From Candidatus Levyibacteriota bacterium (lineage in GTDB: Bacteria > Patescibacteriota > Microgenomatia > Levybacterales > UBA12049), in NCBI GenBank assembly GCA_963790825.1, contig CAWBPM010000002.1, positions 295,159 to 359,158 on the forward strand: 64,000 nt of DNA, written 5' to 3'. The notes below the pieces were generated by a model. The model saw only the letters and a program-made list of their open reading frames with translations. It did no database searches and had not been told where the DNA came from. Below are positions 1 to 64,000 of the stretch, one piece after another (positions within the stretch are counted from its first letter, which is position 1; each line of letters starts with the position of its first letter). The translations under genes and the position numbers were made by a program.

Positions 1-351
1 CACTTTTGTTTTCCAGTCATGATTATATTTTATAAGGTGAGAATAGGGGTATGTTCTTTCACTCTCAAACGACGACCTAAAGTACTCATTAAGGTAGGCT
101 AAGGTTTGCCTTGCAGTTAGTTGTGGAATTTCTCTTTCACGCTTTGGTAAAGCAGCTGAAAGATCATCGATTGTAAATGGTTTACGTGGATTATTAATAA
201 AAACTTTTAAGAGATCTACGCCGATATTTGGAACAACAATTTCCTTTCCCTGATAACCAACACACATCTTCCTAGCTTTAAATCTTAAGTCAAGAATATT
301 TGGATTTGGACCGATTAACTCTCCAGTCATATTTGTGCAAAGTGCGCACAT
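1..351 (-). CDS. Partial CDS (C-terminus runs off window). Hypothetical protein, possibly a winged-helix DNA-binding domain.
   Basis: Reverse-strand ORF starting ATG at 349-351 (MCALCTNMTGELIGPNPNILDLRFKARK...KVFINNPRKPFTIDDLSAALPKRE) continues to position 1. Not in ORF track because it is truncated. Weak resemblance to an OmpR-type C-terminal wHTH. Confidence 0.3.
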   Translation of the reverse strand, partial: MCALCTNMTGELIGPNPNILDLRFKARKMCVGYQGKEIVVPNIGVDLLKVFINNPRKPFTIDDLSAALPKREREIPQLTARQTLAYLNEYFRSSFESERTYPYSHLIKYNHDWKTKV

Positions 352-660
352 TATATCTTATAAAAAACTACTTAACAAGACTTGATTAGCTATATATTTT
401 TTAAAGCTCTGCCTATGTTAGTAACTTAAATAAAAAATTAGTTGATATTAGGTAGAGTTTAATACCTAAATTTCGAGTATCTCGGATCGATGCCCACATT
501 TTGAGGCTAATTTTTAAGTGTACCCCTGGGTTACGCAATATCGAACACTTTTGGATTCATTCATTGAAACGTATAAACAACTTCATCGATATGTTCAAAT
601 CGTATCATATGTATAATTGTATAATTTCCTTCTTCCACCTGGGTATAGTATAATAACACT

Positions 661-1620
661 ATGGAAAATGTTACAAATTCAGGAGAACAAGTAGAAACTA
701 TAAAAAGCAAAGCTAGACATTTAGTTAAAGGCAGTTTAAGCAATAAAACTCTTGATTTAGCCGCTGTTCCCGAAATTATTGACGAAAATGGTCCATTTGA
801 TCCCCATAAAGAAATAACTAGTTCTGATTGGAATGCAATGCTTCATGGCTTACAAGAGTTTAAAAGTCGACAAAGTTCTTATTACCCCGAGCAGGCTGCA
901 TATATGGCTACTATTTTCCCAGAGAGTAAATCAATATTAGGATTTGACAAACATATGTGGGAAGCAACAAAAAAAAATACGGTAGAATATACTCAGGATA
1001 CCTTTACTGCCCTAGAATATGCACATTTTGCTGAACTATTAATGAGAATATTTCCGGAGCGAAGAGACGAATTATTGATTGATCAAATGTATCCACAATT
1101 ACAACATGCGTTAGACCATCTTACAAACCCAAACGAGCGAAGAATTCGAGCTCCATTACCATTAGCAACTTCTATGTTGAGACTGTTTCCTGACCGAAGA
1201 GAAGAAATATTAAATGGTAAAAAACCGCAATTATTAAAAGGGATAGGTAGTCACATAGCTGAGGAGGAAACAATGAATATAGCTAAATTTCGTCATCCAG
1301 ATATGGGAATTCATGCAAATGGAGATAATTTATCTGATGAGTTAGTAAGTGCAATGTATATATTCCCCGATCAGTTTGCTTCTTTGGATCTAAATAGTTT
1401 TTTATGGCGAGATATGAGATCTTCTTTACAAAATACACGAGATTTGCAGGCAATGCATTCTGGTTTGCTTTTATCTGACGAGTGGAAAAGATTTACTCAT
1501 CACGCTGCCAATATGACAGAACTTGCTAGAGGAAAAAGTGAGCTGGCATTGGGAATAAATCAAGAACCTCTTAATCCTACTCAAAAAATGCTTCCTGAAA
1601 AAACAAAGGACAAAATTTGA
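661..1620 (+). CDS. Hypothetical protein with internal IFPE(R/S) and LFPDRREE repeat motifs
   Basis: 319-aa ORF. Repeated motifs MATIFPESK, RIFPERRDELL, RLFPDRREEIL and YIFPDQFASL at regular spacing suggest an alpha-helical repeat protein. No recognisable catalytic motif. Confidence 0.5.
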   Translation: MENVTNSGEQVETIKSKARHLVKGSLSNKTLDLAAVPEIIDENGPFDPHKEITSSDWNAMLHGLQEFKSRQSSYYPEQAAYMATIFPESKSILGFDKHMWEATKKNTVEYTQDTFTALEYAHFAELLMRIFPERRDELLIDQMYPQLQHALDHLTNPNERRIRAPLPLATSMLRLFPDRREEILNGKKPQLLKGIGSHIAEEETMNIAKFRHPDMGIHANGDNLSDELVSAMYIFPDQFASLDLNSFLWRDMRSSLQNTRDLQAMHSGLLLSDEWKRFTHHAANMTELARGKSELALGINQEPLNPTQKMLPEKTKDKI

Positions 1621-1697
1621 CAAGAACCCTGAGGGGAGTCGAACTTTTTTAGCCTCAAATAATATCTTACAGTTGAAGATTATATAAATTTAGCCTC

Positions 1698-1790
1698 GTG
1701 TACCCCTGTTGTCCCACAGTTGGAACTCCACTCCTTCTGGAGAGCCTATTTCGGCTTACCTTAAAACTTCAGAGGTTTGGTTTTATTTAC
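1698..1790. repeat. ~93-bp direct repeat, copy 1, flanking the AbiE module
   Basis: Shares the cores tgtcccacagttggaac, cttaaaactt and tttggtttt(a/g)tttac with 3280-3370. About 70% identity across ~93 bp, same orientation. Confidence 0.6.
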
Positions 1791-1904
1791 TGTAACGGTA
1801 AGGTAATACCGCCGGAGGAGGCAATTATATGAATATCTTCTGTAGGGGACATTCTAAATCTATTATTGATAATATGCCTGTGTCTTCTTTATTATCGGAA
1901 ATAT

Positions 1905-2594
1905 CTATACTCTGCTTTTAAGATCAAACAACAGATCGCGGACTAATGTAGCTTTTATATGATCCTTTTGTTGGTTATTTAGTAACTCCCCAAGTCCTTC
2001 TAAAATTGTATTGGGATTTACTGTATTTTCTATAATATCAATAAGATCGGCAAAATATTCACTTGTATTTTTCCCAGTTCTCATCCTAACGATTTTCTCG
2101 TTAATTGGAAAATCCTTGACGAACATAAAATGCGCGTCATATAAATCTCTGTTTTGTAACTTTTTCCTATCGGTTATGGCGCATAGTTTATGAGCAAACA
2201 TACATTCCGGAGACAAAGTTGGAATAGTAATACCATAAAAATTTTTATTAATATATGTGTCAGGGTAATCACGCTTACTCATTTCTATTTTTACTCTCTG
2301 TTCCCCTTTTTCATAACTTCCTAACCAAAACCAAGTAAAATGTTTATTCACCTGGTCATCAATGATCAAATACTTCTTTATAATATTTGATACTGCTTCT
2401 TCAGGTAATGTTTCTGAAATGACATTAAAATCAAGATCAACGGAAAAACGATCTAATTCATAAAACATGTAGAGACACGTACCGCCTTTAAAAGCAAGTC
2501 TCCCTTGTAATTCAGGAGTCGTATATATATCTCGTAAAATATTTTTTAATATTTGTTCGTATTTCTTCCGATCTAACATATTATTTCTGTGCAT
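1905..2594 (-). CDS. abiEii: AbiEii/AbiGii-family nucleotidyltransferase toxin (type IV TA / abortive infection)
   Basis: 229 aa. The motif AFKGGTCLYMFYELDRFSVDLDFNV is characteristic of the DUF1814/AbiEii nucleotidyltransferase fold. Overlaps the upstream partner by 14 nt. Confidence 0.7.
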   Translation of the reverse strand: MHRNNMLDRKKYEQILKNILRDIYTTPELQGRLAFKGGTCLYMFYELDRFSVDLDFNVISETLPEEAVSNIIKKYLIIDDQVNKHFTWFWLGSYEKGEQRVKIEMSKRDYPDTYINKNFYGITIPTLSPECMFAHKLCAITDRKKLQNRDLYDAHFMFVKDFPINEKIVRMRTGKNTSEYFADLIDIIENTVNPNTILEGLGELLNNQQKDHIKATLVRDLLFDLKSRV

Positions 2595-3168
2595 TAATAA
2601 CTTTAATAAGTGCGTTCACTTCATTCTCTAATCTCTTATTTCCATAAATTTTTGATATCAGCGAAAGCTTTTCCGCGTCAACACCAAGAAGATTATCAAA
2701 ATAAAAACCGGGGAAGACGTATAAACAATCACAAATAGTTCGTTCTTTATCCGCTATAATGTATCTGCCATTATCGGTTAATCCTAGCTGAGAATAGAAG
2801 ATCGTTTCCTTAGCTTTATGATAGATATAATGTTGATCATTTATTGTATATTTTTTACTCCGTAAAGATATTGCATATATCGTTTCATAATATTGAAACG
2901 TTAATCCATGCATTTGGCTTGCGGTATATAAAGAAATATATGATAATGGAACAAGTTTTTGAACAATATCCAAGGGAGTGTAGTCTTGCCCATACGCGTA
3001 TACACCCTTAGAAATATGTAGTAGCCGCTTTTCTCTCAAGTAATATTTTATACGCTCAATGAGTTTTCTTCGTTCAGAAATTTTCCACAAAATTGATAAA
3101 TCTTCTATTGTAAATACCTTTTTCCCAGAAGTTGCCAATTTCTCTATATTTGTAGTTTGATGCTCCAT
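2581..3168 (-). CDS. abiEi: AbiEi-family antitoxin / transcriptional regulator
   Basis: 195 aa. Pairs with and overlaps the AbiEii gene. Has an N-terminal wHTH-like region and a C-terminal domain typical of AbiEi_4 proteins. Confidence 0.6.
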   Translation of the reverse strand: MEHQTTNIEKLATSGKKVFTIEDLSILWKISERRKLIERIKYYLREKRLLHISKGVYAYGQDYTPLDIVQKLVPLSYISLYTASQMHGLTFQYYETIYAISLRSKKYTINDQHYIYHKAKETIFYSQLGLTDNGRYIIADKERTICDCLYVFPGFYFDNLLGVDAEKLSLISKIYGNKRLENEVNALIKVINAQK

Positions 3169-3279
3169 AGGGTAGTATTCCTACCCTATACAATATCAAG
3201 TAGCTTTATAATTGTCAATATACATGTCGTGACTATCAATAATGACAAACTACTACCCTAATCTTACTATAGGTCTGTA

Positions 3280-3370
3280 GTACGCCTGCTGTCCCACAGT
3301 TGGAACCCCTAGCCTCCTTGACAGTCTAATTCATCTTAGCTTAAAACTTTAGGAATTTGGTTTTGTTTAC
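3280..3370. repeat. ~93-bp direct repeat, copy 2
   Basis: See the repeat at 1698-1790. Confidence 0.6.
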
Positions 3371-3383
3371 AACAAATATATTA

Positions 3384-3992
3384 TTACAAGTTACCTGTTA
3401 AAAACGTCCTGGGATTTACCGGTATTCCATAGGCGTTGATCTGAAAATGTAAATGCGGACCTGTGGCGTTGCCTGTCTCTCCTTCATAGCCGATAATGGT
3501 ATTTGTGTCAACAGTTGTTCCAACCTTTGTTGTAACTGCCTCCATATGGCCGTACAAGCTCGTTACATGACTTCCGTTGTCAATAACGACATAATTCCCA
3601 TATCCCAGGCTATCTTCTCCCGCAAACGTCACAGTACCTTTAGCAAACGGGTGTATCGGATCTCCTTGAAGGCCTTGTGGGTTGGCAATATCAATACCGG
3701 TGTGGAGTATCTGGTATGGAGGGTCGGGTTGTCCAAATTCAAGCGTCACGATACCCGTTGCGGGCCACGCCATTGACTCAGTAAAATCTGAGGTTGTCCC
3801 ATCTAAATTATGGATCTCAACCGTGTTAGTCGTGAGGTTGAGTGTGACGAGTTTGTCAGAAACGACTTGGAATCCAAAATTTGTTAATACGACTATACCG
3901 ATAATGGGAAGGAGAAGAATAAAAATAAAAACACCGGCAACAATTTTAAATTCAAAGCGATTGGAAAAAAGAGCGAATGCAACATATGGCAT
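3384..3992 (-). CDS. M23 family metallopeptidase with N-terminal TM anchor (T4SS-associated cell-wall hydrolase candidate)
   Basis: GNYVVIDNGSHVTSLYGHM...GETGNATGPHLHFQI is the LytM/M23 signature. A TM helix lies near the N-terminus. Sits immediately downstream of VirB4. Confidence 0.75.
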   Translation of the reverse strand: MPYVAFALFSNRFEFKIVAGVFIFILLLPIIGIVVLTNFGFQVVSDKLVTLNLTTNTVEIHNLDGTTSDFTESMAWPATGIVTLEFGQPDPPYQILHTGIDIANPQGLQGDPIHPFAKGTVTFAGEDSLGYGNYVVIDNGSHVTSLYGHMEAVTTKVGTTVDTNTIIGYEGETGNATGPHLHFQINAYGIPVNPRTFLTGNL

Positions 3993-3998
3993 GGTGTT

Positions 3999-5864
3999 TT
4001 ATATGTATATCTCCTTCGGATCGGTAGTTAAAAGCGGATGTTCTTTCTCCGATGCTACGACTTTGACGGCTACGTGATTCTGATCGGCAATGATTAACGC
4101 TTCGCCCCGCTCACAGGTTAGGAGAAATTGTGATTCGTATTCACTCAAATGAAATTCCTGTGTGACCTGTTTAATTGTTGTAGTGTCCTGGCGCATGAGG
4201 ATACGAAGGGAAGACTGACTGGCAATGGCTCTCCCATAATCTTGTTTGAGGAAATCCTGTGCCTGTTGGGAAATAATGGTGACTCCCAGGTAATATTTCC
4301 GTGCTCGTCGGACTAATCCGGCAATAAATCTGGCTGATTCAACGTGTTCCAAAAGCATCCAACCTTCATCTATCACGAGCATACGTTTTTGTGGATGAGA
4401 TTTCACCTGTGACTCAACAAAATTAGCAATGACCACCATCATAATTTGCCTGAGAGATTCATGAAGATCTTTTATATTGAAAACGATAAGACGATTCTCA
4501 AGTTGTATATTTGTCTGTTCATCAAAAACTGTCGATAGTGATCCTTTGACAAACCGTTCCAATCTATTGCAAATATCTTTTTGCTTCATTGTTTTAAGAG
4601 TTTTATATAAGTCTTTGACTAATGGGAATTCCTGGTGTTTTGCATTCATTTTTTTCTTTCCATTCATTGTGAAGCCAAATTCTTTGTAGGTCAGAAGTAT
4701 TGCCTTATCCATTACCGCCCGCTCTTCGGGAGAGAGTCCTTCAACCATAAGGGAAATAATTTCGGTAAGATTCTGAATATGTTCAGATAAAACATTTTCA
4801 CCATTTTGTGTAATAGAAAAATCAAAAGGATTTATTTTCTCCTTACTGGTAGCGGATAGTTTAATATACGTTCCCCTTACAGATTTTGCCAGTTGTTTGT
4901 ATTCCCGCTCAGGATCAATAACAATCACCTTTGTCCCCTGCATGAGCTGTCTGAGGATTTCAACTTTTGTGGTGTAACTTTTACCGGATCCGGATTGAGC
5001 AAAGATAATGGCATTGGCATTATTGAGTGAAAACCTGTCGACAATAACCAGCGAGTTATTTGATTTGTTAATGCCATAGAGTATTCCTGCCTCCTGCACA
5101 AGTTCTGAAGAGACAAAAGGAAAGGTTAGTGCGCCGGAGGAGCTGTCTAGATTTCGCCTCTGAGAGAGCAGGTTTTCTCCCCTCGGGAGTACCGATTGTA
5201 ACCCTTCAATCTGCTGGTAGATTGCGGTTTTTATATAAAACAACCTGGTTGCCATAACCGTTTCTAAAATCTTGGTGATTTTATTAAGTTCCGATACAGA
5301 GTCGGCAGTAATAGTCATGTAAATGGAAAACTGAAACAGCTTTTCTTTTCCCCGTTGAATATTGTTTTTAAGCAGAATTGCCGAATCCAGGGGATCGGTA
5401 ATTTCAGAACCAACTAACCGTCCGTTTTTAATCATCGCCCGTTTTGTTGCTTCAAGCTCAGTTATTTTTCTGTTCAGTTTTGGCAGAGCAAGGAGTGGAT
5501 CAACTTTTTCAATATGATAGGAGATGTCGATGTTGTAGTTAAAGTTGATAAGCATACTAAGCCATCCCGTACCGGCAACATAGGGAAACCCGCTGATAAA
5601 CAGTGTACGGACAAACTTTTCTCCCATTGACAAGTAACTGCTATTTTCCATCAGTCCCGAGTACGAAATTAAATCAATCTGGTCCTGTTCGCCGAAATTA
5701 AACTGAAATGATTTTTTCAATAATTCTTTTTTCTTGTTTTTGTATTGCAACTTTTTTTGCAAGCGTTTCATTGTCCTTTTTAAATGAATTCGCTTTGCGT
5801 TTTGCAGCGGTTGTAATGAAATATCGGTTAGATTAAACATATGATGTTTTAAGCAGCATATCAA
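3999..5864 (-). CDS. virB4: VirB4/TrbE/CagE-family T4SS ATPase, C-terminal part of a split gene
   Basis: Walker A FAQSGSGKSYTTK and a Walker B-like MLVIDEGWMLL. The conserved N-domain stretch LFISGFPYVAGTGWLSMLINF is present. Overlaps the upstream ORF by 32 nt in another frame. Confidence 0.8.
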   Translation of the reverse strand: MICCLKHHMFNLTDISLQPLQNAKRIHLKRTMKRLQKKLQYKNKKKELLKKSFQFNFGEQDQIDLISYSGLMENSSYLSMGEKFVRTLFISGFPYVAGTGWLSMLINFNYNIDISYHIEKVDPLLALPKLNRKITELEATKRAMIKNGRLVGSEITDPLDSAILLKNNIQRGKEKLFQFSIYMTITADSVSELNKITKILETVMATRLFYIKTAIYQQIEGLQSVLPRGENLLSQRRNLDSSSGALTFPFVSSELVQEAGILYGINKSNNSLVIVDRFSLNNANAIIFAQSGSGKSYTTKVEILRQLMQGTKVIVIDPEREYKQLAKSVRGTYIKLSATSKEKINPFDFSITQNGENVLSEHIQNLTEIISLMVEGLSPEERAVMDKAILLTYKEFGFTMNGKKKMNAKHQEFPLVKDLYKTLKTMKQKDICNRLERFVKGSLSTVFDEQTNIQLENRLIVFNIKDLHESLRQIMMVVIANFVESQVKSHPQKRMLVIDEGWMLLEHVESARFIAGLVRRARKYYLGVTIISQQAQDFLKQDYGRAIASQSSLRILMRQDTTTIKQVTQEFHLSEYESQFLLTCERGEALIIADQNHVAVKVVASEKEHPLLTTDPKEIYI

Positions 5865-6450
5865 TTGTTTGTCCTTTTAACGCCTGTGTTTTTATTTGGT
5901 CGGGATTGTAAAAAGAATAAAACAAATCAAGAAGTTCCAGGCTTGTTAGCTGTCTTGCTTTCATACCGAGTTTCTCGATACCCTTGCTGACAATATCCCG
6001 TTCTAAATATAAATGCTCCTTAATTGTTGTAAAATCATTTTTTCCCGTGTTGTTAAAGGGAACAATAACGTAAAACCGGCGGGAAAGAATCTTGTTGCCG
6101 CGGACCATTTGTTTAATAAACGTACAATAAGTATCAATTTGCTCTCTGTATATTGCTTCTTTTTCCTCTGTTCCTTTGATTTGTATTTGCTGGGTGTAGG
6201 AATCAATATCCATTTCCCTGACCCTAATAAGGATTTGCAGAGAGGAAGGCAGAGAATTTAAAAAGTTCTGGAAGCTATCAATTATAACATCCTGTTCTTC
6301 CTCGGATTTTAATTCGAAGTTAATCGAAGAAGTTTCCAGAACCAGACGGTACTGGTTATTCGGTAATATCAGTATATTATCTTTTACTTCTTTAATCCGG
6401 ATTTGCCGGCGGGAGCCGACTTTCTTATTTGATTTGTTCAATGCCAACAT
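5833..6450 (-). CDS. Probable N-terminal segment of the VirB4-like ATPase (frameshift-separated) or a separate T4SS accessory protein
   Basis: 205-aa ORF ending inside the start of the VirB4 ORF (overlap 5833-5864, different frame). The combined length of ~815 aa matches full-length VirB4. Confidence 0.4.
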   Translation of the reverse strand: MLALNKSNKKVGSRRQIRIKEVKDNILILPNNQYRLVLETSSINFELKSEEEQDVIIDSFQNFLNSLPSSLQILIRVREMDIDSYTQQIQIKGTEEKEAIYREQIDTYCTFIKQMVRGNKILSRRFYVIVPFNNTGKNDFTTIKEHLYLERDIVSKGIEKLGMKARQLTSLELLDLFYSFYNPDQIKTQALKGQTIDMLLKTSYV

Positions 6451-6940
6451 TTAGCCCTCCTTTTTTGTTTGTTTTTATTGAGAATATATACTTAGGGCTG
6501 AGAATGAGCTGCTCCAAGCGGATAATATCAGAAAATACGATTTTTTTAAGGGAGATTTTTTCAACCTTTTTGTCTTTTGCCCTTTTAAGTAAGCGGAATT
6601 GCCTTTTCTCAGTTACCGGCAGATATATGTCCCGCCCGTACGCATCATTTTTGTTATACACATAATATTTCGGCCTGAGGTTATACCTAAGTAAAATACA
6701 AATCCAGCTTAGAACAACTTTCCCTTTTATTCTGAGAGCAAGGGTAAGACTGATAATCGCGGCAATGAGCGCGGCGGCAATTTTTACAATGCTTAGATGC
6801 AGCTTTGGCGGAAGGATGATAAATTCAACTGTTGACAGGAAAACCGGAATCATAAGCAAGATAATCTGTGTTAAATTGAGGCTTCCCGCAATCCTGTCCT
6901 CAACGGTTGTAATCTGCGCCGGAATAATTCTGGTTCTCAC
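6425..6940 (-). CDS. Small membrane protein, VirB3/TcpE-like T4SS component candidate
   Basis: 171 aa with two or three hydrophobic helices (IILLMIPVFLSTVEFIIL, IAAALIAAIISLTLAL). Position between VirB6-like and VirB4 matches VirB3 synteny. Confidence 0.3.
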   Translation of the reverse strand: MRTRIIPAQITTVEDRIAGSLNLTQIILLMIPVFLSTVEFIILPPKLHLSIVKIAAALIAAIISLTLALRIKGKVVLSWICILLRYNLRPKYYVYNKNDAYGRDIYLPVTEKRQFRLLKRAKDKKVEKISLKKIVFSDIIRLEQLILSPKYIFSIKTNKKGGLNVGIEQIK

Positions 6941-8235
6941 GCGTTAACGTACCTCCTTCGCCGTACTGCGTCATCGTCATCGGTTTGTTGTTGTTGTTGT
7001 TGCGACCCGGCATTTTCCCCCTTACGGCTTGTCATAGTATTAAGCATTTGTCCGCCCATATGGATTAAAGCACCCATTCGGGAGGTATAGAACATCATTT
7101 GGAATAACCAGGTGGGAATTTTAAGAAGGGTTAGAAATAGTCCTATGGCAATGACAATTGAGAGAAGTGAGCTGTCCGGATTATCGGGGATAGCCAGAAA
7201 GGAGGAAGCAAGTTGTATGACAACCACGTGCACAAAAATAATAAAGACGGTAACAAAGTATCCCTTAACCGCTGCCTCGGCAAAATCCGAGAACTTGGGG
7301 ACTGCCCACATGAGAAAGATAAAAGGAGAGAGGACGCCGGCCAGGACAACGAGAATAAGCCTGACAATATACATAAAAAGGAGGATAATTGCCACGATCA
7401 AAAAGATGATAAAAAAGATTAAAGTAATTATTGGTGTATGCCCGGTCAAAACACTCACAGGACTTATGGCATTGACCACCCATGCGTGGCTCAAACCCCC
7501 TGTTGTGTTAATCACCTCACTAACCAGTGCGTTGCAGGTGGTAATAACGTAGTCGCAAAGAAACAGGGAGACATTCGCGCCTAAAAATGCCAAACCGATA
7601 CGGGGAAGTAGGTGTTTAAGCTCTATCTCCTCAAAGCCAAAGGTTGAAGCCGACATAAAATGCAACCCTAAAAGAGCAACAACGAGAACAAATAACGAAT
7701 CAACAATTCCCAGGCTTACTGTCCAGAAGTGAAATACAACTGAGTTGCTAAGTAAACTTGGAGTTGTGGTTAGATAACCTATAATCGCATTCACAATTGG
7801 CTGTGTTGCGCTTTGCACTATGTTTTGCATCAGTCCTGTAATTGCGCTGATAAGAACCTGTGCAATGGCGCCCGTTGGACTTTGGGCTGCAATGGGAATC
7901 AAACTGGTTGCTAAGGAGGCAGCGGGTGAGACGGGGGCAATAAGGGCATTTTGCAAAAGAGAGACAACAACATTTGCCGAAAGAACAAGAGAAAGACCTA
8001 TGAGGGCATTTCTGATAGTTTTCCTGGCCTGCTCCAACGCTTCCGGATGGCCGGTTGAGGTGATGTATTGGTATCCTCCTTTAATTAAGAAGAGAATCGC
8101 TGATGCCGATGCTAAAAGAGTAAGAATCTGAAGGGTGTCACTTGTGTAGTTGGTAATGTCCGCTCCTGCCGCAAATACAGGCGGAACGACAAAAAGAAAG
8201 AGAGTAGCTCCATAAAGTAAGATCTTCTGCTTCAT
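6937..8235 (-). CDS. VirB6/TrbL-like polytopic membrane protein with an N-terminal pilin-like domain and a C-terminal polyQ/polyD tract
   Basis: 432 aa with more than six TM segments. Residues 1-110 (signal peptide plus two hydrophobic segments, GGYQYITSTGHPEALEQARKTIRNALIGLSLVL) are paralogous to the 113-aa pilin-like ORF upstream. C-terminus reads SQQQQQQTDDDD, encoded by a (ttg)6 repeat at 6985-7002. Confidence 0.45.
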   Translation of the reverse strand: MKQKILLYGATLFLFVVPPVFAAGADITNYTSDTLQILTLLASASAILFLIKGGYQYITSTGHPEALEQARKTIRNALIGLSLVLSANVVVSLLQNALIAPVSPAASLATSLIPIAAQSPTGAIAQVLISAITGLMQNIVQSATQPIVNAIIGYLTTTPSLLSNSVVFHFWTVSLGIVDSLFVLVVALLGLHFMSASTFGFEEIELKHLLPRIGLAFLGANVSLFLCDYVITTCNALVSEVINTTGGLSHAWVVNAISPVSVLTGHTPIITLIFFIIFLIVAIILLFMYIVRLILVVLAGVLSPFIFLMWAVPKFSDFAEAAVKGYFVTVFIIFVHVVVIQLASSFLAIPDNPDSSLLSIVIAIGLFLTLLKIPTWLFQMMFYTSRMGALIHMGGQMLNTMTSRKGENAGSQQQQQQTDDDDAVRRRRYVNA

Positions 8236-8247
8236 AACTTGTAATTC

Positions 8248-8589
8248 CTATTGACTTGCCTGCGCCGTACCGAATGCTGTCGTCGCAAGATCGGTTATAA
8301 TCGTTGATAATACAAACGCTCCCAAAACTATTGCCAGTCCGATTGCCGAGTAAAATATAGTTTTTTTGGACCGGTCTAACGATTCCGGATTACCGGATGA
8401 AGTGATATACCCCACTCCTCCCCAGACAAAAAAACCGGCTGCTACTAAACCTGCCAGTGTGACAAGAACCGAGATGATGCTTTGGATAAAGGTTTGAATC
8501 TTCGTAACGTCTGCTGAGGCGGCAAACGCCGGCGTCGCAGTTATAAGAGACGTAAGTACTAACGATGACAGAAAGATTAGTTTTCTCAT
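8248..8589 (-). CDS. VirB2/TrbC-like pilin candidate
   Basis: 113 aa with a signal peptide ending AFA-AS and two hydrophobic segments, the typical topology of conjugative pilins. Sits adjacent to the VirB6-like gene. Confidence 0.45.
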   Translation of the reverse strand: MRKLIFLSSLVLTSLITATPAFAASADVTKIQTFIQSIISVLVTLAGLVAAGFFVWGGVGYITSSGNPESLDRSKKTIFYSAIGLAIVLGAFVLSTIITDLATTAFGTAQASQ

Positions 8590-8860
8590 GTTCCTCCTTT
8601 CTTCTTAGGATTTTTCTTACAAAAAAGCTGCTCATGACGAGCAGCAGTAATTGAAAAGATTATACAGAAAAATATACGAAATGCAAGGGGATTTTTCATT
8701 ATTCGTTATAACCGGTCGTTTTTTTCTGATAAGATCAATAATCTAAAACGGAATATCCGCAGTCATATTTTCTTTTGTTGCAGAGTTTACTATAAAATGC
8801 TCTTACATTTATTTATAAAGGGTACTACTTTTTAAAAAGAGAGTTGAAATATTCTTAAAA

Positions 8861-11266
8861 GTGAACTACTCTAATAGGGGGTTAAGAATTTTACTGAGAT
8901 TTACAGTAGGAAATAAAATGAAAAGATATTTGCTTCAAAAATTGGCTCTTTTAGTGATCGGGTTTTTTATGTTCCCCTCTGCTTCTTTTGCTTATACAAC
9001 CAATATGAACGCCTCAGTTGTTTTAGGGCAAACAAGCTTTAGTACGAATTCTACAGGTACAACCTCCAGTACTCTTAACGGTCCTAGAAATCTTACTATT
9101 TGTAATGGTAAGTTAATTCTTGCTGATTTAACTAATTCTCGAGTACTTATTTGGAATTCTATACCAACACAGAACGGGCAAGCAGCAGATGTCGTAGTCG
9201 GACAACCTGACTTTACAAGTAACACGATAAATAATGGTGGTATTAGCGCTGCAACATTGAATAAGCCGTTAGCTGTCGGCTGCTTTGGTAACAAACTATT
9301 CATTGCCGATACAGAAAATAGTCGTGTTTTGATTTATAACTCGATTCCTACCTCAAATGGAGCCTCAGCAGATGTCGTAGTCGGACAACCTGATTTTTCT
9401 CATAACACTGTCAATAATGGCGGAATTGGAGCGAATACATTAAATAGACCACATGGAGTAACGTCGGATGGACAAAGATTATTTATTTTAGATGCCGATA
9501 ATCGACGACTACTCATATTCAATTCAATACCAACCACAAATAATGCATCGGCAGATACTGTGATAGGGCAGACAAATTTTACAAGTAATGGCATAAGTTG
9601 TTCGGCTAGCGGGTTTGATCATGAAGCACTCGGTGTATACGTATATGGAGGTAAAATTGTCGTTGCACAAACGTTTTTAACTAGCCTGGGCGCCTCTGGT
9701 CACAGAGTTTTAATTTTTAATAGCATTCCGACGAGCAACGGCGCTTCCGCTGATGTTGTCATTGGCCAGTCTAGTTTTACTGATTGTTCATCATATGCAG
9801 GCACTGCAGCGAATACCGTAGATAGGCCTTTTGGAGTCTTCGTAGATTCTAAAGGTAGACTCTATATTGGTGATAGAGGAAATCAAAGAGTTTTAGTTTT
9901 TAATACAATTCCCTCATCAAATAAAGCTTCCGCAGATTTGGTGATTGGTCAACCTAATTTTACTAGCAATAGTGTAAATCAAGGACAAGCTTCTCCTGGC
10001 GCAAATACTTTAAATGGTGCTGCTTATATTACGGGTACAGACACACAATTATTTATTACAGACAGTACGAACAATCGTGTCCTCATTTACAACGACATAA
10101 CGAGTAACCCATCAATGTCCCTCGGCAACAACATCTCTTCCTCACCTAATGGGAATAATAAATTGCGTTTCACCGGAAGTGCCTCTGTAGATTCTCCCTA
10201 CACCGTCAAAAGTGTCCAATATCAAATCAATGGGGGTGGTTGGAATAATGCAACACTGACAAACAGCAATGCACAAACAACCTCCTTTTACTTTGACTTC
10301 TCACCAACTGACAACAACTATTCTGGAGACGGGTATACCATCCAAGTACAAACGACAAGCAACAATCAGGATGTGAAGAGCAACGGCTTTTATTTCACCC
10401 CATTCAACTTGAATAGTCCAGGAAACAATGCATATACCACCAGTACCACACCCACTTTCTCTTTCTCCATCAACCAAGGGAGATTCACAGACCTCTCCAG
10501 TAACCTCGATCACTTCCAAGTGCAAGTACAAAAGATTAATGATGTCAATGGTAACCATTTGAGTAGTAGCTGGCAAACTTACATTGACAACATCCCCGTC
10601 AGTTTCCAGAATAATAAGAACAATTCACAGAATCTGCAACAAAACAGCAGCAATACATATGAAACGACTAAATTCCTTGCTACCTACAGTAGTGACAACA
10701 GCAACATCAGTGTTTATGCCAAACCAATTGACAGTACAGGCAACACCACTGGAAATACCTCATTTGACCAGGGTGGAACAGTCCTGTCTTCTGGAACTTA
10801 CCAATGGCAGGTAGTTGCTATTGATAAATCAGGACACCAACAAACAACAGGCAGTAATACCCTTCGAGTCAATAGTCTGATTACCAATACAACCGGAGCA
10901 ACAATTCACTTTCCCCTTTCTATTCTCTATCTTTCAACTCTTGGCAACGTGAATCTCTCAACGGATTATTCCCAAGGAATCAAATCAACCTATACTATCT
11001 ATAATACTGCACCAACCTTCTACGGGATTGCCTATGCAGGAGCAACAGTCACCCTTACTCTAACAGACAGTGTATGTGTCACATCGTCCTCAAGCACAAC
11101 ACTATGCACAAAAACCTATACTACAACTGCAAATCCTGATTCGAGATTTGGGATCAATATCCCAACGGGAGATTTAAATAGAAACAAAACGTACACTGTT
11201 AACATGAATGTGACACAGAACGGGAACTATAATGAACTGCCTGAGTTTTCCCTCAAAGTACTCTAA
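8861..11266 (+). CDS. Large secreted NHL-repeat (beta-propeller) protein with C-terminal Ig/fibronectin-like Ser/Thr/Asn-rich domains
   Basis: Signal peptide, then at least seven repeats of the form NSRVLI(W/Y)NSIPTxNGxxADVVVGQPDF(T/S)xN (NHL-type blades), then beta-rich low-complexity domains. Transcribed divergently from the T4SS operon. Confidence 0.7.
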   Translation: MNYSNRGLRILLRFTVGNKMKRYLLQKLALLVIGFFMFPSASFAYTTNMNASVVLGQTSFSTNSTGTTSSTLNGPRNLTICNGKLILADLTNSRVLIWNSIPTQNGQAADVVVGQPDFTSNTINNGGISAATLNKPLAVGCFGNKLFIADTENSRVLIYNSIPTSNGASADVVVGQPDFSHNTVNNGGIGANTLNRPHGVTSDGQRLFILDADNRRLLIFNSIPTTNNASADTVIGQTNFTSNGISCSASGFDHEALGVYVYGGKIVVAQTFLTSLGASGHRVLIFNSIPTSNGASADVVIGQSSFTDCSSYAGTAANTVDRPFGVFVDSKGRLYIGDRGNQRVLVFNTIPSSNKASADLVIGQPNFTSNSVNQGQASPGANTLNGAAYITGTDTQLFITDSTNNRVLIYNDITSNPSMSLGNNISSSPNGNNKLRFTGSASVDSPYTVKSVQYQINGGGWNNATLTNSNAQTTSFYFDFSPTDNNYSGDGYTIQVQTTSNNQDVKSNGFYFTPFNLNSPGNNAYTTSTTPTFSFSINQGRFTDLSSNLDHFQVQVQKINDVNGNHLSSSWQTYIDNIPVSFQNNKNNSQNLQQNSSNTYETTKFLATYSSDNSNISVYAKPIDSTGNTTGNTSFDQGGTVLSSGTYQWQVVAIDKSGHQQTTGSNTLRVNSLITNTTGATIHFPLSILYLSTLGNVNLSTDYSQGIKSTYTIYNTAPTFYGIAYAGATVTLTLTDSVCVTSSSSTTLCTKTYTTTANPDSRFGINIPTGDLNRNKTYTVNMNVTQNGNYNELPEFSLKVL

Positions 11267-11482
11267 GCTAGACTGGCTAACCTAACAGTCAAAATGGACG
11301 AATAAAGAAAATGTAATTACGGATGGATGTATCCGGAATGTCGAAATTTGCATCCGGACATTTTTGTCAGGGGAACCTTGGTAAAGTAATCCCTGAAATC
11401 AAACTGTCTACCGCTGTTTTCAATAAATTCATTGATTTCGTATTTAATTTCCTAACTGATATATAATAACTAACAGACAAAG

Positions 11483-12172
11483 ATGACAAAGGAGCTTTTA
11501 ACATCCCATCCCAGAAGGATCAATTTGGAAGAGGTTGATAAGTCACTGACTAGAGTAGTTGTGCACTGGAAAAGAATTGATAACGAGTTAGATAGTATGA
11601 AAATCGGTAGAAAAGAGCCTCCCTTTACTATGCAAGTGAAAGACCAGATGATATCAGGTTATGTTCATTTAGATGACTTACTTTCCCAAGGTGTAAGACC
11701 ATTTTCAGATGAAAGTATCTCTGAAATGCTTAAATTTAACAACAGGATTCATTATGGTACGGATACACAATTAATGACAGAATATGACTCTGCAATCTCA
11801 GCCAATGCAGAAAGATATTACAAACGAATTAATCCTATCAAGGACTGGTATGCAGCACATGAAGTCAAAGGGCATCATCCGTATGAATTGGCTGCTGAAA
11901 TATACGTAGCGATTTTAGGACGTCCACAGTTGTTTATAGAAGGAAATCACAGGGCAGGGACTTTAATAGCCGATTACATCCATGCTTTTTTCGGACATCC
12001 GATATTTGTGCTTACAGTGAGAAATGCATTAGACTTTTTTGAACCGGCTGGTAAAATAAAACATTTTTATAAAGCATCCGCTTGGCAGAAGCTAAACCCG
12101 CCAGAGTATAAAAAACGGTTCGGAAAGTTCTGGAGAGAGCATATTGACCATAGGTACTTGTTGCCAGAATAA
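11483..12172 (+). CDS. Fic/Doc-fold domain protein with a degenerate active-site motif
   Basis: QLFIEGNHRAGTLIADYI aligns to the Fic motif HPFxDGNGRxxRLL, but the catalytic His is replaced by Gln and the second Gly by His. Confidence 0.3.
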   Translation: MTKELLTSHPRRINLEEVDKSLTRVVVHWKRIDNELDSMKIGRKEPPFTMQVKDQMISGYVHLDDLLSQGVRPFSDESISEMLKFNNRIHYGTDTQLMTEYDSAISANAERYYKRINPIKDWYAAHEVKGHHPYELAAEIYVAILGRPQLFIEGNHRAGTLIADYIHAFFGHPIFVLTVRNALDFFEPAGKIKHFYKASAWQKLNPPEYKKRFGKFWREHIDHRYLLPE

Positions 12173-12222
12173 TATACTTGAATTTATTGAAAAACAAAGT
12201 ATAATGCGAAACGGAATCTTAT

Positions 12223-12489
12223 ATGAGCCAAGAAAGAAAATGCGGGCAGTGTAGTTTTTTTGATCCAATGCAGGTAGACAAAACAACACCCTTCGGCGCA
12301 AAAAATTTAGATAATGGTCAGATAGTCCGAAAGGGTGTATGCAGAGTCAATAAAGGATTGCGTTTCGGAATATTGGATGAAACAAGAGATTGCAGACAGC
12401 AACCACCTCAGGAGCATTTTATTGCAATAAATAGTCGGCAGAAGGTAAATTCCTGTCCCACAAATCCATCATTGTCTACCTCAAACTAA
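12223..12489 (+). CDS. Small Cys-containing hypothetical protein (possible zinc-ribbon)
   Basis: CGQC...GVCRV spacing. 88 aa. Weak support only. Confidence 0.25.
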   Translation: MSQERKCGQCSFFDPMQVDKTTPFGAKNLDNGQIVRKGVCRVNKGLRFGILDETRDCRQQPPQEHFIAINSRQKVNSCPTNPSLSTSN

Positions 12490-12518
12490 CATGTAATAGC
12501 AGAGACTAATCTGAATAA

Positions 12519-12911
12519 TTATCTTTTGAAATGTTTGCGTGATTTTCTTAACCCATCTGTACCGTGAGTGTATTTTATAACTCCACGAAGTTGTCTCTTA
12601 CCCGATTCTTTATCTCTACGGAATACTGGATACATCATACCGTTTTTATCAAGGTCTATTTCTTTTACGATTCTTTCTTCCCCAGCCGTGTTCGGTTTTC
12701 TGACTCTATAGTATTTCCCTTTTCCATCGGGAAGAACATATAGAATATGGCGAGTCCTACTATCCTCTCCGGGGAAAAGGTCACGCATGTCCAGATCCAT
12801 TACCTCACTTGAATAGTTTCCGGCTTTAAGTAATTCATTGACTGCTAAATCGTCTGCCTGTTTATCAACTGTATCAATTGGTTGCTTTGCCCAAAAAAGT
12901 TCAATTGTCAT
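12519..12911 (-). CDS. Hypothetical protein
   Basis: 130-aa ORF with good coding appearance. Basic C-terminus. No recognisable motif. Confidence 0.4.
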   Translation of the reverse strand: MTIELFWAKQPIDTVDKQADDLAVNELLKAGNYSSEVMDLDMRDLFPGEDSRTRHILYVLPDGKGKYYRVRKPNTAGEERIVKEIDLDKNGMMYPVFRRDKESGKRQLRGVIKYTHGTDGLRKSRKHFKR

Positions 12912-13210
12912 GCCTGAGAGTATATCACATAACTTTAAATTACTAATTTATAACAAGTGTAGTTTACTACTTGATTTATTTTTTATTGAGTACTATCTTT
13001 ATTAACAAGACTTAAGAAAGTAATACTTTATCTTAGGTTGTTTGGTACAGATTGAACTTGACAGTCAATCTCTGCCTAAAAATCCCCGCATGTTTTAGAC
13101 AAAGCTCTTAAGTAAACAGAATATTATAGATTCTAAAAAGGTTTCGGGGCAGCCGGTATTATTTAGCTATACAAAGAATAGCATTAAGAATCCTAATATT
13201 TTCTAGTTTA

Positions 13211-13612
13211 TTAATTAATTTCTTGAAATAGACAAGTTTCTCCGTTGGCAAGACCAAGTATCCCGACATGAATAAAAAATTGTTTCCAATTATTTCCTAA
13301 GGCAATTCCTAAGTTTTCTTCTCCCTTGAATTTATCACAGCGGTAAGTTTTTATTTCGCTATTATACGAAATAACAAGCTTATAATCGTGATTATATTTA
13401 TTTAAATAACTTAAAGTTTGTATATCTCCGTCTCTTTTGTAAGTTGTTAAATCTGGTTCATACACTACTGACCCCATTTCTCTTTTTCCTTCCTGGTTTA
13501 TTCTGTACATTGCAACGAAAACATTGTAGGAAAATACGTTTAGTTCCGGTCTGTCTTCTATAGCCAAGGGTCTTGGTATAAAAGAATATAGGGAACCATT
13601 TTTTATATCCAT
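13211..13612 (-). CDS. Hypothetical protein, tandem paralog A (immunity-protein-like family)
   Basis: 133 aa. About 40% identical to the adjacent 13651-14073 product. Shared motifs ERPELNVF, YDPDL(T/S)TYK, DYKL(V/I)IS(Y/F)N and WK(Q/R)FF(I/L)HVG(I/L)LG(L/F)A(N/K)GET. Confidence 0.5.
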   Translation of the reverse strand: MDIKNGSLYSFIPRPLAIEDRPELNVFSYNVFVAMYRINQEGKREMGSVVYEPDLTTYKRDGDIQTLSYLNKYNHDYKLVISYNSEIKTYRCDKFKGEENLGIALGNNWKQFFIHVGILGLANGETCLFQEIN

Positions 13613-13650
13613 AATATTTCATCCCCCTCCACCTTAAAGATTTAAGACCT

Positions 13651-14073
13651 TTAGTTTGTTTGTTTAATTTCATCAAACAAATAGGTTTCTCCTTTTGCAA
13701 AACCCAGTAACCCGACATGTAGAAAAAATCGTTTCCAATCATTCTCCCCGTCAGCACAGCCTACAATTTTATCCTTATTGTATTTAGCGCAACTGTAAGT
13801 ATTCTTAACGGCATTAAAAGAAATAATAAGTTTATAGTCCTGATTGAAAATATTTTTATAACTTAAACTTTTAATATCACCGTTATCTTTATAAGTAGAT
13901 AAGTCGGGATCGTAAAAGACTGAACACACAACCATTTTTCCTTCCTCATTTAATCCGTGAGATGAAACAAATACATTAAAAGGGAAAACATTAAGCTCAG
14001 GTCTTTCTTTTATCTCTAAACGGGTTGGCAAAAAAACAAACAAAGAATCTTTATCGATACTTATCATACCCAC
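13651..14073 (-). CDS. Hypothetical protein, tandem paralog B
   Basis: See 13211-13612. AT-rich pair. Confidence 0.5.
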   Translation of the reverse strand: MGMISIDKDSLFVFLPTRLEIKERPELNVFPFNVFVSSHGLNEEGKMVVCSVFYDPDLSTYKDNGDIKSLSYKNIFNQDYKLIISFNAVKNTYSCAKYNKDKIVGCADGENDWKRFFLHVGLLGFAKGETYLFDEIKQTN

Positions 14074-14445
14074 CTCCTTTCCAACAAAAAACCTCTCCTG
14101 AAAGAGAGGTATAATACAAAAAAATTGTTTACCAAATTTTCTTGGTCAAATCCGTCCCTTTCCAAGGGCTGGGTTTGGCACCGCTTAATAATTACCGGTT
14201 GCCGGGTGGGTCACTGAGCCAGAACTCTCGCCACCGCTCTTGATTAATTGTTAAGCCTATTAAATAACTTTTTAAAGGCTTTGTCAATAATTCAATACTA
14301 AGGAGTTGTTTAGGCTCTTCTAGGCAAGAGTCAAGCATTCTTTATTCTCAGTCAGTTAGTTGAACTCGCGGAATCGGTAAATGTCCAAAACAGCGAGACT
14401 AATTTTAATGCTTTTTGTAAAGCTTTCCCTTCTCCTTGTCCCAAA

Positions 14446-14476
14446 TAAAGCCCTTTTTAGCCGCGTGGACAATTCT
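14446..14476. repeat. ~31-nt direct repeat flanking the abrB-doc module (copy 1)
   Basis: taaagccctttttagccgcgtggacaattct matches acaaagccatatttagccacgtggacaatctt at 15214-15246. Confidence 0.5.
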
Positions 14477-14499
14477 TTGTGTCCAATACAAAGAGAATA

Positions 14500-14892
14500 T
14501 TAGTTAATTCTTCTTGAGTTATTCATAATCCAATTACATATCTCCTCTATACCTATCTTTTTCGTTATAATTTCCAGAATGAATTTTTCTAATTCATTTT
14601 GAGATACCGTCAACTCAAACCCATTTTGTGCCAAAAAAATAATCATACTCACTGTTCCTGTACGCTTATTACCATCTATAAATGCATGGTTATTAACTAG
14701 CGAATATAGTAAGGCTGAAGCTTTTTCGAAAACAGAAGGATATAAATCTAGACCTGAGAAGGTTGTTTGAGGTCTAAATACTGCAGATTCAATTAAGGCT
14801 AGATCCCTTATTCCATGTGAACCACCATATCTATCAATTTGGTCCTCATGGATTAGAATAATTTGCTCAAGTGTTAAGTAAACAATATCCAC
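14500..14892 (-). CDS. doc: Doc (death-on-curing) family toxin, Fic-fold kinase
   Basis: Canonical Doc motif HAFIDGNKRTG. 130 aa. Immediately downstream of an AbrB-type antitoxin gene. Confidence 0.85.
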   Translation of the reverse strand: MDIVYLTLEQIILIHEDQIDRYGGSHGIRDLALIESAVFRPQTTFSGLDLYPSVFEKASALLYSLVNNHAFIDGNKRTGTVSMIIFLAQNGFELTVSQNELEKFILEIITKKIGIEEICNWIMNNSRRIN

Positions 14893-14897
14893 ATTTT

Positions 14898-15146
14898 CTA
14901 CTTTAGGGCAAGTTTTCTTAATGCATCCCCGTAGTGTTCGTTAACCTTTTTAAGTAAATCCAGAAATTCAGGAGTTAAAGAAGAACGTACTTGCTTCTCC
15001 CCCTTTTTACGAATAACCAATGATTTTGTTTGCGGATCTGTTTCGATAATAACTTGAGTTCCTGTTTCAAAACCGGTTTGCTCTAATAGCAGTTTTGGAA
15101 TAATAACTCCAGTTGAATTTCCAACTTGAATAATTTTTTGCTCCAT
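14898..15146 (-). CDS. AbrB/MazE/SpoVT-type antitoxin (Phd-equivalent partner of Doc)
   Basis: VGNSTGVIIPK swapped-hairpin signature. 82 aa. 5-nt gap to doc. Confidence 0.75.
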   Translation of the reverse strand: MEQKIIQVGNSTGVIIPKLLLEQTGFETGTQVIIETDPQTKSLVIRKKGEKQVRSSLTPEFLDLLKKVNEHYGDALRKLALK

Positions 15147-15147
15147 A

Positions 15148-15184
15148 GTTATAACATGTTATAACATATTTGGATACTTGTCAA
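15148..15184 (-). promoter_or_regulatory. Putative abrB-doc promoter and operator (two abutting palindromic GTTATAAC boxes overlapping the -10)
   Basis: gttataacatgttataac at 15148-15165, two bases from the start codon. TTGACA on the minus strand at 15179-15184, 15-17 nt upstream of TATAAC. Confidence 0.4.
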
Positions 15185-15213
15185 GAACCAGTATTGTAGC
15201 CCGACTTGTCATA

Positions 15214-15246
15214 AACAAAGCCATATTTAGCCACGTGGACAATCTT
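15214..15246. repeat. ~31-nt direct repeat flanking the abrB-doc module (copy 2)
   Basis: See 14446-14476. Confidence 0.5.
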
Positions 15247-15303
15247 CATGTTCAAAACGGAGAAGGGGATATAGATTCTAAAAAGGTTTCGGGGCAGCCG
15301 GTA

Positions 15304-15474
15304 TTATTTTCTTCTTCCTCTACCGCCGATATGACCGGCTTTCCGGGCTTCCTCAGAGGTAAATTCATGCGCTCTGCCAAGTCTGTGTGCTTCCTTACCA
15401 CCGCTTCGGGCTATTCGGCGCTGCCTGTCTTTATCCATTGAGCCAAAACCCCTCCGTTTAGTATTATTAGTCAT
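15304..15474 (-). CDS. KGG-repeat general stress protein (YciG-like)
   Basis: MTNNTKRRGFGSMDKDRQRRIARSGGKEAH...GHIGGRGRRK matches the KGG stress-induced family. The ORF-track start at 15525 is probably too far upstream. The 3-prime end overlaps the 38-nt repeat at 15272-15309. Confidence 0.55.
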   Translation of the reverse strand: MTNNTKRRGFGSMDKDRQRRIARSGGKEAHRLGRAHEFTSEEARKAGHIGGRGRRK

Positions 15475-15563
15475 AACTCTCACTATAAAGTTATCACGAA
15501 AAAAGTGCAAGTCCAAATATTCCAAACATGAATCATGACTGATCGCAGGGTAATTTAATACTA

Positions 15564-15603
15564 GGAGACCCTTCGTCTCCTCTGCGCAAGGGTCAAGATG
15601 AAC
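15564..15603. repeat. Inter-cassette element E1 (GC hairpin GGAGAC-N5-GTCTCC plus box GCAAGGGTCAAGATGAAC)
   Basis: Member of a mosaic family with copies at 14312-14340, 16372-16411, 17057-17110, 18358-18385, 18501-18536, 19251-19299 and 20056-20091. Confidence 0.6.
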
Positions 15604-15660
15604 TTAAGCTATCCACGAATGAATAAACTGTTACTTTAAATATTTACTCTAGGAGTATAA

Positions 15661-16311
15661 TTATTTCGTTTTCTCGTTTAGAATTTGTGAGATAACTTGT
15701 TGAGGGTCAGGAGTTTGCGGGTCTCGTTGAAAGCCCCATTTTCTATTAGTTTTTGTATAACCATGTCTATAGTACCAATGCGTTAGCTCTGAATCATCCA
15801 TTCCTCCATCACGAGCTGATGGATTGAGATATACTCTCAAGTTTTTGCTATCTGCTAAAGCATTTAGATTATCTAATAAGAAACTGCCTAACCCTCTGGC
15901 ACTTTTATATCCATATTCTTGAGGGAGCATACTTGTCATTGTGCGAATATATGTAAGATAAAGGGCCTTCTCCTTGCCATCTTCTTCTTCAATACTACCA
16001 AAATCTACTGATGCGACCGCATTTGGATCACGCAGTTGTTCTTCTATATGGCCAAATATTGAAGAACTCAAATCTCCAGACATTATCAATTCCCGCATTC
16101 TTACAGCTTGTTCTTGCCAATTGGGTACTCTCAATACCCATAATAATCTACCTATATGGGGGGGTAATTCTCCTTCAAATATATAAGGTAATCCCTTAAT
16201 AGCTACTTCTCTGGTAAATTTTAATGGTTCCGCACTTACAGCCTCATTGGCTGTTGGGAATTCATTTACTGATTCTTCCGACTTTGAAGGTAGTTCGCTT
16301 CGTAGATCCAT
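15661..16311 (-). CDS. GNAT-like N-acetyltransferase domain protein (possible GNAT toxin). Low confidence.
   Basis: C-terminal half contains ARGLGSFLLD, resembling GNAT motif A (R/Q-x-x-G-x-G/A). 216 aa. No obvious partner antitoxin. Confidence 0.35.
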   Translation of the reverse strand: MDLRSELPSKSEESVNEFPTANEAVSAEPLKFTREVAIKGLPYIFEGELPPHIGRLLWVLRVPNWQEQAVRMRELIMSGDLSSSIFGHIEEQLRDPNAVASVDFGSIEEEDGKEKALYLTYIRTMTSMLPQEYGYKSARGLGSFLLDNLNALADSKNLRVYLNPSARDGGMDDSELTHWYYRHGYTKTNRKWGFQRDPQTPDPQQVISQILNEKTK

Positions 16312-16371
16312 AAAACGAGTATACCAAAATTCGTTGTATCTTTCATTTAATTAAAAACAGTGCCAATATAA

Positions 16372-16411
16372 GGAGCCCCTTCGGCTCCTCTTTTCAAAGG
16401 TCAAGATGAAC
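16372..16411. repeat. Inter-cassette element E2 (hairpin GGAGCC-N5-GGCTCC plus TCTTTTCAAAGGTCAAGATGAAC)
   Basis: See E1. Confidence 0.6.
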
Positions 16412-16483
16412 GTGTATTTGTTTAAAATACGATTTGGCAATAGTTTAGCAAAGAGCAGTATTTAGTAAATTGGGTTATATAAA

Positions 16484-17011
16484 TTATTTGCCTGTAGGTT
16501 TGGATACTGAATCCTGAAGTTTGGCAATTGCAGCTCTCATTATAAGATGAGGCCTAGTGGAATATTGCTCTTCTAATCTATTTTCAATCTCTTCATCTGG
16601 AACTGAATGCTCCAATCCCCAGCCAGAAAATGTAATGTCCACCTCGAAATTGAATACTTGCTTAAGTCTCTCAGGCATTTTGGGATACTCATAATGCTTC
16701 ACACTCCAAGTATCTGAAATAACATCGCTTCCATTCATATTACATTCAGTATGACGGATAGTCTGCGATTGAGGGGTATACCACTGTGAGAGTTGACTGA
16801 GAGCTAGTTCATTACCAGTATCTCCTAATAACTCAATTGCGTGTAGTTGGCTTTCTATCTTTCGTTCTTTTCGGGAAAGCTTCCTAGTGATTCCGTTCCA
16901 GATAATTTTACCTTGTCCAATACGTATAAGATCTTGGACTTCTTGTGGAGCCGCAGTAAATTCCGGGTCTTCTTTATGAAATATTCTGCCAATTCTTTCA
17001 ACTAATGGCAT
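16484..17011 (-). CDS. Hypothetical protein
   Basis: 175-aa ORF with good coding appearance. No motif recognised. Confidence 0.4.
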   Translation of the reverse strand: MPLVERIGRIFHKEDPEFTAAPQEVQDLIRIGQGKIIWNGITRKLSRKERKIESQLHAIELLGDTGNELALSQLSQWYTPQSQTIRHTECNMNGSDVISDTWSVKHYEYPKMPERLKQVFNFEVDITFSGWGLEHSVPDEEIENRLEEQYSTRPHLIMRAAIAKLQDSVSKPTGK

Positions 17012-17244
17012 ATTTGATAGGAATATACTCCTTATGAGGCTGGCTTGTCAAATATACCGGCTATAAAAAGGGCTTAGCCCCTCTTCCGCAAGGGTTTCCG
17101 GCTTTGCTTCCAATAAATTAGGGCTTTCAGCCCGTCACCCTTGCATTATTCACCCCCTCTTTTGCTTCGCACATATCAGAAAGCAGGCCGCAGGCTGCTT
17201 TCTGGAATATATATTTTCCAAATATGAACAGCCGGAAGGGGGTG

Positions 17245-17350
17245 AAACACAAAAATATGCAATTACTTACAAAACAGTTACGGGAAACTATCCAGCCGTT
17301 ATATTCCACAGAGACGGAAGCCGATCCGGATGTGAAGTGTAAATTTTTTC
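17245..17350 (+). pseudogene. Truncated paralog (5-prime fragment) of the DUF2958 gene at 20213-20524
   Basis: Translates to MQLLTKQLRETIQPLYSTETEADPDVKCKFFLPG, against MNKQMMLLTKQLTQRLPKLYEQENNTDPMVICKFFLP. Preceded by the same ~55-nt hairpin-containing leader (17171-17228 versus 20140-20197). The reading frame terminates after ~35 codons. Confidence 0.4.
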
Positions 17351-17500
17351 TTCCCGGAAGAATTATTGAGAGGGATCAATAGGGAAGAATAATAAGCTTG
17401 CAGGTGACTCAAGTAGAGTTTTAATATAGAATAGATATTTCAGATGTACATTATGTACCTTATTGACAAAACGTAATAAATGGTATATAATAGCTGCATT

Positions 17501-17800
17501 ATGACAAGTATATCTACTATTAATGTTACCAAGGCCCGGGATAACTTGGCTGAAATATTGGGGAGAGTAAGATTTGGTGAAGAAACAATCACAATAGAAA
17601 AAAAAGGGAAACCTTACGCAGTAATCATAAGCCCTAAAGAGCTTAAAAGATATCAAGAAATAGCTAAAAAGGCATTTTCTACTACTGTGGCTAGCATTCG
17701 AGCAAAAAATACTGCTGTAAATGAAAATGAACTTATGGAAGATGTAACTAAAGCTGTTGAAGAAACTCGACAAGAACGATATGAACAACGAGGAAAATAA
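17501..17800 (+). CDS. Phd/YefM-family antitoxin
   Basis: TINVTKARDNLAEILGRV...ITIEKKGKPYAVIISPKELKRYQE is the Phd/YefM fold signature. Precedes and overlaps a PIN-domain gene. Confidence 0.7.
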   Translation: MTSISTINVTKARDNLAEILGRVRFGEETITIEKKGKPYAVIISPKELKRYQEIAKKAFSTTVASIRAKNTAVNENELMEDVTKAVEETRQERYEQRGK

Positions 17801-18236
17801 TCTTCCAAGAGTTACCATTGACACAAACCTTGTTATTAGCGGTACTATTTCTCCAAACAGTGTTCCAAGCCAACTTATCACATTCTGGATTAACGGCGGC
17901 TTCAACTGGATTCAAACTCAAGAAACGTTTAACGAAATAAAAGAAGTATTTACCAGAAAAAATATAAAAATGAAATATCATCTAAATCCTAAAGAAATAC
18001 AAGCGTTTCTTGATAATTTATCTATAGGAGCAGAATTCGTAAAACCAATTCCAATAGAATCTCTTCCAATTCATTCTCGAGACGCAAAAGATAATATTTT
18101 ACTATCTTGTACGTTAGGTGGGAATTGCGATTTTCTTATTACTGGTGATGAGGATTTATTAGTCCTTAATGGAGAGAAAAAGTTGGGAAAGTTACAAATT
18201 ATAAAAGTAGTTGACTTTTTGCAAAGAAAAAAATAA
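17757..18236 (+). CDS. PIN-domain ribonuclease toxin (VapC-like)
   Basis: N-terminal VTIDTNLVISG and C-terminal CDFLITGDEDLL are the acidic motifs of the PIN fold. The start may be the internal Met at 17781. Confidence 0.65.
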   Translation: MKKLDKNDMNNEENNLPRVTIDTNLVISGTISPNSVPSQLITFWINGGFNWIQTQETFNEIKEVFTRKNIKMKYHLNPKEIQAFLDNLSIGAEFVKPIPIESLPIHSRDAKDNILLSCTLGGNCDFLITGDEDLLVLNGEKKLGKLQIIKVVDFLQRKK

Positions 18237-18561
18237 GTCAGAGTTTCCTTTCCTTCCAAGTACTGGATGCTTCAATACGAATCCTAATCATTATACGAAC
18301 CAGAGGTAATCAAAAATATAAAACACATATAAAAACGTCTTCGGTTTTTCTATGACTTGGGTTTCCGGCTTCGCCTCCAATGAATTCTTTAGTAATTAAA
18401 ATAATTTTATTGGGAATAGCAATCTATATCATCTGGTTATTATCCGGGATATTCTTCTAATCACATTATATATCTTTCATAACCCATACAACCATAGAAG
18501 GGGCTTAGCCCCTCTAATGCAAGGGTTTCCGGCTTACACGGTCTTCAAAATACACTCACTT

Positions 18562-18924
18562 TCAAGATTGATCTTCGGGGGTCTCATATCGATTGGGTTT
18601 ACCGCGTGTAGGCTCCGGGGTATATCCACCATATAAACCTGACTGCTTTGCTCTCTCTGTCATAATCCTTGCACCGGTTGATTCAATCATTCGGTCTAAT
18701 TGTTCTTTTGTATAAGATCCCAAGTAATAATCAACGTGGCCTGCGCTTGAAAGGTAACCAGGACCATGTTCATGTTCTTCTTGGCATTTTGCAGGGGTGG
18801 GGGTTTCCTGACGAATTGTTTGATGAAAGACGGATCTAAAACGTTCTTTAATTCCTCCCAATATTCCAAATGACCCTGACTCTTTGCCCATACGTATATT
18901 ATACGCCTGATGGTCAAATTTCAT
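18562..18924 (-). CDS. Hypothetical protein
   Basis: 120-aa ORF. The neighbouring 18972-19199 ORF shares a GHV...Y..G(Y/S)T stretch and may be a truncated paralog. Confidence 0.3.
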   Translation of the reverse strand: MKFDHQAYNIRMGKESGSFGILGGIKERFRSVFHQTIRQETPTPAKCQEEHEHGPGYLSSAGHVDYYLGSYTKEQLDRMIESTGARIMTERAKQSGLYGGYTPEPTRGKPNRYETPEDQS

Positions 18925-19377
18925 TAAGAAGGGGATGCTTATGGGGATTGGTTTTTTATTTAAAGATAAATTTAACTTTGTTCTGAAGGATTACTGTCAT
19001 TTGATTGGTTATCTGTATAGCCTAGTCTGTATAAATCACCCCTAACGTGGCCTGGTCCACTATAATTTGAAGGTGAATATCCGCTATATTGATTACGCGG
19101 GCTAGGAGGTGTATATTTTGTTTCTGCCTTAAATGCCAGGTAAAATAAATGTCTAACTTTCCCAATAACCCTTTGGAACATCGGTGATTCTTTACTCACA
19201 ACTGTATTATACTCCCGGGAGTCAAATTTTTTAAAGTCACAAACGAGTATTCTCCTCTAAAAACCCATTCAGTTTCTCTGCACAAGAATCAAGATGAATA
19301 TCCTTTTTATCAACAATTTTGTGCAGACAATTATTTGTTTAGTTTTGCTAATCAGTTGGCTAAGTATAATAATTGAA

Positions 19378-19947
19378 TTATTTTGTAGTTGCAGGGACAA
19401 GTGGATGTCTAAAAATAGTCTCTGCGTTTAACATGTGCCCCGCAGGCGTTCTGCCTGTCAGATACATTCTTACAGTTTCCGGCCAATCTATTCTTTTGGG
19501 GAAACGTGAATCGTCAACTTTGTCGAAAAAGTGAGTATAACGTTTTGCGAGATTTGGATGTAACCGAGTGGGTAAGTAACTTAATCCTGAAGTTACCTTG
19601 ATAGTATCATCATATTGGTAAGCGGCTATACCTCTCATCTTAGTTTCTAGATCAACAAGATTACCTGATTCATCGCACTGGACCACCATATCAACCAGTC
19701 TGGTAGAAAATCCAAACACTTGACTTTTTCCCCATTTAATTCCTGGTCGAATTCTAACATTTAGCTCATATAATCCATTACCTCTGCCATATTTACGAGA
19801 GTATGCTTCAAGTAAAAATTCCCCTTGTTGGGTGTAATACAGGTGAGGATCTTCAAAAGTACCCATAGAAGTACTTTCTGCTTGAAGATCTACGTAATTA
19901 AATGACTCTCTTAATCTAGGCATAAATATCTGGGTATTATAGCACAT
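19378..19947 (-). CDS. Hypothetical protein
   Basis: 189-aa ORF with good coding appearance. No motif recognised. Confidence 0.45.
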   Translation of the reverse strand: MCYNTQIFMPRLRESFNYVDLQAESTSMGTFEDPHLYYTQQGEFLLEAYSRKYGRGNGLYELNVRIRPGIKWGKSQVFGFSTRLVDMVVQCDESGNLVDLETKMRGIAAYQYDDTIKVTSGLSYLPTRLHPNLAKRYTHFFDKVDDSRFPKRIDWPETVRMYLTGRTPAGHMLNAETIFRHPLVPATTK

Positions 19948-20147
19948 CTTAATTCAAAGTGATTGGGCTGGGGTGATAGGTACCAGTTGAGGAGTTAATG
20001 TAGAAGCATACTCCAATGGTGTTTTGTAGTCAAGGGCTTGTACCGGCTATAAAAAGGGCTGCGCCCCTCTTTTGCAAGGGTCGAGATAAACGAAGTCGTT
20101 GCTTCGCCCTTGCAAAATTCACCTTGCATATTAGTCTTCGGATATCA

Positions 20148-20171
20148 GAAAGCAGGCCGCAGGCTGCTTTC
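20148..20171 (+). promoter_or_regulatory. Perfect 8-bp-stem hairpin (GAAAGCAG-N8-CTGCTTTC) in the DUF2958 gene leader. An identical copy lies at 17179-17202.
   Basis: Seen directly in the sequence. Followed by an AT-rich stretch and the start codon ~40 nt downstream. Function could be promoter, operator or terminator. Confidence 0.4.
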
Positions 20172-20212
20172 TGGAATATATATTTTCCAAAAATATTAAC
20201 AGCTGAACGGAG

Positions 20213-20524
20213 GTGAATAAACAAATGATGCTACTTACTAAACAATTGACACAGAGACTACCAAAGCTATATGAGCAGGAAAACAATACTGATCCGATGG
20301 TTATCTGTAAGTTCTTTTTACCGATGACCAAATGGACTTGGTACGCCATAGAATTTGACGGAAAAGATACGTTTTTTGGCTACGTTGTCGGAGATTATCC
20401 GGAGCTTGGTTACTTTACTCTGTCAGAGCTAAAAGATATTGAGGGCCCATACGGGCTAAAGGTTGAGCGGGATATGTATTTCGACCCTCAACCGCTCTCA
20501 AAGATACAAGCGGGGGAAAGATAA
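20213..20524 (+). CDS. DUF2958-family protein (commonly carried on conjugative elements)
   Basis: 103 aa. KFFLPMTKWTWYAIEFDGKDTFFGYVVGDYPELGYFTLSEL resembles the DUF2958 family seen on plasmids and ICEs (from memory, not a search). Confidence 0.5.
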   Translation: MNKQMMLLTKQLTQRLPKLYEQENNTDPMVICKFFLPMTKWTWYAIEFDGKDTFFGYVVGDYPELGYFTLSELKDIEGPYGLKVERDMYFDPQPLSKIQAGER

Positions 20525-20581
20525 AGAAAAGTCTCTGCCGCCGGAACTGCCACCGGCGGCAGATCCTGCCCGCCTACCCAG

Positions 20582-21382
20582 TTATTCTACTTTTTCCCAA
20601 ACATCAGGGGTTTTAGCATTAAGTATTCTCTCATTCCAGGATAAATATAGAGGGAATGGTTCATCAAATTGTTTTTCAAATAGTGCTTTTGCAAAGTAAT
20701 ACAGGTGTTTCTTTAACTTTTCTCTTGGGCAAATAAATAAAACTGCGGGGAACGCTTGCCCGTTTGCGTTGTCCTCCCAATTACCTCCCTCAACATATTG
20801 CATGTATGTTAATATCCGTGAACGAAGTATTCCGGCAGAAGCATAGTCTCTGAATAATTCAAGGAAATATCTTCTGGTTTTCTCTTTTGTTTTTACTGAT
20901 ATATAAGCACTTGGCAGGGGAGTAGGAAAATACTCATATTGCAGCAATTGGCTTTCAGTAAAAAAACGGATCTCTTCATCTTTTTTCTTCTTTGCTAAAA
21001 AGAAAAGATAAACATCTGCTAAGTCTAGACAGTAAGAAATAAAACTTTCTGTCCGACTCTTTTCTTTGTACACTTTACCCAGTGCTTCAACGTCGCAGTC
21101 CTTTTCCTGTTTTAGGATTTGTATTCCTTTAGTACCCAGAAAATAGACAGCCGGCTTTGTCCGGTTTTTAAATGAATCAGGCAGATAATATCTGTGAATA
21201 TACTTATTATCTTTTAAGTCTTTAAGCCAGAGTTGTATTCTTTTGGGGTTTTTATGATTGAATAATATTTGCAGTTGGTTAGTATTTAGGAATCTGAATT
21301 TATATATATATTTTAATATTTGTTTTTCTTTGCCGGTTATTTTAACTTCTGTTTTGTTCTCTGTTTTTATTATTTTTTTCAT
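20582..21382 (-). CDS. Replication-relaxation (Replic_Relax, PF13814-like) family wHTH protein
   Basis: N-terminal EKQILKYIYKFRFLNTNQLQILF matches the wHTH start typical of Replic_Relax proteins. Lies immediately downstream of the VirD4-like gene, as in Gram-positive conjugative elements. Confidence 0.45.
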   Translation of the reverse strand: MKKIIKTENKTEVKITGKEKQILKYIYKFRFLNTNQLQILFNHKNPKRIQLWLKDLKDNKYIHRYYLPDSFKNRTKPAVYFLGTKGIQILKQEKDCDVEALGKVYKEKSRTESFISYCLDLADVYLFFLAKKKKDEEIRFFTESQLLQYEYFPTPLPSAYISVKTKEKTRRYFLELFRDYASAGILRSRILTYMQYVEGGNWEDNANGQAFPAVLFICPREKLKKHLYYFAKALFEKQFDEPFPLYLSWNERILNAKTPDVWEKVE

Positions 21383-21490
21383 GCTGGGTTTATATATTTA
21401 TGCCTCTTATATTTATATAAGATATAATAGGAAGAACTTTTTTGTAATTTAGCTTCATTTTAAGCATATTTTTGTAGGTACTCGCACCTA

Positions 21491-24196
21491 CTATTTTATC
21501 TGCTTCGTATCATCGGGAAGTGACCCTGTTATTTTATTTTTTGTCTCCGTAGTTTCTTTCTGTCTTGCTGCTTGCTGCTCTTTATTGACCGGTTTTTTCA
21601 GGTAGACAATTGCCCAGTTATTTCTCGAAGATGCAATGAGTTTCTCCATCTTTTTACTATCTCTTTTGACGGGCATATAGATTGTCTCACCGGAAAAAGG
21701 TTCTTCGGATTCTATGGCTGAAATTTTAATATAGAATCTGTAACGGGGAAGACTCATTATTTCGCCCTTTACTAAGTAGGGCGCAAACTGGTTAAGCATT
21801 AAATCTTCATCAATATAATTGCCGGACCGGAATGAGATAACTGTGGTAACGTTTGCCAGGATAATATTGGTAACATCCCTGTCTTTTTGCTGGGAGGTTG
21901 ACTGCTCGGCAATAATTAAAGGCATCCTGTACTTTCTGCCCTCTGTTATCATTTTTGTAAATGACTGGGTTGCAAAATTTTGGAATTCGTCAACATATAC
22001 ATAAAATGTTTTCCTCTTGCTCTCCGGTATATATGCTCTTTTTAATGCAGCTTGCTGGAGTTTGGTCATGATTGTTGTTCCCATGAGCCGTGAGGAGTCT
22101 TCACCTAATTTTTGTGAGAAATTACAAATGAGAATTTTACCGCCGTTTATAATTTCATCAAAATTAATAGTGGATTTCTCCTGTTCTAAAATTCTTTTAG
22201 CAGTAGGAGAGCGGAGAAACCTTCCAACCTTGGCTGTAATCCCCTGAGTCATTTTTACTATCTGATAATCTCCGGCTTTGCCGAATTCATATTTCCAGAA
22301 ATCTACTAAATCCTCATCCGTCAGTTTTGACACAACCTGTTTGCGAAAGGTAGGATTAGTCATGATTTTATTGATGGTAAATAATGTTGCGCCCGGTACA
22401 GTAAACGCTGTGTAAATAGTATTTCTTAAAATATATTCAATTCTGTGAGCATTAGTACTCTCATCTTTTGAAAATACTTTTCTGAAAAGCGACACTACAC
22501 CTTCTGCAACTACCTCTTTTTCCAGCTCCGCTTCGTCTTCATCGAGTCCGGGTGTCAACTCCATGACGTTTATTCCGATCGGATACTTTAAGTCTATCGG
22601 GTTAATATATATGAGATCGTCTTTCCGGCTTGTCGGAATAGAAGCCACTAAATCTTCTGCTACATCTCCATGCGGATCAATAAATGCTAAACCGCGGCCT
22701 TCTTCAATATCATGTTTTGCCATGGAAAACATTAAGGTAGTTTTACCTGAACCGGTTCGGCCTAAAATATACATATGCGTTTGCCGCTCTTCTTCGGTTA
22801 ATCCGATCGGCGTTGTTACTCCCGCATAATTATTTTCTCCAAAAACAGTATCCAGCTCCGTACCGTTTTTTAGTGTTATTGGGGCGGGTAATTCTTTTGA
22901 ATGTGCTTTTACAATGTTTTCCGTTTGCGTAACATACTTAAAAGGAAAATGATATAGGTCTGCTATCTCAGACGCGGAATATAATGAGGAACTTGCATTG
23001 TTAATTAAAGATAACATTCGTTTTCGAAACACAAATAGTTGTACCCGATCCGAGACATATGGAATTCCATATGTTTTGAAGAAGGACTGATATTTAGGAA
23101 CGTTATACATAGCAAGGGAGGAATGAAAACCTTTAACCCTCTGTGCAACTTCAGACTTTTCCTTCATAACAACTAGTAACCTGATTGATCCTTCAAACAA
23201 CTCCTGATCAATTTTTGTTTTGATTGACTGGATCACTTCCTGCTCAAAGCTACTTAGTATCCTAGCCGGCCGAAGGTGCTGCATTTGTATAACTTGCTGA
23301 TACTGGTATTGCCCGGAAATATGTATCGACTGTGTGTTTGAATGCATCAGCTCAGTTATTGCCCACTGCAGATTATTTCCGATTGCCAATATCATTTTAA
23401 GTAATACTTTTAGAAGGAATAACAATATTTTTACAACTAAAGGTGCTCGGGGTTTACTTAAATACCTTAGTATATCTTCATTGTTGAGGATCATCTGAGA
23501 AAGAATATCCGCTTCTTTGATTTTGGTTCCGGAAACTACTACTTGCAAAGAGATTAATTCTCCGGGTTTTAACTGCGTCATCATACCGGTGATATACGCA
23601 ACCGGATCATGTTCCTGCAGAGTGGATTGTTTTTGCAGAGGAAAAGCAAAATGTTTTCTTAATTGAAACCCGGCAACTTTTATATGCAATTTATTATTAG
23701 TTTTATCAACAGTGGGAATATATTCACTAGTTGTTTTCACCAGGACATGGGGAAGGTAGGAGAGAATCTCCCGTTTTATGTTCTCTTTTTCTTCCGGTGT
23801 TGTCCTGACAATGAAACGGATTCCCAGCTCTCTGCTTGAAACAATTTCGAAAGAAAGAATCGTTTTCCTGCCCAGTAATTTATCTGTAAACGAATCCCGC
23901 TTTGATAAGCCGTGTATCATTGAAAAAAATTCCTGCGTGGTATATGCAGACTTTTCGCTTATTGTCGGAGGGGTAATTTCAAGCAGAACCGATTCTTCAT
24001 TCATTAGTTTTCTGAAATTGAAATACCAGCGGGCAATTAGTATTACCAGCACACATACGACAAGAAAAAGAATAAAAGGAAAGGATGAGAAAGGAGAGTG
24101 ATGAGCAAAGTTAATAAACTCATCTTTTAAATGAGGAAGAGAGGCAGTTAACCGGCTAAGTATATATCCAGCTTCCCAATGATGCCAGTCATTCAT
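21491..24196 (-). CDS. virD4: Type IV coupling protein (VirD4/TraG/TraD family) with a long N-terminal membrane-anchored extension
   Basis: Walker A ILGRTGSGKTTLMF, Walker B FYVYVDEFQNFAT and an N-terminal TM helix. 901 aa. Confidence 0.8.
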   Translation of the reverse strand: MNDWHHWEAGYILSRLTASLPHLKDEFINFAHHSPFSSFPFILFLVVCVLVILIARWYFNFRKLMNEESVLLEITPPTISEKSAYTTQEFFSMIHGLSKRDSFTDKLLGRKTILSFEIVSSRELGIRFIVRTTPEEKENIKREILSYLPHVLVKTTSEYIPTVDKTNNKLHIKVAGFQLRKHFAFPLQKQSTLQEHDPVAYITGMMTQLKPGELISLQVVVSGTKIKEADILSQMILNNEDILRYLSKPRAPLVVKILLFLLKVLLKMILAIGNNLQWAITELMHSNTQSIHISGQYQYQQVIQMQHLRPARILSSFEQEVIQSIKTKIDQELFEGSIRLLVVMKEKSEVAQRVKGFHSSLAMYNVPKYQSFFKTYGIPYVSDRVQLFVFRKRMLSLINNASSSLYSASEIADLYHFPFKYVTQTENIVKAHSKELPAPITLKNGTELDTVFGENNYAGVTTPIGLTEEERQTHMYILGRTGSGKTTLMFSMAKHDIEEGRGLAFIDPHGDVAEDLVASIPTSRKDDLIYINPIDLKYPIGINVMELTPGLDEDEAELEKEVVAEGVVSLFRKVFSKDESTNAHRIEYILRNTIYTAFTVPGATLFTINKIMTNPTFRKQVVSKLTDEDLVDFWKYEFGKAGDYQIVKMTQGITAKVGRFLRSPTAKRILEQEKSTINFDEIINGGKILICNFSQKLGEDSSRLMGTTIMTKLQQAALKRAYIPESKRKTFYVYVDEFQNFATQSFTKMITEGRKYRMPLIIAEQSTSQQKDRDVTNIILANVTTVISFRSGNYIDEDLMLNQFAPYLVKGEIMSLPRYRFYIKISAIESEEPFSGETIYMPVKRDSKKMEKLIASSRNNWAIVYLKKPVNKEQQAARQKETTETKNKITGSLPDDTKQIK

Positions 24197-24382
24197 ATAC
24201 TCTCGGGCAGAAACACCTAAGAGCAGAAGTTAGCTTGAGTTATAGCACAGTTTAGGAAAAAAGTAAAAAATAGGAAACACTGAATGTCTAAAACATCGAA
24301 ACTTTATGCACGAATAAGATGTTAATAATAATCGATATTCAATGTAAGGATAGAGAGTAAAGACATTCTGCATTTCTAGACG

Positions 24383-24652
24383 CTATACCTGCTGCTTTGG
24401 CGGCAATGTACCTGAAGTAGTAGTAACAAAAGGAATAGTTGCTGTACCTTGTGTATTTACGGATGAAGTTCCAGAAGTATTAGTTTGTACTTGTCCCACT
24501 CCTGATACGACATTTGTTTGTGCCCCACTAGGTTTTGCGAACAACGGGCTTACAGGTACTTGTGATCTGTTACTTGTATTGATCGTTGCGACATTGAGAG
24601 TAGGAAGTCCTGCAAATAATTTTGTAGAATCGTCAGAGTACCCCAACCGCAC
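24383..24652 (-). CDS. Hypothetical Ser/Thr-rich small protein
   Basis: 89-aa ORF of low complexity. Weak support. Confidence 0.2.
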   Translation of the reverse strand: MRLGYSDDSTKLFAGLPTLNVATINTSNRSQVPVSPLFAKPSGAQTNVVSGVGQVQTNTSGTSSVNTQGTATIPFVTTTSGTLPPKQQV

Positions 24653-24826
24653 TTTCTATCGAACCGCTTTTAGCTTGGCTAACCAAGTTAATGGATGTAT
24701 ACCAGAAAACTATAGAGTTAAATTAAAAAATCTTTCGTAGTGTTTATTCTTCAGTTCAATTGACATTACAAAATACATAATCTAATCTATAGATAGAAGA
24801 ATATTCAGTAAGAGTTATAAAAACAT

Positions 24827-25177
24827 ATGGGTACATACTCCGTGAAAGCACGAATCTTAATGGTTTTTGTCATGATTATTCTTGATATATTATTGACAAT
24901 ATGCGGACTTGTGTTGGTTTTTCTGTTTTGTTATGCGGACGGCTGCCCAACTCCACAACATGCTGGTTTAATATCATATGGTATTATCTTTAGCATTTCA
25001 AGTTTATTAACAAGTATAGGCTTTGGAATGACTAAGCAAACAAATAAACTTAAATTTAATTTAAATTTATTCATATGGTTGTTTATTATCAATATAGTAG
25101 TAAATATAACCATAGTCTTGCTTATATCGCTTTTTAATCCCGCAATGTTCTATAAATCACTTTTGGCAAACTTATAG
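24827..25177 (+). CDS. Small integral membrane protein
   Basis: 116 aa with three or four hydrophobic helices. Confidence 0.35.
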   Translation: MGTYSVKARILMVFVMIILDILLTICGLVLVFLFCYADGCPTPQHAGLISYGIIFSISSLLTSIGFGMTKQTNKLKFNLNLFIWLFIINIVVNITIVLLISLFNPAMFYKSLLANL

Positions 25178-25761
25178 TTAATAAAAAGCTTTTGCATTTT
25201 CTTAATTTCTCCCCACCTCTGCCTCAGCTCTCTAATATATCAAAATCCTAGTTAGCCAAAATAATCTACTTTCATTGGCTATAACGATACATTAGAGGCA
25301 ACTGAGGTTAAACTTTATACGTGATGTTTATGCCAAATAACGAAAATTTGTCTGTTTTTAGGGAATAGACTCTTAGCTCTCTGGTTCGAATCCCTTTTGG
25401 TTGTCAAAAGAGTTTAAGCTAACGAACTCGACCTAGGATTTATATCTTTGAAATTAAGATTGGTTTGTTCTATCAATCTATTCTCGCATTTGCAAACACG
25501 AGCGACCCGTTTGGTACCCCTGATGCACTTTCTTTTGAGCTCTTTCTGCCTTGTATTAACAAAATTAGGGTCGTTTATCAAGAATCCGAATCTATCGATA
25601 GTGATCAATTATTACCCCAGGATACTTCTTTCTTTAGGGGATATTATGTGAAGAATATGAATTAAAGAATTATTTATTTTAAGCACAGGCTGGCTGTTTC
25701 AGATTTCCCGAACTTTTGAACCTATTTAAAAGCACTCAGGGAGCGTGCTTCACCTGAATAA

Positions 25762-26022
25762 CTACTTTGCAACTCCTTCAAAAATCAGCTGTTTAATAAA
25801 AGTTTGATAAGGTACATCCATCTGATGCGCCTTTATTTTAACTCGATCAATTAATGTTTGTGGTAAGCGGATTGTAATAGGCTTACTGGTTAACTTTAAA
25901 TTAGGAAATTTCCAATTCTCAACATGACTATAGTCTACATACTCTGTAGAATCATGAGTCTGCCAAAATTTTCTTTCTTCATCTTCATTATTAAATTTAG
26001 GAATTTGCTTTAATTGTTTCAT
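25762..26022 (-). CDS. brnA: BrnA-type antitoxin (RHH/CopG-like)
   Basis: FNNEDEERKFWQTHDSTEYVDYS...PITIRLPQTLIDRVKIKAHQMDVPYQTFIKQLI matches the BrnA family. 4-nt gap to brnT. Confidence 0.75.
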   Translation of the reverse strand: MKQLKQIPKFNNEDEERKFWQTHDSTEYVDYSHVENWKFPNLKLTSKPITIRLPQTLIDRVKIKAHQMDVPYQTFIKQLIFEGVAK

Positions 26023-26026
26023 ATAT

Positions 26027-26320
26027 TTATCCTTCTTTGTACACCTCCATTTCTTTTTTGTTAGCTCCTCTTCCTGAGATTATTCTAATTTTATCTTTCC
26101 TGATGGCAAATACTACAAAAAGCATTTTATTTTCTGTAGTTTTTCCTATTGCAATGAAACGCTCTTCCTGTTCTTGATGTTTGAAATCTTTTTTTATCTT
26201 AACATCTTCGTCTAAAAATACTTCTTCCGTTTCATTTGGAGCTATACCATGTTTTTTATAGCTTTTATCTATATTCCACTTATCCCATTCAAATCCAAAA
26301 ATAGCATTCAAATCAATCAT
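26027..26320 (-). CDS. brnT: BrnT-type ribonuclease toxin (DUF497)
   Basis: FEWDKWNIDKSYKKHGIAPNETEEVF...IRIISGRGANKKEMEVY matches BrnT/DUF497. Confidence 0.8.
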   Translation of the reverse strand: MIDLNAIFGFEWDKWNIDKSYKKHGIAPNETEEVFLDEDVKIKKDFKHQEQEERFIAIGKTTENKMLFVVFAIRKDKIRIISGRGANKKEMEVYKEG

Positions 26321-26476
26321 CTGTACATATGATACATGTACAATAGTCGCATGTCAATAGCTAAAATTATCGCTTTAGCCTCTGCTGATCATAGTAAAGT
26401 ATTCGAGTCGCCTCAGGGTTCAAACATTCTTAAGTCTAACAAAGGTGAGATTATTTTTGAAGATTAATTAGCAATT

Positions 26477-26557
26477 TAGCCCGTTCTATCAATCTATTCG
26501 TATGTTTGATACTGTAGGCGTCCCCTTTGGTACCCCCTATGGGACGATGTCCGAACC
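26477..26557. repeat. tRNA-Leu-flank-derived element, copy B
   Basis: Shares tagcccgtt(c/a)tatcaatctattcg...cgtcccctttggtacc with 47652-47716 (the native tRNA-Leu 3-prime flank) and, more loosely, with 25465-25522. It adds the motif tggtaccccctatgggacgatgtccgaacc, which recurs at 44768-44797 and 45157-45186. Confidence 0.55.
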
Positions 26558-26643
26558 TATCTAACTATATCAATTGATCCTAACGAAAAATCCGAACTGC
26601 TGTTAATCCTTAACCTTTTTAAAATTAAGAAAGGAGAACAGCA

Positions 26644-27102
26644 GTGATAATGTCGTATTTTAACAAATTATTAGCCGTAAAAGAAGCGATAGATGTCTCA
26701 AAACTATATAACGAAAAGACGTTTTATAAGGCTTTTATTAAAGACTTAGAGAGAGTAAGAAATGAGGTAATTATTGAATCTCCATTTATTACCATTGAAC
26801 GGGTAAAATATTTTATACCGATATTTACTAAGCTAATAAAAAAAGGTGTACAAATTCATGTGTATACTCGTATAGCTGAAGAACAATCTGACGAAATGCA
26901 GTATCAAACTGAAAAGGGAATAGATCTACTAGAAGAGATTGGCGTTTTTGTTGTACCAGTGAATTGTTTTCTGCATAGGAAGTTAGCTATTATTGATAAC
27001 AATATAGTATGGGAGGGAAGTTTGAATATCTTATCGCAGAGAAACAGTCAAGAATTCATGCAAAGACTCAATAATCAATCAGAAGTAATCAAAATTGTAT
27101 AG
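26644..27102 (+). CDS. Phospholipase D-like (HKD) domain nuclease, Nuc-like
   Basis: The single HxK(x)4D motif HRKLAIIDNNIVWEGSLNI indicates a homodimeric single-HKD nuclease. Paralog of 46376-46825 (about 45% identity). Confidence 0.7.
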   Translation: MIMSYFNKLLAVKEAIDVSKLYNEKTFYKAFIKDLERVRNEVIIESPFITIERVKYFIPIFTKLIKKGVQIHVYTRIAEEQSDEMQYQTEKGIDLLEEIGVFVVPVNCFLHRKLAIIDNNIVWEGSLNILSQRNSQEFMQRLNNQSEVIKIV

Positions 27103-27130
27103 TTTTTAGGAATTAATATATATTGATAGT

Positions 27131-27412
27131 TTAATTTAATGTCGCATTTTCTTCCTTAACTTTTTCTGCCAAAAACATCTTAACTAAAGACTGATAAGGT
27201 ACATCACGTTTATTCGCAATAGTTTTGAGTGATGCAACTAACCATTCCGGAAGTCTGATTGAGACAGTTTTAGTTGAAGGCTTAAGTTTTAAGAATACAG
27301 GGTTAACAATAGCCGAACTGGCATCAAAATAGTCAAGCAAGTCATGGTTTGACCAGAACTCTCTTTCTTCATCTTCATTTTTAAACTCTGGTAATTGTTT
27401 GAGATTGCTCAT
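27131..27412 (-). CDS. brnA: BrnA-type antitoxin, second copy
   Basis: FKNEDEEREFWSNHDLLDYFD...VSIRLPEWLVASLKTIANKRDVPYQSLVKMFL. Confidence 0.75.
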   Translation of the reverse strand: MSNLKQLPEFKNEDEEREFWSNHDLLDYFDASSAIVNPVFLKLKPSTKTVSIRLPEWLVASLKTIANKRDVPYQSLVKMFLAEKVKEENATLN

Positions 27413-27424
27413 AATTTATTATAT

Positions 27425-27772
27425 TCACCTCTTTTCTGCTTTTTTCTCTTGTTCTTCTTGCGCTATATATAATGCTCTTCCTTTTTTACTCATATCCCAG
27501 GAAGCTATAACTCTGATTTTGTTATTTCTTATTGTAAAATAGATTTCAAGTCTTCTTCCTGCATCCGTTTTTCCAAGTATACCGAATCGTCGCTCATCAA
27601 GCGTTGAGTGTTTTGGATCTTTTAAGAAAATGAGTGGTTTATTAAAAAACACTTCCTCACTTTCTCTGGGTTCTGTATGATGTTTCTCCCTATTTTTAAT
27701 GATATTTACATCATTCCACTCAAAACCTTCTATATTCGCAAGATCATCCAGATCGAAATCATCTACGCTCAT
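27425..27772 (-). CDS. brnT: BrnT-type toxin, second copy
   Basis: FEWNDVNIIKNREKHHTEPRESEEVF...IRVIASWDMSKKGRALY. Confidence 0.8.
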   Translation of the reverse strand: MSVDDFDLDDLANIEGFEWNDVNIIKNREKHHTEPRESEEVFFNKPLIFLKDPKHSTLDERRFGILGKTDAGRRLEIYFTIRNNKIRVIASWDMSKKGRALYIAQEEQEKKAEKR

Positions 27773-27876
27773 ATGTTGTTATTATGTATATAACCATACA
27801 ATACAATTTGCAGTTTGTCAATAGCTTATAGTTAATATTTTACAACATAATAACATATATGTTATAAATAGCTATT

Positions 27877-28149
27877 ATGAGAACCTTGGAAGATTTTGAA
27901 AAAGAATTATTATCAGACCCTGAAGTTAAAAAGGAGTATGACAAACTTGCTCCTCGCTACGCATTGATTTCAGAATTAATAGCTGCACGTATAAAAAAAG
28001 GGTTAACGCAAAAAGAGTTAGCTGAAAGAATAGGAACTACACAATCATCCATTGCGCGATTAGAAGGGGGGAATGTAAATCCTTCTCTTGATTTTTTGGA
28101 GAAAATAGCACATGTATTAGAAAGTCAGCTTACAGTTCATTTTGCTTAA
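27877..28149 (+). CDS. XRE-family HTH protein (HigA-like antitoxin/regulator)
   Basis: LTQKELAERIGTTQSSIARLEGG is a classic XRE HTH. 90 aa. Divergent from BrnT-2 with inverted repeats in the shared intergenic region. Confidence 0.7.
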   Translation: MRTLEDFEKELLSDPEVKKEYDKLAPRYALISELIAARIKKGLTQKELAERIGTTQSSIARLEGGNVNPSLDFLEKIAHVLESQLTVHFA

Positions 28150-28409
28150 AACCTCATCTCATTATTCCAGCCTTCAAAATTTCAATAAAATGTCGTAAAG
28201 ATGTCATTCTGCGATATGAAGCATAGAAAGCTAGAAAAAATAATTCCTACTTTCAATAAATATTATTGGAAATGCTTCTGGCTATAACCATAGTTTATAG
28301 CCAAACCACTAGGAGGTAATCTTATGTCGTGAAATGATGTTTTACGACGCGGACGTAATATTGCAAGTTTAGCTCTACTACGGTTTAATTTCTTTAAGAG
28401 CTTATTGTT

Positions 28410-29195
28410 ATGATAAAAAAGATAGTATCAAGTATTTACACTGTTCTTGCCTCTCTATTTATAGCATTCGTAAGTTTTTGTATTATAGGAGTCTCATATG
28501 AAAAATCAAATTCATCTCATGTACAACCGTGGCAAATATTATTAGTTTTTGTGTTTCTCTTCAGCTTACTTATGTTTGTCGTTTCTGTCATTGGGAGCAT
28601 CCTGCATCATTTCTCAAAGGCGAGTACTCAAGTCACACCTAGCACTCCTTTAGAAACAAATGACTACATGACAGTACAAAATCAGAATTTTTCGATTCCA
28701 AATACCTCAAACATACAGCAAATGTCAACAAATCAAACTACTTATATTAATTATTCTCCTGTACAACGCTCTATAAATAGTAAGTTGATATTTAAAGTTA
28801 TTGCCAAATATGCATCTTTTATCTTTCTTATAAATCTTGCTTGTATATCCCTATCCGTGGTTATTTTTGGTGCTTTTGGGGCAATTTTACATTTTACTGA
28901 AGCATTAGGGATACTTTATGCTCTAATTTTTGGTAATATATTATCCTTGCCGTATGGATATATATTTTGTTATAAAGCCGTAGAAGAATATTTCCATAAA
29001 GGAGGGCTTACACAAAAGAATATTGGTTTTACGATTACTTTTACTGTTGTTATACTTGTTAGTTTAGCTTGGGGAATTATTAATTTACAACTTACTCATA
29101 CTTTTAATTTTCAGTATGGCTTCATACCTTTGCTACTTGCTATAATTGCTGCTAAAAGAGCAGAACGTAAATTTAATCAAGCTATACCCTCCTAA
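28410..29195 (+). CDS. Integral membrane protein, hypothetical
   Basis: 261 aa with six or more hydrophobic helices. Confidence 0.5.
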   Translation: MIKKIVSSIYTVLASLFIAFVSFCIIGVSYEKSNSSHVQPWQILLVFVFLFSLLMFVVSVIGSILHHFSKASTQVTPSTPLETNDYMTVQNQNFSIPNTSNIQQMSTNQTTYINYSPVQRSINSKLIFKVIAKYASFIFLINLACISLSVVIFGAFGAILHFTEALGILYALIFGNILSLPYGYIFCYKAVEEYFHKGGLTQKNIGFTITFTVVILVSLAWGIINLQLTHTFNFQYGFIPLLLAIIAAKRAERKFNQAIPS

Positions 29196-29278
29196 TGCCA
29201 CAGAGTTTGTTTTTAGTATCTCACTTTGACTAGTGGGTATATTACTCATGTCCTAAAACCGGGTTTATGCAACACGAA

Positions 29279-29572
29279 TTATTTCTTGTAGTTGAATGAC
29301 AACAGGGCGTACATAATGAAAAACGGCAGAAGAAGAAAAACAATATATTGAGTTAATAAATTACCTAAAGACAAATTATATAATGAATCTGGACATTGAC
29401 TTAATAGAGAATAGCTTCCCCAAGAAGTATGATGACTAAAATCTATCACCATAGGACATAATCTTGGAGCTGAAGACATTGACACTAGACGTGTCACAAA
29501 AACTACAATAATTGCGACACATGTGCTTATGAGTAGTTTGTGTTTTTGTAAATTAGATTTTCTCATCGTCAT
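29279..29572 (-). CDS. Small membrane protein, hypothetical
   Basis: 97 aa with two hydrophobic helices. Confidence 0.35.
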   Translation of the reverse strand: MTMRKSNLQKHKLLISTCVAIIVVFVTRLVSMSSAPRLCPMVIDFSHHTSWGSYSLLSQCPDSLYNLSLGNLLTQYIVFLLLPFFIMYALLSFNYKK

Positions 29573-29837
29573 TTTTAGTATTACTTATCTCTCTTTAGAA
29601 GTCAAACTATGCCTATAACGATAAATTGTCGGCATATGTTAAACAGGATTATGTATAAGTTTATACCAAATAACGGAAAGTCTGCGTTTCATGGTCACAA
29701 TATATTTAATACCAAAATTCCCCCAAAAGGGACTCGAACCTAAAATCGAGGGAAAATAGAGAAAACTGAGCCTAAAACTTACTTAGGTTCGAGCGTCCCA
29801 TACGGGTTGTTAAATTTCGAGGCTGTTTTTAAGGTGT

Positions 29838-29910
29838 ACCCCTGGAGGGATTCGAACCCCCGACCTTGTCGTTAGAACCGACCAGCTCTATCCTCTGAGC
29901 TACAGGGGCG
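29838..29910 (-). tRNA. tRNA-Arg (anticodon TCT)
   Basis: Manual cloverleaf fold: acceptor GCCCCTG/CAGGGGT (G1-U72), D-stem GCTC/GAGC, anticodon loop GTTCTAA, T-arm GGGGG-TTCGAAT-CCCTC. CCA is not encoded. Confidence 0.8.
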
Positions 29911-30024
29911 GATTTGTACTCATATTCTACCAATAATACCAACTTCCTGCAAACCAACCAACCCCTCCTCATTTTCTGCTTCGTTGCGAATAATAAAGAG
30001 ATTGCGTATAATAAAAGAGGTATG

Positions 30025-31020
30025 CTTGAAAAAATTATTCGCTATTTGCTAAAAAACCAGGTGATTCTGGCGCTTACTATTATCCTTATTTGCTGGTTTA
30101 TTATTCAGACTAGAGACATTTTAGTATTATTTTTTCTGGCATATATTGTAATGGCGGCACTTTTACCGTTCGTGTCTTTTCTGAAAACCAAACATTTACC
30201 TAAACTATTAACCGTTATCATTCCTTATATTGGTGTGTTATTTATTTTAATTTCTCTAGCTTTTCTCCTCGTTCCGTTTATTACCGCACAAATTCAATCG
30301 CTTTTTTCTATTTTCCCCCAATATCTGAACCATTCTGCTAATATTTTCGGTTTTAAAACAGATCCTAAGCAAATTCAAAATTATATCTCCAATGACTACA
30401 GTATCTTAGGATCAAATGCTTTGGCAGTCACCGGACAACTTTTCGGCGGTGTATTTTCTCTTTTAACGATATTTATCGTCAGTTTCTATATGCTTGTCTA
30501 TCATGAGCATTTTCAGAACTGGCTGGCAGGATTGGCTTCTCCCCATTCACATCTCCGCATTATTAAAATTCTCGGTGAAATTGATGATAGACTGGGAGCC
30601 TGGCTTCGGGGACAAGTAGTTTTGTCTTTCTTTGTCGGTCTTTTCAGTTGGATCGCATTAGCCCTACTCCATGTACCTTATGCCTTACCGCTGGCTATTA
30701 TAGCAGGATTTCTTGAAATACTGCCAACCATCGGTCCTATTCTCTCGGCAATTCCATCGGTTATCGTGGCACTGACTGTCTCACCGAGCCTTGCGTTTTG
30801 GGTAGTAGTAGCATATATTATTATTCAGCTTCTTGAGAGTAATCTATTGGTGCCGAATGTGATGCAGAAAGCCGTAGGACTGAATCCGATTGTTGTCATT
30901 TTTGGTATCACAATAGGAGTGACTTTAATGGGAATAACCGGAGCTCTACTTTCTCTTCCTTTTATTTCCTTTCTCGTTGTTTTGTTTAACAGTATCCACG
31001 CTGAGGAACCGAGTAAATAA
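30025..31020 (+). CDS. AI-2E family transporter (PerM/YdiK-like, UPF0118)
   Basis: Eight-TM topology with a conserved C-terminal region. The ORF-track start at 29914 abuts the tRNA, so the MLEKII start at 30025 is more plausible. Confidence 0.7.
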   Translation, partial: LEKIIRYLLKNQVILALTIILICWFIIQTRDILVLFFLAYIVMAALLPFVSFLKTKHLPKLLTVIIPYIGVLFILISLAFLLVPFITAQIQSLFSIFPQYLNHSANIFGFKTDPKQIQNYISNDYSILGSNALAVTGQLFGGVFSLLTIFIVSFYMLVYHEHFQNWLAGLASPHSHLRIIKILGEIDDRLGAWLRGQVVLSFFVGLFSWIALALLHVPYALPLAIIAGFLEILPTIGPILSAIPSVIVALTVSPSLAFWVVVAYIIIQLLESNLLVPNVMQKAVGLNPIVVIFGITIGVTLMGITGALLSLPFISFLVVLFNSIHAEEPSK

Positions 31021-31085
31021 CCCTTACTAACCACTAATCTCTTCTTTCCAAAGTGAATTGTTCTGAATCCTTTGCGAAAGACTAT

Positions 31086-31156
31086 GAGCGGGTGAAGGGA
31101 ATCGAACCCTCGTATCAACTTTGGAAAAGTTGTGTTCTGCCATTGAACTACACCCG
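31086..31156 (-). tRNA. tRNA-Gly (anticodon TCC)
   Basis: Acceptor GCGGGTG/CACCCGC, D-arm GTTC-AATGGCA-GAAC, anticodon stem CAACT/AGTTG with loop TTTCCAA, T-arm GAGGG-TTCGATT-CCCTT. Confidence 0.85.
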
Positions 31157-31238
31157 CGAGATCACTTCGTATTTTATACAAAATCACGGGTAATTGCAAA
31201 ATTTTGTGTGATCCTATTTATAGGAGTATAATTAACAT

Positions 31239-31934
31239 ATGAACCTGAAACGGATATTTAATGAGCTAAAAAAATACTCTCCGGAAGTATTCTTTAATCG
31301 GAAAAAAACCTATGTGTACGTAGCGATGGGGGACAGTTCGGTTGAAGGAATGGGTGCTACTAAACCGGAGAGGTCGTATACCGGAATTATTTATACTGCT
31401 CTTAAGGAAAAACGAAATTCGGTTGAGTATCATAATTTGGGGAAAGCATTTGCCAGTATCAGAGATGTTGTAGATTCACAGCTTGATAAGGCGATTTCTT
31501 TAAATCCCGATCTGATTACGCTGTCGGTCGGTGCCAATGATGTGCCGAAACGAACGCAACTTTTGCAATTTGAGAAAGATTTGAATTATCTTTTTAACCG
31601 GCTGAAAAATGAAACAACTGCGGAAATTATTATTAATACCATTCCCGACATGTCCTATACTCCGTTTTTAAAAGATAAACTCCATTTGCGGACACTCAGT
31701 AAAGTACTGGTGTGGAGGTTAAATCAAAAAATTAAGAAACAAGCTGAAAAAGCTCATATTTACGTTATTGATCTTTATGAACAAAGTAAAATTTTTCTGA
31801 AAAACTATCCGGAAGGAGTCTCGGAAGACGGATTCCATCCTTCTGATTTCGGCTACGCCCTGTGGGCTAATATTATCTTAATGCAAATTCCTCATATACT
31901 GCTTCAGCCAAAGCATAAATTTCGCTTCTGGTAA
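31239..31934 (+). CDS. SGNH/GDSL-family hydrolase
   Basis: Block I VAMGDSSVEG. Block III/V GANDVPK and DGFHPS. Confidence 0.75.
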   Translation: MNLKRIFNELKKYSPEVFFNRKKTYVYVAMGDSSVEGMGATKPERSYTGIIYTALKEKRNSVEYHNLGKAFASIRDVVDSQLDKAISLNPDLITLSVGANDVPKRTQLLQFEKDLNYLFNRLKNETTAEIIINTIPDMSYTPFLKDKLHLRTLSKVLVWRLNQKIKKQAEKAHIYVIDLYEQSKIFLKNYPEGVSEDGFHPSDFGYALWANIILMQIPHILLQPKHKFRFW

Positions 31935-31968
31935 GCACTCATGATATAATTTCTCACTTAAATTTCAT

Positions 31969-32823
31969 ATGAGGAAATACCGAAAACATAGAAAATACAC
32001 AAAGAAGCACAGGAAAAATAAGCTGCTCACAAACTATACTTTTTCTTTTAGCACGGTACTGATAGGCTTTATTCCGTTAATTACTATATCTATTATTATT
32101 TTTTCCTATTTCTTTATCAGGACTACATATTTTCATGAAGCGTTCCAAGGATTTTCTTTGCCGGTTCCCAGCGTTGCAATTCGCCTCCCGCAAGTTGTTC
32201 CAGAAATAAATAGCATTAAAAACCAAACAATTATTACTATTCATTCTGTCCGCTTTCCTTCATTTTCCTTCCCGCACATTCCAATAAAAATCCCGCTTCC
32301 ATCTTTTGTGCTACCTCACCTAACTTTACCCGCTATAGTTGCCCCGCAATTTACCTTTCCCGGGTTTATTCTGCCTTCTCTTAGTTTTCCTCAAATTGAT
32401 TGGGAGTTCGTAGGAGAAAAAATATTACAAATTCTGTCTATTCCAACACAAATCTGGCTCTCCTCTACACAGAAGATTATAAGTGGGGGAGAAGTAGTCA
32501 TTCAATTACTTATACTTCTGAATCCACTTCCGGGGATAAAGGTTATACTGCAAATTATTTCTGTTTTCATAAATACACTATTTATGGGTACTGCTCAAAT
32601 TATCCAAAGCTTTTTGGCGGGAATCCGGCAGTTTTTTCATACGCTCTTCTTGCCTTTGGATCCTTTTTTTCTTTGGCTGCATGAAAGAACAGATTTTAAT
32701 ATGGACGTGGCGCATAAAACGTTTGTTATAATTACTCCGTTTACACACTTACTTAGTTTATCGTTCCAAACTACGCTTAATGAAATATTAAAGAGTTTTC
32801 AGGATACTTTTTCTGTATTTTAG
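31969..32823 (+). CDS. Hypothetical membrane protein with a basic N-terminus and Pro-rich FP(S/H)xSFP repeats
   Basis: 284 aa. N-terminus is lysine/arginine rich, followed by a TM helix and repeated (F/L)PxxxFP motifs. Confidence 0.4.
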   Translation: MRKYRKHRKYTKKHRKNKLLTNYTFSFSTVLIGFIPLITISIIIFSYFFIRTTYFHEAFQGFSLPVPSVAIRLPQVVPEINSIKNQTIITIHSVRFPSFSFPHIPIKIPLPSFVLPHLTLPAIVAPQFTFPGFILPSLSFPQIDWEFVGEKILQILSIPTQIWLSSTQKIISGGEVVIQLLILLNPLPGIKVILQIISVFINTLFMGTAQIIQSFLAGIRQFFHTLFLPLDPFFLWLHERTDFNMDVAHKTFVIITPFTHLLSLSFQTTLNEILKSFQDTFSVF

Positions 32824-32856
32824 GAAGATTTCTTCGGGTCAATTTGCCTATCAGGT

Positions 32857-35256
32857 TTACCTAGATACTTGGGGTAAGATTTGCGACAATGCCCGGTCTA
32901 CTGTCAGAACAGGCATACCGCTATTTTTAATCGTTTGTAATTCCGCATCTAAATCAGAACCGGAAATACTATATGGATCAGTAGGATTATCTACTTGATG
33001 ATAGACCAAAACCAGCCATGTTTTATCTTGTTTTGCCTGCTCTACCCACGCTGTCACCTGGGAAGGAGTTGTACTGGTATTTACATCCTGAACTAAAATA
33101 TCATAAATATTAAAATTATCTTTTGAGTTATACCCTGTTTCTACTCCCCGATGTGAACGGTAATACTCTTTAATAACAGCCATTACCTGATCGTTGTATG
33201 CGCCGTATGGCGTAGCAAAATCATTAAATGATGTTCCGAATATCGTCTGTAAATCTTTTTGAGATTGGCCTAGCTCTATCTGCAGTTGATCAGGAGTCAC
33301 TGTGGTCAAATCAGGATGATCCAGTGTATGAGCAGCAAGTTCATCGCCTGCAGATTGTAACTCTGCAGCCTGCGTAGCCGTCATGAAAAAATCCGTGTTT
33401 AAAAAGCCTGAAACTAAATAGAAAGTTCCCGGTAAATTATATTTTTGCATGATAGGGAATGCACCGGAATATTGCGACTCAATTCCGTCGTCCCACGTGA
33501 TACTGACTAGTCCCTGATTAAATCCTTCCGGTACATAATTTACCACTTGGTAATCATCGGTTATTAAGAAACCTACGGATGAAAGAAGATGCATCACGGT
33601 CATCGTCTGTGCACTTGCCGGTGCGGTAAATGACGCGACGTACTGTGTCCAGTTTGTTTCGGCTTGAGCAGGGTTAAGTTCTGAGTAGCTTTGCGTACCA
33701 TCGCTACTGGTAAACTCTATTACAATACGGGAGGTAGTATTTGACTCATAGTAGTCTTTAAAGTAATATTTTTGCATAGGTGTTACCGGTTGCGAATCAT
33801 AATACCACTTGGCATCTCCGCTTGTATAACTGGTAACTTGCGTTTCTACGCTCTTAGTGCCGGTGTGTCCGGTCGAAAGATAAGTGAATACCGGCGTATT
33901 GGTTCCCCAGCTATTTGTATGCCAGCCTAGCGGCTGTCCGTTTAAACTTGAGGTCTGTTCAAGTGAGTTATTCGGCACATTATCCGTAATAACAGGTGTT
34001 TCGACAGTTTGGCTCGTCAAAGAAACCGAGTCAACGTAAAGAACAGACGTGGCAGATCCTGATATATCATGCAAAACAATACCGGTAATAGTTTTATTAT
34101 CAGCACTCAGGCTGGAAAGCGGAATATTATAAACCGTCCAACTTCCCTGAGTAGGCTGTCCGCCCAGCGAGCCAAGATCAATTGGTGTAGTTATTGCTTT
34201 TCCCGTATTGTCTTCCACGTAAATAGCGTAATCTGAATTGCCTTGTCCGGCTTGCAAGGCAAAATGAAGCATGGTATAGCTACTTGTATCAATACCGGTA
34301 GGGTTATGTAAATCTAATCCGGAGTAGGCAGCTGTCGCTGTGTAATTAATCGACTGTGATCCGGCGTAAACCGGGGATGAATTGGCAAAGTTTATATTGC
34401 TGTCCCAGGACCAGCTTTGCCAGCCGCTGGATAAATTATCATCATAGATAACGTGACTACCTGGAATCGGCGTAATTGTTGGCGTAGGTGTAGGCACGGA
34501 AGTAACCGAAGGCATAGGAGTTGTTGTCGGCAAAGGCGTACTGGTAGGCGTCGGTGACGGTTTATTGGTCGGGGTAGGCGTAATCGGTTTTGTTGGCGCA
34601 GGAGTCATTGTTGGCGTTAAAGTCGGTTTATTGGTCGGGGTAGGCGTTCTCGTCGGAGTTACAGAAGGTTTAGAAGTAGGCGTTGGGGTTGGAATAGTAT
34701 AGGTTATTGCCAATACCGGTTGATTGCTGCTTGCTTCTTTTGATCTAATTGTAAGCGTATCATTTCCGTTGGATTTAATCGCCAGGGAAACAATCTTTCC
34801 CGCATTACCAGAAACAAAAGACGTTAAATCTATTGTAACAGTACCTGTTTTCGAAGCGGTAAAGGTTTTTACTATTTGCGAACCTACGACAGGTTGTTTA
34901 CTATAAGTTATTCCTGTTTCAGTCCACGAGGTATCTGTTACTTGATATATCTGTTCCGAATTGATTGAAGCGTTGGTTATACTGAGAGATAACTGTGCTT
35001 TTGTAATTACCTTAGCGGACAGAGAAGATAGGTCAAATTTAAAATATGTTACATCTGTTGGTGATTTAATTACGTTTAGTGAGCTGGAAGTGCCATAATT
35101 GGTAGAGGGAAGTGACGAATTGACATACGAATCCGCAGTCGGTTTAAGAGAAATCGTCGTACTTGCGGCTAATGCATTTTCATGCAAAGATAACCCGCTA
35201 AATACGCAGATCAAAACAATTACAAGAATGCCAAGGACCCTTTTTATCAGATTCAT
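32857..35256 (-). CDS. Large secreted polysaccharide deacetylase (NodB-homology domain) with Pro/Thr linker and N-terminal beta-rich domains
   Basis: C-terminal ITWDDGIESQY...LAAHTLDHPDL are NodB motifs 1 and 2. Long PT-rich linker TPTPTSKPSVTPTRTPTPTNKPT. Signal peptide after MNLIKRVLGILVIVLI. Confidence 0.7.
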   Translation of the reverse strand: MNLIKRVLGILVIVLICVFSGLSLHENALAASTTISLKPTADSYVNSSLPSTNYGTSSSLNVIKSPTDVTYFKFDLSSLSAKVITKAQLSLSITNASINSEQIYQVTDTSWTETGITYSKQPVVGSQIVKTFTASKTGTVTIDLTSFVSGNAGKIVSLAIKSNGNDTLTIRSKEASSNQPVLAITYTIPTPTPTSKPSVTPTRTPTPTNKPTLTPTMTPAPTKPITPTPTNKPSPTPTSTPLPTTTPMPSVTSVPTPTPTITPIPGSHVIYDDNLSSGWQSWSWDSNINFANSSPVYAGSQSINYTATAAYSGLDLHNPTGIDTSSYTMLHFALQAGQGNSDYAIYVEDNTGKAITTPIDLGSLGGQPTQGSWTVYNIPLSSLSADNKTITGIVLHDISGSATSVLYVDSVSLTSQTVETPVITDNVPNNSLEQTSSLNGQPLGWHTNSWGTNTPVFTYLSTGHTGTKSVETQVTSYTSGDAKWYYDSQPVTPMQKYYFKDYYESNTTSRIVIEFTSSDGTQSYSELNPAQAETNWTQYVASFTAPASAQTMTVMHLLSSVGFLITDDYQVVNYVPEGFNQGLVSITWDDGIESQYSGAFPIMQKYNLPGTFYLVSGFLNTDFFMTATQAAELQSAGDELAAHTLDHPDLTTVTPDQLQIELGQSQKDLQTIFGTSFNDFATPYGAYNDQVMAVIKEYYRSHRGVETGYNSKDNFNIYDILVQDVNTSTTPSQVTAWVEQAKQDKTWLVLVYHQVDNPTDPYSISGSDLDAELQTIKNSGMPVLTVDRALSQILPQVSR

Positions 35257-35381
35257 TACAGTATTATAGTATATATTATAGGATATGTCAAGTTGTACAT
35301 TATTTATGTTTCCAGGCACAAATAGGCGTTATGTGTCAAAATATTAAGCTTTTTGCTATACTACGTTTGAATTTTTTAATT

Positions 35382-36647
35382 ATGAAGAAAGCACAGGAAG
35401 TCATTGTCTATCTTAAACCCCGCAAAAAAATAATGAGAAAATCCACTCCGAAGAAGAAAAAGAAAGCCTTAAGATCCTTGCAATTAGCTGCCTGGAATAT
35501 TACGCAAAAAAATATCGCCGGGAAACTGCTCCTATTATTAACCGGGGTCCTTTCCGCGTCCTTGTTGGCTATTATCCTAATGATTGGTGCAATATATTTT
35601 TTTATTCAAACACATGAAGAATTTGCCGCAAATCTGGCAGACTATACACTCAGGCCGATTATTGGAAGTCAGGCTACGGTAAGCTTGGAAGCTGCTTTTT
35701 TTAACTTACAGGATAAGTTTAATCAGTTGCAGTACTTATTTAATAAATCGTCAGATAGTGTAATTGCCGATACGAAAGTTCCCCCCTTTCCCACAATACA
35801 GCCTGTTGATACTGCTTTTACGCTTAAACCGATTCCACCTATCCTTACCGATTCCAAACTCCCCGGAGAAGGTATCTGGACATCATTTGTCGGATCTGAC
35901 GAAGCGGTTATGGGTAAAACCGTATTCCGACCCGATCCGGAGCGTCCCTACGCAGTCGTAACACTCGTGAAAATGGATATGAACAAGCTTTCATTGGGAA
36001 GTGTAGCCGGTCTCAGAGAACCCGGAGGTCCTCAGAATCCGGGCCCGGGCATGGTACCTATGGATATCCAAAACAGTAACCATCTCTTGGCCGCCTTTGA
36101 CGGTGGTTTTCAGGGTAAAGACGGTTATTACGGCATGGTCGTGGGAAATAAAGAGTATCTCCCTTTGCAAAAAAATTTGGCAACGTTTGTTATTCACAGG
36201 AATCACAAACCGGAAATTTTACGCTTTTCAGGTAAAAACATCGGTGATGATGTTCTGGTTGCCAGACAAAATGGACCGCTTCTTATCGAAGATTCGCAAA
36301 TTGTTGCCACTTCCAGTGCCTGGGATACGCAAACATGGGGATTGACTACCACAAACAGTATGTATACCTGGCGGTCTGGTGCGGGAATTACGAAAGAAGG
36401 AGATCTTATCTATGCCTCTGGTCCGTCTCTTATCCCTGAGACTTTGTCCGTTGCCCTTAAAGCTGCAGGTTCGGTAAATGCAATGCAACTTGATATTAAT
36501 CCTGTATGGGTGCGCTTTGTAATTTTTCACTCCTTGGAAAATGGTCAATATTCATTTGATCCGCTAACGCAGGATATGGTAAATGGAGGATATGAATACT
36601 TGCATGGCTATCAAAAAGACTTCTTCTATGTTTACAGGAAGACGTAG
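35382..36647 (+). CDS. Phosphodiester glycosidase family protein (NAGPA/DUF2233-like)
   Basis: C-terminal AAGSVNAMQLDINPVW resembles the MQLDGGGS motif. N-terminal TM anchor. The start is uncertain (35331, 35382 or 35433). Confidence 0.55.
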   Translation: MKKAQEVIVYLKPRKKIMRKSTPKKKKKALRSLQLAAWNITQKNIAGKLLLLLTGVLSASLLAIILMIGAIYFFIQTHEEFAANLADYTLRPIIGSQATVSLEAAFFNLQDKFNQLQYLFNKSSDSVIADTKVPPFPTIQPVDTAFTLKPIPPILTDSKLPGEGIWTSFVGSDEAVMGKTVFRPDPERPYAVVTLVKMDMNKLSLGSVAGLREPGGPQNPGPGMVPMDIQNSNHLLAAFDGGFQGKDGYYGMVVGNKEYLPLQKNLATFVIHRNHKPEILRFSGKNIGDDVLVARQNGPLLIEDSQIVATSSAWDTQTWGLTTTNSMYTWRSGAGITKEGDLIYASGPSLIPETLSVALKAAGSVNAMQLDINPVWVRFVIFHSLENGQYSFDPLTQDMVNGGYEYLHGYQKDFFYVYRKT

Positions 36648-36723
36648 ACCTAGAATTAGGGATTTATGCAAAGATTTTTTTTAACTTATATATAAAAATA
36701 GAGTTAGCAATTACGAGTTACTA

Positions 36724-37215
36724 TTATTTACTTTGCTTATAAGGATGTTTCTCTTTTTTCTGCTTTGGGGGGTTAGGGCTATAAAATGACTCATGCACTC
36801 CATCCATTAGGCCTCCGACAAGGCCAAAAACCGGCATAGTAAAGGATAAGCTAGTCGCATAATATCCGGCAGAATCTTTAAAATAACTCAGAGCTTCTCC
36901 CGCATTTCCCTGATCGATGGAGCCCTTGGTTGCTATTCCCACTGCGGTTCCCAGTATTATACCCGCTCCAACTATTGCTCCTTTTTTTGCTCCGCGTCTG
37001 AATCTCGGCCAAGAAAAGGGTTCCTGTTCTTCCGATTCTGAAATTGTAGGGAATATTCTCTCTGTAAAAGAAGGTCCTACTTCCGGAATCTTAACTAATA
37101 TTTGCTTCCTGCTTTGAGCGGCTTCCCTGCGTCGTCTCACCTCGCAAAGGTCAATTGGTCTTCTCGACACAGTTGACTGATATATATTCCTTGTTTCTTT
37201 CTCTTGACGTCCCAT
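36724..37215 (-). CDS. Hypothetical protein with a glycine-zipper membrane segment
   Basis: GAIVGAGIILGTAVGIATKG glycine zipper. 163 aa. Confidence 0.4.
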   Translation of the reverse strand: MGRQEKETRNIYQSTVSRRPIDLCEVRRRREAAQSRKQILVKIPEVGPSFTERIFPTISESEEQEPFSWPRFRRGAKKGAIVGAGIILGTAVGIATKGSIDQGNAGEALSYFKDSAGYYATSLSFTMPVFGLVGGLMDGVHESFYSPNPPKQKKEKHPYKQSK

Positions 37216-37396
37216 ATTATATATTATACTACAGTTTTATCATTTTTACAAATAAAGCAAAAAGTATTATTTTTTTTATTTAACTTAGAATTTATTTCTA
37301 TAATTCCCATTACCTTCGGGACGAGGTACTTATGTGCTTAATAATAACTGTTATTGATTTTATAAACAACCAAGTATATACTCTGAGAAATCCTAT

Positions 37397-38239
37397 ATGA
37401 TAAAAGAGAGACCTCTTAGTGAAAGACCAGCTAACTTTCGAGAAATAGACATTACGCGAACCGTAAATGAACGCTTAGATCAGATAATACAGCAGCATCC
37501 GATTTATAGAAAATATACCCATGAAACAACACACTTACGATCAATTTATGAAGACGAAAGTATTCAGGATGAACTACTTAGATTAAAGCCGGATGGGACG
37601 TATACCCGTCGTCAATTTCTTATTAAATCAGCAATAAACGGAGCGAGAAAGGCTGTAATAGGGACGTTAGTTGTCGGTGTACTCGGCGGAGCAGGGTATG
37701 GGTACTTTGATTTAGGTAGAAAATACTATGATGAGTACCTTTCCCCGGAATCCCAGAAAAAGGCTGCCGCAGAAGCTCTGGAAAAAAGAAAGCAGTTTGA
37801 AGATACACATACATTAAACAGCAAAGCGTCTGTTAAATCTTCTACTGGTTGGAGTATCCGTTATCCGAAAATTAATAAGAGTGAATTTTTTGCTTCTGCA
37901 GGAAAAGAAATTCCTCTGCAGTCAAACCAGATTATCGCTATTGAAGAAAGTAAAAACCTGCAGGGCACAGGAATCGCTGTTTTGGCTGAATATCAGAGAG
38001 TAGATGGACATAAAGTCGCTGAGTTAAATATCGCCCTGGACGGCGAATACGGTGCCGAAGGTACTCACTACCTGCCAGTTCTCTTAAGCACAAAAGGCGC
38101 AACCAATTTTGATCCGAGAATTATTGAATTCGACCATACTTCTGCTAATAAGAGCCAAGTTCAGTACAGATCGTTTAGAATTATCCCGGGAGAGCATATA
38201 AAATTTGCTATGCAACCTGTTATACCACTTCATAGATAA
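37397..38239 (+). CDS. Hypothetical single-pass membrane protein
   Basis: 280 aa. TM segment AVIGTLVVGVLGGAGYGYF. Confidence 0.45.
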   Translation: MIKERPLSERPANFREIDITRTVNERLDQIIQQHPIYRKYTHETTHLRSIYEDESIQDELLRLKPDGTYTRRQFLIKSAINGARKAVIGTLVVGVLGGAGYGYFDLGRKYYDEYLSPESQKKAAAEALEKRKQFEDTHTLNSKASVKSSTGWSIRYPKINKSEFFASAGKEIPLQSNQIIAIEESKNLQGTGIAVLAEYQRVDGHKVAELNIALDGEYGAEGTHYLPVLLSTKGATNFDPRIIEFDHTSANKSQVQYRSFRIIPGEHIKFAMQPVIPLHR

Positions 38240-38349
38240 ACCTACTCTCATTTACTTTCCTTCAACCGACAATTTTCAGGTCTTCCTGTTCATGCTACAA
38301 TTACTGAGAAGATAGATAGTTAAAAGTATAACCTGCGCCAATTAACTGT

Positions 38350-40065
38350 ATGGAAAACAGCGGAACACAAAGATCAAAAATAATTTACCTGGTAACAATT
38401 GTTCTAATTGGTATATTTATCCATGGAATTATTTTATTTAATGGTTTCGTTGGAGACGACACAGAGATGATACTAAATAATACCCTCATGCAGCCGATAA
38501 ATAACATTCCCACATTGTTTACTCACATCTACATAACTCCAGGTATTTCTAATGAAATCTCGGGAGCACATTACAGACCTATGATGCTTGCCTATTTCTC
38601 TCTGATCAAATCGCTCTTCGGAGCTAATCCATTCTTTTTTCATTTACCTCAGCTTCTTTTTCATATTACGAATAGCGTGTTACTATTTCTTTTCTTCACA
38701 TTCTTTTTTCGCAAAAAAGTTGCGTTTGTATTGGCGCTCGTTTTTCTTGTCCATCCGGTAAACGATGAAACTGTTGCCTATATTTCCAATCTTCAGGATA
38801 TTCTCTTTTTCTTCTTCGGTATTTTAGCTATAGTTTTATTGGCAAAACAAAATAGAGACAAATTAACTTCATTTTTCTTAGCGTTCTGTCTACTTTGCTC
38901 TTTGTTATCAAAAGAAACAGCTATTTTATTTTTTATTGTCGCCTGCTTGTACTGGATGTTTTTTATCAGGCAGAAAATAGGGTATTACATATTTATAACC
39001 CTCATTCCCTCCTGTGTTTATCTTTTCCTCCGTTTCACTTCTGCCACTGTTAATTCATTTCGTATAGAACCTTCCCCAATGATGCAATTATCTTTTCCCG
39101 AGCGATTGATCTCAATTCCCAAAGTTATATTTTATTATTTCCAGACATTTTTTTACCCTGCCCAGCTGGCGTTTTCCCAGGAATGGGTAATACACTCGGT
39201 AACGGTAAATGATTTTTATCTTCCCCTGCTATTTGATTTGTTATTTTTTCTTTTTTTTATCGGAATTGCTGTTTATCTCTATAGTTATAAGGAAAATAAG
39301 GAGGTATTTACTAAGTATTTGTTCTTCTTTTTGTGGTTTTGTGCAGGAATGCTTTTCCATATGCAACTAATTCCGCTCGACATGACCGTCGCTGACAGAT
39401 GGTTTTATTTTCCAATTGTGGGGTTACTGGGCATGATTGGAGCGATATCTATCTTATTAAAAAAACCAATTTATAAAAAGTATAAAATACCCATTTTACT
39501 GCTTGTTACTTTCATAATATGCTTATTGTCGATACGGACAATACTGCGAAATTTTGAATGGAGAGACGGCCTCACTCTTTATAGTCATGATATTACGATC
39601 TCCAAAGATTCCGCTAGATTACAAAACAACCTTGGAAACGAATTGGTCAAGAACGGTCAAATCGATGCGGCACTTCCTCATTTCCAACAAGCAGTTGAGC
39701 TTGATCCAAAATTGTGGGTCGCATGGGATAACATAGGAATTATCTATGAGAAGAAGGGACAAATTCAAAAAGCAAAAAAATATTATCAGCTAGCTATGAA
39801 AGAGAATTTTATTCCTGCGTATGAAAATATGGCACGGGTAATTTTGCAGAATGATAATAGTCCGATGCCTGCAAAAACGTTTTGCTTACAAAGTATTAAA
39901 AAATATCCGCTGGACGCAACCCTTTGGTTAACACTGTCACTGTCTGATAATCAGCTGGGAAATCATAAAAACGCGCTTTCAGAAGCAGAACATGCATACA
40001 GTCTTATCCCTGATGAGAAGACTCTGTATGTTATTCAATCCATACAGAGTACGCTGTCTAAATAA
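38350..40065 (+). CDS. Polytopic membrane protein with C-terminal TPR repeats (PMT/TMTC-like glycosyltransferase fold, DUF1736-like)
   Basis: About 11 TM helices with an early loop FVGDDTEM (the DE motif of GT39-like enzymes), then a C-terminal TPR region NLGNELVKNGQIDAALPHFQQAVELDPKLWVAWDNIGIIYEKKGQIQKAKKYYQLA. Confidence 0.55.
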   Translation: MENSGTQRSKIIYLVTIVLIGIFIHGIILFNGFVGDDTEMILNNTLMQPINNIPTLFTHIYITPGISNEISGAHYRPMMLAYFSLIKSLFGANPFFFHLPQLLFHITNSVLLFLFFTFFFRKKVAFVLALVFLVHPVNDETVAYISNLQDILFFFFGILAIVLLAKQNRDKLTSFFLAFCLLCSLLSKETAILFFIVACLYWMFFIRQKIGYYIFITLIPSCVYLFLRFTSATVNSFRIEPSPMMQLSFPERLISIPKVIFYYFQTFFYPAQLAFSQEWVIHSVTVNDFYLPLLFDLLFFLFFIGIAVYLYSYKENKEVFTKYLFFFLWFCAGMLFHMQLIPLDMTVADRWFYFPIVGLLGMIGAISILLKKPIYKKYKIPILLLVTFIICLLSIRTILRNFEWRDGLTLYSHDITISKDSARLQNNLGNELVKNGQIDAALPHFQQAVELDPKLWVAWDNIGIIYEKKGQIQKAKKYYQLAMKENFIPAYENMARVILQNDNSPMPAKTFCLQSIKKYPLDATLWLTLSLSDNQLGNHKNALSEAEHAYSLIPDEKTLYVIQSIQSTLSK

Positions 40066-40234
40066 ATATTATCTAGTCGGGGATACATTACCTTATCCGA
40101 AACTACTATTTAGAAAACCAAAAACGATATTCCACAGCTTTATCTATGGATTGAATTCTAATCCAGCCTCTCCAGCCGATCTTTGTCTTCTTGATACTGT
40201 AAGATGGCTTGGAAAATAGTCTTGAGACGGATAT

Positions 40235-41590
40235 CTATGTGGATGATATTCCTTTTCGTAAGGGGAAGATGACAATAAATTGCGAGCCTTGATTTTGAAT
40301 ACTCTCGACCGATATTTTACCACCCATTTTTTCTACCAGTTGTTTTGTAATCCATAGTCCCAAACCTGTTCCATATACATCTTTCGTTTTTTCATTATAT
40401 AACCGTGAAAATTTACTAAATAATTTTTGCCGGTCTTCCTCAGAGATACCTACTCCCGTGTCTCTGACAAATACCTTTATATTATTTTTTTCGATCTCAG
40501 TGTAAATAGTTACACTTCCTTCAGGTGTATATTTAAGTGCATTACTTATCAAGTTTGAGAAAATTTCAATCATTTTATTTTTATCACATAAAACCGGAAG
40601 AGGATTTTGATACGGGGTATAGATTAAGGATAAATGCTTTTCTTGGAACTGAATTTTGAAGTCAGAAATAACATTCTGTATGATGTCCCGAATGTCCGAA
40701 ACTCCTAAGTCAAACTTCACCCGTTTCTCTTCAATACGAGAAACATCAAGTAAATTTTCAACTAAAACCATAAGACGGGTTGTGCTTTCAAGCAGAATAT
40801 TTACTTGTCTTTGCAATTTATCATTTATTTTCACCAGCGGATCATTAAGTATTAACAACGTATAACCATGTATGGCAGTAAGAGGAGTGCGGAGTTCATG
40901 TGAGGCAACGGAAATAAAATCATCTTTAAGTTTATCTACTTCATTTAGTTTCTTATATAATAGCGATATTTCAAAAAATCTGAAGTGGTTCAAGAGTAAT
41001 AGCATGATAACGAACATAGTGACGGCTAATATTATGAAAGAATCCTGGGTCGTTCGATTACTCATAAGATCAATTTCTGAAGCTGAGAGATATAAATTAA
41101 CAACTGCAATTTTATTACCGGTTGCATCATGAACAACCGACACAACAAGCCAAATACGTTCAGGCTTTCCTTGTCCGACAGCTGCAAAAATTTCTTTTGA
41201 TAATGTCTGGTTAGTATCCCACGCAAGATGATTAAGTATTGAATCAGAAACTAATTGTGTCAGAGGAGATGTTGTAGCTAAAGATGAAAAATCATTTTGA
41301 TTTGGCCGAAATACTTCAATCGCTTTTATTTCCGGAAGATCTTTGATGATATCACGTACATAGCTCTGGACATCGGAATTTGTATTAATCTTTTCCTCCA
41401 GTCCCCGTGACAAAACCGTTTCAACCAGTAATGCTTTGTTTGTAAGTTCAAAATCCATATCCCGCTTTTGAGCGTTAAGCAGAAATAATGTATTTGTAGC
41501 AATTGCAATAGGAACTATAATTATGACTACTATTGCATAAATAAGCTGGGAATTATTTGATGTAATAAAAAATTTTGGGATGAATCTCAT
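40235..41590 (-). CDS. Sensor histidine kinase
   Basis: H-box SVASHELRTPLTAIHGY. G2 box GTGLGLWITKQLVEKMGG. N-terminal TM plus an extracytoplasmic sensor domain. Confidence 0.8.
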   Translation of the reverse strand: MRFIPKFFITSNNSQLIYAIVVIIIVPIAIATNTLFLLNAQKRDMDFELTNKALLVETVLSRGLEEKINTNSDVQSYVRDIIKDLPEIKAIEVFRPNQNDFSSLATTSPLTQLVSDSILNHLAWDTNQTLSKEIFAAVGQGKPERIWLVVSVVHDATGNKIAVVNLYLSASEIDLMSNRTTQDSFIILAVTMFVIMLLLLNHFRFFEISLLYKKLNEVDKLKDDFISVASHELRTPLTAIHGYTLLILNDPLVKINDKLQRQVNILLESTTRLMVLVENLLDVSRIEEKRVKFDLGVSDIRDIIQNVISDFKIQFQEKHLSLIYTPYQNPLPVLCDKNKMIEIFSNLISNALKYTPEGSVTIYTEIEKNNIKVFVRDTGVGISEEDRQKLFSKFSRLYNEKTKDVYGTGLGLWITKQLVEKMGGKISVESIQNQGSQFIVIFPLRKGISST

Positions 41591-43095
41591 GGTTTATAAA
41601 GTGAATCTATTTTTTTAAATTGAAATATGGCATATAGAACTGCAAGTGATACTAAGATTGCTGTTACAGTTAGGATAATGAAGTTTTGTATGGCTGAATC
41701 TTCACTGGTTGAAGCAAGCTCCAAACTTTGATTATCCCTGCTCGCCGCAAACGCAGAAGTTATAAAAAATGTTGCAATCTGTGATCTGATTTTTGTCCCA
41801 TCCGGTCTTGATACGACAGCATAGGTTGTATGTTTTCCAGGATCAAGTGGCTTCTCTAGATCATAGGTCCATACCCCGTTTGCGTCAGTTTTCACGGTCA
41901 CGATGAGAGGATTTGAATAAATCAAAAGCGTAATAATATAATTCGGGACTGATTTCCCTGTTATGGTAAGTGCTGTTTTATTTTGTACTTGTGTATTTTT
42001 AATCGTTGTAATACCGGTTTTTGTATCCACTGGAAAAGTGAGAGTATTAAAACGGGACGGTAGAATTATAGTTCTCTCAGTATTTAACTCCCCATTTTGT
42101 TGATTCGCAACTGTTATTTCGATTGAAGGAATAAGTATTTTTGTACCTGTGTTGCTTGATGCAACCGCATTCAGTACGTATTGTCCGTTTGGAGTATTTG
42201 TTGTATCCCAGCTAAATTTTGTTGATGTTGCATTGTCCGGAATGAAAGCTTGACCTAAATATAAATATCCTGTGTCATTATTGACTAAAACTTTGAGTCC
42301 AATATCAACTGAGGAGTTTCCTATACCACTTATGTTTAATACTATTGATTTATTTACTGTTTGTCCATTTTTAAGATTTTGTATGAAATAACTGGGTGCT
42401 GTCTCGATCTGACTGGGTGAGGTATAGCTGTTTGGTAATACCGCTATTGTTGGCGTGACCACATCAATGGTATTCCAGAATTGGCCAACAACAGGAGTGG
42501 GGGTAGGCGCAGCAAGCAAGGTATTTACTGTACTAAGTGTCGGTGTTGGAAGTAATGATGAGTAAGGAGTGGGAGACCATGTGGGTGTGGGAAAGTAATA
42601 AGAGCTCTGTGTTGGTATCAAGGTTACTGTTGGAGGATATATTATTGGAGTACTTGTTGGTGAGGGTATATTTGTTGGTGTGGCAGTAGGCTGCTGTATA
42701 CAGCAAACTTGTTGAGTTGTTCCGCCCGGTATATCAGAACAATCAGATGGGCCGGTATTTGTTTCACTACCGGAACATGACTGTGCGCAATGTCCTCCGG
42801 TTGCACTGCACTGTGTGCCGGTATATCCCCCGACGCAGCAAACTGCTGTACCACCATTACCATTACTATCGGTACAACTATAATTACTATCAACTGATCC
42901 GCCATCCGGTCCGGGACAATGAACCGGATTTACACATTTTCCGCCGCTGCTATTTCCGCACATATTGGTAGAAGATAACACCTGCGAAGCTATATTCGGA
43001 GAAGTGGATTTAGAATTAGAATGTGAGAGAAGGAAAATAAAAAATAGCTCAATGCAGATGAGGCAAATGATTAGTAAGAGCATAATTCTTTTCAT
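41587..43095 (-). CDS. Secreted Cys-rich, Pro/Thr-rich protein with a C-terminal anchor, hypothetical
   Basis: Signal peptide, Cys-rich block of about 20 Cys, PT-rich linker, beta-rich domain and a C-terminal hydrophobic helix. Confidence 0.5.
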   Translation of the reverse strand: MKRIMLLLIICLICIELFFIFLLSHSNSKSTSPNIASQVLSSTNMCGNSSGGKCVNPVHCPGPDGGSVDSNYSCTDSNGNGGTAVCCVGGYTGTQCSATGGHCAQSCSGSETNTGPSDCSDIPGGTTQQVCCIQQPTATPTNIPSPTSTPIIYPPTVTLIPTQSSYYFPTPTWSPTPYSSLLPTPTLSTVNTLLAAPTPTPVVGQFWNTIDVVTPTIAVLPNSYTSPSQIETAPSYFIQNLKNGQTVNKSIVLNISGIGNSSVDIGLKVLVNNDTGYLYLGQAFIPDNATSTKFSWDTTNTPNGQYVLNAVASSNTGTKILIPSIEITVANQQNGELNTERTIILPSRFNTLTFPVDTKTGITTIKNTQVQNKTALTITGKSVPNYIITLLIYSNPLIVTVKTDANGVWTYDLEKPLDPGKHTTYAVVSRPDGTKIRSQIATFFITSAFAASRDNQSLELASTSEDSAIQNFIILTVTAILVSLAVLYAIFQFKKIDSLYKP

Positions 43096-43419
43096 AATTT
43101 AATAATGAGTTATCTATAAATAAAAAGCAAGAAAGAATTAGTATTAAACAATTCTTGAACTTATCAAAAATATATTGCCACAGTAGTCCAAATGGTTAAT
43201 CCTGTAGTTAAAGATACTATTTGTCGTTTTATTTTCTGAACTTTACTGCGGACGGAGAGAAAGTACTATCACACCAAGCTAAAGAACTATTTGCAACCCT
43301 TTAAAACTGAGTTCTCTGTTATCTAGCCGGGGATACAGTATGATATTCGGAACTTCTATCTGGAAAACCCTAACGATATTCCAAAGCTCTTTTTAGTTTC
43401 TTATGTTTTAGTAAAAATC

Positions 43420-43930
43420 TTATCCTCTATTTTTGTTTAAATATTTTCTTGTTATAAACAATATTACAGGTATAAAGATATAACTAATCAATCCTATAAT
43501 TACTAAATTATAATTATGGCGGTAATATGCTGAATTAAAATATTGAACAATAAAGAATGAACCACCAATGAATAAATAGATAAATAGAAGAATTATATGA
43601 CTCCAAATCCACCTTATCCTAGTTTTAATACTTGTGAATTTAGTTGATAAAAAGTAGGCATATATTATTCCTAATCCGTATGTAATAAATTGCCAATATA
43701 TAGGAATAGAAAAATAATCTCCACCATATCCAAATATATTTCCTAATTGTTGAATAATTATTATTGGAAGAAAAAATAATGCTTTTAGAAATATTATGAT
43801 ACCAATTAGTATGTTGAATAGGGGAATGGTTCTTAAGCTAATATAGTAAACATTAGTATTAATTGTGAAAAATATATCAATAGATAATATTAATACAAAA
43901 AAATAGGAACAGAATTAGTTTATTACTCAT
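43420..43930 (-). pseudogene. Frameshifted small polytopic membrane protein gene in a ~20% GC island
   Basis: ATG at 43928-43930 gives 17 codons and then a stop. A +1 shift at the A7 run (43897-43903) opens a ~150-codon frame (VLILSIDIFFTINTNVYYISL...IPVILFITRKYLNKNRG) ending at 43420. That frame contains no Met. The region is strongly AT-rich compared with its flanks. Confidence 0.35.
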
Positions 43931-44027
43931 TATTTACATTATTGCACAAAATTAGGTGAATACAAGTATAAAAGACAGGATTTATATATTGGATAACCTT
44001 TTCTTTTATAAAGCTAACTGAGTAAAG

Positions 44028-44101
44028 TCGGGGACAAAGGACTTGAACCTTCGACCTCGCGGTCCCAAACCGCGCGCTCTAGCCAACTGAGCTAGTCCCC
44101 G
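44028..44101 (-). tRNA. tRNA-Pro (anticodon TGG)
   Basis: Acceptor CGGGGAC/GTCCCCG (C1-G72 is typical for Pro), D-arm GCTC-AGTTGGCTA-GAGC, anticodon stem CGCGG/CCGCG with loop TTTGGGA, T-arm GAAGG-TTCAAGT-CCTTT. Confidence 0.85.
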
Positions 44102-44227
44102 AGTAGCAAGTGTATTATACAATAAGGTAAAGGTGAAAGAAACAGTAGGTGACTGAGTAGCAGGCAAAACATTATTTCAACAAATATAAGAAGCAAAAGA
44201 AAAGTAGTATTAAATCAAAGGCCTCAA

Positions 44228-44674
44228 TCACCGGGTCCTCGGAAGAGTCCGCTTATAATAATCGTGTATCGCTATTTTATAAACCTTTCTACGTTGCTCT
44301 TCCGTCAGCGAGGTAAAATTTCGGGTATACCTTTCGGGTACCGGTAAATATTCAAATTCACCTTTAATAAGATCAGCTTCTTGAGTAGCAGCATCATTAA
44401 TTTCCACTCTGAAAAGAGCACCAGGTTTTCGCTGTGTTTCCTGAATATATTCACTACTAATAATAAAAGTATTACCAAGGGTTTCATTAGATAAAAAGGG
44501 GAAAGATACGATTGTCATGCCGTCTGACTGATTTTCTTTGGACCCAAAAGATATTATAGTAGCTACAGTAGGCCACCTACGCTCAGGCCGCTGGGGTAAC
44601 GGTTCTACGCGAGAAACCCCACCAGCAGAATTTCTAAAACCAGAGCTCTCAAGTTCTTTTGCTAATATAGCCAT
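44228..44674 (-). CDS. Hypothetical protein
   Basis: 148-aa ORF with good coding appearance. Confidence 0.4.
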   Translation of the reverse strand: MAILAKELESSGFRNSAGGVSRVEPLPQRPERRWPTVATIISFGSKENQSDGMTIVSFPFLSNETLGNTFIISSEYIQETQRKPGALFRVEINDAATQEADLIKGEFEYLPVPERYTRNFTSLTEEQRRKVYKIAIHDYYKRTLPRTR

Positions 44675-44879
44675 TAGTATTAATATTATTAAAGTTATAT
44701 AAGTATAAAATTAAAGGAGGGTATGAAAATTGTAATATTTTGAGGAGTAATTATTTACCAAGACATCTGGTACCCCCTATGGGACGATATTCGAACCCAT
44801 ATTCAATAACTTGGTCCTACAGAAAAAGAGTTTATGTTGAAAAATATTAAATGAGGGAAACTATGAAGAAATGTGTATA

Positions 44880-45080
44880 TTATTTTGCTTTATTTGCTCT
44901 TCCTCTCCAAAGAAAACTACCAAACAACATCATAACTCCTACAACTATTCCTGCTACAAGTACTGGCATACCAGCTGCTCCAGATGATAGTGAACATAAA
45001 CCCAATATTATTGCAACTACACCTGCGCCTAATGTAAGACCCGCCATATATATTGCTTTTTCTCGTGGTGTATTTCCCAT
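44880..45080 (-). CDS. Small two-helix membrane protein
   Basis: The minus-strand 66-aa product is strongly hydrophobic (GLTLGAGVVAIILGLCSL, VLVAGIVVGVMMLFGSFLW). It is preferred over the overlapping plus-strand ORF. Confidence 0.3.
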   Translation of the reverse strand: MGNTPREKAIYMAGLTLGAGVVAIILGLCSLSSGAAGMPVLVAGIVVGVMMLFGSFLWRGRANKAK

Positions 45081-45259
45081 GTTTTGATTATGGTATACGA
45101 TATTTTAAATGTCAATAGAAGAGTTTTGAAAACCCAAATATATTATAGGTCTTGGTACCCCATATGGAACGATGTCCGAACCTACGTAGCCTCACTTGAG
45201 TCTAAAGAAAAGACCGAATTGTTGCTAATTCTACAAAAAAATAAAACGGGATAAATCTA

Positions 45260-46198
45260 TTAGCTTTTATGTTGTTTAACAAAATTATCAAGATCTGCTT
45301 TTTCAATACGAATAAATTTTCCGCCTAATTTTACAGCTTTTAGTTTATTACTTCTAACATACCTTCTAACGCTTTCCGGATCAATCTGAAGTATTCTTGC
45401 CACCTCAATGGTTGTATAAAAAATTTGATTTTGTTGCTTTAACGAAATTGATTCCTGCGGCTTGAATGCTTCTAGGTAAATATCCAAAGATCTATTTATC
45501 GCATCATAGATTAATTCATAGTATGCGTTCATCTGTTCTTTTGTTTGCCCTATTTCCAGTGCAGTAAGATATCTATTTCTTTCTTCTTTTTTAATAATTG
45601 CAGGAGGAAAACCTGTCTGGATTAAGATAAAATTCATTAAAAGTCTGGCTGTCCGACCATTACCATCAGTAAACGGATGAATAGTTACCAGTTTAAAATG
45701 AGCATCACTAGCTAATTGTACTGGATTATCATTTGCAGTTCGTAACCATTGCACAAATTCGTTCATTAAGTCTGGTACCTTTAATGGGTTAGGAAGAATA
45801 GTTGTTGAGCCGGCTATTCTAACCGGAGTACTTCGTAATCTTCCAGCATTTGTATCATCAATTTTTTCTAATATAATTCTATGAATCTGCAGAATATCTT
45901 GAAATGTCAGTTCTTCTCTCTTTTTTTGCCGGGCTAGTCCTTGAATATAGGAAAAAGCCTTTGCATGATTAATTGCCTCTAAATGTTCATTTAGACTTTT
46001 ACCTTCCACTGTAATCCCTTTTTCCACAACAAGAGCAGTCTCTTGCCGAGATAGCGTATTCCCTTCAATTGCATTTGAAGTATAAGTTAATTCAACCCTA
46101 TACCACTCTTCAAGGTTATTTTCTATTGTCTTTGAAAAGGGTTTATAGCTATCCAAAAGGGATTTTTTTAGAAGAAGATCTTTTAGAATTTCATTCAT
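45260..46198 (-). CDS. fic: Fic-family protein with a C-terminal excisionase/MerR-like HTH
   Basis: Canonical HPFTDGNGRTARLL. The C-terminal IEVARILQIDPESVRRYVRSNKLKAVKLGGKFIRIEKADLDNFV resembles an Xis-type HTH. Confidence 0.8.
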   Translation of the reverse strand: MNEILKDLLLKKSLLDSYKPFSKTIENNLEEWYRVELTYTSNAIEGNTLSRQETALVVEKGITVEGKSLNEHLEAINHAKAFSYIQGLARQKKREELTFQDILQIHRIILEKIDDTNAGRLRSTPVRIAGSTTILPNPLKVPDLMNEFVQWLRTANDNPVQLASDAHFKLVTIHPFTDGNGRTARLLMNFILIQTGFPPAIIKKEERNRYLTALEIGQTKEQMNAYYELIYDAINRSLDIYLEAFKPQESISLKQQNQIFYTTIEVARILQIDPESVRRYVRSNKLKAVKLGGKFIRIEKADLDNFVKQHKS

Positions 46199-46375
46199 AC
46201 ATTGCTATTTTATACTACTTAAGACGACTTGTCAAGGATAAAAGTAGCATTGTATAGTAATGAATAGCAATAAGCCTATAATGGTGTACCCCTGGTGCAA
46301 ATTGCTTCGAACCCCTGCTGGCTCATTTTAATAATTTGATGGAGGCTTATCAAGCTGCCGGAGAGGAGACTAGGC

Positions 46376-46825
46376 ATGAATAACCTTCTTATTTCCCAAT
46401 TATTCGATGAGACAACCTTCTATGAACAGTTCATACATGATTTAGAAAAGTGCCAACAAGAGGTTATAATCGAAAGCCCGTTTATCACAACTGATAGAGC
46501 ACAACTATTTTTGCCGATTTTTCAACGCCTGCTGGATAAAGGAACCAAAATTTACATAGTTACCAGAGATCCGAAAGAACATTTTGAGGGAATGGAGGTT
46601 CAGTCTGAAGCAATTATACGAAAGTTTGAAGAAATGGGAGTCCAGACATTTCTCTGTTTAGGCAATCATCACCGGAAACTTGCGATTCTTGATAAACAAA
46701 TACTTTGGGAGGGAAGCTTGAATATCCTCTCTCAAACACATAGTATGGAAATTATGCGAAGAATTGATAATGACAGCCTAACTTTAGAAATGTTTCGCTT
46801 TCTTAAATTTTACAAATATATCTGA
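46376..46825 (+). CDS. Phospholipase D-like (HKD) nuclease, paralog 2
   Basis: HHRKLAILDKQILWEGSLNILSQ HKD motif. Colinear with 26644-27102. Preceded by the tRNA-Arg 3-prime-end motif at 46283-46295. Confidence 0.7.
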   Translation: MNNLLISQLFDETTFYEQFIHDLEKCQQEVIIESPFITTDRAQLFLPIFQRLLDKGTKIYIVTRDPKEHFEGMEVQSEAIIRKFEEMGVQTFLCLGNHHRKLAILDKQILWEGSLNILSQTHSMEIMRRIDNDSLTLEMFRFLKFYKYI

Positions 46826-46864
46826 GATTTCTGGTTGAATATGTGGGAATTATTTATCGAAAGA

Positions 46865-47458
46865 CTATGCTTGTTGACTCTTGATAAAATCTTCAAGCTC
46901 TTGAAGAGGATTATTGCCATATTTTTCTTTGAAGTATTCCCCTTGTAATACTAATCCTTGTAATTCATGTGGTTGCAACATGTACTTAATTCCATTGTTA
47001 CCAGAACCAGGTTGTATTCTTTTTTCTTGAGGTGGTAACACAGCTAGTCCTCCTACATCAGCTTTATCTTGTAACCAATGAAGGGTTTCTTCTACGCCAA
47101 AACTCTCATAATACTGTCTTACTGTTAGTTGTGGCTTTATTGGGATATCACTACCATAATCTTCTACTATGGTTGCTGATAAATCCATTCCATCTAATTT
47201 TCTTAGCTCGTCAACTTGTAGCCCGATAAGCTTTTCTCCATTTTCAATTTTTACGAAACCATTTATTCCTGTCATAGAACCCGTATGTTCACCTATCTTA
47301 AGCTTAGGACTATCTGCTCGCTGGTACCTTTTTAACACCCATTTCATTCCAGAATCGAGTCCCATTAGCGCTTCGTTTAAAACGGGCGCTTCTGCACTTA
47401 GATTATAGTGCTGTTTGAGACTATTTATTACTCCTTCATAAGGCGCAGGGGATTCCAT
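46865..47458 (-). CDS. Hypothetical protein
   Basis: 197-aa ORF with good coding appearance. Confidence 0.45.
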   Translation of the reverse strand: MESPAPYEGVINSLKQHYNLSAEAPVLNEALMGLDSGMKWVLKRYQRADSPKLKIGEHTGSMTGINGFVKIENGEKLIGLQVDELRKLDGMDLSATIVEDYGSDIPIKPQLTVRQYYESFGVEETLHWLQDKADVGGLAVLPPQEKRIQPGSGNNGIKYMLQPHELQGLVLQGEYFKEKYGNNPLQELEDFIKSQQA

Positions 47459-47651
47459 ATTACATATTAGTAGTATACCAAAATATAATAATGATATTTT
47501 TAGATTCTACATATTCAACTACGCATCCAGTTTAAAAACACACTAGAAAATAAGTTTTCGAACATCCCATAAAGTGTTCGAGTCCCTCCAGGATTAGCCC
47601 TTCTTTGAGGCCATGAAAAATAAGATTAAATTTGAGGACTAATTAGTAGAT

Positions 47652-47716
47652 TAGCCCGTTATATCAATCTATTCGAGGTATTGACAAAGACATCGTCCCC
47701 TTTGGTACCGCGAGAG
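47652..47716. repeat. tRNA-Leu 3-prime flank element, native copy C (bipartite GTACCAAAGGGGACG ... GAATAGATTGATAnAACGGGCTAAT on the tRNA strand)
   Basis: Overlaps the 3-prime end of tRNA-Leu and the sequence immediately downstream. Copies lie at 26477-26534 and, more loosely, at 25465-25522. Confidence 0.55.
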
Positions 47717-47788
47717 AGACTCGAACTCTCATGTCCTTGCGGACGAAGGCTCTTAAGGCCTTTGTGTCTACCATTCCACCACCGCGGC
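47703..47788 (-). tRNA. tRNA-Leu (anticodon TAA) with encoded CCA and a long variable arm
   Basis: 86 nt. Acceptor GCCGCGG/TCGCGGT, D-region TGGTGGAATGGTAGACAC, anticodon stem AAGGC/GCCTT with loop CTTAAGA, variable arm GTCC-GCAA-GGAC, T-arm GAGAG-TTCGAGT-CTCTC, then ACCA. Confidence 0.85.
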
Positions 47789-47883
47789 GCGCACTGCGTG
47801 GAAAAACACCCCTGGTTTCACCCACGCCTGTCAAGCAGGCGAACTCGACCAAAGGTCTCCGTTCCAGCTTTCATCCTCTTTAG

Positions 47884-47929
47884 GTTGCGCTACAGCTGTA
47901 ACACTAATCAAGCGCTGTAACCGCGCAAC
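47884..47929 (-). terminator. GC-rich 7-bp-stem hairpin ~35 nt downstream of the dacA-like gene (terminator or structured RNA element)
   Basis: GTTGCGC ... GCGCAAC with internal sub-pairing. Not followed by a U-tract. Confidence 0.3.
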
Positions 47930-47964
47930 TATAAATTGTATTTTACTTGAAACCGCTTGGTTAT

Positions 47965-48933
47965 TCAACTATGCTGAGGCGGGGTGACTCCCTCAACTTG
48001 CAGCGAATAATCAAGGAGTGATTTCATTTCACTTCTCCTGTCCTCTGAGTTGAGTAAGATTCCGATGACTTCATGACCTTGGTAGTTTAAGTAAGTAATG
48101 AGGCAATATCCTGCTTCCGGTGTATAACCGGTTTTAATTCCTTTAACACCCGGGTAGGTAGTAAGCAGGTTTGTCTCATTATAAATATCATATGCTTTAT
48201 GCGTACTGCTTGCCGCTAAGTGATACTCCGTGCTTGCAGCTATATGAACAAATAGGGGGAAATTATCCAGGGCATATTTACTGATAACCAGAAGATCTTG
48301 TGACGTTGTATATTGCTTACCATCTCCTTCCAAACCCGTCGGATTGCTAAAGTGCGTGTCGGTGAGCCCAAGTGCTTGCGCTTTATCATTCATTGCTTGA
48401 ATAAAAGCCGTACGTCCTCCGGGGTAATTGCCAGCCAGTGTTTCCGCAGCATCATTACCCGAATTAAGAATCAATCCGTAAAGCAGCTCTTCAAGCGACA
48501 ATATTTCTCCGGGTGAAAGCCCCATACTATCTTCTCCCACCAGGTCGGATCCATCTACTACATACCTATCATCTGCTTTCTTATTTTCTAAAGCAACTAT
48601 TGCGGTCATAATTTTTGTTAACGATGCCATAGGAAGTCTTTGGGTCGGGTTTTTTTCAAAAATAGCTTTATTTTCTAAAAGATCGTAGGTGAGAGCGCTT
48701 TTGGCACCTATGTTGGGTCTGACTATTTCGCTTCCGAGAATTTGTTGAAGACTGGGAAACCAGAAATCAAGATTGGTTACTTCTCTATTTTTTCCAAGCA
48801 TTAAAAAACCAGGCAAGGGAGAAGTATAAGATATAGTCCGCTCACTGACCGGTGTGAATAGCCAAAGCAATAAACTGAAAAGAATGGAAGCCAGAATAAC
48901 AGTCGTAAGATAGAGAAGCCAATGTTTGAGCAT
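47965..48933 (-). CDS. dacA: D-alanyl-D-alanine carboxypeptidase (S11, PBP5/DacA-like)
   Basis: SxxK motif ASLTKIMT, SxN motif SGN, KTG motif KTGYT. N-terminal TM/signal. Confidence 0.8.
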   Translation of the reverse strand: MLKHWLLYLTTVILASILFSLLLWLFTPVSERTISYTSPLPGFLMLGKNREVTNLDFWFPSLQQILGSEIVRPNIGAKSALTYDLLENKAIFEKNPTQRLPMASLTKIMTAIVALENKKADDRYVVDGSDLVGEDSMGLSPGEILSLEELLYGLILNSGNDAAETLAGNYPGGRTAFIQAMNDKAQALGLTDTHFSNPTGLEGDGKQYTTSQDLLVISKYALDNFPLFVHIAASTEYHLAASSTHKAYDIYNETNLLTTYPGVKGIKTGYTPEAGYCLITYLNYQGHEVIGILLNSEDRRSEMKSLLDYSLQVEGVTPPQHS

Positions 48934-49022
48934 TGTTTTATGATATCACAGAGAAAAGGGGCAATGCAGTCCTATATATCTTTTGCTAAATGCTATGGTA
49001 TAATAAACTGTAGCATTTCGTT

Positions 49023-49886
49023 ATGAATATCAAGCCTTTCTCGTTTTCTCTGGTTAGTTTTAATATTTTAGGAACTCCTTATGCAGTATACAAAACCCCG
49101 TCGTCCAGGTTACTTCCGAAACATCGGAAACAGCGCTTCATAAGAATAGCTGAGGAATTGAATTCAGGAGCAGCAGATATTGTCTGCTTTCAGGAAGTAC
49201 ATACCTATCCGCAAGTTCGACTGCTCAAAAAAACCATGACTGAATTTCCTTATATATCCTATAAAAAGTTCTTGTACGGGCCGAGAGGAGGATTGGTAAC
49301 TTTTTCCAAGTTTCCTATCCATTCTTCGGAATATATTACATTTAATAAGATGGGGACGATTCGCAACAAATCAATTGTGGCAAAAATCAGCAGAAAGGGT
49401 ATCTTGCTGGTAAAACTTGAAAAAGAACCACTATATATTCTGAATACCCATCTGACTGCAAATATCGACTGGAATTGGGTAAGTACGAACCGCTATATTC
49501 CGTTTATTACTTCGCAGCTTGAACAGCTAAAGAATATTGTTAAATCTTTGTCAAATTTCCCGATCGAGATTATCATAGCGGGGGACTTTAATATTCCGAA
49601 AAATTCTATGTATTATAAAATGTTCACGAAGGGACTTAACCTCATGGATGTTTTCCAAAGTTCGCAAAAAAATACTTACAACGAAGAACATCTGCCGCTA
49701 GGTAAGAAATCGGAGTGTGTCGATTTTATTTTTATCGTGAAAAACGGTACGCCGTTTAAAGTGGAAGAAAAAGAATATGTTTTTGACAAAAAAGTGATTT
49801 TGAATAATATTTCAACCTTTCTCTCGGACCACATCGGACTAAGAGCACGGCTGCAATTTGCTTTCGGAAATAAAAAACAGAATTAA
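49023..49886 (+). CDS. Endonuclease/exonuclease/phosphatase (EEP) family protein
   Basis: VSFNILGTPYA...DIVCFQEV N-terminal motif, plus C-terminal GDFN and SDH motifs. Confidence 0.7.
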   Translation: MNIKPFSFSLVSFNILGTPYAVYKTPSSRLLPKHRKQRFIRIAEELNSGAADIVCFQEVHTYPQVRLLKKTMTEFPYISYKKFLYGPRGGLVTFSKFPIHSSEYITFNKMGTIRNKSIVAKISRKGILLVKLEKEPLYILNTHLTANIDWNWVSTNRYIPFITSQLEQLKNIVKSLSNFPIEIIIAGDFNIPKNSMYYKMFTKGLNLMDVFQSSQKNTYNEEHLPLGKKSECVDFIFIVKNGTPFKVEEKEYVFDKKVILNNISTFLSDHIGLRARLQFAFGNKKQN

Positions 49887-49944
49887 AATTGCCTGTCTTT
49901 TTTATCTCTTGTCGTTTTTGTTTTTTTCATTATATAATTGTTTT

Positions 49945-50718
49945 ATGGATTTTCTGCATGCAACCATCCTATCAATAGTTGAGGGAGTTAGCGAATTCCT
50001 GCCCATTTCCTCAACCGGACACCAGGTGCTGACTGCAAGTCTCCTCAATATTCCCGAAACGGACTTTGTCAAAAGCTTTGAAATTATCATCCAGCTTGGT
50101 GCAATTATGGCGGTAGTGGTTCTTTATTTTAAGACATTTATGCAAAACTTAGAGGTTTGGAAAAGAATTATTGCAGCCTTCATTCCTACGGCAATTGTCG
50201 GTTTCGTTCTCTATAAATTTATTAAGGCCTATCTTTTGGGTAATATCATGGTGACGCTTTGGGCACTTCTCATTGGCGGAGTCATTCTGATTATCTTTGA
50301 ACTCTTATACAAAGAAAAGGATCACCATGTCGAGCAAATTGAACAAATCTCCCTGAAAAATGCTTTTTTTATCGGAGTCTTCCAATCCCTCTCCGTTATT
50401 CCAGGTGTATCTCGTGCTGCTGCGACAATCATCGGAGCATTATTCTTGGGAACGAAAAGAAAGGCAGCTGTTGAGTTCTCATTTCTTCTGGCAGTACCGA
50501 CAATGATAGCGGCTACGGGACTGGATGTGGTGAAGGCAAATTTTTCTTTCTCGTCCCAAGAACTTATCACTTTGGGAATCGGACTGATAATTGCTTTTAT
50601 TACCGCGATGCTTACAATAAAGTTTTTTATTCGTTTTATTCAACATCATACGTTTATTCCTTTCGGCATATACCGCATTCTCCTGGCAATTGTTTTCTGG
50701 CTGGTATTTCTTCGCTAA
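49945..50718 (+). CDS. uppP: Undecaprenyl-diphosphate phosphatase
   Basis: MDFLHATILSIVEGVSEFLPISSTGHQVL is the UppP/BacA signature. 8-TM protein. The start is set at the internal Met. Confidence 0.85.
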   Translation: MDFLHATILSIVEGVSEFLPISSTGHQVLTASLLNIPETDFVKSFEIIIQLGAIMAVVVLYFKTFMQNLEVWKRIIAAFIPTAIVGFVLYKFIKAYLLGNIMVTLWALLIGGVILIIFELLYKEKDHHVEQIEQISLKNAFFIGVFQSLSVIPGVSRAAATIIGALFLGTKRKAAVEFSFLLAVPTMIAATGLDVVKANFSFSSQELITLGIGLIIAFITAMLTIKFFIRFIQHHTFIPFGIYRILLAIVFWLVFLR

Positions 50719-53700
50719 ATACTTATATCTTCCGGGCGTAGATTCAACTTTCCTTCAGAAGAATGAAATATAAGATAATAGACAACCGGAATAAAGAATA
50801 GCATAATCGATCCAGAGAACATTAGGCCGGCAATAATGGCTCCACCTAAGCCTTGCCAAAGTGCATTAGACAGAGTAACTGGAATAAGCCCGATAATCGC
50901 AGTGAACGAGGTTAAAGCAATCGGCTCAAGTCTGCTTTCCGCAGCATCAATAATTGCGTCCGTAAACTCCAGTCCAAACCGTAAGTTCTGATTGATCTTG
51001 TCGACAATAAGAATTGAGTTTTTTACTACGATTCCGAAAAGTGCCAAAATACCAATCAGGGCAGGAAAGGAAAGAGGCGTTTGTGTCATGCCGAAAACGA
51101 TAAAGACGCCTGAGATTGACAGCGGGATAACAAGCATGACGATGAATGCCTTACGAAACGATGAAAATTGCAAAACCATGGTAATAATAATGAGCAAAAA
51201 AGAAAGAACCATAGCCTGCAGAATTGAGGTAACAGACTCTTGATTCTGCTGATTGACGCCTCCAGTCGACCAAGAATACCCCTCCGGCAAATTCAATGAG
51301 TCAGCGTATTTTCCGACATCCGCATTCTTTTGACTTACAGAAAAACCTTTTGTGACACTCGCAGTAACTGAAATAGTTCTCTTACCACCCTCCCGAGTAA
51401 TAAGGGTAGGATTTGCTTTTATTGTAATAGTACCAAGCCCCAAAAGTGGAATCGGGCCATTGTTAGTTGGGATCATAATACTGCTGAGCCCTTGGACTGT
51501 TTCCACGCCGGAGTCCGTACGGAACACAATTGATTGATCCTGCGTATTTCCTTGCTCAATTTTTACATTTTGGTCCAGAGTAAATCCCGTCGCATAGGTC
51601 CGAAGCCACAGTCCCACTTGATCCGCCGTTATTCCGGCATCAACTAATTCCTGATAATCAGGGACGAAGACAATCTTGCTCGTTCCTGATTTTATTGATT
51701 TATCGACATTAGTAATACCCGGCTGCTTTTTCAAATATGCTTCTAGAGAATTTGCATAATTATCCAGTACAGTTAAATCGTCACCAAAGAGCTTAACCTG
51801 AATATCTGATCCGGCTGGCGGTCCTCCAGACTCTTCAATAACTGAAAAAATACCCTTTTGATAATTTTTGTATTTACTCCGAATCTCCTGAGCCAAGTCA
51901 ACCGAAGATAGTTTCTGCTCACCAGTCGGTGGAAGAGTTAACGTAATCGTCGCAAGATTCCCTCCACCACCACTTGCACCAAATCCGCTGTCAGGTCCTG
52001 AACCAATGCTAAGAGATGCAAGATGCACCTCGGGAAACTTTCTTAGATCATCCAAGATTTTTATTGATTCTTTTTGAGTTTGCTCAATATTAGTTCCCGC
52101 AGGAAGCTCGAGAGAAACTTGTAAGGATTCCTGCGAACTTGCTGGAAAGAACTCATTTCGAACGAAGCCGAGAGGCAACAGAAGATAAGAGAAAACCGAG
52201 AAAATCACAACCATGATTATTGCTTTTCGCCTATTTGTTTTACTAGATAATATTTTATTGAGTACATATCGATATTTCTCACTAATAATATCAAAACTGA
52301 TAATTCCCCTGTTCAAATATTGCTGTAAATTTCTTCTTCCAGTATTCTTTCTGGTTCGCTGTTTTATGCCAAAAAATCTTACATCAAGATTTATCAAACG
52401 GTTTTTAATTCTGGAATATAACAGATTTTTTACCTGAAAATAAATGAAGAGATTAATAATAAAGAGCAGGATTGTTGGAATAAAATAGATTCCTTTCGGT
52501 GCTAAGACAAGAAATACTACGATAAGAAGAAAAAGGATAATACCGCGGGTCAGAAAAACGACTCTGGCAGGAATACTTGGCTTAAGAATGATAATTACTA
52601 AAGGCAAGGTTATAAACATTGCCACGCCAAACGATGCCAGAAGCGCAGTCGAAACAACAATCGGAATCGGTTTAATAAATTCGCCGATAATGCCGGTCGA
52701 AAGCAGCAGCGGCAGAAATGCCCAGACTGTCGTCAGTGTCGTTGTGAAGATCGCTGTTCTAAAATCCCGCCAGACCAGAAGTCCTGCCTGCATCGGGGTA
52801 AACTTATTAGTTCGATAATAACTGGACAATGCAGAGATAACCACAATCGTATCATCAACTAAAAGCCCGAGGGATAAGAGTAAAGCAAAAAACGCTATGA
52901 AACTTAAGTCAATAGAAGTTCCATGCATAACTATAAATGTAATAAGAAATGTTAGTGGTATCGCAGACGAAGCAACCAAGGCTTGCCGCATTCCTAGAAA
53001 AAGTACAATTACCAAAAATACCAAGGCAAAAGTAATAACAAGGTCGCGAACCAAATCATTAAATTGCCTCTCTATTAAGTCTCCGCTATCAAGGACTGTA
53101 GAGACAGTAAATTGCCCGGGATATTTAGCAACGAATGCTTTAACCGCATTATGAGCATCCTGATCGGAGGAAGTAATATTGGCTGAACTCTTTTTAAAAA
53201 CGCTAAACGTCACAGCCTGAGTTGCTTGATGATTTTTATCTGCAATATATGAACCCACCGATCCAGGCTGCTGGTTAATTGAGATAGTTGCAATATTTGA
53301 TAGAAGCACAGTCGTGTTATTATTGAGAGTTATTCGAAGATTGCGAAGATCTTCAACCGTGGTGATCGTCGGGTCAATCGTGAGCGCAAAGGATGAATTC
53401 GCAGTATTAATATTTCCTGCAGGTTGCGAATTAATTGCAGTAGTAATCAAGCCCGAAAGCGCTTGTGGATTAACTCCATACATGGCAATAGCTTCAGGCT
53501 TAATGACAACCTGAATCTCCTGATTATCGAGTCCCGCTGTATCAACAGTATTTATAGACGATACATCTTTTAAGCTGTCCCTAAGTCCTCTACTGAATCT
53601 AACCAGAGATGCCGGATCATCATCACTGACTGTAAATATCCAAACAGGTGTATTTTGGAAATCAAGTTTCTGAACATGGGGAGTTGTCGCATCTTTTGGT

Positions 53701-54107
53701 AAGTTATTGACACTTTGAACTGCATTCTGCACATCGGTTGTCGCTTTATCAGGATCAACACCGGATAAAAATTGCAGAACAACAACTGAAGTAGAGTTCT
53801 GCGAAGTTGAAGTCATAGTATCAATGTTCGATACATTGCTTACTGCTTTTTCAACCGGGTCTGTTAATAAAGACTCCACGTCGCCAGGATCTGCACCGGG
53901 TAGGGAAGTAGAAATAGTAACAATTGCGATATTAATAGTAGGATTCAAAACACGAGGAATACTCATAAAACTAGTTATGCCAAAGACAATAATGAGAAGG
54001 ACCAGTAGAATAACAAGTCGGGGATTGCGAAGATACCTGGCTATCCTACTGTTTTCAAGCTCAGGATCGAATTTGAGTTTTCGTAAATATGAAGTCAATA
54101 TTGCCAT
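50715..54107 (-). CDS. RND-superfamily efflux transporter permease (AcrB/HAE-like)
   Basis: 1130 aa. 12-TM architecture with two large extracytoplasmic loops. Precedes an adaptor gene on the same strand. Confidence 0.8.
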   Translation of the reverse strand: MAILTSYLRKLKFDPELENSRIARYLRNPRLVILLVLLIIVFGITSFMSIPRVLNPTINIAIVTISTSLPGADPGDVESLLTDPVEKAVSNVSNIDTMTSTSQNSTSVVVLQFLSGVDPDKATTDVQNAVQSVNNLPKDATTPHVQKLDFQNTPVWIFTVSDDDPASLVRFSRGLRDSLKDVSSINTVDTAGLDNQEIQVVIKPEAIAMYGVNPQALSGLITTAINSQPAGNINTANSSFALTIDPTITTVEDLRNLRITLNNNTTVLLSNIATISINQQPGSVGSYIADKNHQATQAVTFSVFKKSSANITSSDQDAHNAVKAFVAKYPGQFTVSTVLDSGDLIERQFNDLVRDLVITFALVFLVIVLFLGMRQALVASSAIPLTFLITFIVMHGTSIDLSFIAFFALLLSLGLLVDDTIVVISALSSYYRTNKFTPMQAGLLVWRDFRTAIFTTTLTTVWAFLPLLLSTGIIGEFIKPIPIVVSTALLASFGVAMFITLPLVIIILKPSIPARVVFLTRGIILFLLIVVFLVLAPKGIYFIPTILLFIINLFIYFQVKNLLYSRIKNRLINLDVRFFGIKQRTRKNTGRRNLQQYLNRGIISFDIISEKYRYVLNKILSSKTNRRKAIIMVVIFSVFSYLLLPLGFVRNEFFPASSQESLQVSLELPAGTNIEQTQKESIKILDDLRKFPEVHLASLSIGSGPDSGFGASGGGGNLATITLTLPPTGEQKLSSVDLAQEIRSKYKNYQKGIFSVIEESGGPPAGSDIQVKLFGDDLTVLDNYANSLEAYLKKQPGITNVDKSIKSGTSKIVFVPDYQELVDAGITADQVGLWLRTYATGFTLDQNVKIEQGNTQDQSIVFRTDSGVETVQGLSSIMIPTNNGPIPLLGLGTITIKANPTLITREGGKRTISVTASVTKGFSVSQKNADVGKYADSLNLPEGYSWSTGGVNQQNQESVTSILQAMVLSFLLIIITMVLQFSSFRKAFIVMLVIPLSISGVFIVFGMTQTPLSFPALIGILALFGIVVKNSILIVDKINQNLRFGLEFTDAIIDAAESRLEPIALTSFTAIIGLIPVTLSNALWQGLGGAIIAGLMFSGSIMLFFIPVVYYLIFHSSEGKLNLRPEDISI

Positions 54108-54131
54108 ACATAAAATAAAGTAGTCATCTTA

Positions 54132-55580
54132 TTAATACGCATCCACCTTATCTCCAACGACAACGTTTCTATCGGTAATCACTTGGTCTCCTAGGGTTAG
54201 CCCATGGACAATTGCGACAAAACTAGCAAAAACGCTGCCGAGTGTAACTTGTCTCGTCACTGCTCTATGATTTTTCATTATTAGTAGGTAATCACTGTTC
54301 TGCGTTTGAAAGACGGCGTCAAGCGGAACAAAAGGAGCAGCGGCCAATGTATTCACTGAGCCGATTGGAACATCGACAGATAAGTATGTACCATCTGTAA
54401 CCAAAGAATCCGCGCTATTTGGTATTGCATATGCAATAGCGAACAATTGTCCATCTGTTGCTTCACTCGCTATAAAAATCGGACGAACAGAATAGGACTT
54501 ATCTCCAATATGAAGTGTACTGGCATCGAGTTTTGATATGTTTTCAACGATATTTTGTGGAACCAAAACCACGGCTGTTGCATGTTTATCATTCGATGAA
54601 ATTTCAGCCAGCTGCGTACCGGGATTCACCTGTTCACCAACCCGAACATAAATACGCTCTACTGTACCATTAAACGGACTAACAGGCAGCATCGCCGATG
54701 CGCTCACATCTGCCATGTCTGTCTGAAGCTTACTCACCTCAACATTTAACTCCAACGCTTTTTCCTGCAAATCCAATTGTTTCATCGCTAGGTCGCGCTG
54801 CGCATCTGCAAGCTGTCCGGGAGCCTTGCTGCCATCTGTTTGTTCCTGAAGGTTACTGAGTTGCTGCCTAAGCTGATTCTGTGCCCCTTGGAGCTGGTTA
54901 ATTGTCGATTCTGACTGAACAAGAGCGGATGGAGATGCACCGCTGCTTTGCTCGTCAGATAATTGTTGATTTAACGTATCCAGAATAGTCTGATTAGCAT
55001 TAATCAGCGAATTTGTATCGCTGGCAGATTGGGTAGCAATCTTCTGTTGGTCAGTAAAATTATCATGAGTTATGTTGGTAATATCACGCTGTTTTTGGAT
55101 AGCATCTTTTTGTTCCTGCTCGCTATCAACGGCATTTTGGTACTGCTTGTCAGCAATCTGCGCCTGAAGAGCTGGTGTACTTCCGCCTTGATAATTACTG
55201 GAAAGCGTAAGAATTTGCGTCCCTTGATATACAGAGTCCCCCTCCGAAACCGCAATACTTTGTACAACACCAGAGCTTAAGGCAACTATTTTAATTACCC
55301 CTGCTTTATCAATTTTCGCTTCAAATGTCGATTTCGGTGTCTCGCCGATACTAAATGTATGAACCATTTTCGTTGGGGTACCCGCTTCTATTTCAGGTTT
55401 CGGTGTATTAACAGTATGCCCAATAAGAATGACAATAAAAAGAAAACCTAAGGCAATAAAAAAAGCACCCAATGGCCTATTTTTAATAAAGATAGTTGCT
55501 CTCTTATAACTCTTCCGATGTAGTTCTCTCTGAAAAAATGAATTGATCTTTTCTTTAATGGTTAAAATGATAGATTTCAT
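54132..55580 (-). CDS. Efflux periplasmic adaptor / HlyD-like membrane fusion protein
   Basis: N-terminal TM, long coiled coil (QLQGAQNQLRQQLSNLQEQ...) and a C-terminal beta-barrel/lipoyl-like region. Confidence 0.7.
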   Translation of the reverse strand: MKSIILTIKEKINSFFQRELHRKSYKRATIFIKNRPLGAFFIALGFLFIVILIGHTVNTPKPEIEAGTPTKMVHTFSIGETPKSTFEAKIDKAGVIKIVALSSGVVQSIAVSEGDSVYQGTQILTLSSNYQGGSTPALQAQIADKQYQNAVDSEQEQKDAIQKQRDITNITHDNFTDQQKIATQSASDTNSLINANQTILDTLNQQLSDEQSSGASPSALVQSESTINQLQGAQNQLRQQLSNLQEQTDGSKAPGQLADAQRDLAMKQLDLQEKALELNVEVSKLQTDMADVSASAMLPVSPFNGTVERIYVRVGEQVNPGTQLAEISSNDKHATAVVLVPQNIVENISKLDASTLHIGDKSYSVRPIFIASEATDGQLFAIAYAIPNSADSLVTDGTYLSVDVPIGSVNTLAAAPFVPLDAVFQTQNSDYLLIMKNHRAVTRQVTLGSVFASFVAIVHGLTLGDQVITDRNVVVGDKVDAY

Positions 55581-56055
55581 GAGATATTAGTAAAGTTTGG
55601 ACACAAAATGAATATGCCTAAAAAAACCTTTGCTATTATAGGATAAATAATTTGGTATGTCAAAGGATACACAAAATTGTATAGTTTTACCCTATTGACA
55701 ACTTACGAGAAGCTTATTATATGATAATGACAAGCTGTAAACCGCTGACCGCAATCGGAAGCAAGATTACTCGCGTTATTTTCTGCCCTGTAACCAAGTA
55801 ATCGAAATAGCCATTTATACTGTATATTATGATATATTCTGCCCAGGATTATCACGACATATTTTTCTTTCGAAATCCCTTTACATTTAAGTTTTGTATT
55901 TGAGGGATTTTTTGTGGAAAAAAAACGTTTAATGAGCTAGAAGGAGGCTTGCCCCTCCGAAGTCTGAACCTAAAACAGAAAATTGTTTAATAAATAATTT
56001 AGGAGCGAAACCATCCGTCGCTAAAGCTTTGGATGGCGAAGGGAGGTGAACAAAT

Positions 56056-56649
56056 ATGACAAATTTAATGAAAAAAGTATCAGTAAGTATCGCGACATTA
56101 TCTTTGCTCGCCGTCGCAAGCACACCAGCAGCATTTGCAAGTGTTACTGTCACCGGGGGTGGTGCACTTTCTAATACAACTGCTAAAGTTACAACGTCTA
56201 GTAGTAATCTGACTGTTCAGAGTAATGTAACTTCTGTAGCAACTTTTACAAATAGCAGCGCAACGACTGGTAATAATTCTTCTTCCTTTAATACAAAAGG
56301 AACAAGTGGCGCGACTTCCGGAACTGCCACATCAACAGTTAAAACAACTGTTATTGGCGGTGTTAATCTGGATATGGCTCCCGCGTGCGGATGCAATACT
56401 ACGACCCCTGACGTTACCGTTAGTGGTGGTGGTGGTGCAGGTTCAAAAACCAGCGCAGATGTGACCCAAAAGAATTCAAATACAACAATTCAGACAAATT
56501 ACACGAATGTTGTAACGGCAACGAATTCCAATGCGTCAAGCGGAGGCAATTCTTCTTCCTTTAATACGGGGGGAACAAGTGGCGCATTATCAGGAGATGC
56601 TACTTCTTCGGTTACAACAACCGTCGGAGTATCGGGAAATGTCCTGTAA
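56056..56649 (+). CDS. Secreted Ser/Thr/Asn-rich protein with an internal tandem duplication
   Basis: Signal peptide ending AFA-SVTV. Two ~90-aa repeats (SVTVTGGGALSNTTAKVT... and DVTVSGGGGAGSKTSADVT...). Confidence 0.5.
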   Translation: MTNLMKKVSVSIATLSLLAVASTPAAFASVTVTGGGALSNTTAKVTTSSSNLTVQSNVTSVATFTNSSATTGNNSSSFNTKGTSGATSGTATSTVKTTVIGGVNLDMAPACGCNTTTPDVTVSGGGGAGSKTSADVTQKNSNTTIQTNYTNVVTATNSNASSGGNSSSFNTGGTSGALSGDATSSVTTTVGVSGNVL

Positions 56650-56700
56650 GTTTTTACTCGGGTAATGATAAATCTCCCGGCAGATGTCTGTCGGGAGATT

Positions 56701-57234
56701 TTATTTTTCCTGAGCTACCACTACAAACCGTTTACTGTCTAAAAAATCAGTGCAGGTATACATCGTAAGTTGTTTTTTCGAACTATCGCCAAGAACGGAT
56801 GTATTGTCCGGCGATACTACTTGCGTATATTGAATGGTAAATATTTGTTTCGTACCATTGTTGTATTTAATTTGAATTTTTTCTCCGGGTTTTGCATTTA
56901 CTAACGGTCCAAAGATGCTTGTCCAGTCATGGCCGTAAATAATACTGTTGCCGATTTCACCCGGAATAGGGGATGAGACTAGATACGATGCTCCTTCAGT
57001 CGTGGTTTCCCAAGTATTATTCGTGATATGAGACTCAAAAATCGGCACGTCGATACGGACATCTTTTATTACGATCTCGACCGGCTTAAGTTTTAACGTT
57101 GAATTATGCGGCGCGGGCTGATGGGTAAAAAACAGTTGGTTCGTAGCGTATTTTTGCCACAGTAAAAATCCGGCACAAAGAAAATAGATAATTCCGGCGA
57201 TAATTAAACCTTGGGGAAGAAAGCGTTTTAGCAT
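56701..57234 (-). CDS. srt: Sortase (class E-like)
   Basis: N-terminal TM, YGHDW region and TLxTC active site LTMYTCTDF. The start is set at MLKRFLP. Confidence 0.75.
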   Translation of the reverse strand: MLKRFLPQGLIIAGIIYFLCAGFLLWQKYATNQLFFTHQPAPHNSTLKLKPVEIVIKDVRIDVPIFESHITNNTWETTTEGASYLVSSPIPGEIGNSIIYGHDWTSIFGPLVNAKPGEKIQIKYNNGTKQIFTIQYTQVVSPDNTSVLGDSSKKQLTMYTCTDFLDSKRFVVVAQEK

Positions 57235-57244
57235 AAGCGCCTCC

Positions 57245-57991
57245 TTAGTTTTGTACTTTTTTGCGCAGAAATAAACCTGAAGACAGTAAAGCCAAACCGT
57301 CCACAAGATAGGAGAGGATAGTAGAACTACTTCCCGTGTATGCCAATGCTGCTACTTCCCGAACCGGACTACCGGAAGAAGACGATGATGAAGAAGATGA
57401 ACCTGATGAGCCGGACGAACTGCCTGAGGAATTATTGGAAGATGAGCCGCTATTTGATTCACTTGACGCTGGAGCAGAAGTCGGGGTTGGCATCGGGGTC
57501 GGCGTCTCGGTCAGTTCTGCAGATTCACTTGCTGTTTCGGATGGGGTCGGCGTGACTTCTTCCGTAGGCGTTAGTGTAGTTTCTGCACTTTCGCAGCTAA
57601 AATTAGAATTTTGCGCCGCATAGGGACCACTGTGTAAACCAAAATTTTCACCTTCTAAAATATACCATCCCTGACTCAGTAAGTCGTTTCTCTGGTCACC
57701 TGTGAGATCTTCTATATACCACCAATTTGTCTGAATTCCCAGACTTCCGTTGTCCGGACAGAAGCATTGTGTAGCCGAATTATCTTCTACCTGGTAAACC
57801 GTGTCTGCTCCGGAATACATTACAGGATCTCCGGCAATTGCGTGCATACCGGTAGAATATTGTGCGATAATATTACCTGTCGGGTTAGTACACGAGGGAA
57901 AATCCGGTTGAGTCCAGGCGAAAACTGCGTGAACTCCAATAACCGTAAAGAGCATGAAACAAGCTGCGGATAGTGCTAAAACCTTTTTCAT
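57245..57991 (-). CDS. Secreted Ser-rich surface protein with a C-terminal LAYTG sorting signal (sortase substrate)
   Basis: Signal peptide, then a Cys-containing domain, then SSESNSGSSSNNSSGSSSGSS, then LAYTG followed by a hydrophobic helix and an RKK tail. Confidence 0.55.
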   Translation of the reverse strand: MKKVLALSAACFMLFTVIGVHAVFAWTQPDFPSCTNPTGNIIAQYSTGMHAIAGDPVMYSGADTVYQVEDNSATQCFCPDNGSLGIQTNWWYIEDLTGDQRNDLLSQGWYILEGENFGLHSGPYAAQNSNFSCESAETTLTPTEEVTPTPSETASESAELTETPTPMPTPTSAPASSESNSGSSSNNSSGSSSGSSGSSSSSSSSSGSPVREVAALAYTGSSSTILSYLVDGLALLSSGLFLRKKVQN

Positions 57992-58093
57992 ATTTATCTT
58001 ATAAATTATCTTTATAGGATTATAACATACTCTTCAGCATTGTCAAGAGCCCAGGAAAGAGCGGGGATTAATTTCAACTTAGACTATTATTTT

Positions 58094-59326
58094 CTATAAG
58101 TGGAAGTAAAAATGAAGATGTTTAAAAAAAGTTGTCAGGAAATTTTCCGGTACTTTAGAAAGCACAATGTTACTATAGCCACCTAACAGTACTGAGTTTG
58201 TCTTTCTATAGTATTTTTGTGCAGAAACTTGAATTGTTATGTGACCCGGCTTATAAGGAGTTGAGACTTTCCCATTTGTATCGGTCAGCATCTTTTGTCC
58301 GGCAATTATTACCTGCGCATTTTTAATAGGGATATTTTTGTTATCAGTCACAATAATTATTGCTCCACGGCCTAAATAAACTTGCTTTATAATTTCGGCA
58401 GCATCCTTGGGTTTATTGTTATCATCCCAAATCGCAGTGGTTCCACCGATATTTACCCAATAATTAACTCCCAAGACATTTGAGTTCATAGCAACGTTTC
58501 GTAAAACGGACTGGATCCAATCGGCCTGTTCGATATCAGTCATATTGCCATTAATACCTGGGATCGGCGCTCCAAATTCTCCCAGCACTATTTTTCCTCC
58601 GCTTTTTTCTCCAATTGTTTGTAAATCCTTAGCCAATTGACTTGGATTTTTTACGTAATGATCGACAACTACCAATCCATCCATTGCCTTAGTTGTCGGT
58701 TTATCCATAACCAGTTTTGCCACATCTCTATTCATAGAAGCGTAGTTTGAACTGACTTGTTTGCCGATTTTGCTAAACGTACTTTTCGTCATCTGATATT
58801 CTTTTATCATAAATTTCCTAAAGCCTGCTGTATCCTTGGTCTCTCTGGGATCACCGGGTCCGCCATTCTCGCACTCCGGACAAGCGGTAAAAATATCACC
58901 GTTTTCAAATAAATCGGGGTTACTGAGAATAAATGCTTGGGTTTTTAGTAAGTGTTGTGAGCGGGTAATTGCCTGGTAGCCAAACCAACCCTCCCATCCG
59001 GACCAATTACCGCGAAACCAGATATGCATGTGGTATTTCCTCGCAGAGACTACCCATTCTTTAAGGACCGGTAAAAATTCCGGGTCATACGGCGTATCAA
59101 TTGCGACATAGTTTGCTCCGGTTTTGGAAATTACTTCCATTTGCTTATCTATTACTTTAGGAAAATCACTATTTCCCAATTCATTTCGAGCCAAATCTCG
59201 GGAATATTTCATTGTATCGATCGATTGAAATTGCCACTGCTTGAGCGGACCCTGAGCGAAAAATGTAGAGGGATGAACTAAAATAAATATAAGTAACAAA
59301 AAAATAATAATAACTATCTGTTTCAT
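58094..59326 (-). CDS. Secreted glycoside-hydrolase-like (TIM-barrel) protein. Hypothetical.
   Basis: Signal peptide. Aromatic-rich WFRGNWSGWEGWFGY. C-terminal beta-sandwich-like tail. Assignment is tentative. Confidence 0.35.
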   Translation of the reverse strand: MKQIVIIIFLLLIFILVHPSTFFAQGPLKQWQFQSIDTMKYSRDLARNELGNSDFPKVIDKQMEVISKTGANYVAIDTPYDPEFLPVLKEWVVSARKYHMHIWFRGNWSGWEGWFGYQAITRSQHLLKTQAFILSNPDLFENGDIFTACPECENGGPGDPRETKDTAGFRKFMIKEYQMTKSTFSKIGKQVSSNYASMNRDVAKLVMDKPTTKAMDGLVVVDHYVKNPSQLAKDLQTIGEKSGGKIVLGEFGAPIPGINGNMTDIEQADWIQSVLRNVAMNSNVLGVNYWVNIGGTTAIWDDNNKPKDAAEIIKQVYLGRGAIIIVTDNKNIPIKNAQVIIAGQKMLTDTNGKVSTPYKPGHITIQVSAQKYYRKTNSVLLGGYSNIVLSKVPENFLTTFFKHLHFYFHL

Positions 59327-59345
59327 AAAAAGATAAAAATAAATC

Positions 59346-60983
59346 TTAGTCTTTTATCTGCGCAAGTATCGGTTTCGTCTCGAGATGTGAGAGATATTGC
59401 GGTTTCAATTGATAAATATCGGCAAAAGGAAATGAGTGAACGAGCGTATAGTCATTGATAAATTCCGGGTTTTTCCCAACGAGCTTAAAGGTTTGATCGC
59501 TAACATCATTTGTACGCATAATTATATATCTCGCCCAATGCATAGGATCCTTTGTTGCGCTGTCCCAGTACACACCTGTTCCCTCATGAATAAAGCGGCT
59601 CATCGGCAAGCCGGATGAGAAAATGATCGCGTCGTGAGATGCGGCAGCAATCAGAACAAATCCAGAGTTGTTGAGGGCGTTTTTATGCAGCCAGCCTGAA
59701 ACTTCGCTAACGTTCTTTTGGCTTGATCCCACTCTGGCATCATCAATAGTTACCGCGTCTCCGTTACTTAATGCAAAAAAAATGTTAAACAAAATTAATC
59801 CGATGAACAAATAGCGCAAATCCTTGAAGCGATGTACTAAGTAGCCGACAAATATCGCGATGCTGGGAGCCATAAGTATTCCGTAGCGGACATTAAACCA
59901 GGTATTTCCGGATATTCCCTGAACAAAGAGCACGGAAAATCCCAGATAAAGAGCAAGGATATTAAAAAATAAAGGTGCAAACAGTGCAGTCATGGCGATT
60001 TTAATATTTGTTTTAATATTTTTATTTACAAAGAAGGCGATAGCCCCAAAAAGTCCCAGGAGTAAAATCGGGAAATATTCATTGTAAGCCAGGGCATAAA
60101 AATACACTTTTGCAGAAAGCAGCATGTTTCCCTTAGTCGCGAGTACCCCGGCTCCGGCCAGTTGCTGTTGCTGCGCATGGGCAGAGTAAGGCCCGAATAC
60201 AAAATACAGAGCATCATGAAAAATAAGTTGATTCCATAAAAACCATAAGGCGATACCGAACCCGGACAGGGTAAAAAACAGGAAAAACATACCTTCGGCC
60301 GCTTTCTTCCCTCTTGCTCTCCAGGTGAGTACAACAACCAGAAAACAAACAAACACGAAGAGGAACCATCCATCGTACCTATTTAATGTCGATAGCATAA
60401 TCCAGAATGCGGATTTAATTAAGTTAAGTAAATTATTACTTTTCTGCCAAAGTAACAATTCATAGACACCGGCCGTCATAGTCGCAATAAGCATGAGCTC
60501 GGTCATTGCGGTCGACTGCATATATAAAACGTTAAGGTTAGCTGCAAAAACAAATACTCCGACAATTCTGGGAAAAAGTGATACACCAAGTTTTTCCAGG
60601 AATTTATAAACCAGGTATCCTGTGGCGACAAATGAAACCATCGATTGTATAGCTCCCGAGAGACCGCTATGCCACATAAAGTCATTCCAGACGGTGAAGC
60701 TGGTAAGAAGATGGGGAAGCGGCAGCCAAACACTTCCTAGTTGTGCCATGCCGGTTTTTAATCCTTCAACTACACGCCGCCCAATATCGAGATGCGACCT
60801 TGCATCATTGTACGACAGCCCCAAGCCATCCAAATAGAACACTATATAACAGCAAATAGAAATTCCTGTCAATAAAATAACGAGTGATAAAAGTGCATAT
60901 TTATTGACAAATTTTTTATTTTTTTGATATATTCTTATCTTGGGTAATTCGAAAAGCATATTGCCATTTTTAATCTTAATCAT
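59346..60983 (-). CDS. Polytopic membrane protein, GT39/ArnT/GT-C-like glycosyltransferase candidate
   Basis: About 12 TM helices with an early loop YNDARSHLDIGRR (D-x-R-S-H after TM1). Confidence 0.4.
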   Translation of the reverse strand: MIKIKNGNMLFELPKIRIYQKNKKFVNKYALLSLVILLTGISICCYIVFYLDGLGLSYNDARSHLDIGRRVVEGLKTGMAQLGSVWLPLPHLLTSFTVWNDFMWHSGLSGAIQSMVSFVATGYLVYKFLEKLGVSLFPRIVGVFVFAANLNVLYMQSTAMTELMLIATMTAGVYELLLWQKSNNLLNLIKSAFWIMLSTLNRYDGWFLFVFVCFLVVVLTWRARGKKAAEGMFFLFFTLSGFGIALWFLWNQLIFHDALYFVFGPYSAHAQQQQLAGAGVLATKGNMLLSAKVYFYALAYNEYFPILLLGLFGAIAFFVNKNIKTNIKIAMTALFAPLFFNILALYLGFSVLFVQGISGNTWFNVRYGILMAPSIAIFVGYLVHRFKDLRYLFIGLILFNIFFALSNGDAVTIDDARVGSSQKNVSEVSGWLHKNALNNSGFVLIAAASHDAIIFSSGLPMSRFIHEGTGVYWDSATKDPMHWARYIIMRTNDVSDQTFKLVGKNPEFINDYTLVHSFPFADIYQLKPQYLSHLETKPILAQIKD

Positions 60984-62646
60984 AGCGAATCTCCTTTTTA
61001 ACCATCACATAATAGGCTAATATTCCTCCTGTTACTCCACAGACTAAAAACACGATAATTGAATAATAGACTACCGGCGTTACTAGCCGGTTGGCAAATG
61101 TCTGATATACAAAAGACTTTGAATTACCGGAAAGTAAATATTCCCAATTTCTTTGATATGTGTATAATTGTGTTGTCCCTGAGATTTTTTCGAGTTCTGC
61201 CACTTGTACTTGCGGAGGAATCGCGCTGGTGGTAATTGCGCCAAGCGTATTAACGGAGATGGAATAAAATGCTGCCAAAATAAATATAGTTAGAAAAATA
61301 TATTTTTTCCGCCAGTATGTTAAAAGCAGAGCAATAAAAATTGAAAGAACCGCATATGCCGGAATAAGATAACGTGATCCAAAAGCCCATCCACCCCATG
61401 GGTCGCCCCACAATTCGTACAATATAACGTTTACAACTATAATTGACGCAAGAAAAACTGACATTTTTACTTTCTTTCTCATGGCTTTAGCCAGACCAAT
61501 TATGCCAAAAAGGACAACCGGTGTGTAAAAAATAATTCCTCTGTCAGGACTTAAAAATTGAATATAAAATCCGTTTAAACTATTTCGGGTATTAAAAAAA
61601 CCTACCGTTGACTGCGCATGCAGACTGGATAAATAGTTAAATGACATTTCTTTTCCTTTTGTAGGATCAACCGGTTTTCCATTCGCATTTATTTGGGCAA
61701 TATTGGGAATAGTTCCCGAAAGTTGTAATGGATTTCCATAGGAAGCGTAATTAAACCAAAGAAGAAATGCTGCCGGGATAATTACAATAATAGTTGTAAG
61801 CACTTTATATATATTTATTTTTACAGCCGGTTTATTCCTAATCTCAGTAAAAGAGATCATTCTCCCTAGCGCAAATAATCCAATGGGAAACATGAAGAAT
61901 ACGTTTGGATAATCCAGAGGAACCGCTAAGGCATAAGAAAAGAAAACAACAAGTAGTGACCAGAGTTTCTGTGATCTTAATAACACATACACGCTTAGTA
62001 ATATTAGGAAGGTTGACATTTGGTGTTCATACAGATCAACAGCGTAGGTAAAAGCAGGTGTTGCGAATAAAAATATCAATGCCCCCACGCTCGCAGCTAA
62101 ACGATTAGCTCTTAGTCGAATCGCAATAAGTCGTATAAGAGCGAAATTAAAGAGAGCAAAAAGTGCTATTACTCCAAATGCTCCGACTTGTGCTGCTCCC
62201 AAAATTTTTCCAATAAGATAGCCTGGAATAATAAGAAAGGATAAAAGGGGAGCGAAAAGAGAAACGTAATTCCCATTTGAATATCCCAGGTCCGGGGTAG
62301 AGAAGCGAGCAATGGGAACTGAAAAATGAAATGATTTGTTTTCTACAATTGAATACATCAACGCATATCTTCCACGCTCCGGAGAGAGTTCGAAAGGACC
62401 GGAGGAGGTCCACTTATTAGTATTTAACTCAACAGCACTAGGATTACCCGGTAATCCACGTAATGATAAGAATAGAATTACAGCGCAAAACAGCAGCAAC
62501 AATGGCCACCATAGTTTACTCCTAAGTATGACATTCAGTATATTAGACAGAAATTTCCTAAAAACTGAAGCATTATCTCTTAATATCCCGAACGAAAATT
62601 TAGGGATACTAAATTTATTAAACTGATTTTTTATTAAAGTTAACAT
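60976..62646 (-). CDS. Polytopic membrane protein (GT-C/DUF2079-like), tandem with the preceding gene
   Basis: 556 aa with more than 10 TM helices. The first extracytoplasmic loop contains ELSPERGRYAL. Confidence 0.4.
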   Translation of the reverse strand: MLTLIKNQFNKFSIPKFSFGILRDNASVFRKFLSNILNVILRSKLWWPLLLLFCAVILFLSLRGLPGNPSAVELNTNKWTSSGPFELSPERGRYALMYSIVENKSFHFSVPIARFSTPDLGYSNGNYVSLFAPLLSFLIIPGYLIGKILGAAQVGAFGVIALFALFNFALIRLIAIRLRANRLAASVGALIFLFATPAFTYAVDLYEHQMSTFLILLSVYVLLRSQKLWSLLVVFFSYALAVPLDYPNVFFMFPIGLFALGRMISFTEIRNKPAVKINIYKVLTTIIVIIPAAFLLWFNYASYGNPLQLSGTIPNIAQINANGKPVDPTKGKEMSFNYLSSLHAQSTVGFFNTRNSLNGFYIQFLSPDRGIIFYTPVVLFGIIGLAKAMRKKVKMSVFLASIIVVNVILYELWGDPWGGWAFGSRYLIPAYAVLSIFIALLLTYWRKKYIFLTIFILAAFYSISVNTLGAITTSAIPPQVQVAELEKISGTTQLYTYQRNWEYLLSGNSKSFVYQTFANRLVTPVVYYSIIVFLVCGVTGGILAYYVMVKKEIRYD

Positions 62647-62649
62647 AAA

Positions 62650-63717
62650 TTATTGTAATTTTTTAAAAAGAAATTCATGGTCACGCGTATTCTTCTCGGG
62701 AAAAATAATTTGCTTCATTCTTCTGAGCAAATTAATCGATTTCCACCATACCATAACCAGCTTATTTTTTGTATAATATAAATCGTAAAGTAAACGGTAA
62801 TCAGATGTAAATTCAAGTTTATAGGTACTGATGCCTCCTCCAAGATCAAGCGTATCAACACCATTTTCTTTTAGACTCTGCAATAAATATAGGAGTATAG
62901 TTTTACCGGGACGTAATTTCCCGTATTCATGCAGATATGCAGTCTGATAAGCAACAAATACTTTCCTGTATAAAAAGCCGAACTGGTAGGCGATAGGTAT
63001 AGTATTGTAATAGAGAAATCCTATCCGAACTAACTGGCTGCAATTTTTACTGATAGTTTGAAAGAAATCCTTTGTTTCTTGCTGTGAGAAAATATCCATT
63101 GAACGCAGTTTTTTTGCGCTGTTCTGTTCCAGGACGAACATCGTGTGCAAATGATTCTGCAGATTTTCAACTCCATTATACATTTTAAATCTAAGTTGAT
63201 CTGGGTTTTTCTTTATTGTGCTTCTGATCTGACTTAGCGTTGACTTTGAAATAGTAAGTAATGGATCTTTCTCCAGATTTACACAAGGGTTGACCGACAT
63301 CAAAGAAAAGAACATATCCGGAAAAATGTCGTGAAGAAGATTTGTAGCCTTACTGTCAACTTTATGTATAAATAAATTTCTTTTCGCAAGTATGTTCCCG
63401 AAAAAATATTTGAATAATTCCCTGTCATATTCTTTTACCAGAAATGCAGTATCAACAAGGAATTTATCACCTAAAACACCCAGGATTTTTATCCCAAAAT
63501 GTCTATCAATATGAAGCGGCAATATTGCGACCAATTCACCATCTCGATAACATACATATAATTCATAGTCAGTTATGTTTCCTGTTTCCAGACATGTTTG
63601 AAACCACTCGTAGGAGTTAAATACGCTTGCGTTCTCAGACTTTTTCCATAACTCCTGCCAATGCGTACTAAGAACCTCATCGAGATTAGTAAGTATTTTT
63701 GCTTGATATTGTTGCAT
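62650..63717 (-). CDS. GNAT-fold acyltransferase of the CelD/BioF2/FemAB-like family (Acetyltransf_6-like)
   Basis: 355 aa. Two-lobed GNAT-like organisation. Lies downstream of two GT-C-like membrane proteins. Confidence 0.5.
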   Translation of the reverse strand: MQQYQAKILTNLDEVLSTHWQELWKKSENASVFNSYEWFQTCLETGNITDYELYVCYRDGELVAILPLHIDRHFGIKILGVLGDKFLVDTAFLVKEYDRELFKYFFGNILAKRNLFIHKVDSKATNLLHDIFPDMFFSLMSVNPCVNLEKDPLLTISKSTLSQIRSTIKKNPDQLRFKMYNGVENLQNHLHTMFVLEQNSAKKLRSMDIFSQQETKDFFQTISKNCSQLVRIGFLYYNTIPIAYQFGFLYRKVFVAYQTAYLHEYGKLRPGKTILLYLLQSLKENGVDTLDLGGGISTYKLEFTSDYRLLYDLYYTKNKLVMVWWKSINLLRRMKQIIFPEKNTRDHEFLFKKLQ

Positions 63718-64000
63718 AATTATTTTCCTATAACCTTTCGTATATTTCGATATGCCATATATATCTTCATATGTTGCTTGAGTAGCTCAAACAAATTATG
63801 TCTTAATATATATATTATTTTTAGATAAAACCGTGCTGCGCTATTTTGAGAAATTACAACTCGATATAACTTTCTATATTCTTTCGAAAACGATCTTTTA
63901 ATTGCTGCATCACCACTTCCGAAATCAAGTTTTTCAACATGAATCGAATTGAGATAATCGATAAGTTTAACTAGAAATACTCGCAGTATAGAATAATTGT

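What the first reader, a model, noticed from the sequence alone, without database searches (positions are those of the whole stretch)
6937..8589. Duplicated pilin-like module: free VirB2-like pilin plus a paralogous pilin-like domain fused to the N-terminus of the VirB6-like protein
The 113-aa ORF at 8248-8589 and residues 1-110 of the 432-aa downstream protein share a signal peptide, two hydrophobic segments and the motif GG(V/Y)(G/Q)YITS(S/T)G(N/H)PE(S/A)L(D/E)..(K/R)KTI..(S/A).IGL(A/S).VL. A pilin-VirB6 fusion is unusual. It could reflect a missed gene boundary or a genuine tethered pilin.
Basis: seen in the sequence. Interest (0 to 1): 0.6.

Follow-up and report, generated by a model that had tools for sequence, protein, structure and literature searches.

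The report
Pilin module fused to VirB6 platform
In this ultra-small (Patescibacteria/CPR) bacterium, the membrane platform protein of a type IV secretion system carries a built-in copy of the pilus subunit encoded by the gene just upstream; the fusion is real, ancient and conserved in well over a thousand related proteins, and no paper I could search describes it.

Summary
The 113-aa ORF (8248-8589, minus strand) is a VirB2/TrbC-type pilin. Residues ~25-97 of the next ORF (432 aa, 6937-8235) are its paralogue: 38% identity, BLASTP E 4e-16, z about 20 against shuffles, profile-profile E 2e-19.

The rest of the 432-aa protein is a VirB6/TrbL-like polytopic core. Its five best PDB fold matches are all R388 TrwI/VirB6.

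The fusion is not a missed gene boundary:
- All 120 listed hits (of 1144) are 403-449 aa and carry the pilin domain.
- 76 of 80 related genomic loci keep the pair "free pilin, then fused gene", and most keep the full operon (PrgI/VirB3-like, TrsD-like, VirB4, M23 hydrolase).
- The fused form persists in relatives with only about 27% core identity.

The duplication is old. Free versus fused identity is 35% both within and between genomes, against 73% for free-free and 58% for fused-fused. The linker varies in sequence but is exactly 22 residues in 75 homologues.

More distant core homologues (Ala/Pro/Arg-rich proteins, source organism not determined) and Southlakia VirB6 lack the module.

Most likely mechanism (inferred): an uncleaved, tethered pilin hairpin that docks on or primes the VirB6 pilus-assembly platform.

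Verdict: a new variant of a known kind, of moderate interest.

The parts
8656..8686 (-). Promoter-like element of the pilin/T4SS operon: TTGCAT, 16 nt, TATAAT
   Evidence: Read from the sequence. The block is conserved in the three closest loci L001-L003. The consensus scan listed only an overlapping weaker site at 8699-8671. Function is inferred.
8614..8652 (-). Conserved terminator-like leader hairpin (GCTGCTC-loop-GAGCAGC plus U6) between the promoter and the pilin SD. Associated element, not part of the original finding.
   Evidence: It is the only significant hit of model R1 in the 64-kb window (26.7 bits). There is one copy per locus, just upstream of the pilin gene, in 58 related loci.
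8248..8589 (-). Free VirB2/TrbC-like pilin gene (113 aa): signal peptide (predicted cleavage AFA|AS after residue 23) and two long hydrophobic helices joined by the loop GGVGYITSSGNPESLDRSKK
   Evidence: PF18895 at 43.4 bits and PF04956 at 39.2 bits, both above cut-off. NCBIfam NF045849, a pilin-like conjugal transfer protein, at 39.1 bits against a cut-off of 40. AF2 pLDDT 82.6 with helices 28-63 and 68-107. 2112 homologues, the listed ones 108-130 aa, some named TrbC/VirB2 family by NCBI.
8170..8235 (-). Signal peptide of the fused protein (residues 1-22, predicted cleavage VFA|AG)
   Evidence: Sequence. The xFA/xLA motif is conserved in alignment A1. Cleavage was not tested.
7945..8163 (-). 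Pilin-like module of the fused protein (residues 25-97), a helix-loop-helix paralogous to the free pilin
   Evidence: BLASTP E 4e-16. PF18895 at 38.8 bits, profile positions 5-71 of 71. hhalign E 2.3e-19. AF2 helices 25-59 and 64-98 at pLDDT 72-80. 65% mean identity among 75 homologues.
7879..7944 (-). Linker (residues 98-119): uncharged and S/T/A/P-rich, variable in sequence but fixed in length
   Evidence: 30% mean identity, yet exactly 22 residues in all 75 homologues. Spacing is 20-31 residues (median 25) in 38 distant cluster representatives. AF2 pLDDT is below 50. No SD-preceded in-frame start and no invariant cleavage motif.
7030..7878 (-). VirB6/TrbL-like polytopic core (residues 120-402)
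   Evidence: PF19597 TrbL_4 matches residues 123-401 against profile positions 3-268 of 276, E 7e-5, below the gathering score. Relatives carry PF19590 TrbL_3. The top five Foldseek PDB hits are TrwI/VirB6 of R388 at probability 0.94-1.0 and TM(target) 0.50-0.55. 72% mean identity.
6937..7029 (-). Poorly conserved C-terminal tail (residues 403-432; Q6, D4 and R4 runs in this genome) and the stop codon. The stop overlaps the GTG start of the next gene (GTGA).
6425..6940 (-). PrgI/VirB3-like small membrane protein (171 aa)
   Evidence: PF12666 PrgI at E 2.6e-4, below cut-off. Conserved at this position in 75 related loci.
5833..6450 (-). TrsD-like protein (205 aa), the VirB4 N-terminal domain encoded as a separate gene
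   Evidence: Matches residues 11-172 of the CD1110 VirB4 model (E 4e-13) and the TrsD model (E 2.5e-4). Conserved in 72 loci. TrsD is the most abundant CPR T4SS component in PMC12102498.
3999..5864 (-). VirB4-like ATPase (621 aa as listed; the start codon is uncertain)
   Evidence: NCBIfam NF045971 CD1110-family VirB4 at 352.5 bits against a cut-off of 325. Pfam P-loop_TraG, AAA_10 and DUF87. Conserved in 67 loci.
3384..3992 (-). M23 peptidase (202 aa), probably the cell-wall hydrolase of the system (VirB1 analogue)
   Evidence: PF01551 at 91.8 bits. Conserved in 61 loci. A distant relative has a CHAP hydrolase at this position.
21491..24196 (-). T4CP/VirD4-like ATPase (901 aa), 13 kb from the operon. 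Its membership of the same system was not shown.
   Evidence: PF12696 TraG-D_C, PF10412 TrwB_AAD_bind and DUF87.

Best explanation
What it is (shown). The locus is the core operon of a monoderm-type (MPF-FATA-like) type IV secretion system of a Patescibacteria/CPR bacterium. Its closest relatives are MAGs labelled Levybacteria and other Microgenomates-group lineages. The gene order is: free VirB2-like pilin, pilin-VirB6 fusion, PrgI/VirB3-like, TrsD-like, VirB4, M23 hydrolase.

The 432-aa protein is one conserved polypeptide with four parts:
- a signal peptide;
- a VirB2-like helix-loop-helix module that is an ancient paralogue of the free pilin;
- a 22-residue uncharged flexible linker;
- a complete VirB6/TrbL-like core.
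The module is an add-on to the core, not the core's own first helices.

How it most likely works (inferred). After Sec export and signal-peptide removal, the module inserts like a pilin: N-terminus out, basic loop in the cytoplasm, second helix leading back out. It then stays covalently tethered next to the first helices of the VirB6 core. In R388 those helices hold the VirB2 recruitment site.

VirB6 assembles as a pentamer in R388. If it does so here, the five tethered hairpins would form a built-in first layer, or a permanently occupied docking layer. That layer would nucleate and anchor polymerisation of the abundant free pilin. In this system it would stand in for functions supplied in diderm systems by VirB5 and VirB10.

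The free pilin gene has a strong SD, whereas the fused gene has a weak one and starts 12 nt after the pilin stop. This fits many pilins per platform.

Likely origin (inferred): a duplicated pilin gene fused in frame to the adjacent virB6 gene in an ancestor of this CPR clade.

My confidence is about 0.95 for the architecture, conservation and paralogy, and about 0.4-0.5 for the tethered primer/anchor mechanism.
For: - Paralogy.
- VirB6 identity of the core: the TrbL_4 match covers nearly the whole profile at residues 123-401; relatives carry TrbL_3; all of the top five PDB fold hits are TrwI/VirB6; the gene sits directly upstream of VirB3-like, TrsD-like and VirB4 genes.
- Real and conserved fusion: all 120 listed homologues (of 1144 significant hits) are 403-449 aa with PF18895; the 75-sequence alignment has no break; 76/80 genomic loci keep the pair and most keep the six-gene operon; about 45 cluster representatives down to about 27% core identity still carry the module; distant loci L081-L083 keep 'PF18895 pilin, then PF18895+TrbL_3'.
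- Ancient duplication under purifying selection: free-versus-fused identity is 35.0% within genomes and 34.8% between genomes, against 72.9% free-free and 58.3% fused-fused. The module is 65% conserved, the linker 30% and the core 72%.
- Module is an add-on: the pilin profile does not match the core's first helices (E 0.15). More distant core homologues are about 285-aa stand-alone cores or have Pro-rich, non-pilin N-termini. Southlakia VirB6-like SEML1_0013 has no PF18895 hit.
- Tether: linker length is invariant at 22 residues in 75 sequences and is 20-31 residues in distant relatives, and AF2 predicts it disordered.
- The residues shared by both paralogues concentrate in the inter-helix loop and its flanks (F..GG..Y.TS.G.P..L...K ... 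GL..V..A). This suggests both bind the same partner.
- Published framework: VirB6 alpha1/alpha2 form the VirB2 recruitment site, with an assembly site on top of the pentamer (PMC9259494). VirB10's transmembrane segment occupies that site as a regulator (PMC11294453). CPR T4SSs have VirB2-like pilins but no VirB5/7/9/10 (PMC12102498).
Against: - Nothing here shows the oligomeric state, whether the module contacts the core, or that these bacteria make a T4SS pilus at all.
- The AF2 model is of only moderate quality (pLDDT 63.5, pTM 0.52). The tool returns no inter-domain error estimates, so cis-docking of the hairpin on the core is untested.
- The S/T/A-rich linker directly follows an in-to-out hydrophobic helix. 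Cleavage by signal peptidase I or another protease therefore cannot be excluded.
- Saccharimonadia manage with a large unfused VirB6 and free pilins, so the tether is not a general requirement of CPR T4SSs.
- A tethered subunit could equally act as an inhibitor of the recruitment site rather than as a primer.
Confidence: 0.5

Rival explanations
1. Polyprotein or internal leader. The pilin-like module is cleaved off in the linker, with the module's second helix acting like an uncleaved-to-cleaved signal sequence. This would release a second, minor pilin (for example an initiator or tip subunit) and a VirB6 core with a free extracellular N-terminus. The fusion would then serve only to co-export the two parts and couple their amounts one to one.
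For: - The linker follows an in-to-out hydrophobic helix and is rich in small residues (S 17%, T 16%, A 10%), which resembles a signal-peptide c-region.
- Pilins are commonly processed.
Against: - The linker has no invariant cleavage motif (30% identity).
- Its length is strictly conserved at 22 residues in 75 sequences, which is not expected for a mere cleavage spacer.
- The preceding hydrophobic stretch is about 20 residues long. That length is typical of signal anchors, which are usually not cleaved (established knowledge).
- A semi-conserved P-x4-P-(S/T)-(D/G)-G motif joins the linker to the core without a break.
Confidence: 0.2
2. Membrane or regulatory accessory with no role in the filament. 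The extra hairpin merely enlarges the transmembrane ring of VirB6. Alternatively it acts as a cis-inhibitor or gate that occupies the VirB2 recruitment site, as VirB10's transmembrane segment does in R388, and is displaced on host contact. It never leaves the membrane and does not template polymerisation.
For: - VirB10's transmembrane segment blocks the VirB2 site on VirB6 alpha1/alpha2 in R388 (PMC11294453), and CPR systems lack VirB10.
- The fused module evolves faster than the free pilin (58% against 73% identity), as expected if it has lost the constraints of polymerisation.
Against: - The loop motif that is most conserved in the free pilin is equally conserved in the fused module. This argues that it still uses the same partner or handling machinery as a real pilin.
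- A simple membrane anchor would not need to keep a PF18895 match above threshold across relatives with about 27% core identity.
Confidence: 0.2
3. Artefact. Either the two modules are really separate genes (a missed boundary, or an assembly or sequencing frameshift), or the similarity merely reflects hydrophobic composition.
For: - One 1.8-kb contig (L086) shows the module and the core as separate ORFs.
- A few core-only proteins appear among the cluster representatives.
Against: - L086 is explained by a single 1-nt frameshift inside the linker: the core's reading frame continues upstream through a typical linker sequence.
- Of the two close core-only relatives, one (L085/P0127) starts at the contig edge and the other (P0121) is the L086 case above.
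- More than 100 independent assemblies give the single ORF.
- Shuffle z is about 20 and the composition-adjusted E is 4e-16.
Confidence: 0.02

Closest known systems
Patescibacteria (CPR) T4SS as surveyed by Quinonero-Coronel et al. 2025 (PMC12102498) and shown essential in Southlakia epibionticum (Wang et al. 2023, PMC10633639)
   Same: - The component set matches: VirB2-like pilins (PF18895/PF04956), PrgI/VirB3, TrsD, an MPF-FATA-type VirB4 and a cell-wall hydrolase.
- There is no relaxase in the operon and no VirB5/7/9/10.
- Tandem 'VirB2' genes near virB4 are reported as especially common in Microgenomatia.
   Different: - Neither paper mentions a pilin-VirB6 fusion.
- The survey reports VirB6 as 'scarce' in Microgenomatia and labels any protein that passes PF18895 as VirB2; its table has no length column.
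- The window protein would pass their filter (E 9.7e-10, 94% profile coverage). The fusion therefore probably hides the 'missing' VirB6 and inflates the two-gene 'pilin arrays'. This is my inference.
- In Southlakia the VirB6-like protein SEML1_0013 is longer than 1085 aa, has no PF18895 hit, and is followed by six free pilins.
Archaeal Ced system: CedA (VirB6-like, 6-7 TM) and the CedA1 pilin (Beltran et al. 2023, PMC9905601)
   Same: - The N-terminal region of the VirB6-like channel protein is homologous to nearly the whole pilin.
- The pilin gene and the VirB6-like gene are neighbours.
- The authors infer that one evolved from the other, and they see a weaker signal for A. tumefaciens VirB2 versus VirB6.
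   Different: - There the relationship needs profile-profile methods. Here it is plain at pairwise level (38% identity).
- Here the pilin module is demonstrably additional to a complete VirB6 core and separated from it by a disordered linker.
- This system is bacterial, has a cleavable signal peptide, and shows no sequence membership in the Ced families (the only hit is VirB4 to CedD at 31 bits against a cut-off of 600).
R388 TrwI/VirB6 platform with TrwL/VirB2 recruitment and assembly sites (Mace et al. 2022, PMC9259494; Mace and Waksman 2024, PMC11294453)
   Same: - The core has the VirB6 fold by Foldseek: all top five hits, TM about 0.5.
- It has the same neighbours, VirB3 and VirB4.
- The published model places VirB2 against the first transmembrane helices of VirB6. 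That is where the tether would hold the hairpin here.
   Different: - In R388, VirB2 and VirB6 are separate proteins and the system also has VirB5, VirB7-11 and an outer-membrane complex.
- Sequence similarity to TrwI is not detectable (hhalign E 0.36; PDB sequence search empty).
TrbL_3/TrbL_4 (PrgH-type) VirB6-like proteins of monoderm conjugation systems
   Same: The core is homologous to these proteins. Distant hits of the core-only search are TrbL_4/TrbL proteins.
   Different: Those proteins are about 285-aa stand-alone cores, or they carry Pro-rich low-complexity N-termini. None of them matched the pilin profile.
Mycoplasma ICE pilin-like conjugal transfer protein (NCBIfam NF045849, Mbov_0395 family)
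   Same: It is a small pilin-like protein in a wall-less monoderm T4SS. The free pilin scores 39.1 bits against it, with a cut-off of 40.
   Different: The score is just below the equivalog cut-off. I know of no reported fusion to VirB6 in that family, and I did not examine this here.

Membership tests
VirB2/TrbC conjugative pilin (Pfam PF04956, PF18895) | Profile match above the curated gathering score | tested here: met
   Free ORF: PF18895 at 43.4 against 26.6 and PF04956 at 39.2 against 27.9. Fused module: PF18895 at 38.8 against 26.6. PF04956 is not reported for the window protein but is present in several orthologues.
VirB2/TrbC conjugative pilin (Pfam PF04956, PF18895) | N-terminal signal peptide followed by two hydrophobic helices joined by a short polar, basic loop | tested here: met
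   Both proteins show an h-region plus xFA|A. Hydropathy peaks in the fused protein lie at residues 33-55 and 76-102, and the loop has 3 K/R. AF2 helices are 25-59/64-98 in the fused protein and 28-63/68-107 in the free one. Signal-peptide cleavage itself was not tested.
VirB2/TrbC conjugative pilin (Pfam PF04956, PF18895) | Polymerises with lipid into an extracellular helical filament | not testable with these tools
   This needs microscopy or biochemistry. A Foldseek search with the pilin model returned only generic helical hairpins.
VirB2/TrbC conjugative pilin (Pfam PF04956, PF18895) | Encoded in a T4SS gene cluster with VirB4 | tested here: met
   Same operon as VirB3-like, TrsD-like and VirB4 genes. 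The arrangement is conserved in related loci.
VirB6/TrbL inner-membrane platform | Profile match to a TrbL/VirB6 family above the curated score | tested here: inconclusive
   TrbL_4 scores 22.7 bits against a gathering score of 27, although it covers profile positions 3-268 of 276. Some orthologues and all distant fused relatives carry PF19597 or PF19590 in precomputed Pfam hits. hhalign against the single TrwI sequence is not significant.
VirB6/TrbL inner-membrane platform | VirB6 fold | tested here: met
   The top five Foldseek PDB hits are TrwI/VirB6 chains (7o3v, 8rtd, 8rt9) at probability 0.94-1.0 and TM(target) 0.50-0.55 over about 270 columns. E-values are only 0.1-0.6 and the model has pLDDT 63.5. 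Support is moderate.
VirB6/TrbL inner-membrane platform | Polytopic protein encoded next to VirB3/VirB4 | tested here: met
   At least five hydrophobic stretches lie after residue 160. The gene overlaps the start of the PrgI-like gene.
VirB6/TrbL inner-membrane platform | Pentameric assembly that binds VirB2 | not testable with these tools
   No multimer prediction or inter-domain error output is available.
MPF-FATA-type (monoderm) T4SS | VirB4 of the monoderm clade, with PrgI- and TrsD-type partners and no VirB7/9/10 outer-membrane complex | tested here: met
   VirB4 scores 352.5 bits against a cut-off of 325 for the CD1110 family. TrsD and PrgI hits are weak. No VirB7/9/10 was seen in the operon. 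I did not search the whole genome.
Archaeal Ced/Ted DNA-import system | Sequence membership of the CedA/CedA1/CedB families | tested here: not met
   The only hit is VirB4 to the NCBIfam CedD model at 31.4 bits against a cut-off of 600. The resemblance is architectural, not one of membership.

The most novel reading that the evidence does not exclude
The tethered hairpins are a built-in first layer of the pilus. Five VirB2-like modules, covalently held on the VirB6 pentamer by a linker of fixed length, would nucleate and anchor the filament of free pilin in a system that lacks VirB5 and VirB10. That would make this protein family a natural, stoichiometric 'VirB2 docked on VirB6' complex. It would also be a living intermediate for the proposed common origin of conjugative pilins and the VirB6 N-terminus.
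Probability: 0.35. Interest if true: 0.75.

Novelty: new variant of a known kind. Interest (0 to 1): 0.5.

Why it matters
1. How VirB2 is recruited to VirB6 and lifted off it is the least resolved step of conjugative pilus biogenesis. In R388 it rests on co-evolution analysis, docking and mutagenesis, and VirB2 is absent from the structures. A natural covalent VirB2-VirB6 protein with a fixed 22-residue tether gives a stoichiometrically defined object for cryo-EM or AF-multimer work, plus thousands of sequences for coupling analysis.

2. It probably explains a gap in the 2025 CPR survey. VirB6 was reported as 'scarce' and pilin 'arrays' as abundant in Microgenomatia. The fused protein passes the pilin filter but falls below the VirB6 thresholds.

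3. It gives pairwise-level sequence evidence in bacteria for the VirB2/VirB6 relationship, which so far rested on profile comparisons in archaea.

4. The CPR T4SS is essential for the epibiotic lifestyle in the one tractable species, so variants of its core platform bear on how these bacteria contact their hosts.

Tried and rejected
- Fold search with the free-pilin model returned only generic helical hairpins (ATP synthase c subunit, encapsulated ferritin and the like). It is uninformative for such a small fold.
- A sequence search of PDB with the family profile found nothing relevant.
- hhalign of the family against the single TrwI sequence was not significant (E 0.36). Its register (fused 296-350 to TrwI 173-231) would put TrwI residue 1 at about residue 123, but this is only suggestive.
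- The cluster-member look-up gave no organism names for distant fused relatives, so their taxonomy is unresolved apart from one NCBI label, 'Candidatus Saccharibacteria' (P0178).
- I considered whether the core's own first helices are pilin-like, as proposed for CedA and for A. tumefaciens VirB6. No such signal is detectable here (E 0.15).
- I considered recent gene conversion between the neighbouring paralogues. It is rejected because within-genome identity equals between-genome identity.
- I considered an internal translation start. No SD-preceded in-frame start lies in the linker.
- I examined apparent unfused close relatives. P0127 is cut by a contig end, and P0121 (locus L086) has a 1-nt frameshift in the linker.
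- PHROGs gave no phage link.
Full report
**1. Observation**

On the minus strand, a 113-aa ORF (8248-8589) lies 12 nt upstream of a 432-aa ORF (6937-8235). The two align over 86 residues at 38% identity with a composition-adjusted BLASTP E of 4e-16.

A local alignment scores 131. Across 2000 shuffles the maximum was 51. When residues were shuffled only inside each helix or loop segment, so that the hydrophobic pattern is kept, the maximum was 56. That gives z of about 20.

Both proteins match Pfam PF18895 (T4SS_pilin) above its gathering score, and the free one also matches PF04956 (TrbC/VirB2). A profile of 77 free pilins against a profile of 75 fused N-modules gives probability 99.2% and E 2.3e-19. 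The window has no third pilin-like module.

**2. What the second protein is**

Its parts, from alignment A1 of 75 homologues and an AlphaFold2 model (pLDDT 63.5, pTM 0.52), are:
- a signal peptide (residues 1-22, xFA|A);
- a helix-loop-helix (helices 25-59 and 64-98, pLDDT 72-80);
- a disordered linker (98-122, pLDDT below 50);
- a helical bundle (124-402);
- a poorly conserved tail.

Evidence that the bundle is VirB6-like:
- The bundle matches Pfam TrbL_4 over nearly the whole profile (positions 3-268 of 276 at residues 123-401). The score is below the gathering threshold (22.7 against 27 bits).
- Orthologues and distant relatives carry PF19597 or PF19590 (TrbL_3) in precomputed annotation.
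- In a Foldseek search of the PDB, the five best hits are all TrwI/VirB6 chains of the R388 T4SS (probability 0.94-1.0, target-normalised TM 0.50-0.55, about 270 aligned columns). Everything below them is unrelated helical proteins with TM below 0.3.
- The downstream genes are a PrgI/VirB3-like membrane protein, a TrsD-like protein (the VirB4 N-domain as a separate gene), a VirB4 of the monoderm CD1110 family (352.5 bits against a cut-off of 325) and an M23 peptidase.

The 432-aa protein is therefore a VirB2-like module joined to a VirB6-like core, inside a monoderm-type T4SS operon.

**3. Is the fusion real?**

- A search of 5.8 billion proteins gave 1144 significant hits. All 120 listed are 403-449 aa and carry PF18895. 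The exact protein sits on a 751-kb NCBI contig.
- A scan of one genome per species found 250 relatives. In 76 of the 80 loci kept, a free pilin gene of about 110 aa lies immediately upstream of a fused gene of about 430 aa. The other four loci are cut by contig ends.
- PrgI-like, TrsD-like, VirB4 and M23 genes follow in 75, 72, 67 and 61 loci respectively. The shortfall comes from contig ends.
- Searching 1.84 billion cluster representatives with the core alone (residues 116-432) gave 778 hits. About 45 full-length representatives, down to about 27% core identity, have an N-terminal extension of about 95-120 residues that matches my pilin profile at E 1e-7 to 1e-29.
- Two such distant relatives were fetched. 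They keep the order 'PF18895 pilin, PF18895+TrbL_3 fusion, small membrane protein, (TrsD-like), VirB4, hydrolase or coupling protein'.
- The two close core-only relatives are artefacts. One starts at a contig edge. The other has a single-base frameshift in the linker, and the core's frame reads on upstream through a normal linker sequence.
- The linker holds no SD-preceded in-frame start. The first Met after it lies inside the conserved first core helix.

The 'missed gene boundary' reading is rejected.

**4. Age and selection**

Over the 77-column core of the module, mean identities are:

| Comparison | Mean identity |
|---|---|
| Free versus fused, same genome | 35.0% |
| Free versus fused, different genomes | 34.8% |
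| Free versus free | 72.9% |
| Fused versus fused | 58.3% |

The two paralogues are therefore separate orthologous lineages. They diverged before this clade radiated, and there has been no gene conversion between the neighbours.

Within the fused protein, mean identity is 65% for the module, 72% for the core and 30% for the linker. Even so, the linker is exactly 22 residues in all 75 homologues. It is uncharged and rich in S, T, A and P. In 38 distant representatives the spacing between the end of the module and the start of the core stays within 20-31 residues, median 25.

**5. Add-on or intrinsic VirB6 feature?**

Beltran et al. [quoted passage not shown] They saw a weaker signal between A. 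tumefaciens VirB6 and VirB2.

Here the pilin profile does not match the first helices of the core (E 0.15, probability 0.4%), and the TrbL_4 profile is complete without the module.

The most distant core homologues are Ala/Pro/Arg-rich proteins that hit TrbL_4/TrbL. They are either stand-alone cores of about 285 aa or carry Pro-rich, non-pilin N-termini. Their source organisms were not determined.

In Southlakia epibionticum the VirB6-like protein SEML1_0013 is longer than 1085 aa, has no PF18895 hit, and is followed by six free pilins (Wang et al. 2023, supplementary table).

The module is therefore an addition to a complete VirB6 core, specific to part of the CPR. Locus titles name Levybacteria, Daviesbacteria, Gottesmanbacteria, Shapirobacteria, Pacebacteria and WWE3.

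**6. Mechanism**

Shown: the architecture, its conservation, the paralogy and the conserved tether length.

Established elsewhere:
- VirB6 forms a pentamer. Its first transmembrane helices carry the VirB2 recruitment site and its top carries the assembly site (PMC9259494).
- VirB10's transmembrane segment can occupy the recruitment site (PMC11294453).
- CPR T4SSs have pilins but lack VirB5, VirB7, VirB9 and VirB10 (PMC12102498).

Inferred: the module inserts like a pilin, with the K/R-rich loop inside, and remains tethered beside the core's first helices. There it forms a pre-docked or first layer that nucleates and anchors the free pilin.

Support for the inference:
- The tether length is fixed.
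- The residues shared by both paralogues cluster in the inter-helix loop and its flanks, which suggests a common partner.
- The free pilin gene has a strong SD. The fused gene has a weak AGGA and near-abutting reading frames, consistent with many pilins per platform.

I put this mechanism at about 0.4-0.5. The rivals are cleavage in the linker (polyprotein, 0.2), a non-filament accessory or cis-inhibitor (0.2) and artefact (below 0.02).

**7. Comparison with the literature**

The two CPR T4SS studies and the 2025 nomenclature review do not mention a pilin-VirB6 fusion. A full-text search for PF18895, T4SS_pilin, PF19590 and PF19597 found only the survey and one unrelated structure-clustering preprint.

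The survey labels any protein that passes PF18895 (i-E below 0.001, coverage above 50%) as VirB2. Its Table S3 has no length column. The window protein passes that filter (E 9.7e-10, 94% coverage), while its VirB6 signal is below threshold.

The paper's statements that VirB6 is 'scarce' in Microgenomatia and that VirB2 arrays are especially abundant there are probably explained, at least in part, by this fusion. I did not verify individual table entries.

The domain pair PF18895+PF19590 is already visible in precomputed annotations, so the architecture is implicit in databases, and NCBI names one orthologue simply 'pilin'. The closest published analogue is CedA/CedA1.

**8. Verdict**

This is a real, ancient and conserved pilin-VirB6 fusion in a CPR T4SS operon. 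It is a new variant of a known kind, apparently undescribed in the literature I could search. Its value is moderate: it could serve as a natural handle on VirB2-VirB6 docking and it corrects CPR T4SS inventories.

**9. Side observations**

- The operon leader carries a conserved terminator-like hairpin specific to this position.
- A SAM-I riboswitch precedes two unknown paralogous ORFs.
- Further side observations are listed separately.

Noticed in passing
window 8614-8686 (minus strand); related loci about 40-110 nt upstream of the free pilin start: A terminator-like hairpin sits between a promoter-like TTGCAT-16-TATAAT and the pilin SD. Its consensus is AGCUGC(C)-loop-(G)GCAGCU, then U6-8, then GUA. 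The 5' arm CUGCC is conserved in sequence, the two outer pairs show compensatory changes, and many loci have a second unpaired CUGCC downstream. Model R1 finds one significant copy in the 64-kb window and one per locus, always before the pilin gene, in 58 of 83 loci (the model was trained on 37 of them). There is no Rfam match. It could be an attenuator or a 5' stabiliser of the T4SS operon.
   Followed up: partly
window 14145-14249 (minus strand) with its terminator at 14079-14116; ORFs 13651-14073 and 13211-13612 (minus strand): A SAM-I riboswitch (RF00162, 49.7 bits against a gathering score of 44.4) with a terminator lies directly upstream of two tandem paralogous ORFs of 140 and 133 aa. 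Neither ORF has a Pfam match. They are an uncharacterised, SAM-regulated gene pair in a reduced genome.
   Followed up: partly
window 5833-6450 and 3999-5864 (minus strand): VirB4 is encoded in two overlapping genes: a 205-aa TrsD-like N-domain and a 621-aa ATPase. This split is conserved in related loci and is already reported as typical of CPR (PMC12102498).
   Followed up: yes
window 21491-24196 (minus strand): A 901-aa VirD4/T4CP-like ATPase (TraG-D_C, TrwB_AAD_bind) lies 13 kb from the operon. No relaxase was seen among the ORFs I scanned. In distant relative L083 a T4CP-like gene directly follows VirB4.
   Followed up: partly
window 8861-11266 (plus strand): A divergently transcribed 801-aa secreted protein with NHL repeats lies next to the pilin promoter region. 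It is a candidate surface or adhesion protein. I did not check whether it is conserved next to the T4SS in relatives.
   Followed up: no
window 1905-3168, 14500-15146 and 17480-18236: Several toxin-antitoxin-type pairs flank the T4SS operon: AbiEii with an upstream partner ORF, Fic/Doc with a MazE-like antitoxin, and a possible further pair at 17480-18236 that I did not scan. This suggests a variable or accessory region.
   Followed up: partly
loci L001/L002, L010/L012, L019/L042, L022/L068, L031/L045, L049/L052: Several single MAGs, and in one case a single contig, carry two diverged copies of the whole 'pilin plus fused gene' locus (for example 78% and 66% identity to the window protein in one assembly). 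T4SS duplication within a genome is therefore common in this clade.
   Followed up: no
locus L086 396-1617: On one 1.8-kb contig the fused gene is split by a 1-nt frameshift in the linker, and the module lacks a signal peptide. This is either a pseudogene or an assembly error. It is the only split copy seen.
   Followed up: yes
Genome contigs record titles: Many loci with 55-62% identity to this CPR protein come from MAGs titled 'uncultured Gammaproteobacteria', 'Pseudomonadales', 'Methylococcaceae', 'Limisphaerales' or 'Omnitrophota'. These titles are probably mislabelled records or contaminated bins, so title-based taxonomy is unreliable here.
   Followed up: no
window 6937-7029 (minus strand): The C-terminal tail of the fused protein in this genome contains Q6, D4 and R4 runs that are absent from homologues. 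The stop codon overlaps the GTG start of the PrgI-like gene (GTGA), which suggests translational coupling.
   Followed up: no

Follow-up and report, generated by a model that had tools for sequence, protein, structure and literature searches.

The NHL gene and its surroundings

The window, a 64,000-nucleotide stretch of contig CAWBPM010000002.1 from a Candidatus Levyibacteriota bacterium, carries on its plus strand a gene for a predicted exported NHL-propeller protein. The contig is present in run ERR11594402. As the initial annotation had it, this gene is divergent from a minus-strand T4SS operon that opens with a pilin gene (8248-8589). The features are, with the evidence for each in brackets:

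3384..8589, minus strand: T4SS operon of six genes, pilin first (Pfam; gene order common to loci L009 and L090-L093)
3384-3992, minus strand: M23 peptidase (Pfam)
3999-5864, minus strand: VirB4 (Pfam)
5833-6450, minus strand: TraC-like ORF (Pfam)
6425-6940, minus strand: PrgI/VirB3 (Pfam)
6937-8235, minus strand: pilin+TrbL/VirB6 (Pfam)
8248-8589, minus strand: VirB2/TrbC-type (VirB2-like) pilin (Pfam)
8590..8917, no strand: NHL/pilin intergenic region, 328 bp (sequence)
8618..8684, minus strand: pilin promoter-like TTGCAT-16-TATAAT, then leader hairpin GCTGCTCGTCATGAGCAGC and T-run (sequence; kept in L090 and L093)
8918..11266, plus strand: CDS of the 782-aa NHL-propeller/Ig-like protein, stop included (ORF, public protein P0001, homologue alignment, AGGA box)
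8918..8992, plus strand: predicted signal peptide, aa 1-25, MKRYLLQKLALLVIGFFMFPSASFA (hydrophobicity, model, homologue pattern)
8993..10111, plus strand: six-bladed NHL beta-propeller, aa 26-398 (Pfam, repeats, AlphaFold, Foldseek)
10112..11263, plus strand: three tandem Ig/FN3-like beta-sandwich domains, aa ~399-500, 505-655 and 660-782 (AlphaFold, Foldseek)
11483..12489, plus strand: two ORFs of 229 aa and 88 aa, 3' of the NHL gene and possibly co-transcribed (ORF listing)
20213-20524, plus strand: DUF2958 (Pfam)
20582-21382, minus strand: Replic_Relax/MOB_C-type relaxase (Pfam)
21491-24196, minus strand: VirD4-type coupling protein (Pfam; NCBIfam TraD/CedD)

Start codon and export signal

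In the ORF listing, the plus strand is open without interruption from 8861 to 11266, and this frame had been read from its first codon as an 801-aa product. The ORF is real, but GTG 8861 is an unlikely start and was rejected; translation probably begins at ATG 8918, which is preceded by an AGGA Shine-Dalgarno-like box ~7 nt 5' and by which the protein opens with a signal peptide. The N-termini of 15 homologues align with this start, and public data hold an identical protein (P0001), annotated there also as 782 aa. Because of this start, the product would be 782 rather than 801 aa and the intergenic region would span 8590-8917.

By its sequence pattern the N-terminus resembles a Sec signal peptide, with a positive n-region, a hydrophobic h-region and a small-x-small site; cleavage is predicted between MKRYLLQKLALLVIGFFMFPSASFA and YTTN. 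The n-h-c pattern, the SFA/Y cleavage junction and the residues AYTTNM are kept in homologues, and AlphaFold models aa 2-17 as a helix of low pLDDT. This is the sole hydrophobic segment of the 782-aa protein, and we infer that the protein is Sec-exported and its signal peptide cleaved, in agreement with the earlier description of it as secreted. In its predicted mature form, the protein is acidic (pI 5.75) and rich in Asn/Ser/Thr. Its C-terminus reads ...PEFSLKVL, with neither LPXTG nor a C-terminal hydrophobic segment, and no anchor or SLH-like domain is recognisable in the 782 aa by Pfam or sequence features. About half of the homologues end in a C-terminal linker and a KKRCxWFxCW tail, both of which the window protein lacks.

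A predicted six-bladed NHL propeller on a three-domain stalk

The N-terminal half matches the Pfam NHL family (PF01436) above the gathering score, at 58.9 bits (cut-off 20; E 3.3e-16). The motif RVLIxN occurs in six copies, 61-66 aa apart, and six ~61-aa repeats carry NxRVLIxNSIPTxNxAxADVVxGQxxFTS. In the AlphaFold2 prediction, 24 strands form a closed propeller of six four-stranded blades, with pLDDT mostly >90. The repeats thus model as a beta-propeller, as the initial annotation had anticipated; its count of at least seven blades was rejected, as the repeats and the model both give six.

Foldseek aligns the propeller with the NHL domains of Thin, TRIM71 and TRIM2 (TM 0.80-0.85), and an alignment profile searched against the PDB matches the TRIM71, Pizza and PknD NHL chains. 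The window protein therefore shares with known NHL propellers (TRIM71/Thin/Brat, PknD) both the PF01436 profile match and the six-blade fold, and with the Mycobacterium tuberculosis PknD sensor domain (PDB 1RWI) the character of a bacterial, presumably extracellular, NHL propeller. It differs in its repeat period, which an A-B loop of 20 residues (motif DFTSxxxNQGGxxxANTL) lengthens to ~61 aa from the ~42-44 of known NHL propellers. Also distinctive are the highly conserved inter-blade loop NSIPTxNxAxAD and the fusion partner, which is three Ig-like domains rather than a kinase (PknD) or a TRIM module.

After the propeller, AlphaFold models three beta-sandwiches (pLDDT ~86), and Asn+Ser+Thr account for 41% of the beta-rich C-terminal half, which bears out the domains of this composition described previously. 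The last domain holds a conserved cysteine pair, C720/C730. The stalk has no match in Pfam or NCBIfam, and its Foldseek matches (SiiE BIg domains, contactin FN3 arrays, PrgB Ig-like domains) are all generic. For the C-terminal 384 aa, the BIg domains of Salmonella SiiE rank first (E ~4e-10); the likeness is one of generic fold, with TM 0.2-0.3 over the array, undetectable sequence homology and no Pfam Big match. In contrast to SiiE and other tandem-BIg/FN3 adhesins, the window protein has three domains only and no RTX/T1SS signal.

Protein family

To delimit the family, we used an exhaustive search of representatives instead of a word-indexed protein search, as the latter returned 6 matches for the stalk and missed known homologues. 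Among 1.84 billion representatives, the C-terminal module was found in only 139 clusters; almost always, the stalk begins near aa 400 in a protein of 740-870 aa. Relatives of the propeller, on the other hand, number more than 6,800 and have varied C-termini (Big, FlgD_Ig, PG-binding and fn3, for example), so that the small family with an NHL head and a three-domain stalk belongs to a very large propeller group with other stalk or anchor modules. The window protein is one of many exported NHL-propeller proteins, and several genomes, including those of CPR bacteria, carry 2-4 propeller paralogues each. In PLSDB, the matches were confined to propeller-only relatives (32-37% identity) on megaplasmids, several of them beside hypF; the annotated features under these matches included no link to a T4SS.

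The T4SS operon and the divergent intergenic region

The operon of the window matches the repertoire reported in a survey of patescibacterial T4SSs (Quinonero-Coronel et al., 2025; PMC12102498), namely a VirB2-like pilin pair, VirB6, PrgI/VirB3, a TrsD/TraC-like ORF, VirB4 and an M23 peptidase replacing VirB1. According to that study, these systems are related to MPF_FATA, a minority of genomes have the T4CP next to a MOB_C (Replic_Relax) relaxase, and the T4SS is essential for epibiotic growth in the one genetically tractable patescibacterial species. Unlike MPF_FATA systems, that of the window includes a VirB2-like pilin.

The initial annotation had placed a 270-bp control region shared by the two divergent genes at this point. 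The genes are divergent, but the region measures 328 bp, and its sharing found no support. Promoter-like sites in 8590..8917 are no commoner than in shuffles, and no conserved or notable operator-like repeat was found there. The pilin promoter-like site, the leader hairpin with its T-run and the Shine-Dalgarno sequence all lie within ~100 bp of the pilin ATG, and L090 and L093 retain this promoter/leader module although unrelated genes lie upstream of it there. Judged from these two loci, the pilin promoter and leader are kept independently of the upstream neighbour, as an autonomous module.

A variable segment between pilin and relaxase

In the related locus L091, the VirD4/MOB_C-relaxase/DUF2958 module directly abuts the pilin gene, with DUF2958 nearest. 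In the window, ~11.6 kb of variable DNA (about 8590-20212), including the NHL gene, separates the pilin operon from the DUF2958 module; because DUF2958 directly adjoins the pilin in L091, we read this DNA as an insertion. By the same gene order, the VirD4/relaxase/DUF2958 module (20213..24196) is the apparent other border of the NHL-bearing segment. The contents of this segment differ between islands. L092 encodes in the same slot a 1015-aa LamG/beta-helix/fn3/LysM protein, and in L086 a 1311-aa fn3/CarboxypepD_reg protein comes just after a VirD4-fragment/Replic_Relax module. The DNA that separates the pilin operon from the relaxase/coupling-protein module thus appears as a cargo hotspot, sometimes with large surface proteins.

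Of the two ORFs 3' of the NHL gene, the 229-aa one has a degenerate Fic-like motif with sub-threshold FICD matches (E ~0.3-0.4). Neither it nor the 88-aa ORF has a family match, and PHROGs, NCBIfam and lenient Pfam searches of the small neighbouring ORFs gave nothing usable. No recombinase was detected among the window ORFs scanned. A tRNA-like 3' fragment is located at 25370-25397 and a tRNA-Arg at 29836-29909; a search of the window and of the 10 kb further left for ICE boundaries yielded no matching direct repeat or tRNA.

Linkage of the NHL gene to T4SS loci

The protein had been proposed to partner the secretion apparatus, and a search for co-occurrence of such genes with T4SS loci in related genomes had been suggested. 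We compared 13 family loci and 6 T4SS islands, many with flanks <10 kb. No T4SS-related gene occurs in the examined flank of 10 of the 13 loci with the full two-module architecture; full-length homologues are instead found beside housekeeping genes (HU/RNase Y/RecA/ribosomal proteins), beside UvrA/UvrC or in other non-T4SS contexts. Moreover, tblastn with the window's VirB4, VirD4, VirB6, VirB3 and pilin left 79 of the 80 propeller loci without a match, even at E<=1.

Three of the 13 family loci lie within 10 kb of T4SS-related genes. Besides the window, these are L009, with 4.4 kb between the NHL gene and the opposite end of the operon, and L086, with the NHL gene located after a Replic_Relax gene and a C-terminal piece of VirD4, on a contig that ends before any pilin gene. 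Position and orientation of the NHL gene differ in all three, and a rough estimate (P about 0.2) makes two linked loci among 12 independent ones compatible with chance.

The reverse comparison was made via VirB4 homologues and their contigs; a VirB4 query of metagenome contigs gave a single 1-kb locus, of no use for context. None of the four closest T4SS loci examined (VirB4 78-83% identical) has an NHL gene. The protein shows no homology to T4SS families (VirB1-11, Prg/Trs, TraN/TraO adhesins), its Pfam and NCBIfam matches being NHL and one spurious sub-threshold match, and the text of the survey of patescibacterial T4SSs has no NHL or PF01436 entry and mentions no NHL proteins near virB4 (PMC12102498). 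In the loci examined here, likewise, the NHL gene is no regular neighbour of the T4SS. In these loci, the association of the gene with virB4 or other T4SS genes is therefore not conserved: it is missing from the closest T4SS loci and occurs in related genomes outside any T4SS neighbourhood, the outcome that the initial annotation had said would refute it, and the proposed partnership is not supported.

Function and location of the NHL protein

In our view, the gene is probably cargo of a variable slot in the T4SS island and encodes an exported binding protein, not a conserved T4SS component. This Microgenomatia (CPR/Patescibacteria) protein would be exported by Sec and lose its signal peptide; in the mature form, the N-terminal six-bladed propeller would serve as a ligand-binding head and the three Ig/FN3-like domains as a stalk. 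As an adhesin or binding protein, it would bind a ligand on a surface or in the environment, apparently without catalysis. Its place beside the pilin gene would result from insertion into the cargo segment (~8590-20212) that the pilin-to-VirB4 operon bounds on one side and the VirD4/MOB_C/DUF2958 module on the other. The combination of beta-propeller and Ig-like domains is suggestive, being typical of binding or adhesion proteins, and overall the product seems to be a surface-binding protein of an ordinary kind for an ultrasmall (CPR) bacterium. Of the earlier reading as an adhesin or receptor-binding partner of the T4SS, the secreted binding-protein architecture therefore stands and the partnership does not. 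For host recognition and attachment by CPR/Patescibacteria, a conserved NHL adhesin beside a T4SS would have been a good candidate; the evidence here indicates that the NHL gene is not such a conserved T4SS-associated adhesin.

The protein could instead be an optional adhesin of the island, encoded by the element and exchangeable in its slot, that aids contact of the VirD4/MOB_C T4SS with a recipient or host in the manner of PrgB. Monoderm MPF_FATA systems rely on surface adhesins, and the survey found no PrgB-like, T4SS-associated adhesin in Patescibacteria, which leaves this role unfilled (PMC12102498). The pilin gene is the immediate divergent neighbour of the NHL gene, and family members lie near T4SS-related genes in L009 and L086. 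We nevertheless regard such a role as unlikely, while granting it some probability because other islands, L092 and L086, have other large surface proteins in or near the slot. Four of five pilin-upstream regions in close relatives are without the NHL gene, two of these without any surface protein; most family members sit in core-gene contexts; the few linked cases are within chance and differ in arrangement; and the pilin regulatory module appears autonomous. PrgB of E. faecalis pCF10 (MPF_FATA) is likewise a surface protein with Ig-like stalks encoded beside a monoderm-type T4SS, but its Foldseek matches here (8BEG, ranks 35 and 43) are weak and reflect generic Ig-like likeness. Sequence similarity is absent, the window protein has neither a PrgB-type adhesin (polymer-binding) domain nor an LPXTG anchor, and the NHL gene, which lies outside the T4SS operon, is not conserved alongside it.

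More speculative still is a generalization of this idea, that conjugation-type T4SS islands of Microgenomatia, made up of VirD4, MOB_C relaxase and DUF2958 followed by pilin-VirB6-VirB3-TraC-like-VirB4-M23, possess immediately upstream of the pilin gene a variable slot for adhesins, filled in different genomes by unrelated large secreted proteins. Its occupants may be the NHL/Ig protein in the window, the LamG/beta-helix/fn3/LysM protein in L092, and the fn3/CarboxypepD_reg and NHL proteins at the corresponding position in L086. If so, the adhesin missing from patescibacterial T4SSs would be provided by these exchangeable slot proteins, which would also determine the specificity for host or partner.

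We give little credence to a structural or S-layer-associated protein of the cell envelope with no specific ligand. The Asn/Ser/Thr-rich, acidic mature form and the multiple family copies in several CPR genomes are consistent with it, and the tail found in about half of the homologues is a possible anchoring signal; against it, neither an anchor nor an SLH-like domain is recognisable in the window protein, which has the length and architecture of a binding protein. Slightly less probable again is a secreted enzyme with a catalytic propeller (of the SMP-30/gluconolactonase, virginiamycin B lyase or peptidyl-hydroxyglycine lyase type) tethered by the Ig-like domains: many six-bladed propellers are hydrolases or lyases, and homologue P0093 bears the automatic source name 'sugar lactone lactonase YvrE', but Pfam, NCBIfam and PDB sequences gave only NHL, TRIM, Pizza and PknD matches and none to SGL/lactonase, Vgb or PAL, the top structural matches are non-catalytic NHL domains, and the invariant columns of the homologue alignment are those of the repeated scaffold motif, with no additional catalytic-looking residue.

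A usable outcome is the clean definition of a ~100-cluster family that combines a six-bladed NHL head with a specific three-domain stalk and has a confident structural model.

A Predicted Secreted Protein With a Propeller and Ig-Like Domains

The NHL-propeller gene lies in one long plus-strand ORF at 8861..11266 of the window. A start at GTG 8861 would add 19 non-conserved residues; ATG 8918 is the more likely start codon because it has an AGGA box 5' of it, its product begins with a canonical signal peptide (MKRYLLQKLALLVIGFFMFPSASFA/YTTN), the N-termini of 15 full-length homologues align with it, and the public protein P0001 (782 aa), encoded on a 751-kb contig (the size of a CPR genome), is identical to the product from this codon. 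The initial annotation had described a secreted product of 801 aa and a 270-bp upstream region; secretion is supported by the predicted signal peptide, and the lengths become 782 aa and, since the start moves, 328 bp of intergenic DNA to the divergent pilin gene (8590-8917).

NHL was the sole Pfam family found in the protein (58.9 bits; cut-off 20), and the motif R[VL][LV][IV][WFY]N occurs in exactly six copies spaced 61-66 aa apart, the long period reflecting a 20-residue A-B loop. The full AlphaFold2 model, based on 18 homologues (mean pLDDT 86), arranges 24 strands into six four-stranded blades at residues about 30-395, and Foldseek searches of the PDB superposed this propeller on NHL domains, those of Thin, TRIM71 and TRIM2 (TM 0.80-0.85, normalised to the target). 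Profile searches by sequence also found likeness to TRIM71, to the designed Pizza propellers and to the PknD sensor domain. Based on these motifs, strands and matches, the repeats are modelled as a beta-propeller, as initially proposed, with six blades instead of at least seven. Strand D and the D-to-A loop (NSIPTxNxAxAD) are the best-conserved parts of every blade, and the B strands and C-D loops the most variable.

The C-terminal part, modelled separately (residues 394-782, pLDDT 86.5), contains three beta-sandwich domains at residues 399-782, as does the full model, and Asn, Ser and Thr account for 41% of this half, in agreement with the beta-rich Asn/Ser/Thr domains of the initial annotation. 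Its Foldseek matches are Ig/FN3 arrays of a generic kind (SiiE BIg domains, contactin FN3), with the Ig-like domains of PrgB as weak matches. A cysteine pair in this half (C720/C730) is nearly invariant, and no hydrophobic anchor was found there.

A Small Two-Module Family

Relatives of the propeller alone number in the thousands (more than 6,800 scored matches) and come from CPR, Omnitrophota, Bdellovibrionota and further groups; their C-termini are diverse (Big, FlgD_Ig, fn3 and PG-binding among them), and some genomes hold two to four copies. Few proteins have the C-terminal module, which was seen in 139 clusters (E<=1e-3) out of 1.84 billion representatives and almost always starts near residue 400 in proteins of 740-870 aa; this places the window protein in a small and well-defined family with two modules. 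Of the full-length homologues in alignment A1, about half extend further, with a Pro/Thr-rich linker and a conserved KKRCxWFxCW at the terminus (P0053, P0061, P0078, P0080, P0084, P0094, P0103, P0115), both lacking in the window protein. No NCBIfam model matched the tailed P0094 and P0115, and the tail may represent a so far undescribed signal by which CPR surface proteins are sorted or anchored through their C-termini.

The T4SS Island and Its Variable Segment

T4SS genes of the window
3384-3992, minus strand, M23 peptidase
3999-5864, minus strand, VirB4
5833-6450, minus strand, TraC-like ORF
6425-6940, minus strand, PrgI/VirB3
6937-8235, minus strand, pilin domain fused to TrbL/VirB6
8248-8589, minus strand, VirB2/TrbC-like pilin
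20213-20524, DUF2958
20582-21382, Replic_Relax protein
21491-24196, VirD4-type coupling protein

Replic_Relax proteins are relaxases of the MOB_C class (PMC5357655), and the T4SS repertoire of Patescibacteria includes a MOB_C relaxase beside the coupling protein in a minority of genomes (PMC12102498); the window genes fit this repertoire, including that arrangement. The VirB6/TrbL protein itself begins with a T4SS_pilin domain that shares 38% identity with the stand-alone pilin encoded upstream, and the pair is kept in L009, a Woesebacteria MAG locus, and in L090-L093, four of the loci with the closest VirB4.

The island (1905-24196 in the window; also L009 and L090-L093) looks horizontally mobile: VirB4 proteins 75-83% identical occur in more than 100 clusters of differently named Microgenomates, the MAG GCA_027459745.1 holds two copies, serine recombinases flank the island in L090 and L091, VirD4 adjoins the relaxase, and AbiEii/AbiEi, Fic/Doc and BrnT toxin-antitoxin genes travel with it, together with PLD-like nucleases. 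A tRNA-like 3' fragment (TAGCTCTCTGGTTCGAATCCC; 25370-25397, plus strand), not called by ARAGORN and about 1.2 kb past VirD4, may be an att-site remnant; neither a full tRNA nor a direct repeat matching it was found in the window or 10 kb to its left.

In the compact L091, a serine recombinase, VirD4, Replic_Relax and DUF2958 are followed by the pilin 278 bp later. Relative to this locus, the window carries an insertion of about 11.6 kb between pilin and DUF2958 (8590-20212). In it lie the NHL gene and the two ORFs downstream of it, a SAM riboswitch together with two small genes, a Fic/Doc gene and other small ORFs.

Further features of this segment
11483-12172, plus strand, 229-aa ORF immediately after the NHL gene, with a degenerate Fic-like motif (QLFIEGNHRAGT, His to Gln); only sub-threshold FICD matches in the PDB (E about 0.3-0.4)
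13211-13612 and 13651-14073, minus strand, two paralogous small proteins directly downstream of the riboswitch; neither matched in Pfam, NCBIfam or PHROGs
14145-14249, minus strand, SAM riboswitch (RF00162, 49.7 bits; gathering score 44.4)
14500-14892, minus strand, bona fide Fic/Doc protein (Pfam E 3e-20), 2.3 kb past the 229-aa ORF

Two such small genes within the variable part of a T4SS island would be an unusual regulon for a SAM riboswitch.

Linkage of the NHL Gene to the T4SS

The initial annotation had viewed the protein as an adhesin or receptor-binding partner of the T4SS. None of the four loci read from among those with the closest VirB4 (L090-L093) has an NHL homologue; metal-resistance-type genes lie upstream of the pilin in L090 and L093, and in L092 the variable slot is taken by another protein (LamG/beta-helix/fn3/LysM, 1015 aa). 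Among 13 full-architecture loci of the NHL family, the window included, ten have no T4SS-related genes in the flanking DNA examined, and three do (the window, L009, L086).

NHL-family loci without T4SS genes in the flanks examined
P0046, between HU/RNase Y/RecA/ribosomal genes and a SASA/fn3 protein
P0055, between uvrA and transglutaminase/uvrC
P0094, near a serine recombinase, M23 peptidase and SNase
P0116, beside a luciferase-like gene and a TSP_3 protein
P0125 (L087), frameshifted copy

The L087 homologue is split over three reading frames (3664-6183) and is thus either a pseudogene or an assembly error. No window T4SS protein was matched in L008, L010, L011, L013 or L016, and only L009 among 80 propeller loci (reference genomes) matched VirB4 or VirD4 even at E<=1.

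In L009 (VirB4 70% and NHL homologue 41% identical to those of the window), the homologue lies 4.4 kb past that end of the operon which holds M23/AbiEii, convergent with it and on the side opposite to that in the window. It is preceded (6589-9949) by an HlyD/FtsX exporter pair and by genes for two other probably secreted proteins, one a PQQ-type propeller and one a right-handed beta-helix protein, which suggests a surface-protein gene cluster. The L086 homologue lies directly at the contig end; ahead of it come a Replic_Relax gene and a short ORF that corresponds to the C-terminal portion of the window VirD4, and then a 1311-aa fn3/CarboxypepD_reg protein. Leaving out the window, co-occurrence with T4SS genes was thus found at 2 of 12 loci and was absent from the other ten; the binomial P of about 0.2 for at least two is rough and not significant, and assumes that about 5-7% of a 0.75-1 Mb genome lies <10 kb from such genes.

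Collectively, we consider it probable that the protein is an exported binding protein, with the propeller as head and the Ig-like domains as stalk, whose gene would be carried as cargo in the variable segment of the island. That it partners the T4SS as an optional, exchangeable accessory seems unlikely given the loci described here, though two points keep the idea alive: large surface proteins recur at the same position in two other islands, and no adhesin is known for patescibacterial T4SSs, PrgB-like adhesins having gone undetected in a survey of Patescibacteria (PMC12102498). A purely structural envelope protein is a minor alternative, as is an enzymatic propeller, against which all invariant alignment columns fall within the scaffold motif (strand D/D-to-A loop), giving no hint of a catalytic site.

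The Intergenic Region and the Pilin Leader

The NHL and pilin genes are adjacent and divergent, as initially described; a shared control region is not borne out, the pilin module being kept in L090 and L093 (each about 7150-7250) beside unrelated upstream neighbours. About 230 bp of 8590-8917 holds no standout feature, and the rest, no more than about 100 bp from the pilin ATG, holds the promoter-like TTGCAT-16-TATAAT, then a T-run behind a GC-rich hairpin, and a strong SD.

Pilin-operon leader
8618-8684, minus strand, promoter-like sequence, hairpin and T-run, then SD and ATG

Across the three loci the leader reads TTGCAT/TTGCAA-16/17-TATAAT/TATAC, hairpin GCTGCTC...GAGCAGC, T-run, SD, ATG; ahead of the T4SS operon, it resembles either an intrinsic terminator or attenuator or else a 5' stabiliser.

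Follow-up and report, generated by a model that had tools for sequence, protein, structure and literature searches.

In the present study, we analysed a 64 kb window (the whole stretch of DNA considered, 64,000 nucleotides from a Candidatus Levyibacteriota bacterium), in which a slot filled with small genes lies between the transfer genes of a conjugative element. The main features of this neighbourhood are as follows.

3384..8589, minus strand: type IV secretion (T4SS) genes on the far side of the slot (Pfam), namely M23 peptidase, VirB4-like ATPase, PrgI, TrbL/pilin and VirB2 pilin
11483..19947, unstranded: variable cargo slot (Pfam, PHROG and NCBIfam searches; comparison with the relative L140)
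13125..13164, partner 15270..15309, plus strand: 40-nt perfect direct repeat (D7)
14435..14473, partner 15205..15243, plus strand: 39-nt direct repeat, 85% identity (D4)
17257..17382, plus strand: truncated DUF2958 reading frame behind copy A (57.6% identity to the intact DUF2958 over 33 aa)
20225..20524, plus strand: DUF2958 gene headed by copy B (Pfam PF11171, E 5e-18)
20582..21382, minus strand: MOBC-family relaxase (Replic_Relax, PF13814, E 1.7e-10), converging on DUF2958
21491..24196, minus strand: VirD4-type coupling protein (TraG-D_C and TrwB_AAD_bind domains)

PF13814 is the MobC relaxase superfamily (PMC5357655). The slot holds Doc/AbrB, KGG, Phd/PIN and a SAM-riboswitch module together with eight proteins without a family match, and 10 of its 15 genes are on the minus strand. 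A preliminary description had read this region as a cassette-like array of short genes. Pfam bears out its calls of Fic/Doc, MazE/AbrB-type antitoxin, KGG, Phd and PIN_3, and the 80-nt repeat D2 and the translations bear out its tandem paralogs; its 'GNAT-like' protein of 216 aa has no Pfam, PHROG or NCBIfam match. In L140, whose VirB4 is 79% identical, the slot has a single gene compared with about 15 in the window; therefore, the slot is variable, and a variable cassette-like cargo array within a mobile element was a sound description. Homologues of two cargo modules were found in chromosomes without the element described below, and thus this element is a property of the site rather than of the cassettes. 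The two additional repeats that had been pointed out are real: the 40-nt pair (13125/15270) encloses the riboswitch module and abrB-doc, and the 39-nt pair (14435/15205) encloses abrB-doc. The repeat at 15270..15309 overlaps the KGG stop codon, and Logan contig L168 ends at it.

Eight copies of a hairpin-plus-box unit are present in the slot region at 14.3-20.1 kb, all on the plus strand and all where the preliminary description had placed them, as confirmed by sequence and repeat search. Its list needs amendment in that the unit at 14312 is no more than a degenerate remnant and those at 17063 and 20049 continue to DUF2958. The copies and their parts are as follows.

14312..14340, plus strand: degenerate remnant (TCTAGGCAAGAGTCAAG, then CATTC after the break; from sequence)
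15557..15603, plus strand: 5'-only copy with P1 GGAGACCCTTCGTCTCC, then CTCTGCGCAAGGGT, then box CAAGATGAAC (D1, exact box match)
16365..16411, plus strand: 5'-only copy with P1 GGAGCCCCTTCGGCTCC (D1, 83% identity; R1 11.3 bits)
17063..17256, plus strand: complete copy A with long box variant TTCCGGCTTTGCTTCCAATAAATT (R1 43 bits, E 1.4e-9)
17070-17081, plus strand: P1 of copy A
17088-17095 and 17137-17144, plus strand: P2 arms of copy A
17121-17133, plus strand: P3 of copy A
17149-17154, plus strand: TTCACC of copy A
17177-17204, plus strand: P4 of copy A
18332..18386, plus strand: diverged partial copy with weak hairpin AAAACGTCTTCGGTTTT, then ..GGGT, then long box TTCCGGCTTCGCCTCCAATGAATT (D10)
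18494..18535, plus strand: 5'-only copy with box variant TTCCGGCTT (D3, 88% identity; R1 16.6 bits)
19253..19330, plus strand: diverged copy with P2-like hairpin GCACAAGAAT / ATTTTGTGC around box CAAGATGAAT (D1, 64% identity; inverted repeat I9)
20049..20217, plus strand: complete copy B (R1 79.8 bits, E 1.8e-19)
20056-20066, plus strand: P1 hairpin of copy B
20067-20070, plus strand: CTCT of copy B
20070-20081, plus strand: P2 5' arm of copy B, TTTTGCAAGGGT
20082-20091, plus strand: box of copy B, CGAGATAAAC
20091-20106, plus strand: P3 hairpin of copy B
20106-20117, plus strand: P2 3' arm of copy B, GCCCTTGCAAAA
20118-20123, plus strand: TTCACC of copy B
20146-20173, plus strand: P4 hairpin of copy B
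20209-20217, plus strand: Shine-Dalgarno (SD) sequence of copy B, GGAGGTGAA

Searches of the 64 kb window with the box pattern and the covariance model R1 gave no further copies, and the other 54 kb were empty. Two box variants had three matches each at no more than 3 mismatches, all at 15.5-20.1 kb, and at least three matches were obtained in 0 of 100 shuffles. The repeat search of the window grouped the copies into D1 (15557, 16365 and 19253; 47 nt), D3 (17063, 18494 and 20049; 42 nt) and D10 (17092 and 18359). R1 gave strong matches to copies A and B and weak, partial ones to the short copies; the copy at 15557, in which similarity stops past the box, scored only 8.6 bits because its 3' half is absent. 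The whole leaders of copies A and B align with 80% identity over 242 alignment columns, with 98% identity in the P4 region. Copy B is 85-95% identical to many metagenome contigs over about 65 nt, and the long box variant of copy A recurs in L064 and L140. The copy at 18494 has an exact 17-nt match to the box variant, while that at 18332..18386 is 89% identical to 17092-17119 and matched the box pattern with 3 mismatches. In the copy at 19253..19330 the hairpin is diverged yet complete, and TTCACC, P4 and a gene are absent. Of the eight units, two are whole and about six are shortened copies of one conserved folded control element, and a free-standing repeat family is the wrong description of them.

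The complete element is a structured sequence of about 170 nt, found twice in the window (copies A and B) ahead of DUF2958 genes, and its layout is P1 - CTCT - P2 with box and P3 - TTCACC(Y)YC - P4 - AAAGGAGGTGA - ATG. The box is a conserved bulge of 9-11 nt in the long hairpin P2, of which the inner hairpin P3 is variable. Copies A and B run about 130 nt further, through the second arm of P2, TTCACC, P4, the SD and the DUF2958 frame; the short copies retain the 5' part only (P1, P2 5' arm and box) or are decayed. The earlier suggestion that AAGGGTCAAG-ATG-AAC is a ribosome-binding site with its start codon has to be given up, since the box is a hairpin bulge in complete copies, the real SD and ATG lie about 130 nt downstream, and many boxes of the family have no ATG (TAAATACAC, TATATAAAC).

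We found the complete element in over 60 contigs of metagenomes and MAGs, and a pattern scan of metagenomes gave more than 55 distinct complete relatives; the proposed search of related MAGs added more in Ca. Levyibacteriota and others. In these relatives the gene 3' of it is always small and of a kind characteristic of plasmid leading regions (DUF2958, ArdC-like or orphan methylases), and the element is invariably on the strand of the downstream ORF. DUF2958 follows both window copies and the element at about 13-15 other loci, the other downstream genes being ArdC-like, N6_N4 and N6 methylases and, in other subfamilies, ArdA or ArdC operons. Where an ORF follows, almost all complete leaders have a GG(A/G)GGTGA-type SD ahead of the start codon (GGTGA in 54 distinct leaders). 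The headed gene often converges on a MOBC relaxase/coupling-protein operon, as in the window; the synteny of MOBC relaxase and coupling protein (T4CP) was seen in about 11 loci, and coupling proteins 45-73% identical to that of the window adjoin the element in L020, L080, L141 and L142. The core hairpin is also upstream of ardA/ardC operons in Clostridia, Vibrio and about 500 enterobacterial plasmids, and across the subfamilies it spans CPR, Clostridia and Gammaproteobacteria. The core was also found, always heading genes, in MOBP (pES100) and RCR-Rep/serine-recombinase elements, and it is therefore not tied to one enzyme.

P2 was paired in 97.8% of alignment cells, two of its pairs had 46 double changes (UA/AU/GC/CG; equalled by 0 of 500 shuffles), and pES100 has one more compensatory pair, TACAAGGG/CCCTTGTA. 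The near-invariance of GCAAGGGT/CCCTTGCA is in part an ascertainment effect of the search pattern. Mean z-scores were -4.4 for P2-P3, -2.45 for P4 and only -1.1 for P1, and the whole leader of copy B folds as RNA at -60.3 kcal/mol (z -4.97). Of 74 sequences, 72 close P2 with U.G and two with U-A; as U.G can pair on the plus strand alone, this points to folding of the sense strand. For P1, and by MFE for the element as a whole, the fold was slightly better on the minus strand (47/57). Alignment A3 has 54 sequences, each with TTCACC (TCACC in one) 3 nt past P2, and the MFE fold pairs TTCACCUUG with CGGAGGUGAA. The bases after TTCACC did not covary with those before GGTGA (135 of 2000 permutations equal), and therefore the anti-SD pairing rests on constant complementarity only. 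We show that each unit is a copy of a single conserved, folded and strand-specific non-coding element, which heads the first establishment/anti-defence-type gene adjoining the MOBC relaxase/coupling-protein operon in a conjugative element.

The complete element is best read as an mRNA leader in which the ribosome-binding site is masked, a single-stranded-DNA (ssDNA) promoter being less likely, and the truncated copies as recombination relics. To the joint explanation, leader function with a recombination-hotspot origin of the array, we assign a probability of about 0.5. Most likely, the element would control translation as a leader of the mRNA. TTCACCYYC would mimic the 3' tail of 16S rRNA and pair with the perfect SD, so that P4 would be enclosed in a domain; directly 5' of TTCACCYYC, the invariant P2/box is a putative sensor or protein-binding part, which would govern the availability of the anti-SD. 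The slot, bounded by the T4SS genes and the element, would be a hotspot for cargo, where recombination, with other elements or with chromosomal DNA, would repeatedly have split the element between the P2 arms. Each event would leave a 5' half next to a new module, mostly in opposite orientation, and one would leave the entire leader with a DUF2958 stump. In the window, the truncated DUF2958 is interrupted by the phd-PIN module, and the phd promoter past the stump is sigma-70-like at 12/12 positions (17463-17491). All break points lie within the P2 hairpin, and it is only from them that we infer recombination; the remnant at 14312 and one L066 copy (GCAAGGGTCAAG, then CGTTTCC) break at the identical point. 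Further 5'-only copies occur in L066, L089 and L064 beside toxin-antitoxin (TA) or other modules. The retained P1 hairpins, between the stop of a converging gene and the next sigma-70-like promoter, could serve as terminators or insulators; such promoters are on the minus strand 10-45 nt past P1 (17051, 19235, 20033 and 16346), and a KGG-gene promoter past P1 was also recognised by eye. Among the three options offered in the preliminary description, remnants of a duplicated 5' UTR was essentially right. No sigma-70-like plus-strand promoter was predicted upstream of P1 in copies A and B, and at some subfamily-2 loci a promoter-like sequence was noted by eye 3' of the hairpin, which would then be outside the mRNA.

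A tentative alternative, which we hold to be rather unlikely, is an ssDNA promoter or priming site of the Frpo/ssi kind, with the short copies as relics in the same way. The entering strand, taken as the minus strand and template of DUF2958, would fold into P1-P4 after conjugation, and host RNA polymerase would transcribe the establishment gene before the DNA is double-stranded, perhaps also priming the complementary strand. Position and gene company match the leading regions with ssDNA promoters, which carry anti-restriction, methylase and TA genes and several hairpin promoters each (PMC11541004, PMC12672017). DUF2958 and ardC face the relaxase/T4CP operon, upstream of which a putative oriT is located in CloDF13/pMET1-type MOBC systems (PMC2262945), so that the gene would face oriT like F leading genes. 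Moreover, the minus strand as DNA (fold z -4.79) is on average stabler than the plus strand, the two pES100 copies each head an operon, and cross-phylum conservation would suit recognition by a universal enzyme. However, no -35/-10 pair with workable spacing was seen by eye in any stem, the leading region of F gave no R1 match, a blastn search of PLSDB with the family-1 leader was empty, the closing T.G of P2 becomes an A.C mismatch on the minus strand in 72 of 74 sequences, and the TTCACC/GGTGAA complementarity has a natural meaning in RNA only. The short copies are well conserved and could thus have their own function instead of being relics, as intrinsic (bidirectional) terminators or terminator-plus-operator units; one possible role would be a cargo mRNA 3' end antisense to the leader. 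We consider this improbable, even if P1 is the first hairpin past the stop of the converging minus-strand gene in copies 15557, 16365, 18494 and 19253 (27-79 nt) and precedes the predicted promoter of the next gene in copies 16365, 17063, 19253 and 20049. A compensatory pair distinguishes P1 of 15557 from that of 16365, the 25-nt cores are nearly intact despite unrelated flanks, and the minus strand of copies 17063 and 20049 reads GGGGC..GCCC and then TTTTTAT. On the other hand, the terminator scan called no P1, most copies having weak T-tracts, and the z-score of P1 is low. The bidirectional terminators proposed earlier fit the P1 part, whereas a plain terminator would have no use for the conserved box and P2 arm; ordinary terminators would be expected throughout the genome, and the units are missing from the other 54 kb of the window.

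We give little credence to a recombination site, in which an element-encoded enzyme (MOBC relaxase or other) would cut the P2/box hairpin and join cargo at the box, giving an integrase-free, integron-like cassette system. The break points do cluster at the box/P3 (past CAAG twice, past GATGAA(C/T) four times), all copies share a single orientation, the most degenerate remnant (14312) is farthest from the relaxase, though decay is not monotonic along the array, and the hairpin with bulge and variable tip resembles a folded attC. The box with the 3' arm is also loosely like the MOBQ nic core TAAGTGCGCCCT (PMC3832669, PMC10333310). Nevertheless, breaks are found at several positions, also past P3, past TTCCGGCTT and past CCAATGAATT, no right-hand halves remain, the core occurs with other enzymes as noted above, and in MOBC plasmids the putative oriT is located elsewhere (PMC2262945). 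Integron arrays (attC, IntI) likewise contain short, promoter-poor or orphan genes including TA pairs, with a hairpin-forming repeat between genes in a single orientation. The integron-like organisation put forward earlier nevertheless fails, since Pfam showed no IntI or other recombinase among window ORFs of at least 90 aa, the absence of the second arm required for an attC-type site prevents the short copies from folding, and the element stays with the site and does not travel with the cassettes, two cargo modules having homologues elsewhere without it. The cargo genes also have promoters of their own.

Frpo/ssi ssDNA promoters, on which Masai and Arai reportedly worked in 1997, offer another likeness in layout. 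Those of IncF and IncI1 leading regions are likewise large conserved hairpins, several per element (PMC11541004; PMC12672017), directly 5' of anti-restriction, methylase, ssb or psiB-type genes near transfer genes, in one orientation and with small, variable intervening genes. They differ in that the present element has no sequence or covariance-model similarity to them and no recognisable -35/-10 in its stems, its wobble evidence favours sense-strand folding, it has anti-SD/SD pairing, and its family covers CPR, Clostridia and Gammaproteobacteria. As cited in PMC6294495, the CUP (conserved upstream) repeats of the IncN pKM101 leading region (Delver and Belogurov 1997) and the pLS20/p576 upstream sequences likewise repeat one non-coding sequence ahead of establishment transcription units, with a resulting cassette-like look, and are comparable by layout. 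CUP and Reg576 sites are double-stranded promoter/operator regions ahead of each unit, whereas only two copies here head genes and the rest are 5' stumps facing opposite-strand 3' ends. SD-sequestering cis mRNA leaders (riboswitch expression platforms, RNA thermometers, the hok mRNA fold) share a structured sense-strand 5' region, a fixed distance to the start codon and a pyrimidine box complementary to the SD, adjoined by a conserved sensor-like hairpin; the present element differs in having no Rfam match and in heading genes mutually unrelated save for their mobile-element role. In T4-type phages, PeSL (promoter-early stem-loop) cassettes, said to be the subject of Arbiol et al. in 2010, are repeated regulatory stem-loops on either side of small orphan genes in a hyperplastic region, where they anchor recombinational shuffling. 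The likeness is in short repeated regulatory stem-loops around small orphan genes; PeSL, however, is a phage early promoter with terminator in double-stranded DNA, with no conjugation link and no sequence relation to the element. It is suggested that the units mark a hotspot where a conjugative element stacked up foreign genes, and not an integron.

The complete element of the array is best read as an mRNA leader, an explanation that we rank first with a probability of about one half. A conjugative element takes up the window from position 1 to about 29.8 kb, with its genes arranged in the following order.

M23 peptidase, VirB4-like ATPase, PrgI, TrbL/pilin and VirB2 pilin, in this order, at the start
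NHL surface protein, then the cargo array, then the element with DUF2958, after the T4SS genes
Replic_Relax protein (converging on DUF2958) and VirD4-type coupling protein, beyond DUF2958
further TA genes and a tRNA-Arg, at the end

PF13814 is the MobC relaxase superfamily, which has a PD-(D/E)XK fold and is usually paired with VirD4 (PMC5357655, PMC3424549). DUF2958 and the relaxase gave no match when compared with PDB sequences. Between the converging stops of DUF2958 and the MOBC relaxase there is a near-perfect GC-rich inverted repeat (20534-20563) with an 11-pair stem (9/11 G-C), which was terminator-like on the minus strand only in the scan; that it acts bidirectionally is a guess. Past the coupling-protein gene, a second accessory region (24200-29900) carries two BrnT/CopG pairs, a PLD-family nuclease and an HTH protein and ends near the tRNA-Arg at 29836-29909, which may serve for integration. 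The window as a whole yielded no integrase, and inspection for an oriT upstream of the coupling-protein gene gave nothing convincing. A sortase is also encoded in the window; together with a homologue of a cargo paralog that is labelled Patescibacteria and with the Levyibacteriota origin of the closest relatives of the element, it hints that the host is probably Patescibacteria-like.

All hairpin-and-box copies that the preliminary description had located were recovered, all of them on the plus strand, by reading of the 11-21 kb region and by repeat search.

15557, 16365 and 19253, plus strand: repeat family D1 (47 nt, repeat search)
17063, 18494 and 20049, plus strand: repeat family D3 (42 nt, repeat search)
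17092 and 18359, plus strand: repeat family D10 (repeat search)
14312, plus strand: degenerate remnant without even the P1 hairpin
17257-17382: DUF2958 stump of 42 codons, behind the 17063 copy
20225-20524: intact DUF2958 (PF11171)

In a pattern scan, both box variants were restricted to 15.5-20.1 kb within the 64 kb window, and three box matches were reached in 0 of 100 shuffles. The copies at 17063 and 20049 run past the box and align with each other over about 190 nt, having in common a second arm that pairs with GCAAGGGT, the motif TTCACC, the strong hairpin P4 (98% identical), a Shine-Dalgarno (SD) sequence and the DUF2958 frame. Five copies in the window consist of no more than P1, one P2 arm and the box; the exception among the short copies is that at 19253, which has a diverged complete hairpin. 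The covariance model R1, built from metagenome relatives of family 1 only, scored the complete copies at 79.8 and 43 bits and the short copies at 8.6-16.6 bits, and no further match with E below 1 was obtained on the sense strand of the window. In addition, the ATG within the CCAATGAATT box variant of one partial copy starts a strongly hydrophobic ORF of 26 codons (18380-18460, plus strand; MNSLVIKIILLGIAIYIIWLLSGIFF), which may encode a peptide like the type I toxins or may have arisen by chance.

Scanning of metagenome contigs for both P2 arms yielded more than 55 distinct true relatives with a shared layout. P1 is followed by CTCT and by P2 (NNN-GCAAGGGT / GCCCTTGCA-NNN), which encloses a conserved bulge, the box (CAAGATGAAC, AAAATGCAC, AAATACAC, TATATAAAC or the long TTCCGG...CCAATAAA), as well as P3, an inner hairpin that varies; 3' of P2 come TTCACC(Y)YC, about 20 nt, P4, an A-rich stretch, AAAGGAGGTGA and ATG. 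In an alignment of 74 sequences, 97.8% of the P2 cells are paired, and 46 double changes (UA, AU, GC, CG) occur in its two variable pairs, a count reached by 0 of 500 shuffles; the eight invariant pairs are uninformative, their invariance being partly forced by the search pattern (fixed GCAAGGGT/CCCTTGCA). More distant members do vary these otherwise invariant pairs in a compensatory way, as TACAAGGG/CCCTTGTA in pES100 and, on a plasmid of E. coli, as CAGCAAGGG/CCCTTGCTG, and P3 and P4 retain hairpin formation in many different sequences. The mean z against shuffles was -4.4 for P2-P3, -2.45 for P4 and -1.1 for P1. Rfam 15 gave no match, either by gathering score or at E up to 10, for the window, 12 related loci and the E. 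coli and Vibrio versions, and a literature string search for the element returned nothing relevant.

Complete copies always stand 5' of, and co-oriented with, DUF2958, ArdC-like, methylase or ArdA genes, and such classes are reported to be over-represented in the leading regions of plasmids (PMC11541004). Immediately behind the element stands DUF2958 in 15 copies (13 other loci and both window copies); the genes in this place otherwise are ArdC-like, N6_N4 or N6 DNA methylase, DUF6573-like and zinc-ribbon genes and genes of small proteins without an assigned family. The order of element, small gene and, converging on these, MOBC and coupling-protein genes recurs in about 11 metagenome loci, also in Ca. 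Levyibacteriota and other MAGs, and the closest relatives of the window element are from Levyibacteriota. Two further subfamilies have the P2/box/P3 core in common with family 1 and score about 16-37 bits with R1. The subfamily of Christensenellaceae and other Clostridia has the core either 5' of a DUF4313-ArdA-methylase operon or flanked by an RCR Rep-like gene and a serine recombinase. On three contigs of this type (L117 2201-4635, L091 and L054) the core lies inside a longer outer stem (AAACGGAAACGC / GCGTTTCCGTTT), with an RCR Rep-like gene (REP_ORF2-G2P) on one side and a large serine recombinase on the other, an arrangement that looks like a small integrative mobilizable element adjoining tRNA genes.

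The Vibrio sinensis/PLSDB subfamily was detected by blastn in 537 PLSDB plasmids (Klebsiella 216, Escherichia 73, Vibrio 52, and others), with the core just 5' of an ardC or DUF3560 gene in every record inspected, as in umuDC-ardC-nuc-mobC backbones of the IncR type and in pES100 of A. fischeri (L175), a MOBP plasmid with two copies (12080-12125 and 15373-15401). One pES100 core precedes a radC-containing operon, having lost the usual box and retained P2 via a compensatory G-C to A-T change, and the other precedes ardC; a hok/sok locus is close by. The family-1 leader itself had no blastn match in PLSDB, where only the Vibrio/enterobacterial subfamily is represented. A scan of viral contigs gave no match, and a relaxase-based search for related loci among genome contigs gave no confirmed relative.

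With regard to the leader reading, the element invariably occupies the coding strand and keeps a set distance 5' of an ORF. TTCACC lies 3 nt past P2 in 54 of 54 sequences in the alignment of relatives (one reads TCACC). The longer motif TTCACC(Y)YC imitates the 3' tail of 16S rRNA, and it is complementary to an unusually complete SD, GGAGGTGAA, before the start codon in nearly every complete leader with a downstream ORF; a GGTGA-containing SD precedes the start codon in 54 distinct leaders. In the MFE fold the TTCACC/SD pairing closes the P4 domain, and by such pairing TTCACC(Y)YC would hide the SD in the mRNA leader. Two results count against this reading: covariation was not supported in the anti-SD/SD helix (135 of 2000 permutations equalled the observed pairing), and no consensus plus strand promoter was predicted upstream of P1.

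An Frpo/ssi-like single-stranded DNA promoter or priming site on the minus strand is to us the less likely of two readings that agree with most of the facts. The gene company of the element is that of leading regions, which favours such a site, and the minus strand folds somewhat better overall. The whole leader fold has a z of -4.97 as RNA and -4.79 as minus strand DNA. By analogy, the gene would also be oriented to the relaxase operon as F leading genes are, if oriT lay upstream of the coupling-protein gene; pMET1/CloDF13-type plasmids have a putative oriT upstream of mobB (PMC2262945). However, inspection of the CPR, Vibrio and E. coli versions revealed no -35/-10 that could be rebuilt in the stems, the consensus scan gave no plus strand site at the elements, and R1 found no match at E up to 0.8 in the F plasmid's leading region, with blastn of the leader against PLSDB also null. 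Furthermore, P2 is closed by a plus strand wobble pair, U.G in 72 of 74 sequences, otherwise U-A, and therefore pairs on the sense strand only. Tests of the folding strand (MFE; counts of G.T against A.C) conflict and are indecisive, P1 favouring the minus and P2 the plus strand. We propose only tentatively that P2/box and its flanks form an undescribed class of single-strand-folded control elements (Patescibacteria, Clostridia, Vibrio and enterobacterial plasmids) which may time anti-defence and establishment genes after conjugative entry, as a riboregulator or a new ssDNA promoter, and may also be a preferred point for cargo breaking and joining. In such a class, cargo transcripts could acquire, from the 5' halves left in place, a 3' end that is antisense to the leader of elements already resident or newly arriving.

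The array had been likened to an integron-like cassette array, and this analogy fails on all three defining features, because there is no recombinase, no complete attC and no linkage of site to cassette. As already remarked in the preliminary description, no integron integrase is visible: no ORF of at least 90 aa in the 64 kb window had a recombinase or integrase match in Pfam. The array sequence contains no RYYYAAC/GTTRRRY attC cores, the short copies have no second arm that would give each cassette a complete foldable attC, and the element does not, as far as testable, travel with the cassettes. Hence, an integron/attC identity was ruled out, and the resemblance to integron arrays is one of layout only. 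An oriT of the MOBC relaxase was also rejected, in view of the presence of the element on MOBP (pES100) and Rep/serine-recombinase elements, the different place of the putative oriT (upstream of mobB) in pMET1/CloDF13-type plasmids, its tandem copies and its link to the SD. The MOBQ nic core offers a comparison for the box and 3' arm. A MOBQ-type oriT (inverted repeat plus core TAAGTGCGCCCT) was rejected, the likeness being only split and partial (TAAAGTGCAC..CGCCCTT) and interrupted by P3; the relaxase here is MOBC, not MOBQ, and the P2/box core also occurs on MOBP and Rep-type elements. The earlier suggestion of an RBS plus ATG in the box did not hold, as there are box variants without a consistent ATG, and a -10 element was ruled out by the lack of a consistent hexamer and by wrong spacing to any -35-like sequence.

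The break points of the short copies in the window and in the related loci L066 and L089 are always between the P2 arms, but not at a single nucleotide.

after CAAG: window 14312, and L066
after GATGAA(C/T): window 15557, 16365 and 19253, and L066
after P3: L089
after TTCCGGCTT: window 18494
after CCAATGAATT: window 18386

At each short copy the right-hand gene converges on the box, with its stop codon 27-160 nt off, and P1 is the first hairpin past the stop codons of the converging genes. In all copies except 18494 and 14312, a sigma-70-like promoter of the next minus strand gene lies 10-45 nt to the left of P1.

17051, minus strand: promoter TTGACA-18-TATATT (promoter scan)
19235, minus strand: promoter TTTAAA-18-TATAAT (promoter scan)
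20033, minus strand: promoter TTGACT-17-TATGCT (promoter scan)
16346, minus strand: further promoter site (promoter scan)
minus strand: promoter TTGCAC-17-TATAGT for KGG (read by eye)

The P1 hairpins (-6 to -12 kcal/mol) have short T-rich tails on one or both strands, and the terminator scan called none of them. The P1/box units are confined to the array region of the window, whereas the refuting idea put forward earlier had ordinary terminators at gene ends throughout the genome. In the simplest reading, the stumps are recombination relics whose P1 hairpins have stayed on as terminators or insulators. Between 15557 and 16365, the P1 hairpins differ in a compensatory manner, which suggests either selection on the hairpin or different donor elements. 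At least one event duplicated the entire unit, since 17063-17382 consists of a whole leader and the DUF2958 stump, after which comes phd-PIN, which has a 12/12 promoter of its own. Breakage provoked by the hairpin, or template switching, in single-strand transfer or replication may, we infer, have left such stumps. The additional repeats reported earlier are real and are nested direct repeats: a perfect 40-nt outer pair (13125-13164/15270-15309) brackets a riboswitch module and abrB-doc, and a 39-nt inner pair (14435-14473/15205-15243, 85% identical) brackets abrB-doc alone. Thus other short repeats also bracket modules; they look like target or att duplications from two successive insertions, and their sequence is unrelated to the hairpin element.

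For the cargo, the assignments of Doc, an AbrB/MazE-type antitoxin, KGG, Phd and PIN_3 were confirmed by Pfam, and the 'GNAT-like' protein of 216 aa found no match in Pfam, PHROGs or NCBIfam; the same databases gave no match for eight other cargo proteins. The only homologues of the 216-aa protein (L169-L173) are chromosomal, in Peptidase_S51 operons of other genomes, with no R1 match. The 189-aa protein is an ORFan, and a 229-aa protein without family match (11483-12172, plus strand) contains ...FIEGNHRAGTLIADY..., by eye reminiscent of a degenerate Fic motif. A SAM riboswitch (RF00162, 49.7 bits; 14145-14249, minus strand) heads tandem paralogs at 13651-14073 and 13211-13612, both on the minus strand, which may be SAM- or methionine-related. 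This module is chromosomal in Patescibacteria MAGs (L176 and L177, the latter riboswitch scoring 68 bits), with an adjoining ABC transporter and no R1 match.

An association with gene-content variation was also found, as the content of the cargo slot differs between the window and its relative L140. These two have the same element-DUF2958-MOBC arrangement (identity of VirB4 79%, TrbL 60%, pilin 71%), and the interval from the pilin gene to P1 holds one AbiEii-like gene in L140 against the NHL gene and about 15 genes in the window. In L066, two 5'-only copies lie 5' of a complete copy, with a reverse transcriptase and orphan genes between. L089 and L125 show one copy that breaks off after TTCACC and another that breaks off after P3, and opposite-strand TA modules follow, AbiE and VapBC respectively. 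The only other assemblies of the locus are the Logan contigs L001 (window 20317-31115) and L168 (window 15290-20009), identical in sequence to the window; these public short-read contigs, which come from the same sample, stop precisely at the repeated leader or the 40-nt repeat, so such arrays are systematically fragmented in short-read assemblies.

Among known systems, the element is like Frpo/ssi in its co-oriented position 5' of leading-region establishment genes, but differs in having no sequence homology and no -35/-10 hexamers in the stem of a folded template; a template strand and gene direction toward oriT would be compatible, by analogy, with the oriT-mobB-mobC layout and with F. It is like SD-sequestering leaders in its sense-strand structure at a fixed distance 5' of an ORF and its segment complementary to the SD, whereas its anti-SD helix has no covariation support. 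We take the PeSL cassettes of T4-type phages to be among the closest known things. So are the CUP repeats found in pKM101, together with the upstream regions that recur in p576 and pLS20 (PMC6294495). The finding is best classed as a conserved control element, present in repeated copies, of a conjugative establishment region.

To our knowledge, the switching on of anti-restriction and establishment genes after entry is understood for only a few enterobacterial plasmids (Frpo/ssi, CUP, Reg576). Here, one conserved hairpin module stands before ardC, ardA, orphan methylases and DUF2958 in elements from bacteria that are very distantly related, its carriers including about 500 sequenced clinical IncR-type plasmids and elements of the candidate phyla radiation (CPR). 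This conservation across phyla of a P2/box module absent from Rfam is noteworthy, as is the break point where cargo accumulates. The array is an example of a conserved element turned hotspot for the pile-up of toxin-antitoxin and orphan genes, and it also explains the breakage of short-read assemblies there. The module would offer a testable handle on how establishment genes are switched on and would be a useful marker for leading regions and new anti-defence genes.
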